The notes beneath the pieces are model-generated. The model saw nothing but the letters and a program-made list of their open reading frames with translations, ran no database searches and had not been told where the DNA came from. Of a stretch of 57,744 nucleotides of DNA, positions 1-57,744 are shown one piece after another. Within the stretch, counting starts at the first letter, position 1, and every line of letters starts with the position of its first letter. The position numbers were made by a program, and so were the translations under genes. Source of the stretch: a virus (Duplodnaviria; Caudoviricetes); the IMG/VR virus record IMGVR_UViG_3300037245_001071, positions 1-57,744 of that record. One strand, written 5' to 3'.

Positions 1-16
1 ATCTGCCTTGGTAGAG
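1..16. repeat. Left terminal direct repeat ATCTGCCTTGGTAGAG (candidate cos cohesive end)
   Basis: Identical to 57729-57744. Contains an imperfect dyad TCTGCC-TT-GGTAGA centred on the 16-mer and lies just upstream of terS/terL. Confidence 0.85.
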
Positions 17-52
17 AGTTTTAAAAAAAAAGTGTAATTTTTGCAGCCACTT

Positions 53-143
53 TTGCAACGGTTCTAATAGTCAACAATAATAACTTGCAACGGCTGCAAC
101 GCAAATAAACATTATATTGCAACGCTTTTTTAATATCGCAACG
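53..143 (+). repeat. GCAACG repeat cluster (candidate terminase-binding, cosB-like sites)
   Basis: TTGCAACG at 53, 85 and 117 (32-bp period), plus GCAACG at 96 and 138. Confidence 0.65.
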
Positions 144-150
144 AAATTAT

Positions 151-158
151 TAACTTTG
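151..158 (+). promoter_or_regulatory. Bacteroidota-type -7 promoter element TAACTTTG
   Basis: Matches TAnnTTTG, 18 nt upstream of the first ORF. Confidence 0.55.
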
Positions 159-176
159 AATAAACAAACTTAGATT

Positions 177-365
177 ATGATTGATATAGGAGTTGGAGCC
201 GAAATAGAATTAAAAGATGGAATGCAGTACGAAATAATAGTAGCATATCCAGGTGGTTATTATGATTTAAAAGCCATGAAACCACAATTTGAATGGATGC
301 CTAATTTCTTTCCCGTTTATTATTCTATTCGATTAAATGAGTTTAAAATAATCAACCAGAAGTAA
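177..365 (+). CDS. hypothetical protein
   Basis: 62-aa ORF with A-rich leader, packed against the next gene. Confidence 0.6.
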   Translation: MIDIGVGAEIELKDGMQYEIIVAYPGGYYDLKAMKPQFEWMPNFFPVYYSIRLNEFKIINQK

Positions 366-372
366 ACAACCA

Positions 373-1035
373 ATGGCAAAAATAAAAGTAATATCACGAA
401 AAGAACTTATAGCGTTTACTAAAATAAACCCTACTACATTGCGCTCTCATATATATAGAGGCATTATAAAAGAAACTAAAGAAAAGGGTTTTATTAATGT
501 ATATAATGCTACTAATCAGGATTGGATAGTTGACCACTGCAGCAAAAAAGGAATTGATATTAGACCTATATTTAATCAGAACGGGGTAAGTGTTCCAAGA
601 AAAGAACAATCCGAACAGGCTAAAAAGGTATCTGAAACTTTAAAGAAAGAACAAGAAATACAATTACCAATAGTTTCAACTGAACACACCAGGTTAAGAG
701 ATTCAAAGCTAAGAGAAGAAATACAATCAAAGGAAATCGAAACACAACTTAAAAAACTCGAACTAGAAAAGAAAAAAGCAAAAGTATTGCCTACTGATTT
801 TGTTGTTGAGGTTTTAAGTAGTTACATAAAAACTAACATTGCCGGAATAAAAACCGATGGACATAAAACAATTGATTCAATAGTTGATGAATTAGGAGGT
901 GACCATTCGACTAAATTGAAGTTTAAAAAGCAATTTGATATTATGGTTAGTGATACTTTCAAAAATAACCATGAATCAATAACTAAAGAGGCTAAGAAAA
1001 AGGCTAAAAAGTATGCTGCTGATAGAAATTGGTAG
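373..1035 (+). CDS. terS: terminase small subunit (Nu1-like, putative)
   Basis: N-terminal wHTH-like segment, coiled coil (KLREEIQSKEIETQLKKLELEKKKAKVLP), position between the genome end and GpA-type terL. Confidence 0.7.
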   Translation: MAKIKVISRKELIAFTKINPTTLRSHIYRGIIKETKEKGFINVYNATNQDWIVDHCSKKGIDIRPIFNQNGVSVPRKEQSEQAKKVSETLKKEQEIQLPIVSTEHTRLRDSKLREEIQSKEIETQLKKLELEKKKAKVLPTDFVVEVLSSYIKTNIAGIKTDGHKTIDSIVDELGGDHSTKLKFKKQFDIMVSDTFKNNHESITKEAKKKAKKYAADRNW

Positions 1036-1051
1036 CGCAGCGTATGCCATT

Positions 1052-1178
1052 CAACGGCTCGTGTATGCTGCGTAGCCTGACGAAACGAGATATAAACCTT
1101 AAATAATATACAAATGATAAGCGAAATACAGAATGATAAAAGTAAAATGGCTATGCAGTATGACACATTGTTATGCGC
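1052..1178 (+). other. attC-like recombination hairpin 1
   Basis: CAAC-ggctc-GTGTATGCTGCGTAGCC (1052-1077) pairs imperfectly with GGCTATGCAGTATGACAC-att-GTTATGC (1149-1176). Confidence 0.7.
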
Positions 1179-1419
1179 TGCTATTTACAAAACACTTAAA
1201 GACAATTGGAGCGATTCAAGAATGTCTCAATTTGATGGCTTCTGGTATGGATACGATGCATTAAGCGACTGCCTGTATGAAGTAGGATACCCACAAGTAA
1301 CAGAGAAAGAAATGAAACACGCAATGCAGTATTTAGGAAAGAAAGGAGCGTGTGAGCTTAAACCGACTTATGATGAAGAGGGAAAGATAAATGGGCGTGG
1401 CTGGTTTAGTTGCGCATAA
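1114..1419 (+). CDS. cassette ORF 1, hypothetical (possible small winged-helix-like protein)
   Basis: 101 aa. The start lies inside hairpin 1 and the stop codon TAA lies within GCGCATAAC. Confidence 0.75.
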   Translation: MISEIQNDKSKMAMQYDTLLCAAIYKTLKDNWSDSRMSQFDGFWYGYDALSDCLYEVGYPQVTEKEMKHAMQYLGKKGACELKPTYDEEGKINGRGWFSCA

Positions 1420-1529
1420 CGCGTTCCAGCGTAAGCTGAGTCGCTACGGTTGGTGGAGCGTAGCGGAGGCAAGGAGTAGTGTACTCGGCTTCACATGCTG
1501 CGATTCAGTTTACGCTGTGTTAGCCAGCG
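1412..1529 (+). other. attC-like recombination hairpin 2
   Basis: GCGCATAAC, then CAGCGTAAGCTGAGTCGC (1427-1444) pairing with GCGATTCAGTTTACGCTG (1500-1517, 16/18), then GTTAGCC. Inner hairpin CGCTACG/CGTAGCG. Confidence 0.7.
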
Positions 1530-1578
1530 TGACAGAGAGGACAAAGTAAATATTAATAACACGTAAAAATAGAAAATT

Positions 1579-1755
1579 ATGGACAAAATGATTTTATTGT
1601 TAACGGACGTTGAGAATGGAACGGGTTGTAAGCCAACCATTCAGGATTTAGAACATTGGGAGCGTGAGGGCTATGTTTATAGAGCTTTCGAAACAAACGG
1701 ATGGATCACCTTAAGTAAGGTGGATGTCAAATTAGATGTACATTGTGGGTATTAA
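1579..1755 (+). CDS. cassette ORF 2, hypothetical 58 aa (MDKMILLLTDVENGTG...DVHCGY)
   Basis: Read by hand, below the ORF-track cutoff. A-rich leader aaaattATG. Confidence 0.6.
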   Translation: MDKMILLLTDVENGTGCKPTIQDLEHWEREGYVYRAFETNGWITLSKVDVKLDVHCGY

Positions 1756-1778
1756 TTTTCGCATGTGAGCTGGAACGC

Positions 1779-1854
1779 GTTAGCCATTCATAGTCACTAA
1801 AAACATGAGGAATCGAATGTTTTGTGACGTGCCTCGATGGCATGAATGGCTAAC
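1779..1854. repeat. ORF-less unit with perfect 13-bp terminal inverted repeat
   Basis: GTTAGCCATTCAT (1779-1791) / ATGAATGGCTAAC (1842-1854), enclosing a GTCAC..AAACAT / ATGTTT..GTGAC hairpin. Confidence 0.75.
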
Positions 1855-1912
1855 TCTTTCTTATATTTTCTTTTAATAACCAATTAAGTAGTAAACAATT
1901 AAACATTACAAA

Positions 1913-2719
1913 ATGTGCAAGATTGAATTATTTGAACAGGAATTAAGACTTTCAAAATCAGAGCAAACAATTACTGCTTATAAAAAACAATTCGAATTGT
2001 TTTTAGAATATTTTGAAGGTAAAGACTTGAGGTATTTATCATTAAATGCTATAAAAGAATACATTCTATTCCTGCATAATATCTACGGCTATTCTAGTAT
2101 TATACACGCCATATCTGCTGTTAAGTTTTATTATGCTAATTTGAATGGTAGAAAAAGACATTTAGACATTACACATCCAAAGAAACCTAAAACAATTCCT
2201 ACAGTATTAAGCTATGATGAAGTAATGAAAATGATTAATTTAACCATGAATTTAAAACATAGGGCAATAATTGAAACTATATTTTTTCATGGATTAAGAA
2301 GGTCTGAATTATTAAGCTTAAAAATAGACCACATAGATTCGCCAAATATGATTTTAAAAGTAATTCAATCTAAAGGATGTAAAGATAGAAATATTCCCTT
2401 ATCTAAAGATTGCTTGAATACATTAAGGTTATATTTTAACGCCTATAGACCAAAAAAATACTTGTTTAATGGTATCGAAAAAGAAAATAAATACTCTCCA
2501 ACTTCATTAGCTAATATAATTACTGAAGCTGCAAAAAGAGCAAAAATAAATAAGAATGTAACACCACATACTTTACGACATAGTTTTGCTAGTTATTTAG
2601 TTTCAATAAATATAAATCTAAAGAAAATTCAAGAATGGATGGGACACGCATCAATTAAAACTACTGAGATTTATTGCCATATAGTTTATGAAGAAAATCC
2701 AATTAAAAAAAGAGCATAA
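1913..2719 (+). CDS. tyrosine recombinase, IntI/XerD-related
   Basis: GLRRSE, SKGCKDR, HTLRHSFA, MGH and TTEIYCH catalytic motifs; IPTVLS; N-terminal SAM-like domain; no arm-binding domain. Confidence 0.95.
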   Translation: MCKIELFEQELRLSKSEQTITAYKKQFELFLEYFEGKDLRYLSLNAIKEYILFLHNIYGYSSIIHAISAVKFYYANLNGRKRHLDITHPKKPKTIPTVLSYDEVMKMINLTMNLKHRAIIETIFFHGLRRSELLSLKIDHIDSPNMILKVIQSKGCKDRNIPLSKDCLNTLRLYFNAYRPKKYLFNGIEKENKYSPTSLANIITEAAKRAKINKNVTPHTLRHSFASYLVSININLKKIQEWMGHASIKTTEIYCHIVYEENPIKKRA

Positions 2720-4851
2720 TGTTAGAACAATCAATAAAAAAAGTATTAGAGTCTATTTCTTTTAATACGGATTATTTGAGCCCGTCTGAATGGATTGAAA
2801 AAAATAGATACATACAGGAACATGTAAGCGAGCGCATGTTTGGAAAATTCGATTGGTCAAATGTTCCTTATATGAAGCAAATAACCGACCATTTAAGCCA
2901 ATATGATCCGGTTACTCACATTGCATTAATGAAAGGTGTAAGGATTGGCGGTACTTTTGCATTGGTCCATAATGGAGTTCCTTATATCATGAGTGAACGC
3001 CCTACTAACATAATGCTTTTATCTGCAAATGATACATTAGCTACAAGTACATTAAAAGGTGTTGATGATGGTATTGATGGTTGTAATATCCGTCATTTAG
3101 TTGGTAAAACCTCAGGAGCAAGAAGTAAATCAACGGGAGATACTTTAGAGCAAAAAATATTTAACGGTGGTTATGAGTTGTTTAATTTTGGCGGTCAAAG
3201 CATTAAGAATATGCGACAAAAAACAGCCGGTTTTGTTGCGGCTGATGAGCTAGACGCTTTTAAGGGTATTGATAAAATAGGAGGTAGCTTTTTAAAAGCC
3301 ATGGAGGATAGGGCCAGAAGTTTCGGGGAGGCAAAGAAAATAGTATATATTAGTTCGCCTTTATTGTTGATAAGTAGTCTTATTTACAAACTATATTTAC
3401 AAGGAAATCAAAATGTTTATTATTTACCGTGCCCTCAATGTGGTGAATATATTGAATTAGTTTGGAATGAAAGAAACATAAATAATACTCGTTATGGGGT
3501 TGTATTTGATGTGAGAAATGGGGAGGTAATAGAAAAAAGCGTAAGGTACCGGTGTGGAAAGTGTGAAAATGAGTTCTTTGAAAAGAAATACAAGCGCGAT
3601 ATGCTTAATAATGGCTATTGGAAAGAATCTATGGAACGTGAGAATAAACGTTTTGTAAGCTATCGCATTTCTGCATTATACGCACCTCCTACAATGGATA
3701 ATTGGTATGATTTTGCAAGGGATTATCAGGAAGCATTTCCGAGAGGTGGTACAAAAGATGATGCAGCATATCAGACATTTGAAAACTCTATATTAGGTTG
3801 GCCATACAAGCCAATAGGATATGTTTTAAAAACAACCGAATTACAAAAGAATAGAAGAGACTATAAAATAGGTGATTGTCCTTTTGAACTATCTAAAAAA
3901 GATAATAACGGGGAGATTGTAATAATAACTTTAGCTGCAGATTGCAATGGTTACGATTCGGACCCCGACTATGGAGACGATGCACGTATAGATTATGAGA
4001 TTTTGGGGCATTCAGAAAAACAAGTTACATACTCAGCAGATGCCGGAAGTTGTGGAACCTTCATTCCAAAAATAGAACTACGAGCGTTAAAAAAAGAGGG
4101 TGTTGATATTGGAAAATTAGAAAGAGCCAGGAAAAAGTACAGCTATAAGTTAGATGTTGAAAATTCAGTATGGGACCTACTCGAAGAAAAAATAAAACAA
4201 ACGTTTGGTACTCATGAAAGAAGAATTGATGTAATTGCAATTGATGTGGGCGGTAAGTTTGGCGAGTATGGAATGGAGTTCTGCAAGAAAATGATAAACA
4301 TGGGATATAATGTCCTTCCAATAAAAGGAGCAAATAAAGAAATATTTACAGGTAAGGAAAAAAATGAAACTGCTAGGATGTATCAGATGTCAGAAGATGG
4401 AGAGAAATTTTTAGTTAATGTGAATGTAATTAAAGACAATCTAGCAAAATACATTTTACTTAAAGATTACATTGATAAGGATGGACAATTACACCAACCT
4501 GAGCATTATTTAAACTTTCCGGAATATGACCCAAAAGCTAAAAAGTACACTTATAGAAACTATTTTGCACATTACGAAAGCGAAAGCAGAAAAGAGAAAA
4601 AAGCCGAGGGTATGCAGACTAGATATTTTTGGGAAAAGAAAAGACCCGACTCTCAGAATCACTATTTAGATACAGCTGTTTATAATCAGTTTATTCCTAT
4701 TTATCATGCTGATTTGATATGTAAAGCCGCTAATGATGCTAAGTTGGCGAATGGGAAAAAGATGTATTCTGATAAAATAGAGATTACATGGGAAAACACC
4801 TGCAGGTTAATTAAAGAATGGTATGCTAATAATAATTTACAAATGAGTTAA
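2719..4851 (+). CDS. terL: terminase large subunit, lambda GpA family
   Basis: SPSEW N-terminus, Walker A-like MKGVRIGGT, Walker B AADELD, ISSP coupling motif, CPQCG...CGKC zinc ribbon, NHYLD nuclease motif. Confidence 0.93.
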   Translation: MLEQSIKKVLESISFNTDYLSPSEWIEKNRYIQEHVSERMFGKFDWSNVPYMKQITDHLSQYDPVTHIALMKGVRIGGTFALVHNGVPYIMSERPTNIMLLSANDTLATSTLKGVDDGIDGCNIRHLVGKTSGARSKSTGDTLEQKIFNGGYELFNFGGQSIKNMRQKTAGFVAADELDAFKGIDKIGGSFLKAMEDRARSFGEAKKIVYISSPLLLISSLIYKLYLQGNQNVYYLPCPQCGEYIELVWNERNINNTRYGVVFDVRNGEVIEKSVRYRCGKCENEFFEKKYKRDMLNNGYWKESMERENKRFVSYRISALYAPPTMDNWYDFARDYQEAFPRGGTKDDAAYQTFENSILGWPYKPIGYVLKTTELQKNRRDYKIGDCPFELSKKDNNGEIVIITLAADCNGYDSDPDYGDDARIDYEILGHSEKQVTYSADAGSCGTFIPKIELRALKKEGVDIGKLERARKKYSYKLDVENSVWDLLEEKIKQTFGTHERRIDVIAIDVGGKFGEYGMEFCKKMINMGYNVLPIKGANKEIFTGKEKNETARMYQMSEDGEKFLVNVNVIKDNLAKYILLKDYIDKDGQLHQPEHYLNFPEYDPKAKKYTYRNYFAHYESESRKEKKAEGMQTRYFWEKKRPDSQNHYLDTAVYNQFIPIYHADLICKAANDAKLANGKKMYSDKIEITWENTCRLIKEWYANNNLQMS

Positions 4852-4873
4852 TTGTTTATTCATGAAAATGTCG

Positions 4874-4966
4874 TAAATTAGCTGTGTTGTTAAAAGATAA
4901 ATTTTTTTCATAGGTTAATTTAGTTAGTATTAAGGCTATCGTTTGGGTTACGGTAGCCTTTTTTTT
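4874..4966 (+). ncRNA. candidate ~80-nt small RNA (promoter-like TAAATTAG to intrinsic terminator)
   Basis: TTG-N19-TAAATTAG, then an ORF-less tract, then a hairpin with T-run. Confidence 0.4.
4932..4966 (+). terminator. intrinsic terminator
   Basis: AAGGCTATCGT / ACGGTAGCCTT stem followed by a T-run. Confidence 0.85.
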
Positions 4967-5088
4967 GTATCTATATGGGAACTATTACACATAAGAATCA
5001 ACTCAAACAATGATTTATATCATTGCACTAAAAAAATATAGTTCTGATATTTGTAATGTCATAAGACAATAACTAAAAATAAAAATCC

Positions 5089-5274
5089 ATGCTACCTTAC
5101 GAAGAAAAAGTAAAAAAATTACGAAAATTGAGCATAGCAGACTTATATGCACTGAATAATTTGTTTTGCGTTGAAAGTAACAAAACAACATTCGGCTTAA
5201 GTAAAGGTGATGTGTCATTAGTAGACAATGTACTAGGAGAAAAAATAAACGCATTATTCAATCAAATAACATAA
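5089..5274 (+). CDS. hypothetical protein
   Basis: ORF in a tightly packed + strand run. Confidence 0.55.
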   Translation: MLPYEEKVKKLRKLSIADLYALNNLFCVESNKTTFGLSKGDVSLVDNVLGEKINALFNQIT

Positions 5275-5277
5275 ATT

Positions 5278-5883
5278 ATGAAACCTATTCACTACATCAA
5301 AAAGTATAAGCTCAATATTGGCACCAATTTTAGTCACAATGAGTTTATACAAGACTTAACCACCGATTTTATCACACTTTTAGAAGTTGGTAAAACAAAT
5401 TCAGGTCAATACGTTTTAAAAGGCTTTGAAAACACCGTAAGAGCCATTAGAATGAAATGGGAGGGTATAAATAACAAAACTAGTGGAGAATTGCCTGAAA
5501 AGCTTTGGAAATACTTCTATGCAACTGTAATAGTTAAAATGCGTGAAGAATTATTTCCTGATGAAATGGCACGAAGAAAAGAAGAGCGTGAGGAAAGAAA
5601 AAGAGACAGGGAAAACTACCAGAAATGGCAAGATCAAGAATTTGGATTTAGCGATTACTTTTTTAATTTCTTTCATTCAATATTCAAATCGCAAAATACA
5701 ATCCCATCGAGTAGTTTTGATTTATTAGGCATTGGTTCAGATTCTAGTGAAACTGATATAAAACAATCCTATAGAACTTTAGCCAAAAAGCACCATCCAG
5801 ATGCGGGTGGTAATCCTAAAAACTTTATGGAAATTACAGAGGCAAAAAATAAATGTTTAACTTATTTGAAAAATAAATTATGA
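5278..5883 (+). CDS. C-terminal J-domain (DnaJ-like) protein
   Basis: LGI...IKQSYRTLAKKHHPDAGG...FMEITEA, with intact HPD motif. Confidence 0.88.
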   Translation: MKPIHYIKKYKLNIGTNFSHNEFIQDLTTDFITLLEVGKTNSGQYVLKGFENTVRAIRMKWEGINNKTSGELPEKLWKYFYATVIVKMREELFPDEMARRKEEREERKRDRENYQKWQDQEFGFSDYFFNFFHSIFKSQNTIPSSSFDLLGIGSDSSETDIKQSYRTLAKKHHPDAGGNPKNFMEITEAKNKCLTYLKNKL

Positions 5884-6092
5884 AAAAGAAAACCGAAAAA
5901 ACAAAAGAACCGATAGAATTGCAGTATTTCACACCAAATGGTGTAAATGTAACCGACCGTATAAAAGATGGTAGAACTACTTTAATGTTAGACCTGGAAG
6001 CTGCTGAAAAGGTAAAGAGTGACAAAAAGAGTTATCTATATCCGGTAACTGATTCGGATGGTAAATTTATTGGTTATGGAATCCCTAAATAA
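5880..6092 (+). CDS. hypothetical protein
   Basis: Start given by the ORF track overlaps the previous stop codon. Confidence 0.55.
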   Translation: MKKKTEKTKEPIELQYFTPNGVNVTDRIKDGRTTLMLDLEAAEKVKSDKKSYLYPVTDSDGKFIGYGIPK

Positions 6093-6099
6093 TTGAATT

Positions 6100-6318
6100 A
6101 TGAATAGAGCAGAGCACTTACAATGGAGTAAAGAAAGAGCAATTGAATATGTTGATAATGGAGATAATCAACAAGCTTTTGCAAGTTTCACTAGCGATAT
6201 GTCAAAGCATGATGAATTAGCAAATCATGTAGCATTACCATTAGGAATGATGTTGTTAATGGGTGGACAATTAAACAGTCCTGATCAAATGAAAGATTGG
6301 ATAAATGGATTTAATTAA
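6100..6318 (+). CDS. hypothetical phage protein
   Basis: 72 aa, MNRAEHLQWSKERAIEY...WINGFN. Confidence 0.65.
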   Translation: MNRAEHLQWSKERAIEYVDNGDNQQAFASFTSDMSKHDELANHVALPLGMMLLMGGQLNSPDQMKDWINGFN

Positions 6319-6324
6319 ATAATC

Positions 6325-6528
6325 ATGACTAAACAAGATTTTAAAGCTCACAAAATACAAGAGCTTCGCAACGAAATGTACATAGCTATCAAAATTTATA
6401 ATAAATATATGACAGATAGTTATTTGAACAACTTAAGCACTAAAGCCGTAATAGGTCAAACCAGCCCACTATATCGGGAAAAATGGCAAGATAAGTTTGA
6501 TAAACTTAATGAAACTAGCCATGAGTAA
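6325..6528 (+). CDS. hypothetical protein
   Basis: Packed ORF. Confidence 0.55.
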   Translation: MTKQDFKAHKIQELRNEMYIAIKIYNKYMTDSYLNNLSTKAVIGQTSPLYREKWQDKFDKLNETSHE

Positions 6529-6606
6529 AACTAAACCAAAAAAGAAAGACAAAGCTCGAGACAAGGAAAGAAAAGTAGTTCGTAAAATTAAAAATAAATA
6601 GTAAAC

Positions 6607-7113
6607 ATGGGAAGAGAATTAAGAATGGTTCCTGAAAATTGGGAACATCCAAAAAATGAAAATGGTAACGAAAAGCCATTATTAGGGGGTTCATTCACTA
6701 AAGAGCTTGCCGATTATAAAGAGGGAAAACAAAAGTGGAATGAAGGATTAAGAGAAAATTGGTTTCCAAAAAAAGATGAAAGCAAGTGGAATCCTAAATC
6801 AGAAGATGAACAAAAAATGAGCTGGGAGGAGTGGACCGGAGAAAAACCAGATAAGCAGGATTATATGCCAGAATGGAGTGATAAAGAAAAAACACACTTT
6901 CAAATGTATGAAACATGTACCGAAGGAACTCCAATAAGTCCGGTAATGGATTCCATTGAAAAACTTGCGCACTGGTTGGCAGATAATAAAGCAAGTGCCT
7001 TTGGTGATTCTACAGCAACTTATGACCAATGGTTAAATACGATCAAAGCCGGTTCTGCGGTATCTGCAATAATGACTAATGGTGTGATTGATTCAGGAGT
7101 TGCACACGCATAA
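6607..7113 (+). CDS. conserved hypothetical phage protein
   Basis: MGRELRMVP.WEHP...QMYETCTEGTPISP pattern, recognised as a recurring phage accessory family. Confidence 0.7.
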   Translation: MGRELRMVPENWEHPKNENGNEKPLLGGSFTKELADYKEGKQKWNEGLRENWFPKKDESKWNPKSEDEQKMSWEEWTGEKPDKQDYMPEWSDKEKTHFQMYETCTEGTPISPVMDSIEKLAHWLADNKASAFGDSTATYDQWLNTIKAGSAVSAIMTNGVIDSGVAHA

Positions 7114-7194
7114 TCGCTAAATTTAGCAAGTGGTTTGACAGTAAATTAAAATAGATTTGCACAATTAAAAACAATTCACGTACTTTGTACTAAC

Positions 7195-7344
7195 AAACAA
7201 GCGGATTAGAACACGCTTAATATAAATAAAGCAATGAGACAAGGGATTTTACATACTGAAATATTTGGAAGCGTGGCCTGCTTTATGCCCGTTCTAACTT
7301 CCAAGAAACTAGCTGCTTTACTTAATTGTAGAGTGGCTTTTTTT
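7195..7344 (+). promoter_or_regulatory. structured leader/attenuator with alternative pairings and terminator
   Basis: TTAGAAC/GTTCTAA, CACGCTT/AAGCGTG and TTGGAAG/CTTCCAA complementary pairs. Terminator AGCTGCTTTAC/GTAGAGTGGCT plus T-run at 7311-7344. Confidence 0.55.
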
Positions 7345-7530
7345 ATATCCAAAAACTTACATAGGGAGTCACTAGGTATCCTTCCAAAGCTGATTATATT
7401 GAGCTTAAACCAAAGACGTACGATAGAGCTAGTCATAACAACCGAAAGTGCATGCAATGATTTAACGGTATTATCATGCGACCTTAATAATGATTTGAGG
7501 GTTGTTTGTGGTAGGAATAACCTTTGCTAG
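7234..7530 (+). CDS. possible leader ORF crossing the attenuator (icd/ash-like position)
   Basis: 98-aa ORF of atypical composition that reads through the terminator; may not be coding. Confidence 0.3.
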   Translation: MRQGILHTEIFGSVACFMPVLTSKKLAALLNCRVAFFISKNLHRESLGILPKLIILSLNQRRTIELVITTESACNDLTVLSCDLNNDLRVVCGRNNLC

Positions 7531-7633
7531 TTAAAAAGTCTATCTGAACTATTTGCTCTAATTTGAGCTAATTGTTAACCCTAAGATATTAAGGGAATGG
7601 ACACCGTTGTATGAACTAAAACAACATAAGATT

Positions 7634-7876
7634 ATGGAAAATGTAGATTTTAAACAAAAAGCAATCGATTTAATTAAATTATGTGAAGATGAAAATTATT
7701 TTAAATCAATTGATATGTTCGATAATTCTAAAATTACCGCACTAGAGTTTATTAAACTTATAAATGGAACTATGATTACTATTCCCCACACCTTAGAAAC
7801 AAAGAATTATTATATTGAATTAGAAAATGAATTATTAAAAATGACATTTGAAGATTATAATAACTTTAAGTTATAA
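7634..7876 (+). CDS. hypothetical protein
   Basis: Likely start at attATG 7634. Confidence 0.55.
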   Translation: MENVDFKQKAIDLIKLCEDENYFKSIDMFDNSKITALEFIKLINGTMITIPHTLETKNYYIELENELLKMTFEDYNNFKL

Positions 7877-7879
7877 ACA

Positions 7880-8233
7880 ATGGAAGATATTAAAGATTAC
7901 ACTTTAAAAGATTTAGGATTAGAAAAACAAACTAATCCAAATAAAAGATATTCTGTTACATTCCAATTTTATAGTCATAAAGAAGCTAGGCTCGAAAACT
8001 ATAAAATATTAACCCTTGCTTTCAAGACTAAAAAAGAAGCATACGAAGCGATGAATAAAGAATTAAATAATATTTATGACGAATTATTGATTAATCGCAA
8101 AAAACAAGACAAAACACTTGATTTTGTTTTCAAAAATATGTCATGGTTCATAAATGAAGAAATATTCGATAATTTATATCAAACTAATAATAGAATGATA
8201 TTAAATTCAATGCCATATATTTATAAAAACTAA
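7880..8233 (+). CDS. hypothetical protein
   Basis: 117-aa packed ORF. Confidence 0.6.
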   Translation: MEDIKDYTLKDLGLEKQTNPNKRYSVTFQFYSHKEARLENYKILTLAFKTKKEAYEAMNKELNNIYDELLINRKKQDKTLDFVFKNMSWFINEEIFDNLYQTNNRMILNSMPYIYKN

Positions 8234-8319
8234 ATAAACCCATTTGAAACCCCAATAATTGCAGAAATGGAGCAAAAACAGGACTTAAAAAGCATTAATA
8301 ATCATTTTAAATAGAAATT

Positions 8320-8673
8320 ATGAAAAGCGTTAAAGAAACAACAAAAAAGTACAACGAATTGATTAAAGATGTAGAAACAAATGATTTTTACAAAACAGAT
8401 TTAACAAATAAGGTTAATTGCTATGTGTGTAAATGTGGTCATGTGACTAAAACAATCGATATCCATTCAGGTGTAACTCCTTTTATGTTTACATGTGAAA
8501 AGTGCGATGGAGATGCTCAAAGTACATTCTATAATGACATTAAACCATATCAGAAACCAACTTTTGAATGGCATAGACCAATATTAAAAGAAGTGCTTAA
8601 AATGCGCAAAGATGAATTTATATTAGACCATGTTTTAAGAGGTGGCTTAATTGATCGTAAAATTAAAACCTAA
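8320..8673 (+). CDS. zinc-ribbon hypothetical protein
   Basis: YVCKCGH...GVTPFMFTCEKC. Confidence 0.65.
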   Translation: MKSVKETTKKYNELIKDVETNDFYKTDLTNKVNCYVCKCGHVTKTIDIHSGVTPFMFTCEKCDGDAQSTFYNDIKPYQKPTFEWHRPILKEVLKMRKDEFILDHVLRGGLIDRKIKT

Positions 8674-8677
8674 CCAA

Positions 8678-8911
8678 ATGAGACACAAAAGCGAAATAAT
8701 GAAATTACCTATATCTGAATTAACAGATGAAGAAATTGCAAAAGCTGCAATGTATAGATTAAACACTAAATCATTAATGTTTATCTATGAAGATTTAGAA
8801 TCGGAAAAAATCATTTTCATTACTCGCTGGAAAAAAGACGGTCGAAAAGTCTGCAGTAAAATAAAAAAAGCAATTCAGGATAACTTTTGTAAAATTGAAC
8901 CGATTAAATAA
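8678..8911 (+). CDS. hypothetical protein
   Basis: Likely start MRHKSE just after the previous stop. Confidence 0.5.
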   Translation: MRHKSEIMKLPISELTDEEIAKAAMYRLNTKSLMFIYEDLESEKIIFITRWKKDGRKVCSKIKKAIQDNFCKIEPIK

Positions 8912-8929
8912 TTAACTAAAAAGTAGATC

Positions 8930-9130
8930 ATGAAACTAACCGCCTACACATTCGAAACATTCTGGTATTTTTACCATGAAAAGAACCCACAATACAAGCG
9001 AAATACTACACAGGCTAAAACCCTATTTGAAAGTATTAATTGCACAGGGACAAAAAAGGAAATTATACAAGGAATAGAAAAGAGTGAATTGAGCGGGTTG
9101 GATTATATTAAAAAACAATTAACTAAATAG
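8930..9130 (+). CDS. hypothetical protein
   Basis: Packed ORF. Confidence 0.55.
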   Translation: MKLTAYTFETFWYFYHEKNPQYKRNTTQAKTLFESINCTGTKKEIIQGIEKSELSGLDYIKKQLTK

Positions 9131-9132
9131 TC

Positions 9133-9351
9133 ATGAAAGTACAAAATTTAGAGATTAAGTATTTGAATTTTAAAAGTGAATACAACAAAGACCCAAAAGG
9201 AATATTAATGAGTCCAAATAAATACGAAGAGTTGAGAAGAGAGGCGTATGTTGGTGGTTTAGATTTTGATAATAGTGGTTTAATTGAATTTAGAGGTGTT
9301 AAAATATATCGATCTTTCGATATTAATACAGATGAAATTGAAATATTTTAA
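9133..9351 (+). CDS. hypothetical protein
   Basis: Packed ORF. Confidence 0.55.
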   Translation: MKVQNLEIKYLNFKSEYNKDPKGILMSPNKYEELRREAYVGGLDFDNSGLIEFRGVKIYRSFDINTDEIEIF

Positions 9352-9369
9352 ATAATAAACTAAATAACT

Positions 9370-9543
9370 ATGAAATTCAAAAACATAAAAACAAAAGTTA
9401 TTTATACACATAAAGGACATTGTATAAATGCCACAAATGCAAATGATGGTCAATTAATGATACTATATGAAGCTTCTAACGGTGATTTATTTGCCAGAGA
9501 AGCATCAGAGTTTAATTCAAAGTTTGAACCTGTAAATAAGTAG
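9370..9543 (+). CDS. DUF1653-like small protein (57 aa)
   Basis: Read by hand: ...INATNANDGQLMILY...LFAREASEFNSKF. Confidence 0.6.
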   Translation: MKFKNIKTKVIYTHKGHCINATNANDGQLMILYEASNGDLFAREASEFNSKFEPVNK

Positions 9544-9580
9544 TTTATTGACAATTTACTGACAAAATACTAACAATTAG

Positions 9581-9763
9581 ATGCCATACCCTAAACTATA
9601 CCAATATATTACTTTCATGAAGTCAAACGAGCATGATAAGCAGTTTGGTATATTATTTACTGGTAAAGTGTTAAAAATAGATGATAAAGAGTGTTATTAT
9701 GTTGTTCGGGCTGATTATGGTCTGGACATAATTAAATTTAGTGAATTGATAAGAGTATTATAA
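9581..9763 (+). CDS. hypothetical protein
   Basis: 60-aa ORF. Confidence 0.5.
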   Translation: MPYPKLYQYITFMKSNEHDKQFGILFTGKVLKIDDKECYYVVRADYGLDIIKFSELIRVL

Positions 9764-9790
9764 AATAAAGTTTTAACTAAAAATAGAAAT

Positions 9791-9994
9791 ATGAAAGCAG
9801 AAGAAGCAAGAAAAAAAACCGACAAAGCTAAATTAGATGCTAATAATTTAATTAAAGACATTTATAAGGCATGTGAATTAGGTAAAGATTCGCTAACAAC
9901 TGGTAAATTATCAGAGTTTGAAAGCAAAAGACTAAACGAATTAGGCTACAAAGTTGAGCCTATAGCGGGAGGTGGTAATATAATTAAATGGTAA
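9791..9994 (+). CDS. hypothetical protein
   Basis: 67 aa, ends LGYKVE...IKW. Confidence 0.6.
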   Translation: MKAEEARKKTDKAKLDANNLIKDIYKACELGKDSLTTGKLSEFESKRLNELGYKVEPIAGGGNIIKW

Positions 9995-10019
9995 AATAAC
10001 ACAAGTGAAAAACAAATTT

Positions 10020-10049
10020 AAACCTCATTTTTAACTAAGTGAGGTTTTT
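10020..10049 (+). terminator. intrinsic terminator
   Basis: AAACCTCATT / AGTGAGGTTT stem followed by Ts. Confidence 0.7.
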
Positions 10050-10064
10050 CTTATTAAATATTTG

Positions 10065-10072
10065 TAACTTTG
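10065..10072 (+). promoter_or_regulatory. Bacteroidota -7 element TAACTTTG upstream of the head genes
   Basis: TAnnTTTG, 14 nt before ATG 10087. Confidence 0.55.
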
Positions 10073-10086
10073 AAAAAAATAACTAT

Positions 10087-10332
10087 ATGGCTACAGAAGC
10101 GCAACAAGAAACTTACGAGATTCTAATTATTCAATATGCCAACATTAACACGGCTATAAGTATATTAATGGGGAAGAATAAAAAATATACCTATTCCAAT
10201 GTTGAAGGCACCCATATGGCTGAAACTCATACATTAACCGAGCTTTCAAGCCTAAGAAAAGATACTAGGGAAGAAATAAACGCATTAATAAGCCAATGTA
10301 GTGGTTCATTCGTTAAACTTAAAAATTATTAG
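10087..10332 (+). CDS. head-tail adaptor, gpW-like (putative)
   Basis: Small protein directly before the portal; YTYS...LTELSSLR pattern. Confidence 0.55.
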   Translation: MATEAQQETYEILIIQYANINTAISILMGKNKKYTYSNVEGTHMAETHTLTELSSLRKDTREEINALISQCSGSFVKLKNY

Positions 10333-10333
10333 C

Positions 10334-12157
10334 ATGAAATTTACAGATGTTAGAGATAATATACTGGGTATTAGCGATTTAAAGAAGAATTCAGCCGAAA
10401 TAAGCAAGGTAAATGAAACCCTAACCAATAAAATAACCCAATTAAACTCAGATAATCAGAAAATGAACTCCATAATGACCACTATGGGTTATGGTTACGA
10501 GTTTATTACAGGCGAATCCAACGCCGGAGACCTGCCAGAAGTTAAAGAAATACTAATCATATACAACGACTTAAGATTAAGGAGTTGGCAGTTCATATTC
10601 AATAATCATATTGCAAATTTAATAGTCACAAAAAGAATCAACTGGCAAATAGGTTCAGGACTTCTTTTCAATTCAAAACCAAGCGAAAAACCTTTTATTG
10701 CGTTTTATGGAGATAAAAAAGGAAAAGAAAAACATAAAGAATTTGTCACTAATATAGAATATCAATACCGGAATATAATTAAAAGCAAAGATGTCGATAA
10801 TGCCAAAGAAAGCAATTTGCATGAAATGGCTCGTATCATTGACTTTAATGCAGCTGGTGATGGTGATGTTTTGCTATTAATGCGTATTGAAAATGGATTA
10901 CCAAATATTCAAGTAATAAGTGGTCAAGCTGTTTGTGATCCATGGGATTTAACAACAGGATTAACAAGCGGTCATTCTGTAAACGAGGGTGTTGAAAAAA
11001 ATGCAAAAAATCAGATAGTAGCTTACCATGTTCTAAAAGATACTAATATGTCGAATACTGAACATAAGCCGGCTGGTGAGGTTCCAGAATGGGGGACAAG
11101 ACGAATACCAGTTTATTTCAAAAACAGTAAATTCAAAAAAGCCTGGTTATATAGGGCTTCTGACCTTAGAAAATTAGGAGAAACCCGTTCAATGCCTTTA
11201 TTATCTAATATATTTGAATCCCTACAGCATATTAACGATTATATAATTGCCAATACTAAAAACGCTCAATTAAAAGCGCAATTAGTTGTTTCTTTTGACA
11301 AAGATGCTAATTCAGATGGATCAAAAGTGTTTAATCAAGGTGCAAATATTGCTGGACTAACAACTACAACAACTCCAAACGATACAGTATCAGATGACCT
11401 ACAAACTCATAATAGTGCGGTTAAGTTTGAGCGCGATATGAAAGGAAATGGAATAGTTATTGATCCGGGCAAAGGGGTAAAAACAAACATGGTAAATGAT
11501 ACCGCCCAAAGTGACCAAAAAGAATTCCTTAAAAGTACATTCGAAACTCTATTTGCTAATGCTGGTTATCCTATTGAATTTATGTTATCTAGTTATAATT
11601 CTAACTATACGGCTTCAATGGGTGCACGTTCCGATACTCAACATAGCTTAGATGTAACTAACGAAATAATACCAAGTGCACAACTTTACAAGATGCATTA
11701 CAATATGACTTTGTATTTAATGGTCCTATCTGGAAAAATAGAATGTGAGCCATTAAAAAAAGCATATTTAGAAAATGACATTGTAACAATTCAGGCTATA
11801 AGCAATTCGACATTCGAAGGAACAAAATTAAAACCTATTGATCCAGTTAAATTTATTAAAGCATTAAGGGCGCAATTGCCTGAAAATATACGTGAAAAAG
11901 TAGGATTAAACACTATTGATAATTTGGTAAATATGGCTAGTGGTGGAGATTACGAAAGTATCACAAATCAATTAGTCAATGAAATATTAGCTTTGCCGGA
12001 TGAATTTGATAATCCGGAACCTGAAGTAATACCACCGACCACAAATAAAACTAAACAAAGTTTATTTGAAGGTTTCAAACAGCATTATGATGATACTATT
12101 GGAGAATTGCCAGATGATGTAAGCGATTGTATTGATGAATTTGTAGAAAAAGAATAG
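10334..12157 (+). CDS. portal protein, lambda gpB family
   Basis: LRLRSW, IGSGL, DGDVLL, EGVE...IVAYHV, ETRSMPLL and NYTASMGA motifs. Confidence 0.88.
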   Translation: MKFTDVRDNILGISDLKKNSAEISKVNETLTNKITQLNSDNQKMNSIMTTMGYGYEFITGESNAGDLPEVKEILIIYNDLRLRSWQFIFNNHIANLIVTKRINWQIGSGLLFNSKPSEKPFIAFYGDKKGKEKHKEFVTNIEYQYRNIIKSKDVDNAKESNLHEMARIIDFNAAGDGDVLLLMRIENGLPNIQVISGQAVCDPWDLTTGLTSGHSVNEGVEKNAKNQIVAYHVLKDTNMSNTEHKPAGEVPEWGTRRIPVYFKNSKFKKAWLYRASDLRKLGETRSMPLLSNIFESLQHINDYIIANTKNAQLKAQLVVSFDKDANSDGSKVFNQGANIAGLTTTTTPNDTVSDDLQTHNSAVKFERDMKGNGIVIDPGKGVKTNMVNDTAQSDQKEFLKSTFETLFANAGYPIEFMLSSYNSNYTASMGARSDTQHSLDVTNEIIPSAQLYKMHYNMTLYLMVLSGKIECEPLKKAYLENDIVTIQAISNSTFEGTKLKPIDPVKFIKALRAQLPENIREKVGLNTIDNLVNMASGGDYESITNQLVNEILALPDEFDNPEPEVIPPTTNKTKQSLFEGFKQHYDDTIGELPDDVSDCIDEFVEKE

Positions 12158-12325
12158 ATGATAACATATAGATGTAAGTTTTGTAAATGGAAGCCAATAT
12201 TATTTGAAGGTAAATTTCAAGGGACTGTAAAAAAAGTATGTCCGAGGTGTCGAGAAATGAATATTATTAAGGAAGAAAACTTGCCATTATCAGAAAAATT
12301 TTGTAATGTGGATAAATTAAATTAA
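12158..12325 (+). CDS. Mu Com-like zinc-ribbon regulator (55 aa)
   Basis: Read by hand: YRCKFC..ILFEG...KVCPRCREMN. Confidence 0.7.
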   Translation: MITYRCKFCKWKPILFEGKFQGTVKKVCPRCREMNIIKEENLPLSEKFCNVDKLN

Positions 12326-12330
12326 TTTTG
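12300..12330 (+). promoter_or_regulatory. Bacteroidota promoter TTTG-N19-TAATTTTG
   Basis: Both -33 and -7 elements present with canonical spacing. Confidence 0.65.
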
Positions 12331-12351
12331 AATAGATTTAAATCAAAGAAA

Positions 12352-12765
12352 ATGAAGAAACAATTATTAATTCTAGTATTCCTAATGATTAGCTTAATAA
12401 GCTTTTCGCAGGAAAGAAATGATCCGATTGATTCGGTTTTTGTAACTAGTACAACCGATACTATATCGTATGAGTATAACTCGAGTAGATACATGGGTTG
12501 GGGTTTATATGATGGAATAGTAGGTTTTCAGTTTACCATAGCTAATTATGTAGACACTATCGATCATGTTTATTTAATGGGGTCTTACGATGGTGAAGAA
12601 ATGGTATTTGTGGACAGTACAGATAGTCGAACGGATGGCAATTATATGCTTTTCGATGCTCCACCCAAGTATTATCAATATTTTTTATTTGCAAAGTGCT
12701 TAACCGGAGATACAGCAACTATTAAGAATACCACACAGTTTGCAAAAAAAAGACAAGTAAAATAA
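12352..12765 (+). CDS. secreted protein with signal peptide (moron-like)
   Basis: MKKQLLILVFLMISLISFS|Q type I signal peptide; has its own promoter and terminator. Confidence 0.75.
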   Translation: MKKQLLILVFLMISLISFSQERNDPIDSVFVTSTTDTISYEYNSSRYMGWGLYDGIVGFQFTIANYVDTIDHVYLMGSYDGEEMVFVDSTDSRTDGNYMLFDAPPKYYQYFLFAKCLTGDTATIKNTTQFAKKRQVK

Positions 12766-12809
12766 GATAGTTTTTTTCATAATAGGTAGAGTTTTTTTAT
12801 TACAGAGCG

Positions 12810-12846
12810 AGCCTCTTTTTGTTTCATTACAAAAAGGGGCTTTTTT
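12810..12846 (+). terminator. intrinsic terminator immediately upstream of the head protease gene
   Basis: AGCCTCTTTTTGT / ACAAAAAGGGGCT plus T-run, preceded by AGAGCGAGCC. Confidence 0.8.
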
Positions 12847-12857
12847 AATTTAAGAGA

Positions 12858-13886
12858 ATGAGGAAAATAAATACAGATTTACCAGACGGAATTTATTCAT
12901 GGACAATAACGGCACTTATTGACAAAATAAACGAATCAAATGAAGATTCTGAATTGTCGTGGGATAGTTGGGGAGGTACAACCGCAGCGGGTCAAAAATT
13001 TATTGACTTTTTAAACAATAGAGAAAGTAAAACAAACATAAATACTACTGGTTACGCTGTGTCAATGGGAGCTGTTTTGGTTCCATTTTTTGACAATTCA
13101 AAAGTGGCAAATCAGGCTGACGTAATGATACACTCATTAGCTGGGGGTGTTAAATCAACAAGACGACACACTAATGAACTACTTTATGGAGCGTTATCAA
13201 AAAAAATTGATGAAGCTAAATTTAAAGAGCTTTTCGGTAAGGATTTAAAAGAGGTGATGCTTGCTGAGGATGAAGATAGGGTAGATATTTGGATGACAGG
13301 AAAGCAAGCGGCAGAAATAGGACTTTATGATGAATCTTATGATTTACTCACTGGTAAAGCCGCCAATTTCGAAAGCGTAGACTTTACGGACATTGGATTT
13401 AAAGTGCCCGATTATATTAAAGAAAAATATTCAAAACAAGCAAAAATTGTTAAATCAAATACAAATGAGATGGAAATAAAAGATGTAAAAAAGGCAGAAC
13501 TTCAAACTGGCAATCCATCCGTTTACAATGCCATATTAGAAGAAGGCAAGCAAGCGGTAAAGGGTAGTTTATCAGATGAAAGGGCTAGGGTAGCTAGTAT
13601 CATGAAATATGCAGAGTATGACATGCCAAAAGCTACCGAAATGATCGAAAAAGGTGCAACATTAGAAATTGCAGATGTTGAGCATTTTATTGAGAAAAAG
13701 CATGCTTCTAAGGTAATAGATGACCTTGAGAATGATAGCGAAAAGGATTTAAACCCAGGTAAAAAAGCAGCGAAAATTGAGGACAAAAGAACCGATGAAG
13801 AAAAAGCTAACGATGAAACCTTAAAAGAGGAAAAAGCTGCAATGTTAGAAGAAAGTGGATTTGAACTAAAAACTGAAAAATCATGA
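12858..13886 (+). CDS. ClpP-like head maturation protease with scaffold C-terminus
   Basis: SWGG, AVSMG catalytic Ser, VMIH, WMTGKQAAEIGL; charged C-terminal region (ERARV). Confidence 0.85.
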   Translation: MRKINTDLPDGIYSWTITALIDKINESNEDSELSWDSWGGTTAAGQKFIDFLNNRESKTNINTTGYAVSMGAVLVPFFDNSKVANQADVMIHSLAGGVKSTRRHTNELLYGALSKKIDEAKFKELFGKDLKEVMLAEDEDRVDIWMTGKQAAEIGLYDESYDLLTGKAANFESVDFTDIGFKVPDYIKEKYSKQAKIVKSNTNEMEIKDVKKAELQTGNPSVYNAILEEGKQAVKGSLSDERARVASIMKYAEYDMPKATEMIEKGATLEIADVEHFIEKKHASKVIDDLENDSEKDLNPGKKAAKIEDKRTDEEKANDETLKEEKAAMLEESGFELKTEKS

Positions 13887-14362
13887 GTAAAGTAGATATA
13901 ACAACAGCAGTTGATACTGCAAATCATTTTCAGGCTGAATATGAATATTTAAAAATATTCGTAAGATTTCCACAAGATCAGAGGAAATACACTTTTGTAA
14001 ATGGTACAGCAAGTGAAAGAACTATAGCCGCTGGCACATTATGTGGAATATTAACATCTGACCAAACAATTGTACAGCCTGTTGAGAGTGATGCAACCGA
14101 TGGATCACAAAAGCCAGTATGTATAACAATGGCAGATATAGTAATTGCAGCGGGTGCATCTATTGAAGTTGAGGCTTTATTAGGTTTTGACGGTTCTTTT
14201 TATGCCGATAAGGTAGTATTAGAAAAATCAGGCGATACATTAGATACTCTAATCACAGAAGAAGGCCAAAGTATTAGGTTAGCATTGAAAAGCTATAATA
14301 ATGATTTATCTATTGTTGATGCAGCTGTTGAGCAGTCGGATTATATGAATTCACAAGTTTAA
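13883..14362 (+). CDS. head decoration protein (gpD-like)
   Basis: IAAGT...SDATDGSQKPVCI motif; position between protease and capsid. Confidence 0.75.
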   Translation: MSKVDITTAVDTANHFQAEYEYLKIFVRFPQDQRKYTFVNGTASERTIAAGTLCGILTSDQTIVQPVESDATDGSQKPVCITMADIVIAAGASIEVEALLGFDGSFYADKVVLEKSGDTLDTLITEEGQSIRLALKSYNNDLSIVDAAVEQSDYMNSQV

Positions 14363-14379
14363 TTAATAAATATTATATT

Positions 14380-15525
14380 ATGCCAGTAGGAAATTTTTCT
14401 ATAAAAACATTTATACCTGAACTACAAGCTAGTTTGGTTAAATTCATTACCGACAGGTACGGTGAAAGCCATGGTTTTTCAAAAATGGCTAAAGAGGTAA
14501 GACCTCAGCACGAGCAAAAAATCCATTTAATGGGTAAGACTTACAAGCGTTATGTTGCAGCTGATATTCCACAACGAAGCAAAGTAGGATATATTAAAGA
14601 TTCTAAATTCACAGATGATTATATTACTGCTCCCGAATATGGTAGAGGATTTACTATCAATGTGGATGATTTAATGTTGAATCCGGAAATGCCCGTAAAT
14701 TTCAATACTAATCTTAAAAAGGGTAGATCAGCTACATTATCAGAGAGGGTAAAAGTTGCATCTCAAATGTGTATTGAAGAAATACGTAGAGGTGAAGATA
14801 TGCAAATGAAAAATATTATCGAAACCTGTACAGTTGAATTGGAAAATTACCCAGTTATTGATTATGGTAGAGATGCAGATTTAAGCACAACTATTACAAC
14901 CTCTAATCTAAAATGGACAATCGCCAATAAATCAACAATGAATTCTTTTCAAAATTTAGACGATTGGGGCGAAATTCTAGTAAGTAGAGGTAATTGTGGA
15001 GGTAATGAGTTAATAGCATTGGTTGGAACGGATGCATATGTAGCGCACGTAAATTCAGATGTATATAAAGCTGATTCTGATATTCGTAGAAATTTCAAAC
15101 TTACAAGACGTGAAGTTGAGCCGTTGAAAGGAAATATAAATATTCCTGAAGGTGCAATGTATCGCGAAACAATTAATTTAACTAAATCAGGTGTATGTCA
15201 TATTTTTACATATGACCAAAACTTCATGTTAAATGATGGTAGTGATACTTTGACTAATTGGTTAGATAAAGATATGGTATGTTTGATTGCATCAGGCAAT
15301 ATAATTGAACGCCAACCTCTCTTTATTCCTAATATGTTAGAATTAATGCCAATGACACCAGAAACAAAAGCATTAATGAGACAGGTGCCTAATTCATCTT
15401 CATGGTTGATTTATCCGGATTGGAAAAATTGCGACATGTTTACTTTTGCAATGGCAATAAAAAAACAGTTTATAACTACGCCATTGACTCCTAATAAGAT
15501 GTTCACAGCCATAACTAATTCATAG
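14380..15525 (+). CDS. major capsid protein (lambda gpE-like)
   Basis: 381 aa, IDYGRD motif, synteny. Confidence 0.8.
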   Translation: MPVGNFSIKTFIPELQASLVKFITDRYGESHGFSKMAKEVRPQHEQKIHLMGKTYKRYVAADIPQRSKVGYIKDSKFTDDYITAPEYGRGFTINVDDLMLNPEMPVNFNTNLKKGRSATLSERVKVASQMCIEEIRRGEDMQMKNIIETCTVELENYPVIDYGRDADLSTTITTSNLKWTIANKSTMNSFQNLDDWGEILVSRGNCGGNELIALVGTDAYVAHVNSDVYKADSDIRRNFKLTRREVEPLKGNINIPEGAMYRETINLTKSGVCHIFTYDQNFMLNDGSDTLTNWLDKDMVCLIASGNIIERQPLFIPNMLELMPMTPETKALMRQVPNSSSWLIYPDWKNCDMFTFAMAIKKQFITTPLTPNKMFTAITNS

Positions 15526-15529
15526 TATT

Positions 15530-15997
15530 ATGACACCAGAGGAATTAAAAAAGGAAGCAAATAAAAGGTTAATCGAGCTTGATTTAAGTGTAAATTCTAA
15601 TCAACCAGCAATGAAGTCTATTGTTGTTGATTTAGGGATTGAAATAGAAAGCAATAAAGCAGACGATTTACGAAAAATATTGGCTCCTATAAAAGAATCC
15701 TTAGTGTCGGAAACAAACGAAACGGTTGAAGAAACAGCTGAAGTAGTTGAGGTTGAAGAAACTGAGGAAACAAACGAAACGGTTGAAGAAACAGCTGAAG
15801 TAGTTGAAAAAGTGACCATTCTAAAAGGTAACTTCATAATGACTAAAACCCATTTAAATTGGGGTGCTAATGGTAGGAATCATTTTTACGCTAAGAAAAA
15901 ACCCCTTATCAACGCAAAAGTAATGGGTAAATTCCACGGCACTTTAAAAATCTGGTTAGATAAAGGTTGGATTGAAAAAGGTTCTTACAAAAAATAG
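15530..15997 (+). CDS. acidic head-associated protein (FI-like position)
   Basis: Glu/Thr/Val-rich linker with an internal duplication. Confidence 0.55.
   Translation: MTPEELKKEANKRLIELDLSVNSNQPAMKSIVVDLGIEIESNKADDLRKILAPIKESLVSETNETVEETAEVVEVEETEETNETVEETAEVVEKVTILKGNFIMTKTHLNWGANGRNHFYAKKKPLINAKVMGKFHGTLKIWLDKGWIEKGSYKK
15709..15807 (+). repeat. 42-bp in-frame direct repeat, 2 copies
   Basis: GGAAACAAACGAAACGGTTGAAGAAACAGCTGAAGTAGTTGA at 15709 and 15766. Confidence 0.9.
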
Positions 15998-16000
15998 AAA

Positions 16001-16366
16001 ATGGATACAGTAATTAGAGACGACTTTGCGGATTTTAAAAACAATTGTGAATTGTTTAATAGCGATGTAAAGCTTTATAAATCGCAAGGTGGTACTCTAA
16101 TTTACGAAGGAAAAGGTATTTACGATCACAAACCAAACGCAGTTCCAAATGAAGATGGAATGGTGGTATATGATGGACACAAAAGTATATTAACACTAAG
16201 TAAATCAGAATTGACTTTTGTGTCCGGATATGAGGATTTGAAAGCCTATTATGTTGAGATTACGGACAATGACGGGACTTATAATTATTGGATTTCAAGC
16301 TCATCATTAAGCAAGAATGTAGGCAGTATATTTTGTTATTTAAAAGATACAGAGGTAAAATTATAA
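16001..16366 (+). CDS. head-tail joining protein (FII-like, putative)
   Basis: Size, beta-rich pattern and synteny. Confidence 0.5.
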   Translation: MDTVIRDDFADFKNNCELFNSDVKLYKSQGGTLIYEGKGIYDHKPNAVPNEDGMVVYDGHKSILTLSKSELTFVSGYEDLKAYYVEITDNDGTYNYWISSSSLSKNVGSIFCYLKDTEVKL

Positions 16367-16367
16367 A

Positions 16368-16988
16368 ATGGCTTATTCATCAGTAATAACATATCCGGTT
16401 TACGATTTAAACTCAACTGAATTTTTAGAGGTTGTGCGTGAATTATTGCAAGTTGAAATGTTAAACCAACGCACAGCGCATGGGAAAATATTTTTACCAT
16501 TGGTTGTTAAACCTGATGAATATCTATTAGACAAAGTAGCTGATAAAGAAATTGCCCCGTCATATTGTGCGATTTCTAAAGCTAAAATGGAAAGTTCAGA
16601 TCCAAATTTCCCGAGTCAACAAAACAATATGAATTTTTATATCATAAGCATATTGGCTTTTGGACTTGGAAATCTTAGAAAAATAGCCGATAGTATTTAT
16701 GTTATTCTCAATGATTTGGACGTAAAAACATATTTAAGCCAAGTGGAAAGTGCAAGGGGTGACAGATTAGTTTATAATAAAAACTCTTTACATATATCAA
16801 GCTTATCAACTGAGATTGAAGAAAAAAAGACTTTGAATAGTAAAAATGTTATTTATGGTAATTTGATTTTTCAGGCTCAGATAACAGAAAAAACACAATT
16901 AAACACTTCAACACCTATTCATAGCGTTGTGGTTACAAATAAAATTGGAGAAGATGAAAAGGAGATTATACAAACAAAAACATATTAA
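16368..16988 (+). CDS. tail terminator/neck protein (putative)
   Basis: Directly precedes the sheath gene. Confidence 0.5.
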   Translation: MAYSSVITYPVYDLNSTEFLEVVRELLQVEMLNQRTAHGKIFLPLVVKPDEYLLDKVADKEIAPSYCAISKAKMESSDPNFPSQQNNMNFYIISILAFGLGNLRKIADSIYVILNDLDVKTYLSQVESARGDRLVYNKNSLHISSLSTEIEEKKTLNSKNVIYGNLIFQAQITEKTQLNTSTPIHSVVVTNKIGEDEKEIIQTKTY

Positions 16989-16991
16989 AAA

Positions 16992-18497
16992 ATGGCAAAT
17001 TCAGCAGGTCAAATATTAGCAAATTTGCGTGCAAGCGCAAGTGTCTTTAAAGTTGGGTTAGGTTCCGCTCTTGGAGCTTCTCCATTTTTAGAGCAGAAGA
17101 TTGCGGTAATGGTAGAAGCCAATACCGACCAACAATCAGAGGGTGCGCAAGACGGGGGCATGTTAACCCCTATTAATTCTAAAGAAGTAGCTTTAAAATT
17201 TGGCTATGGAAGTTTAGCGCATTTAAGTGCAATTACCCTATTAGATGAATTACAAGTAGGTGTAATAGTTAAATACTTTTTTGTTCCCGAATCAGGAGGT
17301 GGAACTGTTACATCAAGCGTAATGACAGGCACGGGCGCAACTGTAACTAAAACAGGTTCCTTGGTTTTAAGTATAAACGATAAAAAGGTAGTAATAGGAT
17401 TAGTTTTAGGAGATACCTTAGCCGAGGTGTTGGTAAATGTAAAAACAGCTATTAATGCAGAAATTAACTTACCGGTTTTAGTTAGTACAGCAACGCCTAC
17501 TACCGATGTGGATATCGATACTAAATGGAAAGGGCAAAGTTCAGCAGATATTAATGTATCAGTTTTTTCTAACGATTCAGAGGGTATTACATTTGCTATT
17601 GTAAAAACAGATGGTACCGGTGAAGTTATACCAACAGCAGAACTAGCTAAATTCCAAAATGATTGGTATGTTCATATTCTTAATGGATTAGGTGAAGGCA
17701 CGGCAGGTGGTATTTTAGACGCTTACGAAACATTTATTGGAACACCAGCTTTAGGTAGTGGTAAATATGCACCCGCTAACATGACTCCTGCAATTGCATG
17801 GACTTCAACAGTCGAATCAGTACAGGCAACTTTAACGGGTGTTACGGATGCTAGAAAAGATTCTAGTGCAAATTGCTATTTGCCGGTTCCAAATGCTCAG
17901 GATATACCATTTATTAACGCATGTAATGCTGCAGGAGCTTTTGTTAAGCTTTCAAACGGTGATCCAAAACAAGATATATTAGGACTTAAAATACCAAGTT
18001 CAACACCTCCTGATGATGGTGATGTTGGTGGTATAATTGATTTAGGTTTTAGGGATGTGCTAGTTAAGGCTGGTTGCTCTACAGTTAATTATATTGAAGA
18101 TAATTACATAGCTCAGGACATATTAACTACTTACCATCCTTTAGGTGAGACTGATCCTATTTTTGCGACCGTAAGAATCAATATGATTGTATTTAATATA
18201 CTAAACGCTTTCAAGGCTTATAACGCTACTCAGATGGGTAAGACTATTGCACCAAACGCACAAGCAAGTGCAACTGTAACAAGTCCTAAACTATATTTTG
18301 CCGGTGTAATAAATGAGATTATTGTACCATTCGTAAATCTTGGTTATATTGCTGATTTAAAATATGCAGAAGAGCAATTAAGAGTCGAAATAAACGCATC
18401 TAATGCAGGTCGTTTTGATGTATTAAGTCCTAATTTGATTACATCATTATTAAGAATCATTGCAGTAGAAGTTCAAGTAAATAAATTTTATTCTTAA
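16992..18497 (+). CDS. tail sheath protein, Mu gpL-like
   Basis: FGYGS, NLPV...KWKG, GCSTV...DILTTYHP, IN.SNAGRFD; 501 aa. Confidence 0.88.
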   Translation: MANSAGQILANLRASASVFKVGLGSALGASPFLEQKIAVMVEANTDQQSEGAQDGGMLTPINSKEVALKFGYGSLAHLSAITLLDELQVGVIVKYFFVPESGGGTVTSSVMTGTGATVTKTGSLVLSINDKKVVIGLVLGDTLAEVLVNVKTAINAEINLPVLVSTATPTTDVDIDTKWKGQSSADINVSVFSNDSEGITFAIVKTDGTGEVIPTAELAKFQNDWYVHILNGLGEGTAGGILDAYETFIGTPALGSGKYAPANMTPAIAWTSTVESVQATLTGVTDARKDSSANCYLPVPNAQDIPFINACNAAGAFVKLSNGDPKQDILGLKIPSSTPPDDGDVGGIIDLGFRDVLVKAGCSTVNYIEDNYIAQDILTTYHPLGETDPIFATVRINMIVFNILNAFKAYNATQMGKTIAPNAQASATVTSPKLYFAGVINEIIVPFVNLGYIADLKYAEEQLRVEINASNAGRFDVLSPNLITSLLRIIAVEVQVNKFYS

Positions 18498-18508
18498 AAA
18501 TTATAATT

Positions 18509-18916
18509 ATGGGATTTGCAGCTAGAGAAATAGAATATTTGTTAGTTAAAGCCGCAGAAGGTGATATAATATTCGAAGCAAAAACAGGAGAAGATCCTGA
18601 ATATAAATTGAAGATAGGATCAATTGAAAGCACAGCGGATGGTATGACAAATACCGGACAGTTAATATTAAAACACATGTCCGAGCGTACTTATATATCA
18701 GGAGTATTTGCATATGATGGTGATGCTTTGGATGAATTGCAAACTACCATTGACGATGCAAAAACAAATCCAAATCCAGAAATACCAGTTCATGCAGTAA
18801 TGACAGATGGAACAATATATTCAAATACAGGAATATTTGCGGGTCCAATTGTGGCAGATGGACCAGGTACGGCAACATTGAGATTTGAAAGCGCATTGGA
18901 TTTTGTAGAATCATAA
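18509..18916 (+). CDS. tail tube protein
   Basis: 135 aa after the sheath; TDGTIY..TG motif typical of Mu-like tubes. Confidence 0.75.
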   Translation: MGFAAREIEYLLVKAAEGDIIFEAKTGEDPEYKLKIGSIESTADGMTNTGQLILKHMSERTYISGVFAYDGDALDELQTTIDDAKTNPNPEIPVHAVMTDGTIYSNTGIFAGPIVADGPGTATLRFESALDFVES

Positions 18917-18954
18917 AAACACATAAACACATAAACACACAAAACACGGAAAAC

Positions 18955-19524
18955 ATGAATGTAAAAGCAGGTGATTTAAAAAAAACAGAGGGTCCGAAAT
19001 ATGAAGCCCCTGTTAAGTCGGTTATTAAAAAGAAAACCGATAGTGAAATTTATCTGGAAAATTGCGATGAGGAACAAGCTGAAATATTTAACGATATTAA
19101 AGCTATCCTAATGGCAAAAGACAAGGGTAATAAGCACGAGTTTGAAGCCGTCAATAAGGAAAGGTTTGATGATTTCGACCACTTCATTAGATACATTATC
19201 AATAATGTGATTACTATTGAAGAAGATGGCATTAGTGTAAATCTTAGGCAACCACTTGAAAATTCAGATGGTATAGTAATTACTGACAGTATCAAAGTTT
19301 TGTTTGCGCGAAACGAAGCGAGAGAAAAGCAATTTAAGAATAGTGTAAAAACTCTCGAAAAAAACAAAGATTATGATAGTGATATGGGTGCGGCTGTTAT
19401 TGCTGCATCATTTGCTGATGTTGGTAATAAAATGATAAGTGCTAATTTGTTTTATATACTAAAAAATACTAATCCTCAGGATTATACGCTAATCGTAAGG
19501 GTGTACGGGTTTTTTCGTCAGTAA
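18955..19524 (+). CDS. tail assembly chaperone (G)
   Basis: Between tube and tape measure; ends GGG TTT TTT CGT CAG TAA. Confidence 0.7.
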   Translation: MNVKAGDLKKTEGPKYEAPVKSVIKKKTDSEIYLENCDEEQAEIFNDIKAILMAKDKGNKHEFEAVNKERFDDFDHFIRYIINNVITIEEDGISVNLRQPLENSDGIVITDSIKVLFARNEAREKQFKNSVKTLEKNKDYDSDMGAAVIAASFADVGNKMISANLFYILKNTNPQDYTLIVRVYGFFRQ

Positions 19525-19762
19525 TATAAGAGTAGTTGAATTACATGGTAAAAACCATACTTCAATCATAAGCAATTATTACAATATACTTGAAATATAT
19601 AACCAAATTGACCACATAATAGGAGAGGTAATATTTTACAATAAATGGACAATTACACAGGTTAAAAGGTTAGAATTTCAAGATGAGAATTACAAAGGGC
19701 TGTTTTGGTGGTACAATAAAATATTAACCGATATAGCTCAACAAAACAAACAAAATACTTAA
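19511..19762 (+). CDS. frameshifted tail chaperone extension (T), no start codon
   Basis: Open frame of 83 codons (+1/-2 relative to G) with no ATG, ending GLFWWYNKILTDIAQQNKQNT. Confidence 0.65.
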   Translation, partial: FFVSNIRVVELHGKNHTSIISNYYNILEIYNQIDHIIGEVIFYNKWTITQVKRLEFQDENYKGLFWWYNKILTDIAQQNKQNT

Positions 19763-19763
19763 T

Positions 19764-19780
19764 AGCCCTTCGGGGCTTTT
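19764..19780 (+). terminator. short TTCG-loop hairpin/terminator before the tape measure gene
   Basis: AGCCC-TTCG-GGGCT-TTT. Confidence 0.55.
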
Positions 19781-19785
19781 ATAAC

Positions 19786-22035
19786 ATGGCAAAAAAAGCA
19801 ACCTTAACAGCAGATATAGTTACACGGGATAAATCAACCGCCAATATTAACAAGATTAATAAGGCAGCTGAACGTATGACTAAAACTGTTGGTAAGGGTT
19901 CTAAAACCGCTGGTGCTGCATTTAGTAGATTTACTTCAAAGGTTAGTTTAGGAGTCAAAAAAGCAACAGTTTCTTTAAATAATCTTAATGCCCGAGTAAA
20001 TAAGGTAGGGCGAAATATTAAAAAATCGCTTGGTACTTTCGGTTTAGCAGTTGGTTTTGCCGCTTTAGCAATGGTAATAGGCAATACTATTAATAAGTTT
20101 GCCGATTTCGAACAGGCTAATGCTTCGCTTTCGTCAGTAATGGCTGATGCTACGGATAAGCAACTAAAAGCTTTAAATGTAGATGCTAAACGCCTTGGAG
20201 CAACTACGGCAAGAACGGCCACGGAAATTGTAGGGCTTCAAGAAAGTCTTGCGCGGCTTGGTTTCGGGGCTTCTGACGTAATAAATATGACTGAATCAAT
20301 AATATCCGGTTCAGTAGCAATGCAAGGGGAATTATCAGAAACAGCAAATTTAGTCGGTGCAATAGTCAAATCATTCGATGCGTTTGAAAGTGTTCACGCA
20401 CCGAGTATAATTGACCAAATGACTGTTGCAACACAGAAAAGTGCATTAAACTTTTCAAAACTAAATACAATGCTTCCTACTGTAGCGGGTGCAGCAAATG
20501 CAGCGGGAATACCTTTTAATAAATTACTTGCATTATTAGGTAAGCTTTCAGATGCTGGTATAGACGCTTCAAGTAGTTCTACGGCATTAAGAAATATTAT
20601 ATTACAAAGCGGAAAGCAGGGTAAAAATTATGAAGAAATATTAGCCGATATTGTAAGCCAACAAGACAAGCTAACAACTTCAATGAATAAATTTGGAGTA
20701 AGGGCAGCGGTTCCAGCTACTATTTTAGCAGGTAAATTAAACGAAACACTTACTTTATCATCGGATATATTGAATAGTACGGGTGCAGCATCGAAAGCAG
20801 CCGCAAAACAACTAGACACATTAAAAGGTTCGTTAACTATTCTAGGTTCAGCCTGGGAAGGATTTGTATTACATTTAGAAGATGGGACCGGTGCTTTTGG
20901 TAGTTTCTTAAAAACATCTGTAAGAGTTGTAACTGAAATACTTTCAATTGCATCTGGTACCGAAAAAGTAAGCGATAAATTAACAGATGCAGAAAAGAGA
21001 ATTAGAAAATTTGCAGAAACTGGTATTAAATTATTAAAGGTTGTTAAATGGCTTGTTATTTCATTTATTGCTTTTAAAGTAGCGGTTTTGGCAGCGGCAG
21101 CGGCTCAAAAAGTAATGCAAGCAGCCATAGCAATAGGACAATTTGTTAAATTTGTTCAAATGATTATTACTATTGCTAAATTTGAAGGAATATGGACGGC
21201 TGCACAATGGGCTTTAAATGCAGCAATGACAGCAAATCCAATAGGGTTAATTGTAGTAGGAATAGGATTATTAATAGCTGGAATAGTATTATTAGTAAAG
21301 AATTTTGATAAAGTTAAAGCTGCAATGCTTAGAACCTGGGAGATAATAGAAAACAATAAATTCATTCAATTACTAATAGCTCCTATTTATCTAACCATAA
21401 AAGCTATTCAGTTACTAGTTAAACATTGGGACAAAATAAAAGGTGCCGTTTTGCGAGTTTGGGAACCAATTAAGAAATTCTTTGGTTTTGTTATTGACGG
21501 ATTCATAAAAATAAAGGACGGAATAAAATCATTCTTTGGAGGTGATGAAGCCAAAATTACAGCAACAGCAACCAAGGAAGTAAAAGTAACAGCCGATTAT
21601 AGCAAAACTGGTTTTCAATCACAATTTTTCAAACAAGGTGAAATTGAGAAAAAAACAGCAGATACTAAAATAGCTGATGCCTTGGATAAAAACACAACTG
21701 CAGTAACAGATAATACTAATTTTGAAAAAGGAAAATGGAAAGGTAAATTCACAACCTCTATTTTAAAAGATGCAAATGTAGGTGGTGGACTAATGACAAA
21801 ACAAATAGCAAATACAGCCATAACCAACGAAAGAAATATAATATCTAATAATGCAGAGAATCTAGTCGAACAAAAAAGTATAACCAATACAAATAATAAT
21901 TTTAGAGGCGATAAAAACGAACCAACTGGTAAAAACGAAATAACTATATTTTTGGTAAATAAAACAGAGGGTAAATTTGGTATCGAAGTTGAAGGTACGG
22001 GTGTAAATGTAGTACAAACTGGAAACGATGTTTAA
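19786..22035 (+). CDS. tail tape measure protein
   Basis: TP901-type core (LARLGF, DAGIDASSSSTALR), AAQWALNAAMTANPIG, periodic Trp. Confidence 0.93.
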   Translation: MAKKATLTADIVTRDKSTANINKINKAAERMTKTVGKGSKTAGAAFSRFTSKVSLGVKKATVSLNNLNARVNKVGRNIKKSLGTFGLAVGFAALAMVIGNTINKFADFEQANASLSSVMADATDKQLKALNVDAKRLGATTARTATEIVGLQESLARLGFGASDVINMTESIISGSVAMQGELSETANLVGAIVKSFDAFESVHAPSIIDQMTVATQKSALNFSKLNTMLPTVAGAANAAGIPFNKLLALLGKLSDAGIDASSSSTALRNIILQSGKQGKNYEEILADIVSQQDKLTTSMNKFGVRAAVPATILAGKLNETLTLSSDILNSTGAASKAAAKQLDTLKGSLTILGSAWEGFVLHLEDGTGAFGSFLKTSVRVVTEILSIASGTEKVSDKLTDAEKRIRKFAETGIKLLKVVKWLVISFIAFKVAVLAAAAAQKVMQAAIAIGQFVKFVQMIITIAKFEGIWTAAQWALNAAMTANPIGLIVVGIGLLIAGIVLLVKNFDKVKAAMLRTWEIIENNKFIQLLIAPIYLTIKAIQLLVKHWDKIKGAVLRVWEPIKKFFGFVIDGFIKIKDGIKSFFGGDEAKITATATKEVKVTADYSKTGFQSQFFKQGEIEKKTADTKIADALDKNTTAVTDNTNFEKGKWKGKFTTSILKDANVGGGLMTKQIANTAITNERNIISNNAENLVEQKSITNTNNNFRGDKNEPTGKNEITIFLVNKTEGKFGIEVEGTGVNVVQTGNDV

Positions 22036-22459
22036 CTTACAACTAAAAGATACTTTAGATGGTGGTCATTTTTATTTTGATAGAAACGATTATCAAACAG
22101 ATGAGGGTATTTATACAGAATTGTATGTTACTCTTTTTGGTACTTCATCGGCAACTTGGTGGGCAGATGGTGCGTTTGGTACAATTGCGCCAAATGTAAG
22201 CAGCAAAACAGGAATAACAATTAAAAACAACGCCTCTATAAATCAACCCAATTTAAATATCATAAGAAAAACTGTAAACGATGACTTAAAGAGATTCACA
22301 GAAAAAAATCCTAATATTGAAGTAAGCAACGTAGTTATTGCTTATCAAAAAACAAGTCTTTTGATTATTATTGAATTGACAGGATTTAATGAGGCTTTCA
22401 ATTTTATATATCAAAATACTAAAGAAACTTTAGATAGTACGAACTGGCAAATTTATTAA
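22028..22459 (+). CDS. baseplate protein, Mu gp46-like
   Basis: LYVTLF...WWAD...S motif; position before J. Confidence 0.7.
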   Translation: MFNLQLKDTLDGGHFYFDRNDYQTDEGIYTELYVTLFGTSSATWWADGAFGTIAPNVSSKTGITIKNNASINQPNLNIIRKTVNDDLKRFTEKNPNIEVSNVVIAYQKTSLLIIIELTGFNEAFNFIYQNTKETLDSTNWQIY

Positions 22460-22460
22460 T

Positions 22461-23672
22461 ATGACATTTGACGAATTATACGAGCTTATTATAAATGACT
22501 GGTGCAATCGTTTAGGTATTTCAGTGGATAATGCAGGATTTACAATCATAGCAACATCTAAGGTAATTACAGCGGGATTGTATTTATTAGTTATAATTAT
22601 TGATGGGTTATCTAATAATATTTGGGTAGGTTCCATGCAAGCATCAAAACTTATTGAAGTTGGACAAGATAAAATAGGTAGAGGACCTTTTTTAGCTATT
22701 CAAGGAGAATATACATGTACTACAATAGAAAAAAATGGAGGTGGTGATATTCCTGTAGGCTCAACGTTTACAAAAAATATAAATGGAACTGATTATGTTT
22801 ATGAGTCTCTTGCAACAGTTGCCGGAGGTGATGATATATCAGTAAGAGCATTAACGGCTGGCACAGAAAGCGCATTAGTAGTAAGTGATGTTTTGGTAGC
22901 TCAAAAATCATTAGATTTTGCAGAAAACGAAATAATAGTAAGCGCAATAACTGAAACGCCCGTAGATGCTGAAACAATAGACGAATATAGAGAGGTTGTA
23001 GTAGCATTTGAAAGATTACGATTAGGCCATGGAAATGCAAGTGACTATATAGTATGGGTTGCAAATGTAAATGGATTAAAAACGGGTTATCCATATACTG
23101 CAGATGGTGAAGCAGGAAAGGCTGTTATTTATTGCGAATCTACGGATGAAGAAGTATTAGTTCCTAGTGGTGGTTTAATTGATGATGCTATTGATTCAAT
23201 TAAATATGATTCCAATGGAATTAGTCAACCTCCTGTTGAATTTTTTGAGTTTGTAAACACTTCTTATGTTTTACCTGTTCAAATTACAGGGGTAAAACTA
23301 GAACTTACAAATGGAGATAGTCAACAACAATCATCAATTGAAAGCTTGGTTAGAGAATATTTATTATTAAAAAGACCATTTTTACACACGGTTAATAAAT
23401 TCATACAAACCACAGAAGGTTATAATACTTATGAAAATACAGTAGCATTAGTTGATATTATTCAACTACTAGTTAATGCAGGAATAACATTTGATAGTAT
23501 TGATATGGAAATTGATATATTATTAGGTGCAAGTTATTCGTCAATGAGTAAATATGTAGTAGGTTATAGAGGCGGTTCGGTTTATCCAACAACATTAAGT
23601 CCGTCAAATGATCCTGCTTTAGCATTATATTACGGTGAGTGTCCACGATTAGAAGATGTAACATTTGTATAA
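22461..23672 (+). CDS. baseplate J-like protein (Mu gp47)
   Basis: VRALTAG, DAETIDEYR...GNASDYIVW. Confidence 0.88.
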   Translation: MTFDELYELIINDWCNRLGISVDNAGFTIIATSKVITAGLYLLVIIIDGLSNNIWVGSMQASKLIEVGQDKIGRGPFLAIQGEYTCTTIEKNGGGDIPVGSTFTKNINGTDYVYESLATVAGGDDISVRALTAGTESALVVSDVLVAQKSLDFAENEIIVSAITETPVDAETIDEYREVVVAFERLRLGHGNASDYIVWVANVNGLKTGYPYTADGEAGKAVIYCESTDEEVLVPSGGLIDDAIDSIKYDSNGISQPPVEFFEFVNTSYVLPVQITGVKLELTNGDSQQQSSIESLVREYLLLKRPFLHTVNKFIQTTEGYNTYENTVALVDIIQLLVNAGITFDSIDMEIDILLGASYSSMSKYVVGYRGGSVYPTTLSPSNDPALALYYGECPRLEDVTFV

Positions 23673-24289
23673 TGGGTGATTGGTATAAATTCATATTAAA
23701 AATAAAGCCAGACGGCAAAGCTTTTAGAAGTATTCTTTTTAGCAAGATATTCCATGAGGTTTTAGCTTATGCGTTTAATTTGGTAAAAGAATATGCTGTC
23801 TTAACTATAAATGATCAAGTTTGGTTTGTTAATGATAATTTTGATCCTGAACCATGGGAAAAGAGGTATGAAATAAATGTACCTGAATTATCATCAATAG
23901 AAGAAAGAAGATTAGTAGTTAAAGGATACATGTTATTTCCACAATCTCAAAATAGACTTTCAAGAGATTATATACAAAGTTCTATAGATGATTCTGGTTT
24001 TGAAAATATATTAATAGAATACAATTCAAGTGGGGACCCTGACGGATTTTTACGAGCTAATGATATAAGTGATGAAAAGTTAACTTTTGCAATGGGACCA
24101 TTATCTTATAATTCATTTAGAGTTTCAGGAAATGTTTCAATAAGCTATTATTACAATGCAATATATTTAATAATGAGCCTTAAACCCTTACAGGTTGCGC
24201 TATATGATACGATGACTATTTACAATGCATTTGCAATTGATAATAGTAATGTTTATTCTATTAACGGTAATGTTTACGCTTTACAATAA
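23672..24289 (+). CDS. baseplate protein, Mu gp48-like
   Basis: PDGKAF, WEKRY...IEERR, LKP motifs. Confidence 0.7.
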   Translation: MGDWYKFILKIKPDGKAFRSILFSKIFHEVLAYAFNLVKEYAVLTINDQVWFVNDNFDPEPWEKRYEINVPELSSIEERRLVVKGYMLFPQSQNRLSRDYIQSSIDDSGFENILIEYNSSGDPDGFLRANDISDEKLTFAMGPLSYNSFRVSGNVSISYYYNAIYLIMSLKPLQVALYDTMTIYNAFAIDNSNVYSINGNVYALQ

Positions 24290-24300
24290 AATATAAAAAT

Positions 24301-25692
24301 ATGTCAAGTACAATTCCAACCCCATCAACGGCAGTAGTAGCCGGATTATTAGACCAGGCTGATTTAGAAAAAGGTAGAGTCGGGTTAGCTATTATAGACA
24401 ATCCTATTAAACCAGGTAAAACCTATATAGTGTTTGATGCTGTTGCTGGTAATAACAATTTGCATTTAGATACAGGTGGTTCGACTACATATTCAATCAA
24501 TAAAGGAGATGGCACGGTTGATGATTCTCATACCGATACGGGAGGTATTAAGGTATTAAACTATGTTGTTACAGGACGATATATTATTACAATAGATGGT
24601 GATTTTGCAGGAATAGACACGAGTCAAACGGTAAATCAATCCGAATTAAATAAATATATTGAAATATATGCAGGCTCAAACAATCCTGTTGCTTTGGTTG
24701 TAGACGCTTTTAAAAACTGTATTAAATTACAAAATGTAACATTTACAGAATTAACTACAATTGGTGATACTGCTTTTTCAGGTTGTACATTGCTAATTAA
24801 TGCAACTTTACCAAAAGCCACATCAATAGGCGTAGATGCTTTTTTAAATTGCCCATTAGTCACTATTTTGGTTGATGATATATTAGCATTAATGCAAAAC
24901 AAGGTTGGCGTTAATACGTATTTCCCAACTGAAAAATTTTCAGTTAACGAGGGTAAAATCTCAATTATGCGTTCTGGTACGAATAGGACAGCTTGGTGGT
25001 ATAATAGTTCGACCGGGTTTGCTGTTCTTGAAACGACAAACGGAGTTAATTTTAAAATAGGAACATTCAATTACCCAGACGCTGTTACTATTAGAGACAC
25101 AACTGGAAACGTTGGAATAGACAACTTGTCTCCACCGCAAAAATTAAGCGTAAATGGAGACATATCATGTGAAGATATAATACTAGAAGATGTAGATGCA
25201 ATAAATGTTGATGCTGCCGGAAATGTAGAAGGTCAAACAATCAGCGAAAATGGCACATTACTAACTGATAAATATGCTCAATTAGGCGATGCTGTAGATT
25301 TTAATACAATCAAAGAAAATGGCACATTACTAACTAATAAATATGAAGCCAAACAATCTACTACTTCTGGATTATCCATTGAAGCTACGGCAAACCCAGG
25401 GGTTCCGATTGGTAGCGGTTCGTTTAAAAGATTAGGTAGCATCGTATTGGTAACTTTTAAATTTACAAATAATACATCTAGTGGATTTATAAATGATTGT
25501 ACGATAACGGGTACCGTTCCTTCTGGATATAGACCTGCTGTTCAGAGTGGTATCAGGAATGAAATTGCTCATATTAAATCCGAACTTGGTGAAGAAATAA
25601 CGCTTTCAATAAGCTCAACAGGTGTAGTCACGGCAACGGGTACAGCAGATTTAAATAAAACATCAACTTATACTATATCATATACTATATAA
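24301..25692 (+). CDS. tail fibre with BspA-type leucine-rich repeats
   Basis: AFKNC...IGDTAFSGC...IGVDAFLNC; GNVGI...PQKLSVNG; duplicated ENGTLLTxKY; C-terminal fibre tip (VPSGYRP). Confidence 0.75.
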   Translation: MSSTIPTPSTAVVAGLLDQADLEKGRVGLAIIDNPIKPGKTYIVFDAVAGNNNLHLDTGGSTTYSINKGDGTVDDSHTDTGGIKVLNYVVTGRYIITIDGDFAGIDTSQTVNQSELNKYIEIYAGSNNPVALVVDAFKNCIKLQNVTFTELTTIGDTAFSGCTLLINATLPKATSIGVDAFLNCPLVTILVDDILALMQNKVGVNTYFPTEKFSVNEGKISIMRSGTNRTAWWYNSSTGFAVLETTNGVNFKIGTFNYPDAVTIRDTTGNVGIDNLSPPQKLSVNGDISCEDIILEDVDAINVDAAGNVEGQTISENGTLLTDKYAQLGDAVDFNTIKENGTLLTNKYEAKQSTTSGLSIEATANPGVPIGSGSFKRLGSIVLVTFKFTNNTSSGFINDCTITGTVPSGYRPAVQSGIRNEIAHIKSELGEEITLSISSTGVVTATGTADLNKTSTYTISYTI

Positions 25693-25713
25693 TAGACATT
25701 AAAACATACAATC

Positions 25714-26007
25714 ATGGCAGCAGAAACAGGAAAATTATATTTAGTAGCAGATCATAGTTCGGTAACTAACGAAAGACCTGTGATTTTAGAACTAAAAGGA
25801 ACCGTAGATTTAATGATTTACGGTAGTAATGAAGAAGTAAGTACACTGGTAAATGTTACTGATTTAACGCCCTGTTTGCTTGAAAACTTAACGGATGATT
25901 TAGTATCGGCTTTGAGTGGAATGCCTAGATACATTGCTTTTATCGGAACGGCAGATAGAATTATAGTACAGGATAAAGATTTAACTTATGTAAAAGATAT
26001 TTCATAA
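25714..26007 (+). CDS. putative tail-associated protein
   Basis: 97 aa within the fibre region. Confidence 0.5.
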   Translation: MAAETGKLYLVADHSSVTNERPVILELKGTVDLMIYGSNEEVSTLVNVTDLTPCLLENLTDDLVSALSGMPRYIAFIGTADRIIVQDKDLTYVKDIS

Positions 26008-28406
26008 TGACTATTTTAAAACATTTAGGTATATTACTACATAAAGGTATTTTAGCCCAAAAAGGCATACTTTATGCTAATGGACTATTGCCGCCTGATG
26101 TTGGATTTCCGAATTATTACCAATGGGTATTTACTGGTAAATCTTCTGAAATAATTACTAAAGATGATCTTTGGTACTGGAAAAACTTCGGTATAGGAGG
26201 AGCTGCTGTAGATTTACAGATTACAGATACTCAGGTGTTGACTATTGGGACGGGGGTTAATCTAACTTTTGATAACTTAACAGGAATAGGAATAGAAGAA
26301 TATAGAGGGGAATCATTTTATAAAAATCAACAATTAATAGTTAATGTGGTTGCAGATACTTCTATAACTATAATAAATGACAAACATACTCATGTAATTA
26401 AACGAGTAATTAACGCACCGCTTCATTTAGATTATTGGTCTTATTATGAGTTTAAAAATGGTGAATTACAATTAATACAAGAATTATCAAATATAGGTGT
26501 TTATCAAATTGCTGGGAGTGGGACATTTACAGGCGAAGTTCACGGCTATGAGGAAACTATAACAAATGAGCTATTAATTGATGGTGTATCAATAGATATT
26601 GGTGTAACTGCTACTCATTACGGCAATATTGCTAAATATTCCGATAGTGCAAATATGCTCAATACTACAACATTTGCAAATCAGCGATTAAGAAATAAAT
26701 ATATTCAAATTGAATATGACAATGATGCTTTTGAAGTATATAATAAAATGACTGCATTAGTTGATATATCTTTAGATGTTGACTATCAAAATATGATAAC
26801 GCCTAGTTTATTTTATGATAAAATTAATGTTGATAATGTGGATTATGATCCGACAGTTGCAAGACCAACAATAATTGATACAATTGTACCTGTAACGTAC
26901 TCTACAAATAACGGCAATTATTTAGAATTAACAGAAACTATTTTACAAACAAATGCACCAACTGCTAAAATATCATTTGGTACTAATCCAATAAATTATA
27001 AGCTGTATTGGGGTCATATATTTGAGGGTGGTGCACCGGTAGTATATTTAACAGGTGAGGTTGCAGAATCATTAGTTTCTATTAGAGTTTATGATATACC
27101 AGTTGTACCAACAAATAAATATAAAATCGCACTAAATAAAGTGACAAAAGATAGGCTGATTGTTGAAAGATTATCCAGCGAAGTATTAGGCAAAGATTAT
27201 AATATAGGCTTTAGTTTTTATGTAGCGTCTGCACCTACTGCTGATGGTTGGATATTTAGCGAAACAGATTTGTCTAGTGCAGGTTTTTGGGTTAGGCTGA
27301 GAACAACAGGCGTTTTAAATGTTAGATTATATACTGGAGGTGTATCTGAAGAATTTAATACAAGTGCAATTACTTTTGGCGCATGGAATAAAATCGAATA
27401 TAATAATGATAAATTAATAGTGAATGATGTATTAGTAAACACATTTGTTAATTTAGGTGGGGATTATACAATTGACTCCTTGCCTATGTTTAATATACTA
27501 AATTATGGATTACCTGGATACACGGGTCAGATAGATATTCAATATAGAGATATAATTTACCGAGGCGAGAGGTATTATACAAATGAGGGCGAAGGTCGTT
27601 ATTTATATGGCGAAAGAGGTTCTATAATTGGGATATATCAAGAAGCTACCTTAAGTGAATCTAAATGGGTTTTAGATGCTGCAAAACCTGATCCAACATA
27701 TGAAGGATACTACAACCGTATTGGATGGACAGATGATGCAGTACCAAGACTTAATGTTAATGATATTGATTTTACAGCAGGTTTATTAAGTTATCTAAAG
27801 TTAGATGATGGTACTGAATTATGGATGCAAGATGCAACAGGAGTTGTCATTAAAGACCGCTTAGGACTTAATGACGGTACTCTAATTGGAGCAAACCAAG
27901 CTGAGGCTTGGGGCACTAAAAGCGCACTAGCAAAACCAGCTCTAAGTATATATGGTGGAGAAATTTATGAAGATGATGCACATCCTGGGGATTCTGATTA
28001 TTATTTATATGTCATAAAAGGGGTCGATGGGTTCTTTAATCCTACAGTTTCAGGATATACAAATATAGGTCAATTTGAACCAAACAAAGGCTTTTGGAAT
28101 ACAGGTAAGGTTAAACAACCTAGTGGAGATGCAGGAATGTTTGCATTAACAAAAGCTTATCCAGAATTAGATATATTTTATGGAGCCACTAAAGATGATC
28201 CATTAGAGGTTACGCATGATCAATTAATGGCTATTGATTTATCAGGAATACCAGAAGCAGATTTCCGACTAACAAAATCAGATGATGGAAAGTATATTAA
28301 GGATATGGCTAGTGAGCCTTATGAACAATCATTCGATAAAGATACAGATTTACCTCTTTATGATAAAGATACAGATTTACCTATATATCAAATAAAAACA
28401 TTTTAA
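26007..28406 (+). CDS. large virion/receptor-binding protein with LamG-like domain
   Basis: Beta-rich 799 aa; GWIFS...FWVRL...GAWNKI...LIVND; EGEG; C-terminal DKDTDLP x2. Confidence 0.6.
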   Translation: MTILKHLGILLHKGILAQKGILYANGLLPPDVGFPNYYQWVFTGKSSEIITKDDLWYWKNFGIGGAAVDLQITDTQVLTIGTGVNLTFDNLTGIGIEEYRGESFYKNQQLIVNVVADTSITIINDKHTHVIKRVINAPLHLDYWSYYEFKNGELQLIQELSNIGVYQIAGSGTFTGEVHGYEETITNELLIDGVSIDIGVTATHYGNIAKYSDSANMLNTTTFANQRLRNKYIQIEYDNDAFEVYNKMTALVDISLDVDYQNMITPSLFYDKINVDNVDYDPTVARPTIIDTIVPVTYSTNNGNYLELTETILQTNAPTAKISFGTNPINYKLYWGHIFEGGAPVVYLTGEVAESLVSIRVYDIPVVPTNKYKIALNKVTKDRLIVERLSSEVLGKDYNIGFSFYVASAPTADGWIFSETDLSSAGFWVRLRTTGVLNVRLYTGGVSEEFNTSAITFGAWNKIEYNNDKLIVNDVLVNTFVNLGGDYTIDSLPMFNILNYGLPGYTGQIDIQYRDIIYRGERYYTNEGEGRYLYGERGSIIGIYQEATLSESKWVLDAAKPDPTYEGYYNRIGWTDDAVPRLNVNDIDFTAGLLSYLKLDDGTELWMQDATGVVIKDRLGLNDGTLIGANQAEAWGTKSALAKPALSIYGGEIYEDDAHPGDSDYYLYVIKGVDGFFNPTVSGYTNIGQFEPNKGFWNTGKVKQPSGDAGMFALTKAYPELDIFYGATKDDPLEVTHDQLMAIDLSGIPEADFRLTKSDDGKYIKDMASEPYEQSFDKDTDLPLYDKDTDLPIYQIKTF

Positions 28407-28408
28407 TT

Positions 28409-30127
28409 ATGGCATTAAAAGCATATTTGCAAGATAAGCTTGCATCGGGAGATATAGAAGCTATATTACGTAAATTAAGTGATGATAATTCTTACTATGT
28501 AGATACGGTAGGGCTTGATGTATTTAACATTTATTCGGAAGATGATTTTCCAACACCCGTTGGTGACGCTAGTACATTGATAAGTGGTAAGTATGTAATG
28601 AAAAAATCATTTACATTATCCACTATCAAAAGATTTAACTGCGCTTTAGGCTCTATAATTGAATGGACTAGCGATGACAAAGAAAATCACACGCTTACAA
28701 GTGACCATGATAATGAAACTCTTTTTAATCTAATACTTGGTTCAAGATTTAAGTGCGATCACGCATCATTTGTAATAGGTGGAGATAATGCTACTTTCCT
28801 AAGCATAGCTGGCAATAATTACAATTCTAAATTTAATGATTTTAGAGTTACTTTTACAGGAACCGGTTCTGCTATTGGTGGAGCATTTAATACATTTGAA
28901 GGAACTAATGAATTTTTAGATGGAACCTTTGCAGGTTTTAAAGATGGGTTGGTTATAAATAACACTGGTGGAACTCAGGTTATCGGAGTGTTGTTTATTT
29001 CAGATTTTACAGGTGATGATGCAATATTAAAAGCAATTAACATTCCTGCGTTGGCAGTTAATTTTAATACCAATGTATTTATCGGTAGTGCTTCTCAATC
29101 GAATTATTATCTTGATCCGACTATTGAAGTTCCTATGCAAGTTCAGAATAACATAACAGCAGGAGCTTTAACAACATTCTTTAAATCAGGAAGTACAGGA
29201 GCTTTTACGGCTGTTGCTGATGCATCAATAGGAGCTACTAATATAACATCTGTTACGGATTCAAGCGGAATAGCTAGGTTTAATTTTACAGGCGGTACGC
29301 TCTATCAATATCAAGAGATAGTTAATTCTACATTCACTACTAACCCAGATTATAATGGCACTTATATTATATCTGCTACAGATGGAACAACTTATTTTGA
29401 AATAGCAAGTATAGAGTTTGGAAGCGATGAAACTGGTAGCTTTTTGAGTAATTCAGTTACATTAACAGAATCCGGAACAACATTAACAGATGGTGAAACT
29501 ATCTTATTAGATACTGATTTAAGCACAATGTATGATTGTGGAACATATGTTTACAATAAACAAACCAATAGTGTACAAGTAAATAAAACGTGGGTATCTA
29601 CTATTACCGGAACATGGGATTCAGGCTCTTTAACTGAAAATAGTAAATATGTAAATGCTTCAGGGAATGGTGCTCAACCTGACAGTCAAACAGGAAGTGC
29701 TATATCTGTTAAAGGAAATATTGCGGGCGCAACCGATACAACAACAACAACTAATTGGGGACCACTAAATCTAGGGACTGCAATTGAAGGTGGTTTAGAA
29801 AGCAGAACTAAACTATTAGACGCTGCTACTGGTGAACGAGAATATACAGATTTAACTCCACTTTCAATAGCTGGTAATATATCTATGTCGGTTGTTAAAT
29901 CAGGGGGAGCAGTAGAGCATGTTTTTAGGATGATAAAAACCATTGATACAGAAAGTGATCCGTTTGATGATGTAGAAATGGAAAGAAGTATAACCACTGT
30001 TACGGGATCGGTAGGATTTCCATTTTCAGGAACATTATACCCAGGAGATAGATTTAGATCAGAGGTTAAAGCTATTGCCACACCTTCTACTATCACTATA
30101 TTGTCTTATTCAGATACACTTAAATAA
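28409..30127 (+). CDS. putative tail spike/virion protein
   Basis: 572 aa, Thr/Ser/Gly-rich, beta-helix-like N-terminal half. Confidence 0.6.
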   Translation: MALKAYLQDKLASGDIEAILRKLSDDNSYYVDTVGLDVFNIYSEDDFPTPVGDASTLISGKYVMKKSFTLSTIKRFNCALGSIIEWTSDDKENHTLTSDHDNETLFNLILGSRFKCDHASFVIGGDNATFLSIAGNNYNSKFNDFRVTFTGTGSAIGGAFNTFEGTNEFLDGTFAGFKDGLVINNTGGTQVIGVLFISDFTGDDAILKAINIPALAVNFNTNVFIGSASQSNYYLDPTIEVPMQVQNNITAGALTTFFKSGSTGAFTAVADASIGATNITSVTDSSGIARFNFTGGTLYQYQEIVNSTFTTNPDYNGTYIISATDGTTYFEIASIEFGSDETGSFLSNSVTLTESGTTLTDGETILLDTDLSTMYDCGTYVYNKQTNSVQVNKTWVSTITGTWDSGSLTENSKYVNASGNGAQPDSQTGSAISVKGNIAGATDTTTTTNWGPLNLGTAIEGGLESRTKLLDAATGEREYTDLTPLSIAGNISMSVVKSGGAVEHVFRMIKTIDTESDPFDDVEMERSITTVTGSVGFPFSGTLYPGDRFRSEVKAIATPSTITILSYSDTLK

Positions 30128-30135
30128 GTGAAATT

Positions 30136-30489
30136 ATGATTTCTATTTGGAAACCAAAAACATACTATTTCATCAAACTTCCAGTTGAAAAATTATTGGA
30201 ACGTTTGGATGTTATGTTAGTGGATATAATGGGATACGACCCTGAAACAGAATGGGTACTTGAAGATGTTGCCAGGGGTGTAAAATATCTGGCAAACAAT
30301 GAAATGGCTATTGGTATTCAAATTAATAGTGCTACGAGTACCAGAGATACAAAAAGATTAGGAATCAATACTCGTGGAGTAGATAAGTATATTACATCGC
30401 AATTTTTTGATTTAGCCAAATATATGCTTCAGGTAGATAAATTTTTAACAGAGGATGAATATTTGAAACTCGAAAGCATAGAAAATTAA
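30136..30489 (+). CDS. hypothetical protein
   Basis: 117-aa ORF at the end of the tail module. Confidence 0.6.
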   Translation: MISIWKPKTYYFIKLPVEKLLERLDVMLVDIMGYDPETEWVLEDVARGVKYLANNEMAIGIQINSATSTRDTKRLGINTRGVDKYITSQFFDLAKYMLQVDKFLTEDEYLKLESIEN

Positions 30490-30510
30490 TATTAACTTTA
30501 TATATAAATC

Positions 30511-30594
30511 ATGGGAGTGCCAGAAAAACCAGTAAAGCCAAAAAAGAAAACAACAGGAACCAAAAGCGTTCCAGAAAAGCCAGTAAAAAAGTAA
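30511..30594 (+). CDS. 27-aa basic peptide MGVPEKPVKPKKKTTGTKSVPEKPVKK
   Basis: Read by hand. Internal VPEKPVK duplication; stop abuts the next ATG. Confidence 0.45.
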   Translation: MGVPEKPVKPKKKTTGTKSVPEKPVKK

Positions 30595-30954
30595 ATGAAA
30601 GAATATTATAAAATATTGCCAATTGGATTATTTATCATTGCGCAGTGTGCATATGATAATTTAGCACCATTAGAAAGTACTAATTGGTCTATATTTTATT
30701 TTGTTTCTCAACATTTATCATGGCTTTTATTGTGTTTATTTTTTGCAAAAGGAAAGCGATTTATTAAAAGGTTGCCTTACTATGCTTTAGCAGTAGCTTA
30801 TTTACTTCACATAATCCGATTGTTATTTAAAATTAACATGGAATATTCTCTATTTAGAGAATCGGTAAACAACTACGAGGGTAATCTTTTAATAAGTGCA
30901 TTAACAATTTCATTATTAATTATTCCTATTATATGGTACAAGCAAAAGAAATAA
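30595..30954 (+). CDS. multi-TM membrane protein (holin candidate)
   Basis: 3-4 hydrophobic segments, upstream of the endolysin. Confidence 0.55.
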   Translation: MKEYYKILPIGLFIIAQCAYDNLAPLESTNWSIFYFVSQHLSWLLLCLFFAKGKRFIKRLPYYALAVAYLLHIIRLLFKINMEYSLFRESVNNYEGNLLISALTISLLIIPIIWYKQKK

Positions 30955-31283
30955 TGAGGCTTGTTGTAGCTTCTTTTATTACAGTATTAATAACACTTAC
31001 GCTAACTGGTGCGTTTAGTCAGAATACAAAAATAAACGATGCAGCAACAACTGATGATTTGGAGAAAATGGAAACTGATGTTAATGAATATACCGATAAG
31101 CAAATTGCCATTCATGAAGAAAAGGAAATGATACGGTATACTAATTTCACGGTTACATTAGAAAAGATGTATAAAAAGGTAGATGAAATGCATGATAAAA
31201 TAATAGTTCACGAGGTTAAAATTAACGATCCTGCATTTAAAACCCGTGGAGAAGCTAAAAGCCCAAAATATAAAGGATTTTAA
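30933..31283 (+). CDS. single-TM coiled-coil protein (lysis region)
   Basis: N-terminal TM followed by a helical domain. Confidence 0.55.
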   Translation: MVQAKEIMRLVVASFITVLITLTLTGAFSQNTKINDAATTDDLEKMETDVNEYTDKQIAIHEEKEMIRYTNFTVTLEKMYKKVDEMHDKIIVHEVKINDPAFKTRGEAKSPKYKGF

Positions 31284-31285
31284 TT

Positions 31286-31786
31286 ATGAAATATTTAGAA
31301 ACATTTACACAAGGGAATCATTCGTCAGGTAGGTTTATAAATCCAATAGGTGTTGTATTGCATCATAATTATTTATTGAAAGATGATTTAATTAAGCAAA
31401 TGACCGAATCAAAACCAACTATTAGCACGGGTGAAACCATAAATGGGGCTTCTTATCATTGTGTAGGATGGAAGGATGGAACCAGAACGGTATTTGCAAA
31501 AGATAATCAAAGGGCATGGCATGCAGGGGCTAGTGAATTTAATGGTAGAAAACATTGCAATAATTTCATGTTGGGATATAGTTTTCATATTAACAGCAAT
31601 AGGGAGCCGTTAACAGCTGCACAAATTGAAAGTTTTATTGAGTGGTTGATACCTAGAATAGAGGCGTGGGGTATTAAAAAAAGCGATATTACAGACCATA
31701 GAAATGTTGCACCTGGTAGAAAGGTTGATTTAAACCCTGTTGAATTTAAAAGAATATTAACAGCGATTGATAAACTTTGGTTATGA
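31286..31786 (+). CDS. endolysin, N-acetylmuramoyl-L-alanine amidase (Amidase_2)
   Basis: GVVLHH, ASYH, RAWHAG.S, N..MLG, TDHRNVAPGRKVD. Confidence 0.92.
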   Translation: MKYLETFTQGNHSSGRFINPIGVVLHHNYLLKDDLIKQMTESKPTISTGETINGASYHCVGWKDGTRTVFAKDNQRAWHAGASEFNGRKHCNNFMLGYSFHINSNREPLTAAQIESFIEWLIPRIEAWGIKKSDITDHRNVAPGRKVDLNPVEFKRILTAIDKLWL

Positions 31787-32019
31787 GCGCATTAACAGGA
31801 TTTTTAATAGGTAGTTTAATATTCACATTTTTAGGATCGTTTCTAGGAGCGTTTTTAGTGTATAAATTCAATCCAAAAGACATTACATACCTAATTAAGA
31901 AGTTAAGGGCTAAAAAGGGCGGTGTAATTGATATAAATCAGGATATTGAACAACCTGAACCAGAAGTAAAACAAAAACGTAAATTTTTTAATCTAAAACA
32001 TAGGAGGAAAAACAAATGA
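31783..32019 (+). CDS. single-TM protein (lysis region)
   Basis: Hydrophobic N-terminus and basic tail. Confidence 0.55.
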   Translation: MSALTGFLIGSLIFTFLGSFLGAFLVYKFNPKDITYLIKKLRAKKGGVIDINQDIEQPEPEVKQKRKFFNLKHRRKNK

Positions 32020-32288
32020 TTGATTTATTAAAAAGTGTTGATTTAGGAACGATTGTTACAATCGTAGTATCGTTAATTGCAACTTTTGCCGGTGGATTCT
32101 GGATAAAGGGAAAAGGTAAGCTGTTATTAATCGGAAAACTAGTAAAAGAAACTTTAGATGTTATTGATGCGTTCAATGATGCTCTAAAGGACGATAAGAT
32201 TGATAAGAAAGAACTGGAACGCATAAAAACTCAATTTAACGAACTAAAGGCAGTATTCAAAGACCTATTTGCAAAGCAAGTAGAATAA
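32016..32288 (+). CDS. holin-like membrane protein
   Basis: TM segment followed by ALKDDKIDKKE. Confidence 0.55.
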   Translation: MIDLLKSVDLGTIVTIVVSLIATFAGGFWIKGKGKLLLIGKLVKETLDVIDAFNDALKDDKIDKKELERIKTQFNELKAVFKDLFAKQVE

Positions 32289-32311
32289 AGAAGTTTTTCA
32301 TGTTGTGTTGA

Positions 32312-32342
32312 GGTCCTGCAATTTCGGTTGCGGGGCTTTTTT
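32312..32342 (+). terminator. intrinsic terminator ending the late/lysis operon
   Basis: GGTCCTGCAAT-TTCG-GTTGCGGGGCT plus T-run. Confidence 0.85.
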
Positions 32343-32372
32343 GTTAATTGGATATTTAGTTGTAATTTTACA

Positions 32373-32626
32373 AAGTATTCATTGACATTATTAGTAAAAC
32401 AATTTGGACGCGGGTTTGATCCCCGCCATCTCCACAACACAGTTATAAAGTAAGAGGTTGCCAACAACTCTTTAACCTGGCAAAAGGGGATGACTGACTT
32501 AGACAGGTTGCAAGTATGAATAATTGAGAGTACAAAACAATAACTAACAAAACAATAACACACGATTTTGCACCGCTAAGAGCAGTTGCATAATCAAGAA
32601 TTAGCCCCACTTTACGGGGCTTTTTT
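32373..32626 (+). ncRNA. ssrA: circularly permuted (two-piece) tmRNA
   Basis: The acceptor piece comes first: GGAC-GCGGG-TTTGATC-CCCGC-CATCTCC-A (32406-32434). The 5' piece GGGGATG (32486-32492) pairs 7/7 with it, including G3.U70. Tag frame 32546-32593 encodes NKTITHDFAPLRAVA. Confidence 0.88.
32603..32626 (+). terminator. terminator after the tmRNA tag frame
   Basis: AGCCCC-ACTTTAC-GGGGCT plus T-run. Confidence 0.85.
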
Positions 32627-32658
32627 CGTTTATAATAAATAAAAATCATTAGTTTTGC

Positions 32659-32688
32659 TTGTAGAATAAACAAAAAGTATTACTTTAG
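32659..32688 (+). promoter_or_regulatory. promoter TTG-N19-TACTTTAG for the early/replication operon
   Basis: Near-consensus Bacteroidota elements with correct spacing. Confidence 0.5.
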
Positions 32689-32710
32689 CCATGCAAATAA
32701 AACAAATCAT

Positions 32711-32962
32711 ATGATAAACAACATTGAGCACTTTATCGAAAAGAAGTATGGAAAAGGTAAACGTAGGCGTTTTGCTATGGACTTATGGCCCGATCTTAAA
32801 AGCGAAAGCAATAATGATAAGATTGCACTTAATGGCAAAGTAAAGGGATTAATAGATAGTGATCCTAGGACACTTAAGTATGATTTGCTTGATAAAATAA
32901 CAAAGCTATTAGATTTAACTAAAATGCAAGAATTATGGTTGCCACTCGAAAACGACAAGTAA
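32711..32962 (+). CDS. putative Cro-like HTH regulator
   Basis: First gene after the promoter; RRFAMDLW...LKYDLLDKITKLL helical pattern. Confidence 0.45.
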   Translation: MINNIEHFIEKKYGKGKRRRFAMDLWPDLKSESNNDKIALNGKVKGLIDSDPRTLKYDLLDKITKLLDLTKMQELWLPLENDK

Positions 32963-33120
32963 GACTACTAACAGCATTCATGTTTATCTTTGCTGTACTC
33001 TTTTTATGGATATTTTTTGACAAAAACATACCCTTAAAAGAAACAATAGTAGGTTGCGCTGTATTGGGATCAATATTTGGATTATTAGCTATTGATTATA
33101 TTAAAGTTCTAAATAGATAA
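32935..33120 (+). CDS. small 2-TM membrane protein
   Basis: Two hydrophobic segments. Confidence 0.55.
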   Translation: MVATRKRQVRLLTAFMFIFAVLFLWIFFDKNIPLKETIVGCAVLGSIFGLLAIDYIKVLNR

Positions 33121-33122
33121 TT

Positions 33123-33425
33123 ATGAGAATAACAAAAGTAAATTATTCACGAGTGTTTTCGATGCCAAATTATGAGAATAAAAAAGTAGGCGTTGAAATT
33201 GAAGTACACGAAACCGACAATCCATCAGAGATTATGATAGAAGCAATTAATTTCGTAGAAACACAAAATCCTGAAAGAGAGTTGTTGGTAAAAAAAGAAA
33301 AAACCGACATAGCATATCGTAATGCTAAGGTGGTATTAAATAACATGCCTCAACACGATCTTGATAAGTGCATAGAGGCTACTCGAATAGTTCGCGAATA
33401 CGAATATAAGGATTTGCCATTTTAA
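33123..33425 (+). CDS. hypothetical protein ending DLPF
   Basis: NYENKKVGVE motif; SSB-like C-terminal tip. Confidence 0.65.
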   Translation: MRITKVNYSRVFSMPNYENKKVGVEIEVHETDNPSEIMIEAINFVETQNPERELLVKKEKTDIAYRNAKVVLNNMPQHDLDKCIEATRIVREYEYKDLPF

Positions 33426-33461
33426 ACAATAGGAAATATAAACGATAAATAAAAAACACAC

Positions 33462-34484
33462 ATGAAAAACGAAATTAAATTAGTGCAAGTCCCGAAAATA
33501 CAGCACAACATTATCGAGACAGGCAAGGAGATTCAAAAGTATATTGAACAACTCAATATTGAGAATCAAGTAGTAACAGAAGATACTATTCAGGCATTAA
33601 AAACTATTCATTCAGATTTAAACAAGATTGAAACCGTTTGTGAGGATAACCGAAAGGCAGTAAAAAAAGGTTGTTTGTCTCCATACGATGAATTAATGGA
33701 ATCGTATAAATCTCAAATAACTGAACCATTAACCAAAGCTAAGAAGTCGGCAAAAGATAAAATTCAGACTTTCGAAAATACCCTAAAAGACGAAAAGAAA
33801 AAGGAACTTGAAATATACTTTGTTGAGTTGTGTGCGGACCAAAGCGTTGACTTTCTTAAATTCGAAGATGCAAAGCTAAACATCAATATTACCAATACGG
33901 TTACCAAGCTTAAAAAAGAATCAAATACATTTGTTTTAAAGGTAGCTGATGATTTAGTGTTGATTGCTTCGCAGGAATATAGCATAGAAATTCTAGTAGA
34001 GTACAAAAAAACGCTTAATTCATCAAAAGCGATTACTGATGTCTTAACAAGAAAAGAAGCTGAAAAACAAGCTAAAATACAAGCCGAGCAAAAACAATGG
34101 GATAGAAAGGTTTCGGAACTTCGTAATATTTCAATGACTTATAATTCTGTAACAAAAACATTCGATTATAATGAGCTTATTTTTGTAAAAGAAAGTGAAA
34201 TTAAGGAATTATCAAAAGATAAATTTACAGCTTGTATTGCAGGTTTTAAAGGTAGGATTGAAGAGTATATAGAGGCTAATAAACCTAAAATTGAGGCACC
34301 AACAGAAAGTACTGTAAAAATACAAGTGCTTAAAAAACCAGCCGCTCCTATTCAAAAGCCTGTTGAGCAATTAGAAAAAGAGGAAATACTTGAATCTGAA
34401 TTTAGGGTTAAAACTACCATGGCTAAATTAAGGTTATTAGCTACATTCCTTGATGAAAACGAAATTGAATACGAATCTTTATAA
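33462..34484 (+). CDS. DUF1351-family protein
   Basis: VTEDT...LNK...RKAVKK...PY; adjacent to recT. Confidence 0.8.
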   Translation: MKNEIKLVQVPKIQHNIIETGKEIQKYIEQLNIENQVVTEDTIQALKTIHSDLNKIETVCEDNRKAVKKGCLSPYDELMESYKSQITEPLTKAKKSAKDKIQTFENTLKDEKKKELEIYFVELCADQSVDFLKFEDAKLNINITNTVTKLKKESNTFVLKVADDLVLIASQEYSIEILVEYKKTLNSSKAITDVLTRKEAEKQAKIQAEQKQWDRKVSELRNISMTYNSVTKTFDYNELIFVKESEIKELSKDKFTACIAGFKGRIEEYIEANKPKIEAPTESTVKIQVLKKPAAPIQKPVEQLEKEEILESEFRVKTTMAKLRLLATFLDENEIEYESL

Positions 34485-34494
34485 ATCTGTAATT

Positions 34495-35280
34495 ATGACT
34501 GTACCAGCGAAACAAACAGTAGGCAATTATCTAAATATGCCTAATACAAAGAAGTTCTTAGAGGATAATTTGAACGAAAAGAAATCAGAATTTGTAAGTA
34601 ATTTACTTGCATTAGTTGATGGAGATAATAAGCTTGCAGAATGTGACCCCAAAAAGCTTGTTATGTGTGCCATGAACGCTACAGCTTTAAACCTACCATT
34701 AAACAAGAATCTTGGTTATGCTTATGTTATTCCATACAAAGGTATTCCGAGCTTTCAAATAGGTTACAAGGGATTAATACAATTGGCCATTCGCTCAGGT
34801 CAATATAAATATTTAAACGCTTGTGAAATAAAAGAGGGTGAAATTGAACGCAATAAAATAACCGGTGTTATTAAATTCATTGGAGAAAACGAAACAGGAA
34901 AAACAATAGGTTATCTGGCTTATTTAGAACTAAACACAGGCTTTACAGCATCGGCGTATATGACATTGGCACAAATAGAAGCTCATGCGGTTAGATTCTC
35001 TAAAATGTATGCAAATGATTTAAGATATAAATCAGCTAAAAGTAAATGGTCCGACCCTTTGGCACGTCCTAAAATGGCATTAAAAACAGTTTTAAAATCA
35101 TTACTTGGAACATGGGGTATTATGTCAACAGAAATGCAAAAGGCTTTTGAAAATGATACAGAACATGAAGGTGATAGTGGTAATTTTAGGGATATTACAC
35201 CCTTACAGGAGGAAGATCCAAAGCCACAAACAGACGGCAAAAAGAAGGTTAATTTAAAGGATTTGGATAAAAATAAATAA
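34495..35280 (+). CDS. recT: RecT-family single-strand annealing protein
   Basis: LNLPLNKNLGYAYVIPY...FQIGYKGLIQLAIRSGQY...MALKTVLK. Confidence 0.93.
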   Translation: MTVPAKQTVGNYLNMPNTKKFLEDNLNEKKSEFVSNLLALVDGDNKLAECDPKKLVMCAMNATALNLPLNKNLGYAYVIPYKGIPSFQIGYKGLIQLAIRSGQYKYLNACEIKEGEIERNKITGVIKFIGENETGKTIGYLAYLELNTGFTASAYMTLAQIEAHAVRFSKMYANDLRYKSAKSKWSDPLARPKMALKTVLKSLLGTWGIMSTEMQKAFENDTEHEGDSGNFRDITPLQEEDPKPQTDGKKKVNLKDLDKNK

Positions 35281-35290
35281 AAATTGAATT

Positions 35291-35587
35291 ATGAAAAAGT
35301 ACACTATATCATTTGAAATTGAAACCATTCAGGCTGGACAGAAACAATCCTATGGCGATAGTTATTATACTTATAAAGTAACTAGCACTAGCAGCGAACA
35401 GGAAGTTAAAGGATTTTGCATGAATTCGTTACGAATAAGTTACAAAAAAGAAGATATGCCAGATCCTTTTGCGGGTGAATTATTGGAGTTTAAAAAACTC
35501 ACAGATAATAATGAAGGAAAAGGTTTTTTAGATTCTCGTGAACCTGAAACGTATAGTTACAAAACCAGAAATATATATACTGGGTAA
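35291..35587 (+). CDS. hypothetical protein
   Basis: Packed ORF. Confidence 0.6.
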   Translation: MKKYTISFEIETIQAGQKQSYGDSYYTYKVTSTSSEQEVKGFCMNSLRISYKKEDMPDPFAGELLEFKKLTDNNEGKGFLDSREPETYSYKTRNIYTG

Positions 35588-35626
35588 ATAATTTTGGAAA
35601 TGGAAGATAATTTGTAAGATTATTCT

Positions 35627-35712
35627 TATATTTGGTATGCAGTCAAAGTTTAGCGGCTTTGTTCAATGAGGTTTACACTTTCCTACTGCATTACTTCTAA
35701 TAAAGTGTACAA
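35627..35712 (+). promoter_or_regulatory. promoter TATATTTG plus structured leader
   Basis: TAnnTTTG followed by TGCAGT/ACTGCA, CAAAG/CTTTG and TACACTTT/AAAGTGTA complementary pairs. Confidence 0.55.
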
Positions 35713-35724
35713 AAAAGTATCATA

Positions 35725-36192
35725 ATGGGTAAATCAATTGATGAACAAAGAGCCTCAATAAGAGACAAAGGCAAAAAGCAAACAAAACTAGAAAAATACA
35801 GGAATAGGGTTGAAAATAATAGGTATTATTCAAATACAATGTTTGTTAGAGGTTTATATAAACTTTATTACAATAATCAAGTTGTTTATGTTGGAATGTC
35901 AAAAACGAATGTATTTAATCGAATAACAGACCACTTTAATGATGAAGATAAGATATTTGATAGTTTTAGTTTTAAAAGCTACCTTGACTTAAGTGACAGA
36001 GCGTTAGAGCAAATCGAAGCGGACGTTATTAAAAAATTAAGACCAAAATATAATAAAACTCACAATAACGACAGAAATTTAAAAGAAATACCATACGTAT
36101 ATAAAAAGCTGCCAAAATCAAGATTCAACACAGAAACAAAATCTTTGAAGTATTCCGAAACGATAAGCGGCAAAAGAATATATGACAAATAA
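35725..36192 (+). CDS. GIY-YIG nuclease-family protein
   Basis: GLYKL...VVYVGMS...RI..H...E...I..LRPKYN. Confidence 0.85.
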   Translation: MGKSIDEQRASIRDKGKKQTKLEKYRNRVENNRYYSNTMFVRGLYKLYYNNQVVYVGMSKTNVFNRITDHFNDEDKIFDSFSFKSYLDLSDRALEQIEADVIKKLRPKYNKTHNNDRNLKEIPYVYKKLPKSRFNTETKSLKYSETISGKRIYDK

Positions 36193-36231
36193 TTATCACT
36201 ATAAAGCTAACTGTCCTAAAACTAAACTATT

Positions 36232-36414
36232 ATGGATAATAAAAAAGGAAATTTTGATTTTTTAAAGAGTGAAGAAGTTTCTGAATTATCAGAAAGTCAA
36301 CAAAATGACTTATTCAGGGTTGGAGAAGTTGTTGAAATTAAAAATAGTAGATTCAGAGTTCAGAAAATATGGAATAATAAAATACAATTTAAGCTACTTC
36401 CTAAAGATGAGTAG
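36232..36414 (+). CDS. hypothetical protein
   Basis: FRVGEVVEIK SH3-like pattern. Confidence 0.55.
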   Translation: MDNKKGNFDFLKSEEVSELSESQQNDLFRVGEVVEIKNSRFRVQKIWNNKIQFKLLPKDE

Positions 36415-37039
36415 TTACAAAATATTATCATCTGGCTCCCACGGCAACGCTATAATTTACCACAATTCTATATTATTAGATATTGGAGTATCATATAGCT
36501 TAATCGAACCTTACATAATGGATATTCAAATAGTATTATTAACACACGAGCACTTTTCAGACCATTTAAACATGGCAACGCTTGAAAGAATGCAATTTGA
36601 AAGACCATCGTTAAGAATCGGAGCACCAGCGCATATGTTAAAACACGTTAATCATTTACGCAATATAGATGTTTTCGAGGTTGGCAAATGGTATGATTAC
36701 GGGGAGTTTGATTTGAGCACTATAAAACTGTATCATGATGTTGAAAATGTTGGCTACAGGATATTTAAAGATTCACATAAAACAATACATTGTACTGACA
36801 CGGGGCATTTAATCGGAATTCAAGCAAAAGACTATGATTTATTCGCACTCGAACATAACTATTCAGAAGAAACAGTACATGAAAGCATTGCAGCAATTGA
36901 AGCCCGTGGACAATTTGCCTATCAAAAAGGAGCTATAAATACACATTTAAGCTCAGAACAAGCACAAGAATTTTTCTTTAAAAACAAAGGAGAAAACAGC
37001 GAAGTAATAAGATTACACGAAAGTAGTAGTAATAAATAA
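36407..37039 (+). CDS. MBL-fold metallo-hydrolase
   Basis: SSGSHGN, LTHEHFSDH, YHDV, TDT, EHNY, HLS. Confidence 0.9.
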   Translation: MSSYKILSSGSHGNAIIYHNSILLDIGVSYSLIEPYIMDIQIVLLTHEHFSDHLNMATLERMQFERPSLRIGAPAHMLKHVNHLRNIDVFEVGKWYDYGEFDLSTIKLYHDVENVGYRIFKDSHKTIHCTDTGHLIGIQAKDYDLFALEHNYSEETVHESIAAIEARGQFAYQKGAINTHLSSEQAQEFFFKNKGENSEVIRLHESSSNK

Positions 37040-37048
37040 ACCTGAATT

Positions 37049-37525
37049 ATGGAAACAATAAAATTTAGAGGAAAAAGGATAACAACGAAACAATGGGTTT
37101 ATGGATATTTATTCCAAAATATTAAGCCAAAATACACATTTTCTTATATAATTGAAGGTGGATTTGTTCCAGTACTTAGTATGCCTTCAGAAAACTTTAT
37201 AGAAGTTGATATAAAAACAATAGGTCAATTCACTAATTTCAAACTTAAAAAAGGGCGTGAAGTTTACCATGGAGATATTGCATTCACAGAAGTAGAAAAA
37301 GACCATGGAGATATTAGGTTATATATGGTGTGTTGGTGGATTAAGGAATGGGGTGTTTTTGCTTGGTTGAATGATTATGAATATCTTAGTTATATTGATA
37401 ACGGAATATCTGCACTTGATGAAGGATTTCAGAACACATACAATATGGAAGATTCTGAAAAATTCAATTACGCTGGAAATATATATGATAATGATTTGAT
37501 AGAATTAATGACATATAAACCTTAA
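37049..37525 (+). CDS. YopX-family protein
   Basis: IKFRGK...WVYG...TIGQFT...VYHGDI...GNIYDN. Confidence 0.85.
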   Translation: METIKFRGKRITTKQWVYGYLFQNIKPKYTFSYIIEGGFVPVLSMPSENFIEVDIKTIGQFTNFKLKKGREVYHGDIAFTEVEKDHGDIRLYMVCWWIKEWGVFAWLNDYEYLSYIDNGISALDEGFQNTYNMEDSEKFNYAGNIYDNDLIELMTYKP

Positions 37526-37527
37526 TT

Positions 37528-38409
37528 ATGACTAAAATACAATGGACTGACGAATCTTGGAATCCAATAATAGGATGTGAACCAATAAGCCCAGGATGTA
37601 AAAACTGCTATGCTGAAAAGATGGCTTTTAGATTATTACATATGCCTAAAACATCATATTATATGCATGTAGTAAAAGATAATGGTAAGGTGTTGGAAGA
37701 TTTTAGGTATATAAAAGAATGGAACGGAAAAACACACTTTGCAGAATCCCAACTAGAAAAGCCTTTTAAGTGGAAAAAGCCACGAATGATATTTGTTTGC
37801 TCAATGGGTGATTTGTTTCATGAATCAGTACCTTTTGAATGGATAGATAAAGTTTGGTTTGTAATAGCACAAAACCCACAACACACGTTTCAGATTTTGA
37901 CAAAAAGACCCGAAAGAATGAAAGATTATTTTATTCATATGGGTAGAGAAGCGCAGCAAAATGATGAAGAGTGTATTGCTGGTAAATGGTTAAATCCATT
38001 AAAATATTTTGATGTTTTACCTAACTTATGGCTAGGCGTAACTACCGAAAACCAAGAACAAGCAAATAAACGTATTCCTATTTTGTGTCAAATTCCAGCG
38101 GCAAAACGGTTTATTAGTTGCGAACCTTTACTTAGTGATATTGATTTGCAATACCCAGAAGAACATTTTCCAGACGGACCGCAAATGTGTTGTTCAGGTT
38201 CAGAATGCGGCTGTTTAGGTTTACCAACAGAACCACCAGTAATAAATCATTTAGATTGGGTAATTGCAGGACCAGAAACTGGACACAAAGCCCGACCAAT
38301 GAAAAAAGAATGGATTCGAAATATTTATAGTCAATGTAAAGCTGCAAAAGTTCCTTTCTTTGACAAGAAAAACACTTTAGGATTAGATTTAACTCAAATA
38401 CCTGAATAA
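37528..38409 (+). CDS. DUF5131 / phage gp37-gp68 family (radical-SAM-like)
   Basis: IQWTD.SWNPIIGC.PISPGCKNCYA, SMGDLFH, LTKRP, SCEPLL. Confidence 0.92.
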   Translation: MTKIQWTDESWNPIIGCEPISPGCKNCYAEKMAFRLLHMPKTSYYMHVVKDNGKVLEDFRYIKEWNGKTHFAESQLEKPFKWKKPRMIFVCSMGDLFHESVPFEWIDKVWFVIAQNPQHTFQILTKRPERMKDYFIHMGREAQQNDEECIAGKWLNPLKYFDVLPNLWLGVTTENQEQANKRIPILCQIPAAKRFISCEPLLSDIDLQYPEEHFPDGPQMCCSGSECGCLGLPTEPPVINHLDWVIAGPETGHKARPMKKEWIRNIYSQCKAAKVPFFDKKNTLGLDLTQIPE

Positions 38410-38576
38410 TGAAAAGAAGAGCAAAAATAACTAAATGTAAGAATTTTAAACCAGCTAGTAATGTGTTTGGAATATGCAAAAGCCCAAATAAAACAGGTGG
38501 TTGTACTCATGAGTTTTTGGACCAATGTGTTCATTCAGATAGGAAATATAAAATCAAATCTCAAATACCTGAATAA
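38409..38576 (+). CDS. 55-aa Cys-rich protein flanked by an 18-bp direct repeat
   Basis: Read by hand: MKRRAKITKCKNF...C...C...C...SQIPE. Confidence 0.55.
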   Translation: MKRRAKITKCKNFKPASNVFGICKSPNKTGGCTHEFLDQCVHSDRKYKIKSQIPE

Positions 38577-38577
38577 T

Positions 38578-38865
38578 ATGAACCAAAACGAAAAAGACCT
38601 ACTTAAAAAATCAATTAAACTAATTAAGATTAGCTTTTTGATTGACAAATTAGAAACTGAATTAAGCACATTTAACCCTATTAGATACATAAGCGATACT
38701 GAATCATGTGTTAAGTATGAAAGGTTGCTAAAATTGTGTACTGAAATAACCAAGATGCATGATAAAAAAGCCAGCAAAACATCTGAATCATTTGGGGTTG
38801 AAGTTTATGAAAAACTAGGAACAGAAATAGATTCAGCATTTGATAATTTACTTAAATTGTTTTAA
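38578..38865 (+). CDS. hypothetical protein
   Basis: Likely start MNQNEK at 38578. Confidence 0.55.
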   Translation: MNQNEKDLLKKSIKLIKISFLIDKLETELSTFNPIRYISDTESCVKYERLLKLCTEITKMHDKKASKTSESFGVEVYEKLGTEIDSAFDNLLKLF

Positions 38866-38867
38866 CC

Positions 38868-39236
38868 ATGGAAAACATAAGAAACGAGTACATACCCTTT
38901 ATTGTAAAGGATGTAATTAGTAAAAAGAAACCCGAAACAGAAAGTCAATTTATAGAATTTGCACAAGCATTATATGACCAAATTAAAAAGCGTAAGCTAA
39001 ATGCAATTAGATTAATAGAAATACAAAATGGTAGGTCGTATGAGGTTGGAAATACTGTAATATTAGTAGGCATTAAGAAAAGAAGCTATACTATTACCGA
39101 AATTGTAGACGAAACAAAGCCTTATTATGATTCAAAAGAGTATGAATTTCATGTATTCGCCAAAACAGAATCAAATACTACTGTATTATTGGCTAAGGTT
39201 ATTAATTGTCCTGTTGTTGTTGAATATGAAATCTAA
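38868..39236 (+). CDS. hypothetical protein (N-terminus paralogous to 53297-53458)
   Basis: Shared MENIRN.YIPFIVK...FIEFAQALYDQI. Confidence 0.65.
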   Translation: MENIRNEYIPFIVKDVISKKKPETESQFIEFAQALYDQIKKRKLNAIRLIEIQNGRSYEVGNTVILVGIKKRSYTITEIVDETKPYYDSKEYEFHVFAKTESNTTVLLAKVINCPVVVEYEI

Positions 39237-39241
39237 TTATT

Positions 39242-39892
39242 ATGAAAACATCACACATAATTATGGCTGTACTATGTTTAATGTTTCTTGCTTTTTCAGC
39301 GGGATATGGTACGCATGAAATAATCATTATTAAACAGAACGAAAAAGAACAAACGATTGAAAAATTAGCTAATTCTAAAGGAGGTAAGCGGCTAATAGAA
39401 GGTATAAATAAATATTACAATAAAAACTACACTATGGAAAAAGATATTTATAAAATGAAATTGCATGATAAAATAATATTAGATAATGCAAGATTAATAA
39501 TGAGAGTTCCAGGAGGTTGGATTTATGGATTTGGAAACGAAAAAGGAACAACAGATGTATTTGTGCCATGGGACAATGAGTTTCAGAAAAAACCACAACC
39601 CGAACTATTTTCAAAGGAGAAAAAAGAGAAATTAACCATCGAACAAAGAAAAGAAGCCTTTAAAATTCGATTAGAAGAAGTTAATACTGAGGTAATGTTT
39701 AAAAAAGAGGCTCTGGATGAATTCTTTAGTTACTGGACTGAACCAAATCAAACAAATACAAAAATGAAGTTCGAAATGCAAAAAACATGGTCGTTCAGTC
39801 GTAGATTGTCAACATGGGCTAAAAGAAGTAATCAATTTAATAATGAGGAATCAAATAATGAGCAACCCACAACAACGATTACAGGATTCTGA
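39242..39892 (+). CDS. chimeric protein with replication-initiator-type C-terminal domain
   Basis: FFSYWTE...KMKFEMQKTW...RLSTW directly upstream of dnaB; N-terminal TM segment. Confidence 0.55.
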   Translation: MKTSHIIMAVLCLMFLAFSAGYGTHEIIIIKQNEKEQTIEKLANSKGGKRLIEGINKYYNKNYTMEKDIYKMKLHDKIILDNARLIMRVPGGWIYGFGNEKGTTDVFVPWDNEFQKKPQPELFSKEKKEKLTIEQRKEAFKIRLEEVNTEVMFKKEALDEFFSYWTEPNQTNTKMKFEMQKTWSFSRRLSTWAKRSNQFNNEESNNEQPTTTITGF

Positions 39893-41258
39893 GTTCGGCA
39901 AGGTTCCACCATCTAATGTAGACCTAGAGGAAGTTGTAATAGGTGCTTTAATTTCAGAATCTACAGCTATAGACAAGGTTGAAAATATATTAAGCCCTGA
40001 ATGCTTTTACAAAGACCATCATTCAATTATATACATGGCAATACGGGACATGCACGCAAAGCAAATTCAAATAGACATGTTTACCATTAAATCAGAGCTC
40101 GAAAAAATGGGTAAGATTGAAGAAATTGGAGGCATGTTTTATTTAACTCAATTAATGCACAAAGTAGGATCTACAGCGCACATTGAACAACATGCTTTTA
40201 TTATATTTCAATCATATTTAAAAAGAGAAGTTATAAGAATATCAAGCGATTTACAGCGGAAAAGTTTTGATGATTCTGTTGATATTGAGGATTTACTTTC
40301 TGAGTTAAATATAGCTGTTGAAAAATTAAACGATTTATCAGTTGGAAACACAGAAGAAAATTCAATAGGATATGTTTTAAGTAAATGCATGGTTGCACTA
40401 GAGGGTAGAATGAAACAAGACCCAAAAGATGCATCGAAAGGCATGCCGTCAGGACTGCCAACGCTAGACGATTTAATTATTGGTCTTAAAGGTGGAAAAT
40501 TAATAATTATTGCAGGTCGCCCAGGAATGGCAAAAACAAGCTTGGGTATTTCAATTGCTAAATCCATAAGTGAAGAAGATAAATACGCTGCTATTTGGTC
40601 CCTTGAGATGGATAAAATAGAATTGGGTGATAAATTAATAAAAGGTGAATCGGATGTTGATAGTTATCGTTATGAAAAAGGAACAGTAACCGATAAAGAG
40701 TTAATGTCAATCGAAAAGAGTCTTCATAAGCTAGAAAACCTAAACATAATAATTGATGATAAAGCTCGTATCTCAGTAAGGGAAATTAAATCCAGAGCAA
40801 GGAGATTGTATAAAGAAGGAAAACTACATGCTATAATAATTGATTATTTGCAGTTGATAAGTATGGAGGATAGGTATAATAAGAATAGAGAAGAACTAAT
40901 TGCCAACACAACAAGAGAGTTTAAGATTTTAGCAAAAGAATTAAATGTTCCGCTTATATTAATAGCTCAATTATCTAGAAAAGTAGAAGACAGAGGAGGC
41001 TCAAAAAGACCTCAATTAGCAGATTTAAGAGAATCCGGAGCTATTGAACAGGATGCCGATATAGTGTTATTGATGTATTGTCCTGAGATTTATGGATTCA
41101 ACAATGAGCACGGTGAAAAAATAGTAGGTGTCGGTGAAATTATAGTTGCAAAAAATAGAGGTGGGAAAATAGGCGATTGTAAATTCTACTATAATCCTTC
41201 TCGAACTAAATTAACATCAGAACCACAAACAGAAGAAACGAACGATTTACCTTTTTAA
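39858..41258 (+). CDS. dnaB: replicative DNA helicase
   Basis: AGRPGMAKT, SLEM, IIDYLQL, AQLSR, DLRESGAIEQDAD, AKNR. Confidence 0.97.
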   Translation: MSNPQQRLQDSEFGKVPPSNVDLEEVVIGALISESTAIDKVENILSPECFYKDHHSIIYMAIRDMHAKQIQIDMFTIKSELEKMGKIEEIGGMFYLTQLMHKVGSTAHIEQHAFIIFQSYLKREVIRISSDLQRKSFDDSVDIEDLLSELNIAVEKLNDLSVGNTEENSIGYVLSKCMVALEGRMKQDPKDASKGMPSGLPTLDDLIIGLKGGKLIIIAGRPGMAKTSLGISIAKSISEEDKYAAIWSLEMDKIELGDKLIKGESDVDSYRYEKGTVTDKELMSIEKSLHKLENLNIIIDDKARISVREIKSRARRLYKEGKLHAIIIDYLQLISMEDRYNKNREELIANTTREFKILAKELNVPLILIAQLSRKVEDRGGSKRPQLADLRESGAIEQDADIVLLMYCPEIYGFNNEHGEKIVGVGEIIVAKNRGGKIGDCKFYYNPSRTKLTSEPQTEETNDLPF

Positions 41259-41267
41259 ATTAAAACT

Positions 41268-42116
41268 ATGACTGCATTACCACAATTAGGAATTGATCCT
41301 GGAATAAGCAACGGTTGTTTTTCAATAAGAAATAACGGAAAGCTTATAAATATTCGAATGAAAGAAGAGTTTAGGGATATAATGGAAATTCTAAAACCTT
41401 TTGGAGGTTCGCCAACCGATACAGATATAAGATGTTTAATTGAAAGAATTTACATTAACCCTTTTTCATCGCCAAAAGTAAACGCCAACATGCAAAGACT
41501 AATGACTAATTTTGAAAGGTTAAAAGATGCTCTTTATGCATGTAATATTCCTTATCAAGTTGTAGAGGCTAAAGCTTGGCAAAAGTTTCATAATTTAGTA
41601 CAAAAGAAAGAAAAGGGAATCGATTATGATGCATTAGACTCCTTAAAAAAAGACCTTCGCCACCTAACCACGCATTTAAAAATAGAAAACAATGTAAAAA
41701 ATGATGAAGTTATAGCCGGTGATGTAAAGCATATTTTAGAAACATCTGGAAAACACGAAGCAAGAAAAATGCTATGTGATGGTTATTTGTTCTTTACAAA
41801 ATCACAATTAAAGAGCGCAATTGAAGAAACTGAAAAGGAAATAACCAAATTCAAGAGCAAAGAAAAACAGATCCGCAAAGGCAGATATAAAGACTATGCA
41901 AATAAGGTTTATATTAAATCTCTGATAGGTGACGATGAAAAGCGAATTGAAAGGATAACTAATGAGCTTAAGATTGACGTAAAAGGCTTCTTTTATAATA
42001 ATGTAGCTATTACACCTGCAGAGTTGAGAAAGTTGTTTAAACTGTATAAATTGAAGCCATTGACTTTGAATGAATGTGATGCTGTTTTGATTTTGTTGTA
42101 TCAATTGAATAGTTAG
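41268..42116 (+). CDS. RuvC-like Holliday junction resolvase with large insertions
   Basis: GIDPG, IER, WQK, CDAVLI. Confidence 0.65.
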   Translation: MTALPQLGIDPGISNGCFSIRNNGKLINIRMKEEFRDIMEILKPFGGSPTDTDIRCLIERIYINPFSSPKVNANMQRLMTNFERLKDALYACNIPYQVVEAKAWQKFHNLVQKKEKGIDYDALDSLKKDLRHLTTHLKIENNVKNDEVIAGDVKHILETSGKHEARKMLCDGYLFFTKSQLKSAIEETEKEITKFKSKEKQIRKGRYKDYANKVYIKSLIGDDEKRIERITNELKIDVKGFFYNNVAITPAELRKLFKLYKLKPLTLNECDAVLILLYQLNS

Positions 42117-42117
42117 G

Positions 42118-43086
42118 ATGAAAGAAATTAATGTAGTTAGTTTATTTAATGGAATGGGAACTTTACGACAGGCATTTTGTGATATTAATATTAAGATTGA
42201 TAAATACTATTCGAGCGAGATAAAACCCTATGCTATCGAATTGCAGCAACATCATTTTTCAGACGTGATACAAGTTGGAAATATTAAGAACTGGAAAGAA
42301 TGGGATATTGATTGGAAAACTATTGATTTTATAGGTAGCGGTTCGCCTTGTCAGGATTTGAGTGGAGCTGGTAAACGTGCAGGAATTAATGGAGATAAAA
42401 GTAGTTTATTTTTTGTGTTTATTGAAATATTGGAATACGTTAAAAAATTAAACCCGAATGTTATTTTCTTACAAGAGAATGTTGGAAGTGCTAGTAAGTT
42501 AGATATTGGCATTATGAGTAGAAAACTAGGCGTTTACCCAGTTAGAATAAATAGTAGTTTGGTGACAGCACAACAACGTGATAGATATTACTGGACCAAT
42601 ATAAAAACAAAGGAAACAATGTTTGATATTATTACCGACATACCACAACCAAAAGACAAAGGAATTTTACTTTCAGATGTTATTGAAAATGGTTTTGTTG
42701 ATAGAGATAAGGCTCGTGCTATTTTACAAAGCGAAGGTAGGCTAAATACAGACATGAAAAAACTATTAAGAAGATACAAAACTGTTGGATTTGGGAATGT
42801 TGTTTATTGCGTAGCGCAAAGAGGGAGGGGAATTGGTAAGGGTAATTATGTACAACAATATGAAGTTAATTTAAAGCAAAAATCAAATACACTTACGTTA
42901 GTAGATAAAGATAACTTTATGTTTAATGGTGAACAGATAAGACCTTTTTCTAAAATAGAATTATGTAGGTTGCAAGGATTTCCAGATAACTATTGCGATA
43001 TACTTACAAGAAATAAAGCAGCAAGTCTATTAGGTGACGGATGGACTTTGCCAATAATAGAGCACATTTTAAGTTTTTACAAATGA
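42118..43086 (+). CDS. DNA (cytosine-5)-methyltransferase
   Basis: SLFNG, GSPCQD, ENV, Q.R.RYYW, RLQGFP, LGDGW. Confidence 0.93.
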   Translation: MKEINVVSLFNGMGTLRQAFCDINIKIDKYYSSEIKPYAIELQQHHFSDVIQVGNIKNWKEWDIDWKTIDFIGSGSPCQDLSGAGKRAGINGDKSSLFFVFIEILEYVKKLNPNVIFLQENVGSASKLDIGIMSRKLGVYPVRINSSLVTAQQRDRYYWTNIKTKETMFDIITDIPQPKDKGILLSDVIENGFVDRDKARAILQSEGRLNTDMKKLLRRYKTVGFGNVVYCVAQRGRGIGKGNYVQQYEVNLKQKSNTLTLVDKDNFMFNGEQIRPFSKIELCRLQGFPDNYCDILTRNKAASLLGDGWTLPIIEHILSFYK

Positions 43087-43472
43087 AAAACCAAATAATA
43101 ATAACCGGTGCCATAAACAAAAAAGGTCAACACGGATTTTATAATATTGGAATGATTGAGGATTTCGCAAAGAAACATCCTAATAAGAACACAATTATAA
43201 CTATCCAGGTTGAAGATAAAGGAAGAAATGGCAGATTAGCTAATTATCACGCTAAAGTATTACCAGAATGGCAATATGAGCTATATTCTCAGCAGGGAAT
43301 AATAAAAACTATATCAGAGGTTGACGAATTCTTAAAATCAGGTTTCCCAATACTAAAACACAAAGGATTATCTGAATTATCGGACCAGGAGTTATTAATG
43401 TTTCTGGATTATGTAGAATTCAAGACTTTAGAAGAAATTAATGTATTCATCGAATCAGCGCATTGCTTATGA
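43083..43472 (+). CDS. hypothetical protein (NinB-like position and pattern)
   Basis: Likely start MKNQII; weak pattern only. Confidence 0.5.
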   Translation: MKNQIIITGAINKKGQHGFYNIGMIEDFAKKHPNKNTIITIQVEDKGRNGRLANYHAKVLPEWQYELYSQQGIIKTISEVDEFLKSGFPILKHKGLSELSDQELLMFLDYVEFKTLEEINVFIESAHCL

Positions 43473-43813
43473 AAGTTTTATTATTACGATTATCGGCTGA
43501 ACCTTGGGAATTAATGGAAAATTGCACCAAAAACAATGAGTATAGGTTTAATAATCCCAAAACCGATTGGATTAAAAGACGTTTAATATATTCTAAAACT
43601 GGAAAAGACAAACAATATGATGCCGTATTAATGCCTAATGGCTATGGAAAAGTGAGATACTTTGCAAGGACGTTTTTAGGCTACAAAATAGCACAAAAGA
43701 ACTACACAGTAACCTATGGAGATTTTAAAGTACACGTAAAAAAAGGCATGTATAATATTAAATTGGGAGCTGTAATAAAGAGAGGTAATATAAATTCAAA
43801 AGAACTGTTTTAA
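43469..43813 (+). CDS. ASCH/PUA-like domain protein
   Basis: L.L...W......K..EYR....W..RL...NGY. Confidence 0.7.
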   Translation: MKVLLLRLSAEPWELMENCTKNNEYRFNNPKTDWIKRRLIYSKTGKDKQYDAVLMPNGYGKVRYFARTFLGYKIAQKNYTVTYGDFKVHVKKGMYNIKLGAVIKRGNINSKELF

Positions 43814-43814
43814 A

Positions 43815-44573
43815 ATGATACTTAGAAGATTAGGTAATAAAAAGAAAATAGCAGCCGAAATACAAAAGCATTTTCCACCTCATAAAATATATATTGAACC
43901 TTTTTTTGGTGCTGGAGGTATGTTTTTTAATAAGCCAAAAGCAAAGTATAATATTGTGAATGATTTGGATTCTGATGTATTTAATTTATTCCAGGTTGTA
44001 ATGAACCAAAAAGAAGAACTCGAGAAAGCTTTTTATATAATGCCTATTCATTCAGATTTATTGGAGTACTGGAAAAGTAATTTAGAAACGGATCCAATTA
44101 AAAAGGCTTTGAGATTTTTACTCCTTAGTAATTTTACATTATTTGGTACTGGTGAATCATTAAGGTTAAGGGGTGGAGATAATGCAAAAGTAGAATTGTT
44201 AAAATTAATAGATCCAACGTTTAAGTTTTTACAAAACACCCAATTTACAAATTATGACTTTAGAAAATTCTTTAAATCTATAGAATATAAATCTGAAGAA
44301 TTTATTTATAATGATAGCCCTTATTTAGATACCAATGATAATTATTCAAACTCATTCACAGAACAAGATAGCTTCGATTTATTTGAAGCAAATCAAAATA
44401 CAGGCTGCAAATGGGCTATGTCAGAATTTGACCACCCATTTATATTAGAACAAGCCAAAGAACGAAACTTAAACGTTATAACAATTGGAGAGCGTCAAAA
44501 CTTAAAGAATCGCAGAATTGAAATATTAGTAACTAATTACCAGAACGATCCAACGCTATTTAATGATTTATAA
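43815..44573 (+). CDS. DNA adenine methyltransferase (Dam/D12 class)
   Basis: GNKKK, YIEPFFGAG, VNDLD; catalytic motif reads DSPY. Confidence 0.9.
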   Translation: MILRRLGNKKKIAAEIQKHFPPHKIYIEPFFGAGGMFFNKPKAKYNIVNDLDSDVFNLFQVVMNQKEELEKAFYIMPIHSDLLEYWKSNLETDPIKKALRFLLLSNFTLFGTGESLRLRGGDNAKVELLKLIDPTFKFLQNTQFTNYDFRKFFKSIEYKSEEFIYNDSPYLDTNDNYSNSFTEQDSFDLFEANQNTGCKWAMSEFDHPFILEQAKERNLNVITIGERQNLKNRRIEILVTNYQNDPTLFNDL

Positions 44574-44757
44574 ACATAAAAAATCAGGTCAATTAATGAC
44601 TATAATAAGATCATTTGGAAAACCTCCAACAGTTGCAAGGTGTAGATTATTAAAACCTATTCCCTATAAAAAGTGGGGACGAACATTTTACAGAGATACA
44701 GCGGTTTGTCATTTGGACAATCTTGAAGAAACAAATGAAAAATTGAAATTATTTTAA
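44563..44757 (+). CDS. hypothetical protein
   Basis: Packed ORF. Confidence 0.5.
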   Translation: MIYKHKKSGQLMTIIRSFGKPPTVARCRLLKPIPYKKWGRTFYRDTAVCHLDNLEETNEKLKLF

Positions 44758-44777
44758 TATAAATTAAATATACAAAC

Positions 44778-45020
44778 ATGGAAAGACAAAAAGTATTAAA
44801 CAAAGTAGTATCCATCATTACGGATAAATTAGGCGTTGATGAAAACGAAGTTACTGAAGATGCTAGTTTAACAAATGATTTAGGAGCCGATTCTTTAGAT
44901 GTTATTGAATTAATTATGGAATTCGAAAAAGAATATAATATTGCAATTACTGATGATGAAGCTGAGAAAATAACAACAATTAAAGAAGTAGTAGATTATT
45001 TACAAACAAAAATAAAGTAA
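44778..45020 (+). CDS. acpP: acyl carrier protein
   Basis: [10 protein letters not shown]...[19 protein letters not shown], with intact phosphopantetheine Ser. Confidence 0.96.
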
Positions 45021-45021
45021 A

Positions 45022-45270
45022 ATGGAAAAGAATTATTTAGGCTATCAAGCCAAAGACAAGGTAACAGGTTTTAAAGGTGTAATAGTTGGATGTGCTGACT
45101 ATTTAACAGGATGTAGACAATATGCATTACAACCTAAAGGGAAAGGGGATGATATTCCTAAAGTACATTGGTTTGATGAAGGAAAACTAGAAATGGGTAA
45201 AAGTAAGTTCAAAAAAAGCGATTTAGTTGCTAAAGATAATGGATGTGATATTGAACCTCCAAGTATGTAA
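45022..45270 (+). CDS. conserved hypothetical phage protein
   Basis: LG..AKDKVTGFKG....YLTGC.QY...WFDE. Confidence 0.7.
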   Translation: MEKNYLGYQAKDKVTGFKGVIVGCADYLTGCRQYALQPKGKGDDIPKVHWFDEGKLEMGKSKFKKSDLVAKDNGCDIEPPSM

Positions 45271-45290
45271 TGTTTAAAAAGTAAAATAAC

Positions 45291-45860
45291 ATGGAAAGAT
45301 TATTTAATGTTCCGGTTGAATTGTTTCAACTGGAAGAAGTAAAGCTCAATAAGAGTAAATCTTGTATAATAAAATACAAGATAGTGGATGATCGTGGTGA
45401 TAAAACACAAATATTTACAGGCACTTGTGAGCCAAATTATATGTGTGTTATAGCTATGCAAGAAAGGATAAACGACCTAAAGCCTCACCTTGCCGCAATG
45501 CGTAAAAGAGATGCAAGCGAAATGCAATATTTAGATGTAACTGGACTTGTTTGGAAGGGTTACGGAAAATCAGAATCGTTTCAGATACTTGGTAAATTAA
45601 CCGATGATTTTGGTAAAAAGTCAGATGAAAAAAGTAGCGTGTATCATATCACTTCAGAGGAATACAAAGACGGAATGAAAGTTCGTGACATTATTATAGA
45701 CCTTGAGTCTATGGCACATGCTTATATCTTTGAGGGCAAAATGGCAGATATGACAATGGGATTAATTCCTATTGAAGATGAAAACGAAACTACCGACAAA
45801 ACAGAAGTTACAGAGGTGGAGGCTGAAGAAGTTGAACAAACGGAAGAAACAACAGAATAA
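45291..45860 (+). CDS. hypothetical protein
   Basis: 189 aa with acidic tail. Confidence 0.65.
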   Translation: MERLFNVPVELFQLEEVKLNKSKSCIIKYKIVDDRGDKTQIFTGTCEPNYMCVIAMQERINDLKPHLAAMRKRDASEMQYLDVTGLVWKGYGKSESFQILGKLTDDFGKKSDEKSSVYHITSEEYKDGMKVRDIIIDLESMAHAYIFEGKMADMTMGLIPIEDENETTDKTEVTEVEAEEVEQTEETTE

Positions 45861-46283
45861 ATGATTGAAATAGCCTCTAAAGAAGAATATAATTATATCC
45901 TCAATAGGGGCTATTTTCCACTCCAAAATTGGCGAATGTTCACTTTGCCAATTGCATTAAGAATTGAATTACAATATGAAACATTTGGCAGCAATTCAGA
46001 TTTTCAAAAACAAAATGATAAGTTCTATAGATATTGCTGGGATAACATGCCTCATTATTGCGCTGAAACTGCAAAACCATTAGAAAGCTATTCAGCCGTG
46101 TATATTAGTCATATTTTAAGCCGTGGTAGTAATAGAGCAATGAGTTGCGACCCCCGTAATGTTAATATACTTTGTTTTGAGGCTCATCAAATATGGGAAA
46201 GTGAATATAATTACAAAATGAATATTTGGAGGCAAAACCAGTTAATAATTAAACTACTAAAAAATGACTACAATATCGGATAG
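45861..46283 (+). CDS. HNH-like (NinG/Ref-like) nuclease-domain protein
   Basis: HYCAET...SHILSRG...DPRNVNILCFEAH. Confidence 0.7.
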   Translation: MIEIASKEEYNYILNRGYFPLQNWRMFTLPIALRIELQYETFGSNSDFQKQNDKFYRYCWDNMPHYCAETAKPLESYSAVYISHILSRGSNRAMSCDPRNVNILCFEAHQIWESEYNYKMNIWRQNQLIIKLLKNDYNIG

Positions 46284-46440
46284 TATGCCAATGCCATTTG
46301 GCAAGCATAAAGGCAAGAAAATGGCAAACATACCTGCAGATTATCTATTGCATTTGTTAGATAATTATATGTGCTATGGAAGCGTAAAAGCATATATTCA
46401 AGAAAATGAAGATGTTTTGAGAAAAGAAACTGAAAAGTAA
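46264..46440 (+). CDS. DUF3820-like protein (58 aa)
   Basis: Read by hand: MPFGKHKGKKMANIPADYL. Confidence 0.75.
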   Translation: MTTISDSMPMPFGKHKGKKMANIPADYLLHLLDNYMCYGSVKAYIQENEDVLRKETEK

Positions 46441-46442
46441 TT

Positions 46443-46673
46443 ATGATCGTTGAATTTATGTTAATTTCAGGTATAGATTTTAATACTGACAATATAATTT
46501 ACTTAATGTCTTTAAAGGCTTTTAATGGGCACGAAACGACTATGTACGAAAGTAAATATGGTATTTTCGTAATATGTGGATTTGAAATAGGCAAACGAGA
46601 ACTAAACAAAATGTATACCGATATTAAAAAAAATACAGGTGCAAAATATGTTGAATCACGTTATTATGAATAA
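46443..46673 (+). CDS. hypothetical protein
   Basis: Packed ORF. Confidence 0.5.
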   Translation: MIVEFMLISGIDFNTDNIIYLMSLKAFNGHETTMYESKYGIFVICGFEIGKRELNKMYTDIKKNTGAKYVESRYYE

Positions 46674-46680
46674 AAAGTCG

Positions 46681-46688
46681 TAAATTTG
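46681..46688 (+). promoter_or_regulatory. -7 element TAAATTTG upstream of the second tail module
   Basis: TAnnTTTG; shares the GTCGTAAATT context with the element at 4870-4881. Confidence 0.55.
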
Positions 46689-46707
46689 AAAATAAAAACA
46701 CAGAACT

Positions 46708-47001
46708 ATGAAAAACATTAAAGAACAATTACTAAAACTTAAGGCTTATGTTATTTGGTTATGGAATTCTTACATTTGGAACCCTTTACATTTCAGATAT
46801 ATGAAGAGTAGAGCCAATGAGTACAATAAAAAGACAGGAAAACGGTATTTCGTAGTACCACACACTGAAACAAGATGTATGGTTGTTGATAATGATTATA
46901 TCAAACACTACAATAAGCAAAAAGGTATCAAAAAAATAAACATTAACGATTTAATTAGAATGGCTTATTACGCTACATCAACAAGAGCACTAGTAAATTA
47001 A
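46708..47001 (+). CDS. hypothetical protein
   Basis: A...KKTGKRYFVV...AYYAT pattern, seen in Bacteroidota phage hypotheticals. Confidence 0.65.
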   Translation: MKNIKEQLLKLKAYVIWLWNSYIWNPLHFRYMKSRANEYNKKTGKRYFVVPHTETRCMVVDNDYIKHYNKQKGIKKININDLIRMAYYATSTRALVN

Positions 47002-47006
47002 TAATT

Positions 47007-47399
47007 ATGGCACTAATAACAGATATTGAATACCAAATAAACATATTAACTGAGTTATATGAAGATTATGTAACTTATAATGATTCGTTGGATATCATAG
47101 ATGAAAACGAAAAGCTATTTGTAGTTAGTGATACTTTACTAGCCAATACTCAAAAGAGTTCAGAAACGGCTATACAGGAACTACAACAGCAAAAAGAAAA
47201 TTCTTTAAAATCCTATAATTTCACAACAACTGAGGCTACAACATTATTTAATATCTGTTTTGAGATTTACGGAACGGTAGACGATGATAAGTTTCAAACC
47301 TTAATAGATGCTAATGATTTAATGGCGTTCAATAGGACAGACATAGACCCTTTAAATCCAATTATACCAAAGGACACTTTAATTATATATTATAAGTAA
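47007..47399 (+). CDS. tail protein with LysM/gpX-like domain (resembles C-terminus of Mu gpN-like protein)
   Basis: TLFNICFEIYG...LIDAN...IIPKDTLIIYY, directly before the hub gene. Confidence 0.55.
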   Translation: MALITDIEYQINILTELYEDYVTYNDSLDIIDENEKLFVVSDTLLANTQKSSETAIQELQQQKENSLKSYNFTTTEATTLFNICFEIYGTVDDDKFQTLIDANDLMAFNRTDIDPLNPIIPKDTLIIYYK

Positions 47400-48325
47400 T
47401 GGCACGTATACAAATCAAAGTAAACAATAAGGAATTAAAACGATTTGATTCATTTGCCTATAATGATCAGTTAAATACAGTATCAGCGAGTGCATCATTT
47501 AATACGTTTGTTGACTTTGAAGATTTTGGTTATTCCGATATTCAAATATTCAGAAATGAAGTGCTGATATTAACAGGTGATATAATAAATAAAATCATTC
47601 CCGATGGAATTCCGGCAAAACCATTTACATACAAGTGTGAATCAAAACCATATGCCCTTAAAAGCTCATTGCCTACAACAGCATATTCGCTACAGCTTGA
47701 AAACTCAACCCTAAAGGATATAGTAGAGTATATTTGCTCATTCCTTGATGTTACGGTAGTATTTGACCAATCAGCAGAAAAAGAAGCTAAAAGCGCATAC
47801 AAACTAACTGATTTGAAATTAGCAGTAGATGCAATAGACATTATTAATGAATTAGTAACCAATGAAGGATTAATTATGTCTCACAATGCCGATGGTCATT
47901 TGGTAATAACCAAAAGTATAGAGCAAAACGAAATATTATTACCAAGGCATACCGACAATAATAAAAGCTATGATTTAAAGAAATTATTTCATAATTACAT
48001 TGCATTAGGGCAGGCACCAATTGGAGCAGATGCAGATATTCAAGCAATAGCAAGATTTGAAAACATAAAAGCAACCAGAAGTACAACTAAGATTCAAAAT
48101 AGTGGAGGTATTGCAGCAATCGAAGCAAAAGCGGCTGGAATGAGAGCAGATAGTTTAAGAGCTATTCAGCAAACTTTAACCTATGATAATTTCTTTTGTA
48201 ATGTAGGTGATTTTATTGTTTTGAATGATTTAAAACTAATCGTTAATCAGCTTAATTATTCGTTTAATTCAAAAGGAGAAAAAGCAAGTATAGGAGTAAT
48301 TGACAGTAATATTTATACGCGATGA
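47399..48325 (+). CDS. baseplate hub protein, Mu gpP/gp44-like
   Basis: IKVNN..F, ILTG.I, TLKDIV, GLIMSHNADGHLVI. Confidence 0.75.
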   Translation: MARIQIKVNNKELKRFDSFAYNDQLNTVSASASFNTFVDFEDFGYSDIQIFRNEVLILTGDIINKIIPDGIPAKPFTYKCESKPYALKSSLPTTAYSLQLENSTLKDIVEYICSFLDVTVVFDQSAEKEAKSAYKLTDLKLAVDAIDIINELVTNEGLIMSHNADGHLVITKSIEQNEILLPRHTDNNKSYDLKKLFHNYIALGQAPIGADADIQAIARFENIKATRSTTKIQNSGGIAAIEAKAAGMRADSLRAIQQTLTYDNFFCNVGDFIVLNDLKLIVNQLNYSFNSKGEKASIGVIDSNIYTR

Positions 48326-48738
48326 GTGGAGCCGGAAACGTAAAAGGAAACAGCAAAGATGAAGAAACTGGTTTTAGGCAGCTTTTATTAAGTGACTTTG
48401 GCACTAATCGGCAAAAGTATTACTTATTAGAGGGCTTTGGTGAAGCTTCGTTACCACCATTAGAAACAAGGACATTAATAATAAACTCAACTAACAAAGA
48501 TATTTCTTATTGTATCGGGGCTTTGAATAATTTAGATTTCGATAGCTTAGGGCATGGTGATAAAATGATATTTTCCACAAGCGAGGATGGTACCGAAATA
48601 CAAAGTCAAATTAAATTACTCAATACTGGTAAAATGGAAATAATCACTAAATCAGATATTGACATTACAACAGATGCAAAAATAAATATTATAGCAACTC
48701 AATTTAATGTAAATAATGGTAATTTAACAGTTGAGTAA
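48322..48738 (+). CDS. baseplate spike, Mu gp45-like
   Basis: FGEASLP, LGHGDKMIFS, IKLLNTG. Confidence 0.75.
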   Translation: MSGAGNVKGNSKDEETGFRQLLLSDFGTNRQKYYLLEGFGEASLPPLETRTLIINSTNKDISYCIGALNNLDFDSLGHGDKMIFSTSEDGTEIQSQIKLLNTGKMEIITKSDIDITTDAKINIIATQFNVNNGNLTVE

Positions 48739-49127
48739 TGGGAATATTAATAGCAGTAGATGGAGCAACATTATTTCAAAACGATCCTTTGGTTGTATGT
48801 ACTATTACACCCGTTGGAGTTCCGTCTATTATAAATAAAGCTGAAAATAAAGGTTTCTTATTAGATGGCTATCAGGTTTCAGTATCAGTAATTACTTATC
48901 CGAGTGCAGGTGCAACAATTCCCGATCCTGGTCCATACGTAGTAGCTTTTTCGAGTGGAGCCACGAAAGTAAAGGAAAGCGGCACTTTGGTATTATTAGA
49001 GGGTGATTTGACGGCTACAATCAATGCAACCCCACAAATACCTGCTTTACCATCACCAACACCTTATCCTATATCATTTGAAATTGAAATAACAGTAGCG
49101 GGACAAATTAAAGTAAAAGCAGTATAA
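48738..49127 (+). CDS. spike-tip (PAAR-like) protein, putative
   Basis: After the spike gene; KVK.SG.LVLLEGD and AGQ.KVKA. Confidence 0.55.
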   Translation: MGILIAVDGATLFQNDPLVVCTITPVGVPSIINKAENKGFLLDGYQVSVSVITYPSAGATIPDPGPYVVAFSSGATKVKESGTLVLLEGDLTATINATPQIPALPSPTPYPISFEIEITVAGQIKVKAV

Positions 49128-49128
49128 T

Positions 49129-49425
49129 ATGGCTAAGATTAAAATAAATGAAAATATTTACGAAGGTAAAAAAGAGCATCATACTCAATACTTTTATATG
49201 TGTAAAGGATGTGGACATGAACATTGTTTTGCGTTGAAATCAGAAGGAGGTCATCATAATTTCAATATGGATTTGGAAAACCCTACAGTATCACCTTCTT
49301 TGGTTCAAAATTTCACACCTGGGAAAATGTGTCATTCGTTTATTAAAAATGGTAAAATACAATATCTGAATGATTGTTATCATAAACTAAAGGGGCAAAC
49401 GATTGAATTACCACAGATTAGTTAA
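49129..49425 (+). CDS. DUF6527-like zinc-binding protein
   Basis: CKGC..EH...PTVSPS...CHSFIKNG.IQYL.DC.H.L. Confidence 0.75.
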   Translation: MAKIKINENIYEGKKEHHTQYFYMCKGCGHEHCFALKSEGGHHNFNMDLENPTVSPSLVQNFTPGKMCHSFIKNGKIQYLNDCYHKLKGQTIELPQIS

Positions 49426-49446
49426 AATAACTTAAAATATAATATC

Positions 49447-50313
49447 ATGTTGATTGTCACAGTTGATGGCCGTAGATTTACGGTAAAGTACCAAAAGAAT
49501 AAAGAGAGTGTAAGTGTAGATAATCACGTTTCAATAAACGATTATCCTAACTTTGTCGGGTCCAGGGTGGATCAAAACAGCACTTCATCAGATAAATATT
49601 CATTTACATTTGCAATTCATAAGAACTTTTATGTTGAGCTCAAAGAATCTTTAAAAAAGATAGTTGTAAATGAAGATGATGCAATTGAAGATGATGAATA
49701 TGGAAAGCTAACACACGTTATATGTGTACATCCTGATTGGGGCACAATTAAAGGACGCTTTGAGGGTTCATTAAAATACTTGACGGCTAGTGAAGCTGAT
49801 ATAGTTGTTCAAGGTGTTTTTGTTGAGCACACGCCCGATGATGCAGCAGAAAAAACAGACATTGAGCAAGATAATGCAGATGCAGAAAGTGAAATAGATT
49901 CAGAAACAGATGATGAATTTGAATTAGAAGAAGCCGATAGACCATTTCTATTACAATTATTTGACAAATTAAAAGCTTTATATGATAAAATTAAGAACAG
50001 TGCAGTAATAGCAGCATTTAACGACTTAAAGAGTGCATTGAATGATGCTTTATTGAATTATCAAAAAGTAATGAATGCGTTCAAGAAAGTTCTTGCATTG
50101 CCTGGTAATATAATTAGTGGAGTACGTGGTAAGATTGATTTCTTTAAGAAGCAATCAAGTGCTATTAAAAACATTATTCCTAATACAGTTAATCAAGCTA
50201 GATTTAATATCAATTTACTATCATTTAATATCGGTAGAGCAGATAGAACGCCTTTTGATATAAAAGCATTACAGAGACAAAGATCAGGATTGAAAGTAGC
50301 ACCAATAAACTAA
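49447..50313 (+). CDS. Mu gpN-like DNA-circularisation N-terminal domain protein
   Basis: DYP...GS.V..., HPDWG, FVE motifs. Confidence 0.65.
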   Translation: MLIVTVDGRRFTVKYQKNKESVSVDNHVSINDYPNFVGSRVDQNSTSSDKYSFTFAIHKNFYVELKESLKKIVVNEDDAIEDDEYGKLTHVICVHPDWGTIKGRFEGSLKYLTASEADIVVQGVFVEHTPDDAAEKTDIEQDNADAESEIDSETDDEFELEEADRPFLLQLFDKLKALYDKIKNSAVIAAFNDLKSALNDALLNYQKVMNAFKKVLALPGNIISGVRGKIDFFKKQSSAIKNIIPNTVNQARFNINLLSFNIGRADRTPFDIKALQRQRSGLKVAPIN

Positions 50314-51077
50314 TGAGCGACTTTAGTATAAAAGATAAGGAATTAATAGATTACACGCTTGGATTACAGCGTATAAACGATGTATCTCTCGCTTTTGCTA
50401 TACAAGATACCTTAAATGCCGTTGTTAGAGATACCAAAAAAAGAACATTAGCACAAGTTACTAATCAGATGTTCGATGTCAAGAGAAAGAACTTTTTTAA
50501 GGCTAATAGTGGGTTTAAACAATACAAGGCAAAGCAATTCAATTACAATATAAACAAGTTAAAAGCTTCAATATCTATATTGAAAAGCACTAAGCCAAAT
50601 GAAAAAGCAACTGAGCAATTAGCCAACCAACCTACAGCATCACCGATAAAAAGGAAAATTAATCCAGCAGGAGATAAACCACAACCTAAATCAATTATAA
50701 ATATCCTTACAAAGAAACCTGAATTTTATGATGCAGCCAAAACATATCCAGAGGGTAATTCATTTGCTTTCACCAATAAGGCAAGACGGGCAAAAAGTAG
50801 AGGTGCCGGATTCATTGTTGCTAGAAACGGTAAGGGTTATATTAATAGAGTTGTTTCGATCAAGAAAAGAAAGCCAACCAGAGCCGATAAGCGTAAGATG
50901 GTTATTAAGATGAAAGCTATTGGTAGTTACAACAAGAACGGACAAGTTAAGCTTAAAAAACCAGCTCCATTTTTAACTACTGCAAGGGATAAGTCGGTAA
51001 AAGAAATAATGAATAATGAATTTGTCAAGAATGCAGAAAAGCAGATGGAAATGGCAATAAAGCGTAAGAATAAGTAG
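50313..51077 (+). CDS. minor tail/neck protein, lambda gpZ-like (putative)
   Basis: Basic protein; AIQDTLN.V..D.K, APFL motif. Confidence 0.55.
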   Translation: MSDFSIKDKELIDYTLGLQRINDVSLAFAIQDTLNAVVRDTKKRTLAQVTNQMFDVKRKNFFKANSGFKQYKAKQFNYNINKLKASISILKSTKPNEKATEQLANQPTASPIKRKINPAGDKPQPKSIINILTKKPEFYDAAKTYPEGNSFAFTNKARRAKSRGAGFIVARNGKGYINRVVSIKKRKPTRADKRKMVIKMKAIGSYNKNGQVKLKKPAPFLTTARDKSVKEIMNNEFVKNAEKQMEMAIKRKNK

Positions 51078-51100
51078 TAGTTTCTCATAGTTTAGTTAGG

Positions 51101-51132
51101 GCGGTTATCATTAGTTTGATAGCCGCTTTTTT
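51101..51132 (+). terminator. intrinsic terminator
   Basis: GCGGTTATCA / TGATAGCCGC plus T-run. Confidence 0.88.
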
Positions 51133-51162
51133 GTGTTAAGATGTAAAAAATATAATAAATAG

Positions 51163-51192
51163 TTGTGTTGTAAGTAATAAGTATTACCTTTG
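51163..51192 (+). promoter_or_regulatory. Bacteroidota promoter TTG-N19-TACCTTTG
   Basis: Consensus elements and spacing. Confidence 0.7.
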
Positions 51193-51213
51193 GTTAAAAT
51201 AAAACGTAATAAT

Positions 51214-51522
51214 ATGAATATAGGAAAAGCAATTAAGCAGTTAAGACAAAAGTATTCTCCAGAGTTAAATCAAAGAGAATTTGCAAAAGCGATTGGATTG
51301 TCTCAAACTTATCTATCTCAGATAGAAAGTGACCAAAAAAACCCAAGTACAGATATTTTAAAACGGATATCGGAGTATTTAAAAATACCACTACCAGTAA
51401 TGTTATGGTTCAGTCTATCTATTGATGATGTTGAGGAAAGTAGAAAGGAAGCTTATAGGACCTTAAAGCCATCTGTAGATGCTTTGTTAAATGGAATGTT
51501 TGCTATAAAATTAATCGAATAA
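51214..51522 (+). CDS. XRE-family HTH transcriptional regulator
   Basis: MNIGKAIKQLR...QREFAKAIGLSQTYLSQIE...PS..IL.RI. Confidence 0.93.
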   Translation: MNIGKAIKQLRQKYSPELNQREFAKAIGLSQTYLSQIESDQKNPSTDILKRISEYLKIPLPVMLWFSLSIDDVEESRKEAYRTLKPSVDALLNGMFAIKLIE

Positions 51523-51536
51523 TAAACCATATAACC

Positions 51537-51776
51537 ATGAAAAATATAACATTAATACTAGCATTGTTTCTAATGTCATTCACACCACCAAAAAAGGATG
51601 TAAACGGCATAAAAACAGATTATTCATATTATAGTGATAAATATTATGACATGTGGGAGCTTTCGGACTCAGTAGTAAATTATAAATTAGATACAATTTA
51701 CACCTATAAGCTCAATGGTCAATATTTTGTATTTGATCAAAATGGTAAAAGAATAATCAACAACATTAATCATTAA
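51537..51776 (+). CDS. small secreted protein
   Basis: MKNITLILALFLMSF signal-like N-terminus. Confidence 0.6.
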   Translation: MKNITLILALFLMSFTPPKKDVNGIKTDYSYYSDKYYDMWELSDSVVNYKLDTIYTYKLNGQYFVFDQNGKRIINNINH

Positions 51777-51782
51777 ATTTAA

Positions 51783-52288
51783 TTGATCATGAAAACGGTA
51801 CTATCGATACCCATTAGAAAAATATTCACACTTGATTGTGAATTAGGGAAAGCATCATTTATTAGAATCGATGAAAAAGAACATGATGGCAATAACGCTA
51901 TTTGTTTAAATTCTAATAATGGCAGCTATATTGAGAATGTAGAGTATTTCATTCAGCATGATATTGAAGTGATACCGGTGTAATTATGGAAAAGAAACTA
52001 TTTAAAGCAGGAGAAACCATACTAGAATACGCTATTGTTGGTGAAAATAACGGTAAAATATTCAAAGTAAGTGAGCCTATACCCCTTATGATGGACCGCA
52101 CAAACAAACCTAAGTGTGTAAAAAGGTTTAATCACAAAATAAGTGAATGGGAAACAATATCAGGAGACGAAAAGAGCGGTGATACCGTATTCATACTAAA
52201 GGGATGTGATAATCCTAAACCTAAAAGCAATCTATTTAAAGAATTTTGTTCATCAGTATTAGGAATTGTATGGAAACCAAATTACTAA
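51783..52288 (+). other. two small hypothetical ORFs (51783-51983, 51986-52288)
   Basis: Packed + strand ORFs with no recognisable motif. Confidence 0.55.
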
Positions 52289-52382
52289 GACTATACGTCC
52301 GTGAATGCATACGGAAAGGACATTCCAGAAAGCACATAGAAAGAATTTGGAAACTAATTTATAAACTTGATAACTCAATAAC

Positions 52383-52883
52383 ATGGAAAAACTAAACTTA
52401 TTAAAAAAAGCGTTATTTACATACTTAGAGCATGGTGTTCAGTGCAGTTATTTGGAATATACTAGTGAAAAGAAGCGATTAAAAGCCACATTAACCGGAA
52501 TAACTCTAATCGATGGAATAGAAACCACTTACAAAAGGAAAAGAAGAGATTGTGCTGGTGATTACATTGGATTTGAAGGACATAACAATGTGTTAGATTT
52601 AGAATTTAAATTGCATCTTCACCCACTATCATATCTCACGAAAGAGATTGAAATTAATGGTGAAAAGTTTAAACCCTTTGATAAATTAGGTGAACAATTC
52701 GGAAGAACAAAATTCATATCAATTAATCATGATGGAGAGTTGTTGTTTAAGGGTAAAAATGAATGCTACATATTTGGAAAGAAAGATGTATTAGAATGTT
52801 ATGATATGCTATCCGAATGGCATTTTGATATATTTGGACTTATACCAGAAGGATTAGCAATTGACATTAACACCCTAAAATAA
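52383..52883 (+). CDS. conserved hypothetical Bacteroidota-phage protein
   Basis: LHPLS.LTKEI...WHFDIFGLI.EGLAIDINTL pattern. Confidence 0.7.
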   Translation: MEKLNLLKKALFTYLEHGVQCSYLEYTSEKKRLKATLTGITLIDGIETTYKRKRRDCAGDYIGFEGHNNVLDLEFKLHLHPLSYLTKEIEINGEKFKPFDKLGEQFGRTKFISINHDGELLFKGKNECYIFGKKDVLECYDMLSEWHFDIFGLIPEGLAIDINTLK

Positions 52884-53031
52884 TGAAACCTAAAATATAC
52901 ACCTACCACGACAATCATTTTAATATACTCGAAAAGAACTATTGTGTATATTGGAGTATGATAATTGACCCTAAAGCAAAGAAAATAGTAAGCGATAGAA
53001 TTGGATGTAAATTTCAAACCTTTCAATTGAA

Positions 53032-53286
53032 TTGATTATGCGATACTCACTAAGAAATCAACACAAAATAAAACAAGCACTGAGCGAAAAGCATCTGAAG
53101 CGAATATTATCATCTTTGGATGAAGCGTTTAAAAACGATGGTCCAGAGCCTAAAGAAATGCATGGTGAAGATTATAAGGTAATCGATATTAATGATAATG
53201 GTCATTCATGTGGGTTAATCTTATTTTATGTAATCAGGAAAACGTACGATGTGTATAATTTAGCCTTCAAAGAATTTGTAAACTAA
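53032..53286 (+). CDS. hypothetical protein
   Basis: Packed ORF. Confidence 0.55.
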   Translation: MIMRYSLRNQHKIKQALSEKHLKRILSSLDEAFKNDGPEPKEMHGEDYKVIDINDNGHSCGLILFYVIRKTYDVYNLAFKEFVN

Positions 53287-53296
53287 AACTTTAATT

Positions 53297-53458
53297 ATGG
53301 AAAATATAAGAAACGATTACATACCTTTTATTGTAAAGCTTTTGGTTATTAAAAAGAAACCTGAAACAAAAGATGAATTTATAGAATTTGCACAGGCATT
53401 ATATGACCAAATTGAAAGTCGTAAAATTTATATTGCTAAAAACAATCCTAAAAAATAA
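53297..53458 (+). CDS. 53-aa paralog of the 38868 N-terminus
   Basis: Read by hand: MENIRNDYIPFIVKLLVIKKKPETKDEFIEFAQALYDQIESRK. Confidence 0.65.
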   Translation: MENIRNDYIPFIVKLLVIKKKPETKDEFIEFAQALYDQIESRKIYIAKNNPKK

Positions 53459-53465
53459 AACAATT

Positions 53466-55233
53466 ATGAAAAACCCTATTAAATGGCTTTTAGATAGGCT
53501 ACAAAAGAAGCTAATCAAATCAAAAGAGCAAAGAGTATTGGACCTTGCTGAGAAGTTAATAAATGAATTAGAAATGTTTAGCATAACTGCAGGAGTTCAA
53601 AGTATAGATATTTGGTTTGATTACGACCATGCTAAAACAAGGGACATTACAGTCGAATTCAATAACTTTAGTGCCAAAAGAGACACTGGAAAACCAAACA
53701 AACGCTTTAAATCTTAACTATGGAAACTATATTATTAATCATAGCATTAGTATTACTCTTATCTGCTCCTTATTGCACATTTATGATAGCAAAGGCTAAA
53801 TATGAGAATAAGGTATCAAATCAGGCTAATGATGTGCCAATAATCGAAGAAATTGAACCCGAAAAGGTAAAGGACCACGAGGGTGATGAATTTATAACTA
53901 ATTTTTACTAATTATGTGGAAAGCAATAGCAATAGTAATATTCGTAGGCTTTGTAATAGGCTATTTTCATCAATATAACCTAAGGTACAAAGCAGTTAAG
54001 AAACTAAAGAATGTTAAAGAGGACTTAAAAATACCTTATGATGATTATTCGAGGTATCAAAAAGCCTATGTGGAGTATTATAAATGGTTGACTCACGAAT
54101 TACAAGGAACTTTAAGCGACGACCAAGAGTCAATGCTTAGTGATTGCGTAATAAAGCTGGAAGAGTTGTTTAATGAAGATTTTTCAGCTCCTAAATATGG
54201 ACATACTTTTAAAAGTGAAAAGAATAATTAATTAAAAACTTTAAATTGGACAATATGACAAAGATTATAAGCTTAAGTTACATGGTGAATGGTATTACTT
54301 CATTTGGTGGGATAAAATCCCCATGTAAAAATATAGAAACGCAAGTGCAAGAAATATTTGATAGTAATAAAAATTATAAATACGTTGATTTGGTTTATAA
54401 GCCAATCGATAACGTTGTAAATATGAGATACGCTACTTTAATTGTAGAATCCTTAAATTAACTAAAAACTAAAACTATGAATGAAATATTCGAAAACACT
54501 GTTATAGCTTTATTGATATTTGTCGTATTGTGGGCAGCCATATCAAATAACTTTGGTTTTAAGCGTGGTAGAGTTCCAATGGAGGATAGACCAAAAATGC
54601 CTAAAAAGAAAATATGCCAATGCTATATTCCAATAGAAAGCGAAACGAAAGAAGGCATTTGTAATAACTGTTCTAATAATATCAACTACAGGCCGTTCGA
54701 TGGCGACAAAGGAACATCATCAAAAACAATCAAATTCAATAAACCAAAGTACACTAAGGATAAAACCAAATAATAATGGACAAAATAACATTAGAACTGA
54801 TAGCCCAATGGAAAGAAGCATCTGATTTAGTTGTACTCCATTTAGAAAGGTCTCATTTGAGCCTAAAAGCTAGTTTAGAGATAAATAAAAAACTTTGGGA
54901 TAGATGCAAGGAAAAGAATTTAGATATGAATCAATTACTAAAAATACATTAGATATGAGCACATCAACAGTGATTAGAATTATCCTTGAAATAGGAATAG
55001 TATATGGTATTTATACCGAAACGGGAATGTGGACAGCGATATTTGCCGCAACAATAGCAGTGTGGATTCATTTAAACGATGTGTCAATGAGAAGTGTTTT
55101 CAAGGCTATGGATATTAAAAGCAAAGATATTGACCACGCCATAAAAGATGCAAAAAGCTTTGGTGAACTTTTAGAAGAAAAAATGGAACAAAGAAAGAAA
55201 GAATATGAAAAGAGCGCAAAGGAAAAGAACTAA
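53466..55233 (+). other. run of small hypothetical ORFs, several with single TM segments (53466-53717, 53720-53911, 53914-54231, 54246-54461, 54477-54773, 54904-55233)
   Basis: Packed + strand ORFs; hydrophobic segments in four of them. Confidence 0.55.
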
Positions 55234-55567
55234 AGGATATAAAACACCTAAAAATACAAAATTTGTAGGCAGACCCACAAAGTGGGGTAATCCATTTAAA
55301 CTAACTCCTGATGGTTGGATAATGTGCAAAAGTATAAATAGAAAGATATTAGACCCTTGGATAATGTGGAGTGCAACGGGTGGTTTTTGCCTAACCGATA
55401 TAGTTGAATTATACGAGCGTTGGATTAAAGGAGACTTACACGAACACAGTTGTTTACCGACACCACCAAGTATTGAGGAACTAAGAGGCTATGATTTATC
55501 ATGTTTTTGTTCGTTAGACAATCCGTGTCATGCAGATGTATTATTAAAACAACTAAAAACTCAGTAA
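55205..55567 (+). CDS. DUF4326-family protein
   Basis: VGRPTKWGNPF...ELRGYDLSCFC...CHADVL. Confidence 0.9.
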   Translation: MKRAQRKRTKGYKTPKNTKFVGRPTKWGNPFKLTPDGWIMCKSINRKILDPWIMWSATGGFCLTDIVELYERWIKGDLHEHSCLPTPPSIEELRGYDLSCFCSLDNPCHADVLLKQLKTQ

Positions 55568-55568
55568 T

Positions 55569-55868
55569 ATGGTACACAACGACGATTACACAAGCCATAC
55601 AAAATGGGATGTTTGCGATACATCAACATCAATAACGATACATAATCCATATGATCATCATTTAGATGAATTAATAAATTCGCTCAAAGAATTATCAAAG
55701 GCATTAAATAAGCTCAAATATGATGAAAACAGTAGAATGTATTCATCTATTCGAGATAAGACTAAATTAACGCCTATTGTAGTGCAAAAACAACCAAATT
55801 ACAGTATACGAAACAAACTAATCTGTAAAAGAACAATAAAACAAGGTATTAACTTTAAAAACAACTAG
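55569..55868 (+). CDS. hypothetical protein
   Basis: Packed ORF. Confidence 0.5.
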   Translation: MVHNDDYTSHTKWDVCDTSTSITIHNPYDHHLDELINSLKELSKALNKLKYDENSRMYSSIRDKTKLTPIVVQKQPNYSIRNKLICKRTIKQGINFKNN

Positions 55869-55869
55869 G

Positions 55870-56460
55870 ATGGTAGTAAAAAGCAAATACAGAGGCAACG
55901 AAATAGAATTCAATAGCAAAGGTTGGGTATTTTCAGATACTAAGATTCTGGTTAGTGATAATAAAAGCCGTGAATGTGGTAATTGTGGATTAGAACAGAC
56001 CAAAGAAGGGCATGATGCATGTTTAGGCGAATTACCTCATCTTATGAACGCATGCTGTGGACATGGTAATAATAAAGATGCATATATCCAATTAATGAAC
56101 GGAAGCAGTATACACGGTGAAGATGCGATACTATTAATTGAAATATTCAAGCAATTCAATTACCTTGAGAAAACACTAAAAGAAATGAATATTGGGCAAC
56201 TCGGAATGATAGGCGTAGAATCAGCAAGCGCAGGAGCTAGGTTAGCAATGGAACTTATCGAGAAAGGAGAAAGGGGCATTATCATAGTAGCGGCTGGTAA
56301 TGTAGGAAAAACCACAATGAGCAATCCAGATAGTCTTATGCGAGCTAAGGAGGAAAGCATCGAACTAATAAAGAAAATGGACTATACCCCAATAATAAAG
56401 GAAATAAAACCCCATAACAACCGTAATATTAAGAGAAACAACCGAAAAAGCACATGGTAA
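55870..56460 (+). CDS. Cys/His-rich hypothetical protein
   Basis: CGNCG...EGHDACLG.LP...NACCGHG. Confidence 0.65.
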   Translation: MVVKSKYRGNEIEFNSKGWVFSDTKILVSDNKSRECGNCGLEQTKEGHDACLGELPHLMNACCGHGNNKDAYIQLMNGSSIHGEDAILLIEIFKQFNYLEKTLKEMNIGQLGMIGVESASAGARLAMELIEKGERGIIIVAAGNVGKTTMSNPDSLMRAKEESIELIKKMDYTPIIKEIKPHNNRNIKRNNRKSTW

Positions 56461-56476
56461 CTAAAAATAAATAACT

Positions 56477-56833
56477 ATGCCAACAGAAAACGAAATAAAA
56501 AGCAAATACACTTTAGATGATTTAATAACAATGTCTAAATCGGAACTAAGCAACATGGGCATTAGTGATTATGATGCATCTGTATTAAATGCGTTTTTGT
56601 GTGTATCGCTCGAAATAAAAGAGTTAAAAGAAGAAATTAAACAACTTAAAGATCAATCCAAGGATAACGACCCATCGCATGTAGACCAGGGGCAATATGA
56701 TAATTTATGTAATGGGTGCAATAATCGCCACAAAGAACACGTCAATAGAACGCGTTGCAATAGGCATGTATTCAACAACGGAGGTATTAAATTAAAAGCA
56801 ATGCAATGGTGCAAATACAGCAATATTAAATAA
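56477..56833 (+). CDS. hypothetical protein with C-terminal Cys cluster
   Basis: CNGC...C...C. Confidence 0.55.
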   Translation: MPTENEIKSKYTLDDLITMSKSELSNMGISDYDASVLNAFLCVSLEIKELKEEIKQLKDQSKDNDPSHVDQGQYDNLCNGCNNRHKEHVNRTRCNRHVFNNGGIKLKAMQWCKYSNIK

Positions 56834-56834
56834 C

Positions 56835-57308
56835 ATGAAACACATCATTATAGTAGACATTGACGGAACTATCCAGAAAATAGGAGACAGGAAAGAACAC
56901 CTGAAGGAATCACCGCCTAATTATGACTTATTTCATGATAAGTTTGAAGAGGATGAGCCAATAGAGCATATGTGTAGGTTAATAAGCATACTAACATTAA
57001 CACGTAACATTGTATTTGTAACCCAAAGACCTAAAAGGCTATTTAAACAAACAGGACATTGGATAAGAAGATATACAGGACTAACTTCGTTTCATTTACA
57101 TATGAGGGTAGATAACGACCTTAGAGAGCCTGAAATAGTTAAACCTGAGCTAATCACTAAGCATGTGAATGTAGATGATATACTATTCGCTATTGATGAC
57201 AGCGACAAGGTTATCAAGGCTTACTGCAAGCTAGGTATTGAATGTATCAAGGTGATTGATTCAGATAAGGCGATGAAGCCTAAGAGGATGAGGAGGAGGG
57301 TAAGATAA
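56835..57308 (+). CDS. HAD-family phosphatase (T4 PNKP phosphatase-like)
   Basis: IVDIDGT, VTQR, LHMR...D.R....K, AIDD. Confidence 0.88.
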   Translation: MKHIIIVDIDGTIQKIGDRKEHLKESPPNYDLFHDKFEEDEPIEHMCRLISILTLTRNIVFVTQRPKRLFKQTGHWIRRYTGLTSFHLHMRVDNDLREPEIVKPELITKHVNVDDILFAIDDSDKVIKAYCKLGIECIKVIDSDKAMKPKRMRRRVR

Positions 57309-57326
57309 CTAAATAATGATTGAACT

Positions 57327-57602
57327 ATGAACTACAAAGAAAGACAAAACGCTAAAAAACAAAGCAAAACACATCTGTATGAAGGTGAATGTATCAGGTG
57401 TGGTCAAAAGGTGAAGGATCTAGGTAAAGATAATGACTTGTGTTTTGGTTGCAGCCAAGAAGATTTAGAATTTGAAGAAAGCAGGAACGCACCGGCATAT
57501 GATGTTAATGATAATGAAGCGGCATTCAATCATGAGAAAGAACAACAGGGATGGAGTGATGATATGGATGAAGGTATATGGAATGAGCATTTTAGACTGT
57601 AG
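57327..57602 (+). CDS. zinc-finger hypothetical protein
   Basis: CIRCG...LCFGC. Confidence 0.6.
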   Translation: MNYKERQNAKKQSKTHLYEGECIRCGQKVKDLGKDNDLCFGCSQEDLEFEESRNAPAYDVNDNEAAFNHEKEQQGWSDDMDEGIWNEHFRL

Positions 57603-57728
57603 CAAAAACGAAAAAAAGATGTGCATTAGAGTTCGTGTAAAATCAAAGAGGTGTATTTATGCAATACACGCTGTAAACCAGTGGTAGTAAGGGTTTAAGG
57701 TACTGTAAGCTTCTGAAAAACGCCCAAT

Positions 57729-57744
57729 ATCTGCCTTGGTAGAG
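57729..57744. repeat. Right terminal direct repeat ATCTGCCTTGGTAGAG
   Basis: Identical to 1-16. Confidence 0.9.

Follow-up and report, generated by a model that had tools for sequence, protein, structure and literature searches.

The region from 1036 to 2719 of the 57,744-nt phage sequence analysed here (the window) is probably a small integron-like gene-capture platform of a marine Flavobacteriia phage. It would comprise two cassettes, perhaps to be read as three units, together with a half-site for insertion and a short recombinase of the Xer/XerA type dedicated to them, all placed between the terminase genes terS and terL. The assignment to a Bacteroidota phage is based solely on the relatives of terL and of the recombinase. 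Read on the + strand, a cassette would consist of a spacer, an imperfect hairpin (L''/L' arms), a second spacer, R', the cargo and R'', where R' would be GTTR plus ~7-11 nt and R'' would be ~7-11 nt plus YAAC, complementary to its own R'; the hairpin loop may contain the leader and the start codon of the cargo. All the ORFs of the platform and the recombinase are on the + strand, and the parts are distributed as follows.

373..1035, + strand: terS-like gene (phrog_5193, 1.5e-12; phrog_57, terminase small subunit, 8.9e-06); backbone, left of the array
1036..1075, + strand: local hairpin H1, in which the 5' arm segment of the long helix pairs in an alternative way
1046..1055, + strand: R''0, GCCATTCAAC; left array boundary, with the putative backbone/cassette A junction after 1055; supplies the AAC of the descriptor match 1053-1172
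1056..1420, + strand: cassette A (365 nt; helix score 15.5)
1056-1060, + strand: cassette A spacer GGCTC
1061-1077 and 1149-1166, + strand: 5' and 3' hairpin arms of cassette A, the latter followed by the spacer ATT; the loop between them contains the leader GAAACGAGATATAAAC and the ATG at 1114
1114..1419, + strand: ORF101, cassette A cargo, a conserved small protein with no known function; the start may be 1147 instead
1170-1179, + strand: cassette A R', GTTATGCGCT, followed by the body of ORF101
1411-1420, + strand: cassette A R'', TGCGCATAAC
1421..1854, + strand: cassette B (434 nt; helix score 17.0), the strongest fold in the whole phage
1427-1444 and 1500-1517, + strand: 5' and 3' hairpin arms of cassette B, preceded by the spacer GCGTTC and followed by the spacer T
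1519-1528, + strand: cassette B R' (R'2), GTTAGCCAGC, followed by ORF58
1579..1755, + strand: ORF58, cassette B cargo, an orphan
1845-1854, + strand: cassette B terminal R'', AATGGCTAAC, which matches R'2 at 5/7
1421-1776 and 1777-1854, + strand: alternative parse of cassette B, as B1 (GTTCCAGC to GCTGGAAC) plus an ORF-less unit
1779..1854, + strand: hairpin H3, with a 13-bp perfect stem GTTAGCCATTCAT/ATGAATGGCTAAC whose end is the terminal R'' (-39.0 kcal/mol, z -4.97)
1855..1912, + strand: recombinase-proximal half-site and spacer, with no hairpin; putative attI-like site
1913..2719, + strand: tyrosine recombinase (268 aa; PF00589, 2.4e-31), the presumed cassette recombinase
2719..4851, + strand: terL, gpA-type large terminase (PF05876, 1.2e-39; PF20454, 1e-25); backbone, right of the platform

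The preliminary description of this locus had proposed a comparison with relatives in which terS and terL are adjacent, and such relatives exist: homologues of the window terS-like gene directly abut terL in L003, L006 and L008, and across relatives the terS-terL gap holds 0, 1, 2, ~9 or ~12 ORFs. The array has a GC content of 40% vs 32% in the remaining phage, the stretch 1371-1540 is the largest GC island of the phage, and the 120-nt segment at 1401 has the lowest fold energy in it. ORF101 has three homologues with 71-74% identity, one of which begins MAMQYD; ORF58 matched nothing besides itself in a search of 5.8 billion proteins, and neither ORF belongs to a family in Pfam, PHROG or NCBIfam. 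A blastn search of positions 1-5000 against phage records gave no match, and a tRNA/tmRNA scan of the window found no such gene and no attP-like match.

The elements of the array (1036-1912) share one layout, namely YAAC, a spacer of 4-6 nt, an imperfect helix, a spacer of 1-3 nt and GTTR. Scanning was carried out with our own descriptor, distinct from the IntegronFinder/HattCI models: AAC, a spacer of 2-7 nt, a helix scoring at least 14 (G.T allowed, one irregularity), a spacer of 1-3 nt and GTT. The two long AAC...GTT hairpins of the preliminary description turned out to be the sole matches on both strands of the window, at 1053-1172 and 1418-1521, both within the array; twenty Markov-1 shuffles of the window gave a mean of 0.4 matches and a maximum of 2. 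In the related locus L020 the nine matches are all on the + strand and all inside the terS-terL array (shuffles, 0.25), and L022 and L023, relatives with no recombinase at terL, have none. When the closing trinucleotide was varied, AAC/GTT gave 14 matches and any other of the 64 complementary closings at most 5. Imperfect palindromes of the attC type (R''-L''...L'-R' with conserved AAC/GTT) were hence recovered by descriptor scans under both shuffle and trinucleotide controls. The descriptor replaced a constrained MFE scan forcing AAC/GTT pairing, which was dropped because long segments always fold and the scan did not discriminate. Two candidate motifs were also discarded: TGATTAAATG is specific to the L018 and L020 arrays and at chance level in the window, and GAAACGAGATAT has an exact match at one place in the window (1082) and at one in L009 and is at chance level when two mismatches are allowed.

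Four inverted repeats accompany these elements: 1170-1183/1407-1420 (14 nt, 86% complementary, with perfect pairing of the 9 outermost nt, GTTATGCGC/GCGCATAAC), 1417-1430/1769-1782 (14 nt, 100%), 1773-1791/1842-1860 (19 nt, 89%, containing the perfect 13-nt GTTAGCCATTCAT/ATGAATGGCTAAC) and 1427-1444/1500-1517 (18 nt, 89%). A 9-nt inverted repeat by itself is near chance level within 1 kb, and the significance of the window repeats is accordingly taken from the architecture and the comparative data, not from that repeat alone. A single 8-mer at 289, TTGAATGG, is a possible partner of the first R''. The G.T wobbles sit on the + strand, which also gives H1 and H2 a better fold than the - strand does; as RNA, H1 has -24.6 kcal/mol with z -2.95 on the + strand and z +0.53 on the - strand. 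Some hairpin loops hold a start codon and up to ~64 codons. Some helices span 260-290 nt, coding sequence included, which differs from compact attC sites and would suit an RNA role too.

The GTT start of a unit is complementary to its own AAC end in 17/17 units, at a mean of 6.24 of the 7 variable positions, vs 2.6/7 for non-cognate pairs (n=374) and 2.1/7 for ends of the same hairpin (permutation test, 0/200,000). This complementarity between a cassette's own ends is the signature of integron cassettes. It spans ~14 nt, position 11 being a G.T in 13/17 units as counted from the complementarity alignment. In cassette A, R' and R'' match at 6/7 variable positions and over 9 contiguous nt. In an automatically detected validation set 13/24 consecutive pairs reached at least 5/7 against a background of 6.7%; the 11 failures comprise all four pairs of L049 and mostly units longer than 1.5 kb. 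The first block of the phage Freya, considered below, also lacks the match (R' vs the next AAC boundary, 2/7). The preliminary description had listed three consecutive units with complementary GTT...AAC ends and a 14-bp inverted repeat, all of which are present; its units 1 and 2 lie partly within coding sequence, the R' of unit 1 being codons 19-22 of ORF101. Cassette B admits two competing parses, and the perfect repeat 1417-1430/1769-1782 fits the alternative one.

The recombinase is short (268 aa). As described before, it is a tyrosine recombinase (Pfam Phage_integrase, 2.4e-31) whose stop TAA, 2717-2719, overlaps the terL ATG, 2719-2721. Residues R129/R130, K154/K157, H219, R222, H245 and Y254 are invariant across 31 homologues; 30 homologues of the recombinase have identities of 55-81%. 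The NCBIfam models score below cutoff, with XerA_Arch at 179.6 bits (cutoff 220), XerD at 165.3 (329.6) and XerC at 151.5 (335), and the best solved relative is XerA (5hxy, 1.8e-32). The absence of the IntI-specific insertion, another claim of the preliminary description, agrees with the integron-integrase models, which match below cutoff and each in two stretches (TIGR02249, 132.1 vs 265 bits; NF011946, 78 vs 435); IntI4 (2a3v) likewise aligns in two stretches. Since NF011946 position 259 aligns to residue 201, residues 177-200 would replace ~80 unmatched positions of TIGR02249 and NF011946. By these alignments, the enzyme is a recombinase closest to XerA and devoid of that insertion. Invertase models match it weakly (1.3e-12, 47.8 bits vs a cutoff of 221). 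Used as a single query, the recombinase recovered nothing in viral or genome contigs, and an alignment of the L020/L018 recombinases recovered only the same two contigs. Among 185,579 species represented by one genome each, where absence is weak evidence, the best match was 44% and no prophage copy was found.

In other phage contigs, too, arrays 5' of a short Xer-like tyrosine recombinase are filled by these elements. When both strands of 79 viral loci encoding Xer-like recombinases (985,503 nt in all) were scanned, arrays of at least two elements came up in six (L036, L040, L044, L045, L046 and L049; L045 and L046 seem to be a single sequence), all six among the 15 best-ranked of the 79. Every one of the 20 elements in these loci precedes the recombinase gene and shares its strand. 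Further arrays were found in L017, L018, L020 and L035; in 80 bacterial loci matches were only sporadic, except in L115. A boundary ending in CTAAC or YAAC lies ~45-65 nt 5' of the recombinase start in L017, L018, L020, L035, L036, L044, L045 and Freya. Related loci thus bear out the cassette boundaries, hairpin sites and downstream co-directional recombinase described for the window. The units of other arrays are set apart by linkers of 40-290 nt that form hairpins, and some R-box sequences recur (GTTACCTGC twice in L020; GTTGTGTGTCTGGTGCG in L018, L020 and L040). The cargo includes methyltransferases and RtcB. As the array ORFs of different phages have almost nothing in common (blastp/tblastn), cassette homologues were unusable for crossover mapping, and the Freya isolates served instead.

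Cassette insertion and deletion at AAC sites in the Polaribacter phage Freya directly supports the cassette reading. The ten cultured isolates, Freya_1 to Freya_10, are ~100% identical and differ only by cassettes, the flanks of Freya_1 and Freya_10 being 100% and 99.8% identical. Directly 5' of the recombinase they carry arrays of 0, 842, 1744, 2216, 4040, 4635 or 4942 nt. The empty site, counterpart of the half-site at 1855..1912, reads TTGTTTACAAC followed by ACCCC, and position 1055 would be the backbone/cassette A junction of the window by analogy with that site, which ends in TTTACAAC. The arrays of F2, F5, F9 and F10 form a nested series of prefixes; that of F8 is missing precisely 843-1744, and F6 has a different terminal cassette of 472 nt. 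All junctions lie exactly after YAAC. Gain and loss of cassettes beside the recombinase gene, as expected of an attI site, is therefore seen in the nested arrays and empty site of these relatives; the window itself offers no polymorphism. The text of Bartlau 2021 does not contain the words cassette, integron, insertion or indel, and its supplements may note the size variation of Freya.

In the platform of the window, cassettes would be joined head to tail exactly after AAC, and the last one would adjoin the hairpin-less stretch, ~58 nt long, 5' of the recombinase gene, which, judged from the relatives, would be the place of cassette gain and loss. The recombinase would exchange strands at or within AAC, with this proximal site as one partner and, as the other, the R''-hairpin-R' site that is restored when a cassette circularises. 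As when attC recombines with attI, the substrate would probably be a folded hairpin, here of the + strand; the G.T pairs on one strand and the better + strand fold are indirect hints of this. The window enzyme would perform this reaction, and the window array may still be active; the specificity of enzyme for site is extrapolated, because the recombinases of Freya (32% identity) and of L018/L020 (only 25%) are so distant. The crossover, placed at the GTT points in the preliminary description, maps instead to the AAC side, a cassette being a hairpin followed by GTT, cargo and AAC. A crossover between G and TT of R', the top-strand integron convention, was rejected: the Freya junctions break after AAC, and under that model a hairpin should lie between the last AAC and the recombinase, and ORFs would be parted from their start codons. 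The polarity had also been called non-classical; this stands for the orientation of the cargo, but the polarity of recombinase, insertion site and hairpin is classical once read from the AAC side. Excised circles or variant joints, whose search had been suggested, were not found across 1-6000 in the one public run that contains the window, probably that of the source sample, which consists of contigs only and is uninformative on rare excision.

It is unlikely that these arrays arose with no dedicated site-specific enzyme, by general or illegitimate recombination at short intergenic repeats, the process proposed for the modular shuffling of T4-type phages. The 11-nt TTGTTTACAAC stands on both sides of the 842-nt block of Freya_2, a RecT-like protein is encoded by Freya, and the recurring R boxes GTTACCTGC and GTTGTGTGTCTGGTGCG could serve such exchange. 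However, the other Freya junctions join unlike sequences on either side of AAC (TTGTTACCAAC followed by ACCCC vs TTGTTACCAAC followed by TTACATG or GTTCACG; TTGTTGCTAAC followed by ACCCC), with a homology of ~3-4 nt only, and strict polarity, hairpin architecture and linkage to a recombinase are not expected from homologous exchange. The same explanation could draw on Polaribacter phage P12002L, which carries eight elements (score at least 14) on the minus strand, 31118-40948, around methyltransferase genes, and has no annotated recombinase; sites can therefore persist or be assembled without a cis-encoded enzyme. According to the consulted portion of Qi et al. 2023 (PMC9892861), P12002L has attC sites without a phage-encoded integrase, seen as components of bacterial integrons, and one of them was recombined into attI1 by IntI1; the two sites of that study may or may not be among the eight.

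It is also quite improbable that the hairpins are solely RNA elements of the late transcript, acting in processing, termination or start-codon sequestration, with an ordinary lysogeny integrase nearby by chance. This explanation would account for the confinement of G.U-type wobbles to the sense strand and the better folding of the + strand, for the helices that enclose a leader and start codon (1061-1077/1149-1166 in the window; covarying pairs in L020 ORF107 and L018 ORF102) and for the attenuator-like competition of the local hairpin with the long helix, and it agrees with the published reading, in the part of Bartlau 2021 available, of flavophage integrases as markers of a temperate lifestyle. 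Yet it leaves unexplained the gain and loss of Freya DNA exactly at YAAC, the complementarity of each unit's ends and the exclusive position of the arrays 5' of recombinases. Rfam searches of window positions 1-6000 (E<=10) and of L013/L018 (E<=1) gave no relevant family, and the one-genome-per-species search for prophage copies of the recombinase found none. An RNA role of the hairpins could coexist with recombination. A reading of the units as miniature transposons of a kind, with GTT...AAC as their terminal inverted repeats and inserted singly beside an unrelated recombinase, would fit the 8-13-nt terminal repeats, the GC between units at 1421-1422 and 1777-1778 and the MITE-like 76-nt unit 1779-1854, but is very improbable given the 40-290 nt hairpin linkers and lack of a fixed duplication in other arrays, the absence of a transposase and the occurrence of units only in ordered, co-oriented arrays beside tyrosine recombinases.

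The cassette platform resembles integrons in having a cassette array adjoining a tyrosine recombinase gene, sites of the form R''(..AAC)-spacer-L''...L'-spacer-R'(GTT..) with imperfect hairpins and a variable loop, a cassette start complementary to its own inverse core, and, in Freya, gain and loss at the recombinase-proximal site. The + strand order of array, insertion site and recombinase (sense) equals the bottom-strand order of intI, attI and attC (for integrons, general knowledge and excerpts of Loot 2012), and methyltransferase cargo is also found in the phage cassettes described in the consulted portion of Qi et al. 2023 (PMC9892861). It differs in its recombinase, which lacks the IntI-specific insertion and scores best with XerA/XerD, in cargo ORFs co-directional with the recombinase where integrons have a divergent intI, in end complementarity over ~14 nt with the position-11 G.T instead of 7 nt, in an asymmetric internal loop of 4-6 nt vs 1-3 nt, in loops that may bear a start codon and up to ~64 codons, and in being phage-borne. 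The CALINs (attC clusters with no integrase) reported in virulent phages (P12002L, same portion of Qi et al. 2023, PMC9892861) share the element architecture of the window, whereas the arrays described here adjoin dedicated short recombinases.

With Xer/dif systems the platform shares a small, two-domain enzyme closest to XerA/XerD and R boxes, such as TGCGCATAAC, that look similar to an arm of dif; the folded ssDNA site of the CTX phage is an earlier example of a single strand serving as Xer substrate. Unlike those systems, it seems to have no 28-bp dif-like site or chromosome-dimer context, its sites are arrayed around cargo genes, and the NCBIfam Xer equivalog cutoffs are not reached. Shufflons and invertible segments (Rci, FimB/E) likewise combine a tyrosine recombinase with short repeats, some within coding sequence, and in the window a 14-nt perfect inverted repeat flanks 1431-1768; however, the Freya polymorphism consists of insertion and deletion of co-oriented units, not inversion. 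An invertible switch at 1431-1768 was considered and set aside, the inverted repeat being its only support.

The usual view of integrons is that they are bacterial devices whose defining component is the IntI integrase. To our knowledge, reports from phages have so far concerned bacterial integron fragments or orphan attC clusters, and a full-text literature search did not find phage-borne arrays with an Xer-like recombinase described. In the present case a phage carries the whole platform, from the array to the insertion site and the recombinase, and the recombinase belongs to a different and simpler clade; ten cultured isolates of one phage, all on a single host strain, show such a platform in action. 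On balance, it seems plausible that integron-like platforms of a separate, widespread class exist in marine phages of Bacteroidota and on at least one chromosome of Flavobacteriaceae. In these platforms short XerA-like recombinases with no IntI domain would cut AAC on a folded sense-strand hairpin, the loop could give a leader, a start codon and even an N-terminal peptide to the cargo, and during blooms phages would exchange methyltransferases, genes for RNA repair and small genes of host takeover or anti-defence. Such platforms would provide a tractable system for the origin of hairpin-site recombination from Xer-like enzymes, bear on the fast acquisition of accessory genes by virulent or weakly temperate phages, and open the question of the roles of the many orphan cassette genes. 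In flavobacterial phages, moreover, the presence of an integrase would not be an automatic sign of a temperate lifestyle.

The 57,744-bp virus record carries all its genes on the + strand, and an array of two cassettes lies between its terS-like gene and a tyrosine recombinase gene whose stop codon overlaps the terL start. The sites are described as R'' (ending in AAC), helix arms L'' and L', and R' (starting with GTT):

373-1035, + strand, terS-like gene
1046-1055, + strand, R''0 GCCATTCAAC, the left boundary, with which the backbone ends
1056-1420, + strand, cassette A, with a helix (1061-1077/1149-1166) around a leader and the ATG at 1114
1114-1419, + strand, ORF101, cargo of cassette A
1421-1854, + strand, cassette B, comprising the H2 helix, R' GTTAGCCAGC, ORF58 and the terminal R'' AATGGCTAAC
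1579-1755, + strand, ORF58, cargo of cassette B, an orphan
1913-2719, + strand, tyrosine recombinase, 268 aa
2719-4851, + strand, gpA-type terL, ~30-32% identical to those of the nearest named phages, which infect Cellulophaga and Flavobacterium

Each of the repeats listed in the preliminary description was found in the window. The R' of cassette A, GTTATGCGCT, is complementary to its R'', TGCGCATAAC. ORF101 has three homologues (71-74% identity), one of which starts at the second Met cluster; it is a genuine conserved gene. Alternatively, cassette B can be parsed as 1421-1776 (GTTCCAGC...GCTGGAAC) plus an ORF-less unit of 78 nt, with AAC-GC-GTT junctions, a division that would explain the perfect 14-nt inverted repeat. 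The array has a GC content of 40% versus 32% in the remaining phage genome, which suggests that its cargo is foreign. Hairpins H1 (1036-1075) and H2 (1427-1517) fold much more strongly on the + than on the - strand because of their G.U/G.T pairs, while H3 (1779-1854) folds equally on both; from this G.T asymmetry we infer a single-strand mechanism and the choice of the folded strand. Nowhere in the phage is the fold energy lower than in the H2 region, which also holds its largest GC island. Comparison of positions 1-6000 with Rfam families and a tRNA scan of the window gave no match, and neither excision products nor polymorphism of its array were seen in contigs of the probable source run.

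The intergenic stretches of the arrays of the window's relatives follow one common plan. R'', (T/C)A(T/C)AAC, is followed by a spacer of 4-6 nt, mostly G-initial, a 5' arm L'' that is frequently G(Y)G.TATG, a variable loop, the 3' arm L', a spacer of 1-3 nt (GT, AT or ATT) and R', GTT(A/G)NNN. A descriptor of our own (AAC, spacer, helix score of at least 14 with G.T counted as 0.5 and one irregularity allowed, spacer, GTT) matched the window, on either strand, only at 1053-1172 and 1418-1521 (shuffle mean 0.4). In L020, a relative with a long array, its nine matches were all on the + strand and within the array (shuffles 0.25), and it had zero matches in the compared contigs L022 and L023. Among the 64 complementary trinucleotide closings AAC/GTT ranked first with 14 matches; the runners-up, ACG and TAA (5 each), overlap the AAC/GTT motif. 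Some helices are long-range: within them lie the conserved leader GAAACGAGATATWAAC, a start codon and as many as ~64 codons. The homologous L020-ORF107 and L018-ORF102 retain this pairing although their sequences differ. Helices around start codons may also have an added RNA role. A leader motif, (G)AAACGAG(A)TAT(A/T)AAC, is common to unrelated cassettes ~20-30 nt upstream of start codons (window 1082-1097; L009:4454-4469; L020:3093-3108; L035:7552-7567). Ahead of several cassette ORFs stands another conserved leader, TTGATTAAATGA(A/G)C(C)GAACCTTTTTGTTTT...TTTTTAGGG (L018:866-900, 1940-1975, 2739-2748, 3396-3407; L020:4795-4840), which the window lacks; it may be a cassette-borne promoter. Several cargo ORFs run in frame across the L'-spacer-R' site (..R-V-S/V..; L018:4487-4795, L020:3125-3448, L035:7204-7506, L017:8351-8400), so that the hairpin loop encodes an N-terminal part, with a variable C-terminal part beyond R'; recombination at such sites might swap protein modules in frame.

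Complementarity of cassette ends was scored between R' (GTT + 7) and the next downstream R'' (7 + AAC), at the seven variable positions. It was near-perfect in 17/17 units from the window, L017, L018, L020 and L035: cognate pairs matched at a mean of 6.24/7 positions versus 2.6 in non-cognate pairs (n=374), and R'' and R' of one and the same hairpin at only 2.1/7. None of 200,000 permutations attained the observed sum. The pairing spans ~14 nt and, as counted from the strings, 13 of the 17 units have a G.T at position 11. The automatic validation set (L036, L040, L044, L045, L049 and the minus strands of Polaribacter phage P12002L and L115) gave at least 5/7 matches in 13 of 24 consecutive pairs against a background of 6.7%. 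L049 failed in 4/4 pairs and the other failures were mostly in units above 1.5 kb, where the descriptor probably missed intermediate elements.

The association of arrays with the recombinase was surveyed with 31 aligned close homologues of the window's enzyme, whose catalytic R, K, H, R, H and Y do not vary. The alignment led to 80 viral loci, of which L035 was set aside and 79 (985,503 nt, both strands) were scanned. Arrays of at least two elements were present only in L036, L040, L044, L045, L046 and L049 (L045 and L046 being apparently one sequence), all within the 15 best-ranked loci, and the 20 elements of these six loci all lie upstream of the recombinase and on its strand. L035, whose recombinase is 68% identical and lies in another genomic context, not adjacent to terL, has the same elements upstream of it, and L017 has a single element and a methyltransferase cassette bounded by GTTAGCCACA...TGTGGCTAAC. 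In L035, L017 and the array-bearing loci the last AAC precedes the recombinase start by ~45-65 nt, without a hairpin in between. L017, a relative with one ORF between terS and terL, holds at 7489-10031 a second platform with small ORFs, the methyltransferase cassette and a 277-aa recombinase between portal and protease genes, so the platform itself moves between genomic sites. In the bacterial scan (80 loci, 807,366 nt) an array with matching ends was found only in L115, a chromosomal scaffold of Flavobacteriaceae bacterium S0862. Its three elements (7767-10028, minus strand; matching ends 6/7 and 7/7) adjoin the gene for a recombinase of 376 aa that shares 44% identity with the window's. They run antisense to the ORFs, an orientation shared with classical integrons, but the recombinase is oriented differently.

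Nine viral contigs and further metagenome contigs have a terL 55-71% identical to that of the window, and their terS-terL gap varies:

L003, L006, L008: terS adjoins terL, no ORF
L004, L005, L007, L026: one variable ORF
L024: two ORFs
L018: ~9 ORFs and a recombinase
L020: ~12 ORFs and a recombinase

The L018 and L020 recombinases share only 25% identity with that of the window. As read from the translations, array cargo would include DNA methyltransferases, an RtcB-like ligase, a MazG-like protein and a radical-SAM protein. The window also has a cytosine-methyltransferase-like gene outside any array (42115-43071), 32% identical to a Dcm-like cassette cargo of L020, and a 201-aa ORF (5278-5883) with a C-terminal stretch that by eye is J-domain-like (..KKHHPDAGGN..). 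The window and contigs L003, L004 and L006 begin ~160-370 nt ahead of terS, and window position 1 is also where the source-run contig ends; this may be the physical genome end (cos) of this gpA-type terminase lineage.

On the bottom strand of integrons a cassette reads hairpin, GTTRRRY, antisense cargo and RYYYAA/C, its first bases being complementary to its own inverse core, and after the array come attI and, in sense orientation, intI. The phage cassettes show the same end relation, and the + strand of the platform exactly this polarity; the cargo ORFs alone are reversed and point the same way as the recombinase and the phage genes. An R''-L''/L'-R' layout, sizes of 57-141 bp and bottom-strand recombination are described for attC sites (Loot 2012). 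The window recombinase is not itself an IntI. Its top-scoring family is XerA_Arch (179.6 bits, short of the 220 cutoff), and among solved structures XerA (5hxy) is the closest. Integron-integrase models cover it in two stretches and the IntI-specific region is lacking, as the preliminary description had held; IntI4 also aligns in two stretches. Integrase-less attC clusters have been reported in virulent phages including P12002L, where one of two sites tested was recombined by IntI1 (Qi et al. 2023, PMC9892861). On the P12002L minus strand (31118-40948) we found eight elements (score of at least 14) around methyltransferase genes, with matching cassette ends, which may include the reported sites. 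Cassette termini GTTGTRTGTCTGGTGCG...AGCACTTGCAYACAAC are common to P12002L, L018 and L020, and its gp38 methyltransferase cassette shares termini and 5' leader with theirs. The P12002L annotation contains no recombinase, and searches of the literature yielded no account of arrays of this kind served by a dedicated recombinase that the phage encodes.

A protein search of phage records placed the recombinase family, at 32% identity, in Polaribacter phages Freya_1 to Freya_10, whose genomes (43,978-48,920 bp) shift the integrase coordinate along with their length. Seven isolates were compared (GenBank MT732463-72; L197/L198, L199-L207). Array lengths upstream of the integrase were:

Freya_1: 0 nt
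Freya_2: 842 nt (838 present up to where the record stops, 4 more inferred)
Freya_5: 1744 nt
Freya_6: 2216 nt, with a different 472-nt terminal cassette
Freya_8: 4040 nt, precisely without positions 843-1744
Freya_9: 4635 nt
Freya_10: 4942 nt

These near-identical cultured isolates differ only in the 0-4,942 nt directly upstream of the integrase; Freya_1 and Freya_10 have this single difference, with flanks 100% and 99.8% identical. The empty site, TTGTTTACAAC joined to ACCCCTATAAC, lies 47 nt ahead of the integrase ATG, and the arrays of Freya_2, 5, 9 and 10 are nested prefixes of one array. All junctions fall directly 3' of YAAC. A cassette therefore runs spacer-hairpin-R'-cargo-R'', with turnover focused at the end nearest the recombinase. 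The paper describing these phages reports their size range and terms the gene an integrase (Bartlau 2021); the words cassette, integron, insertion and indel are absent from its main text. The observation made in the window is confirmed and its integron-like interpretation supported by end complementarity, recombinase-linked arrays and, decisively, the Freya junctions, while the crossover, formerly placed at the GTT points, is corrected to the side following YAAC. Enzyme-site specificity in the window would be an extrapolation across recombinases of 25-68% identity, and the Freya isolates constitute an experimental system ready for use.
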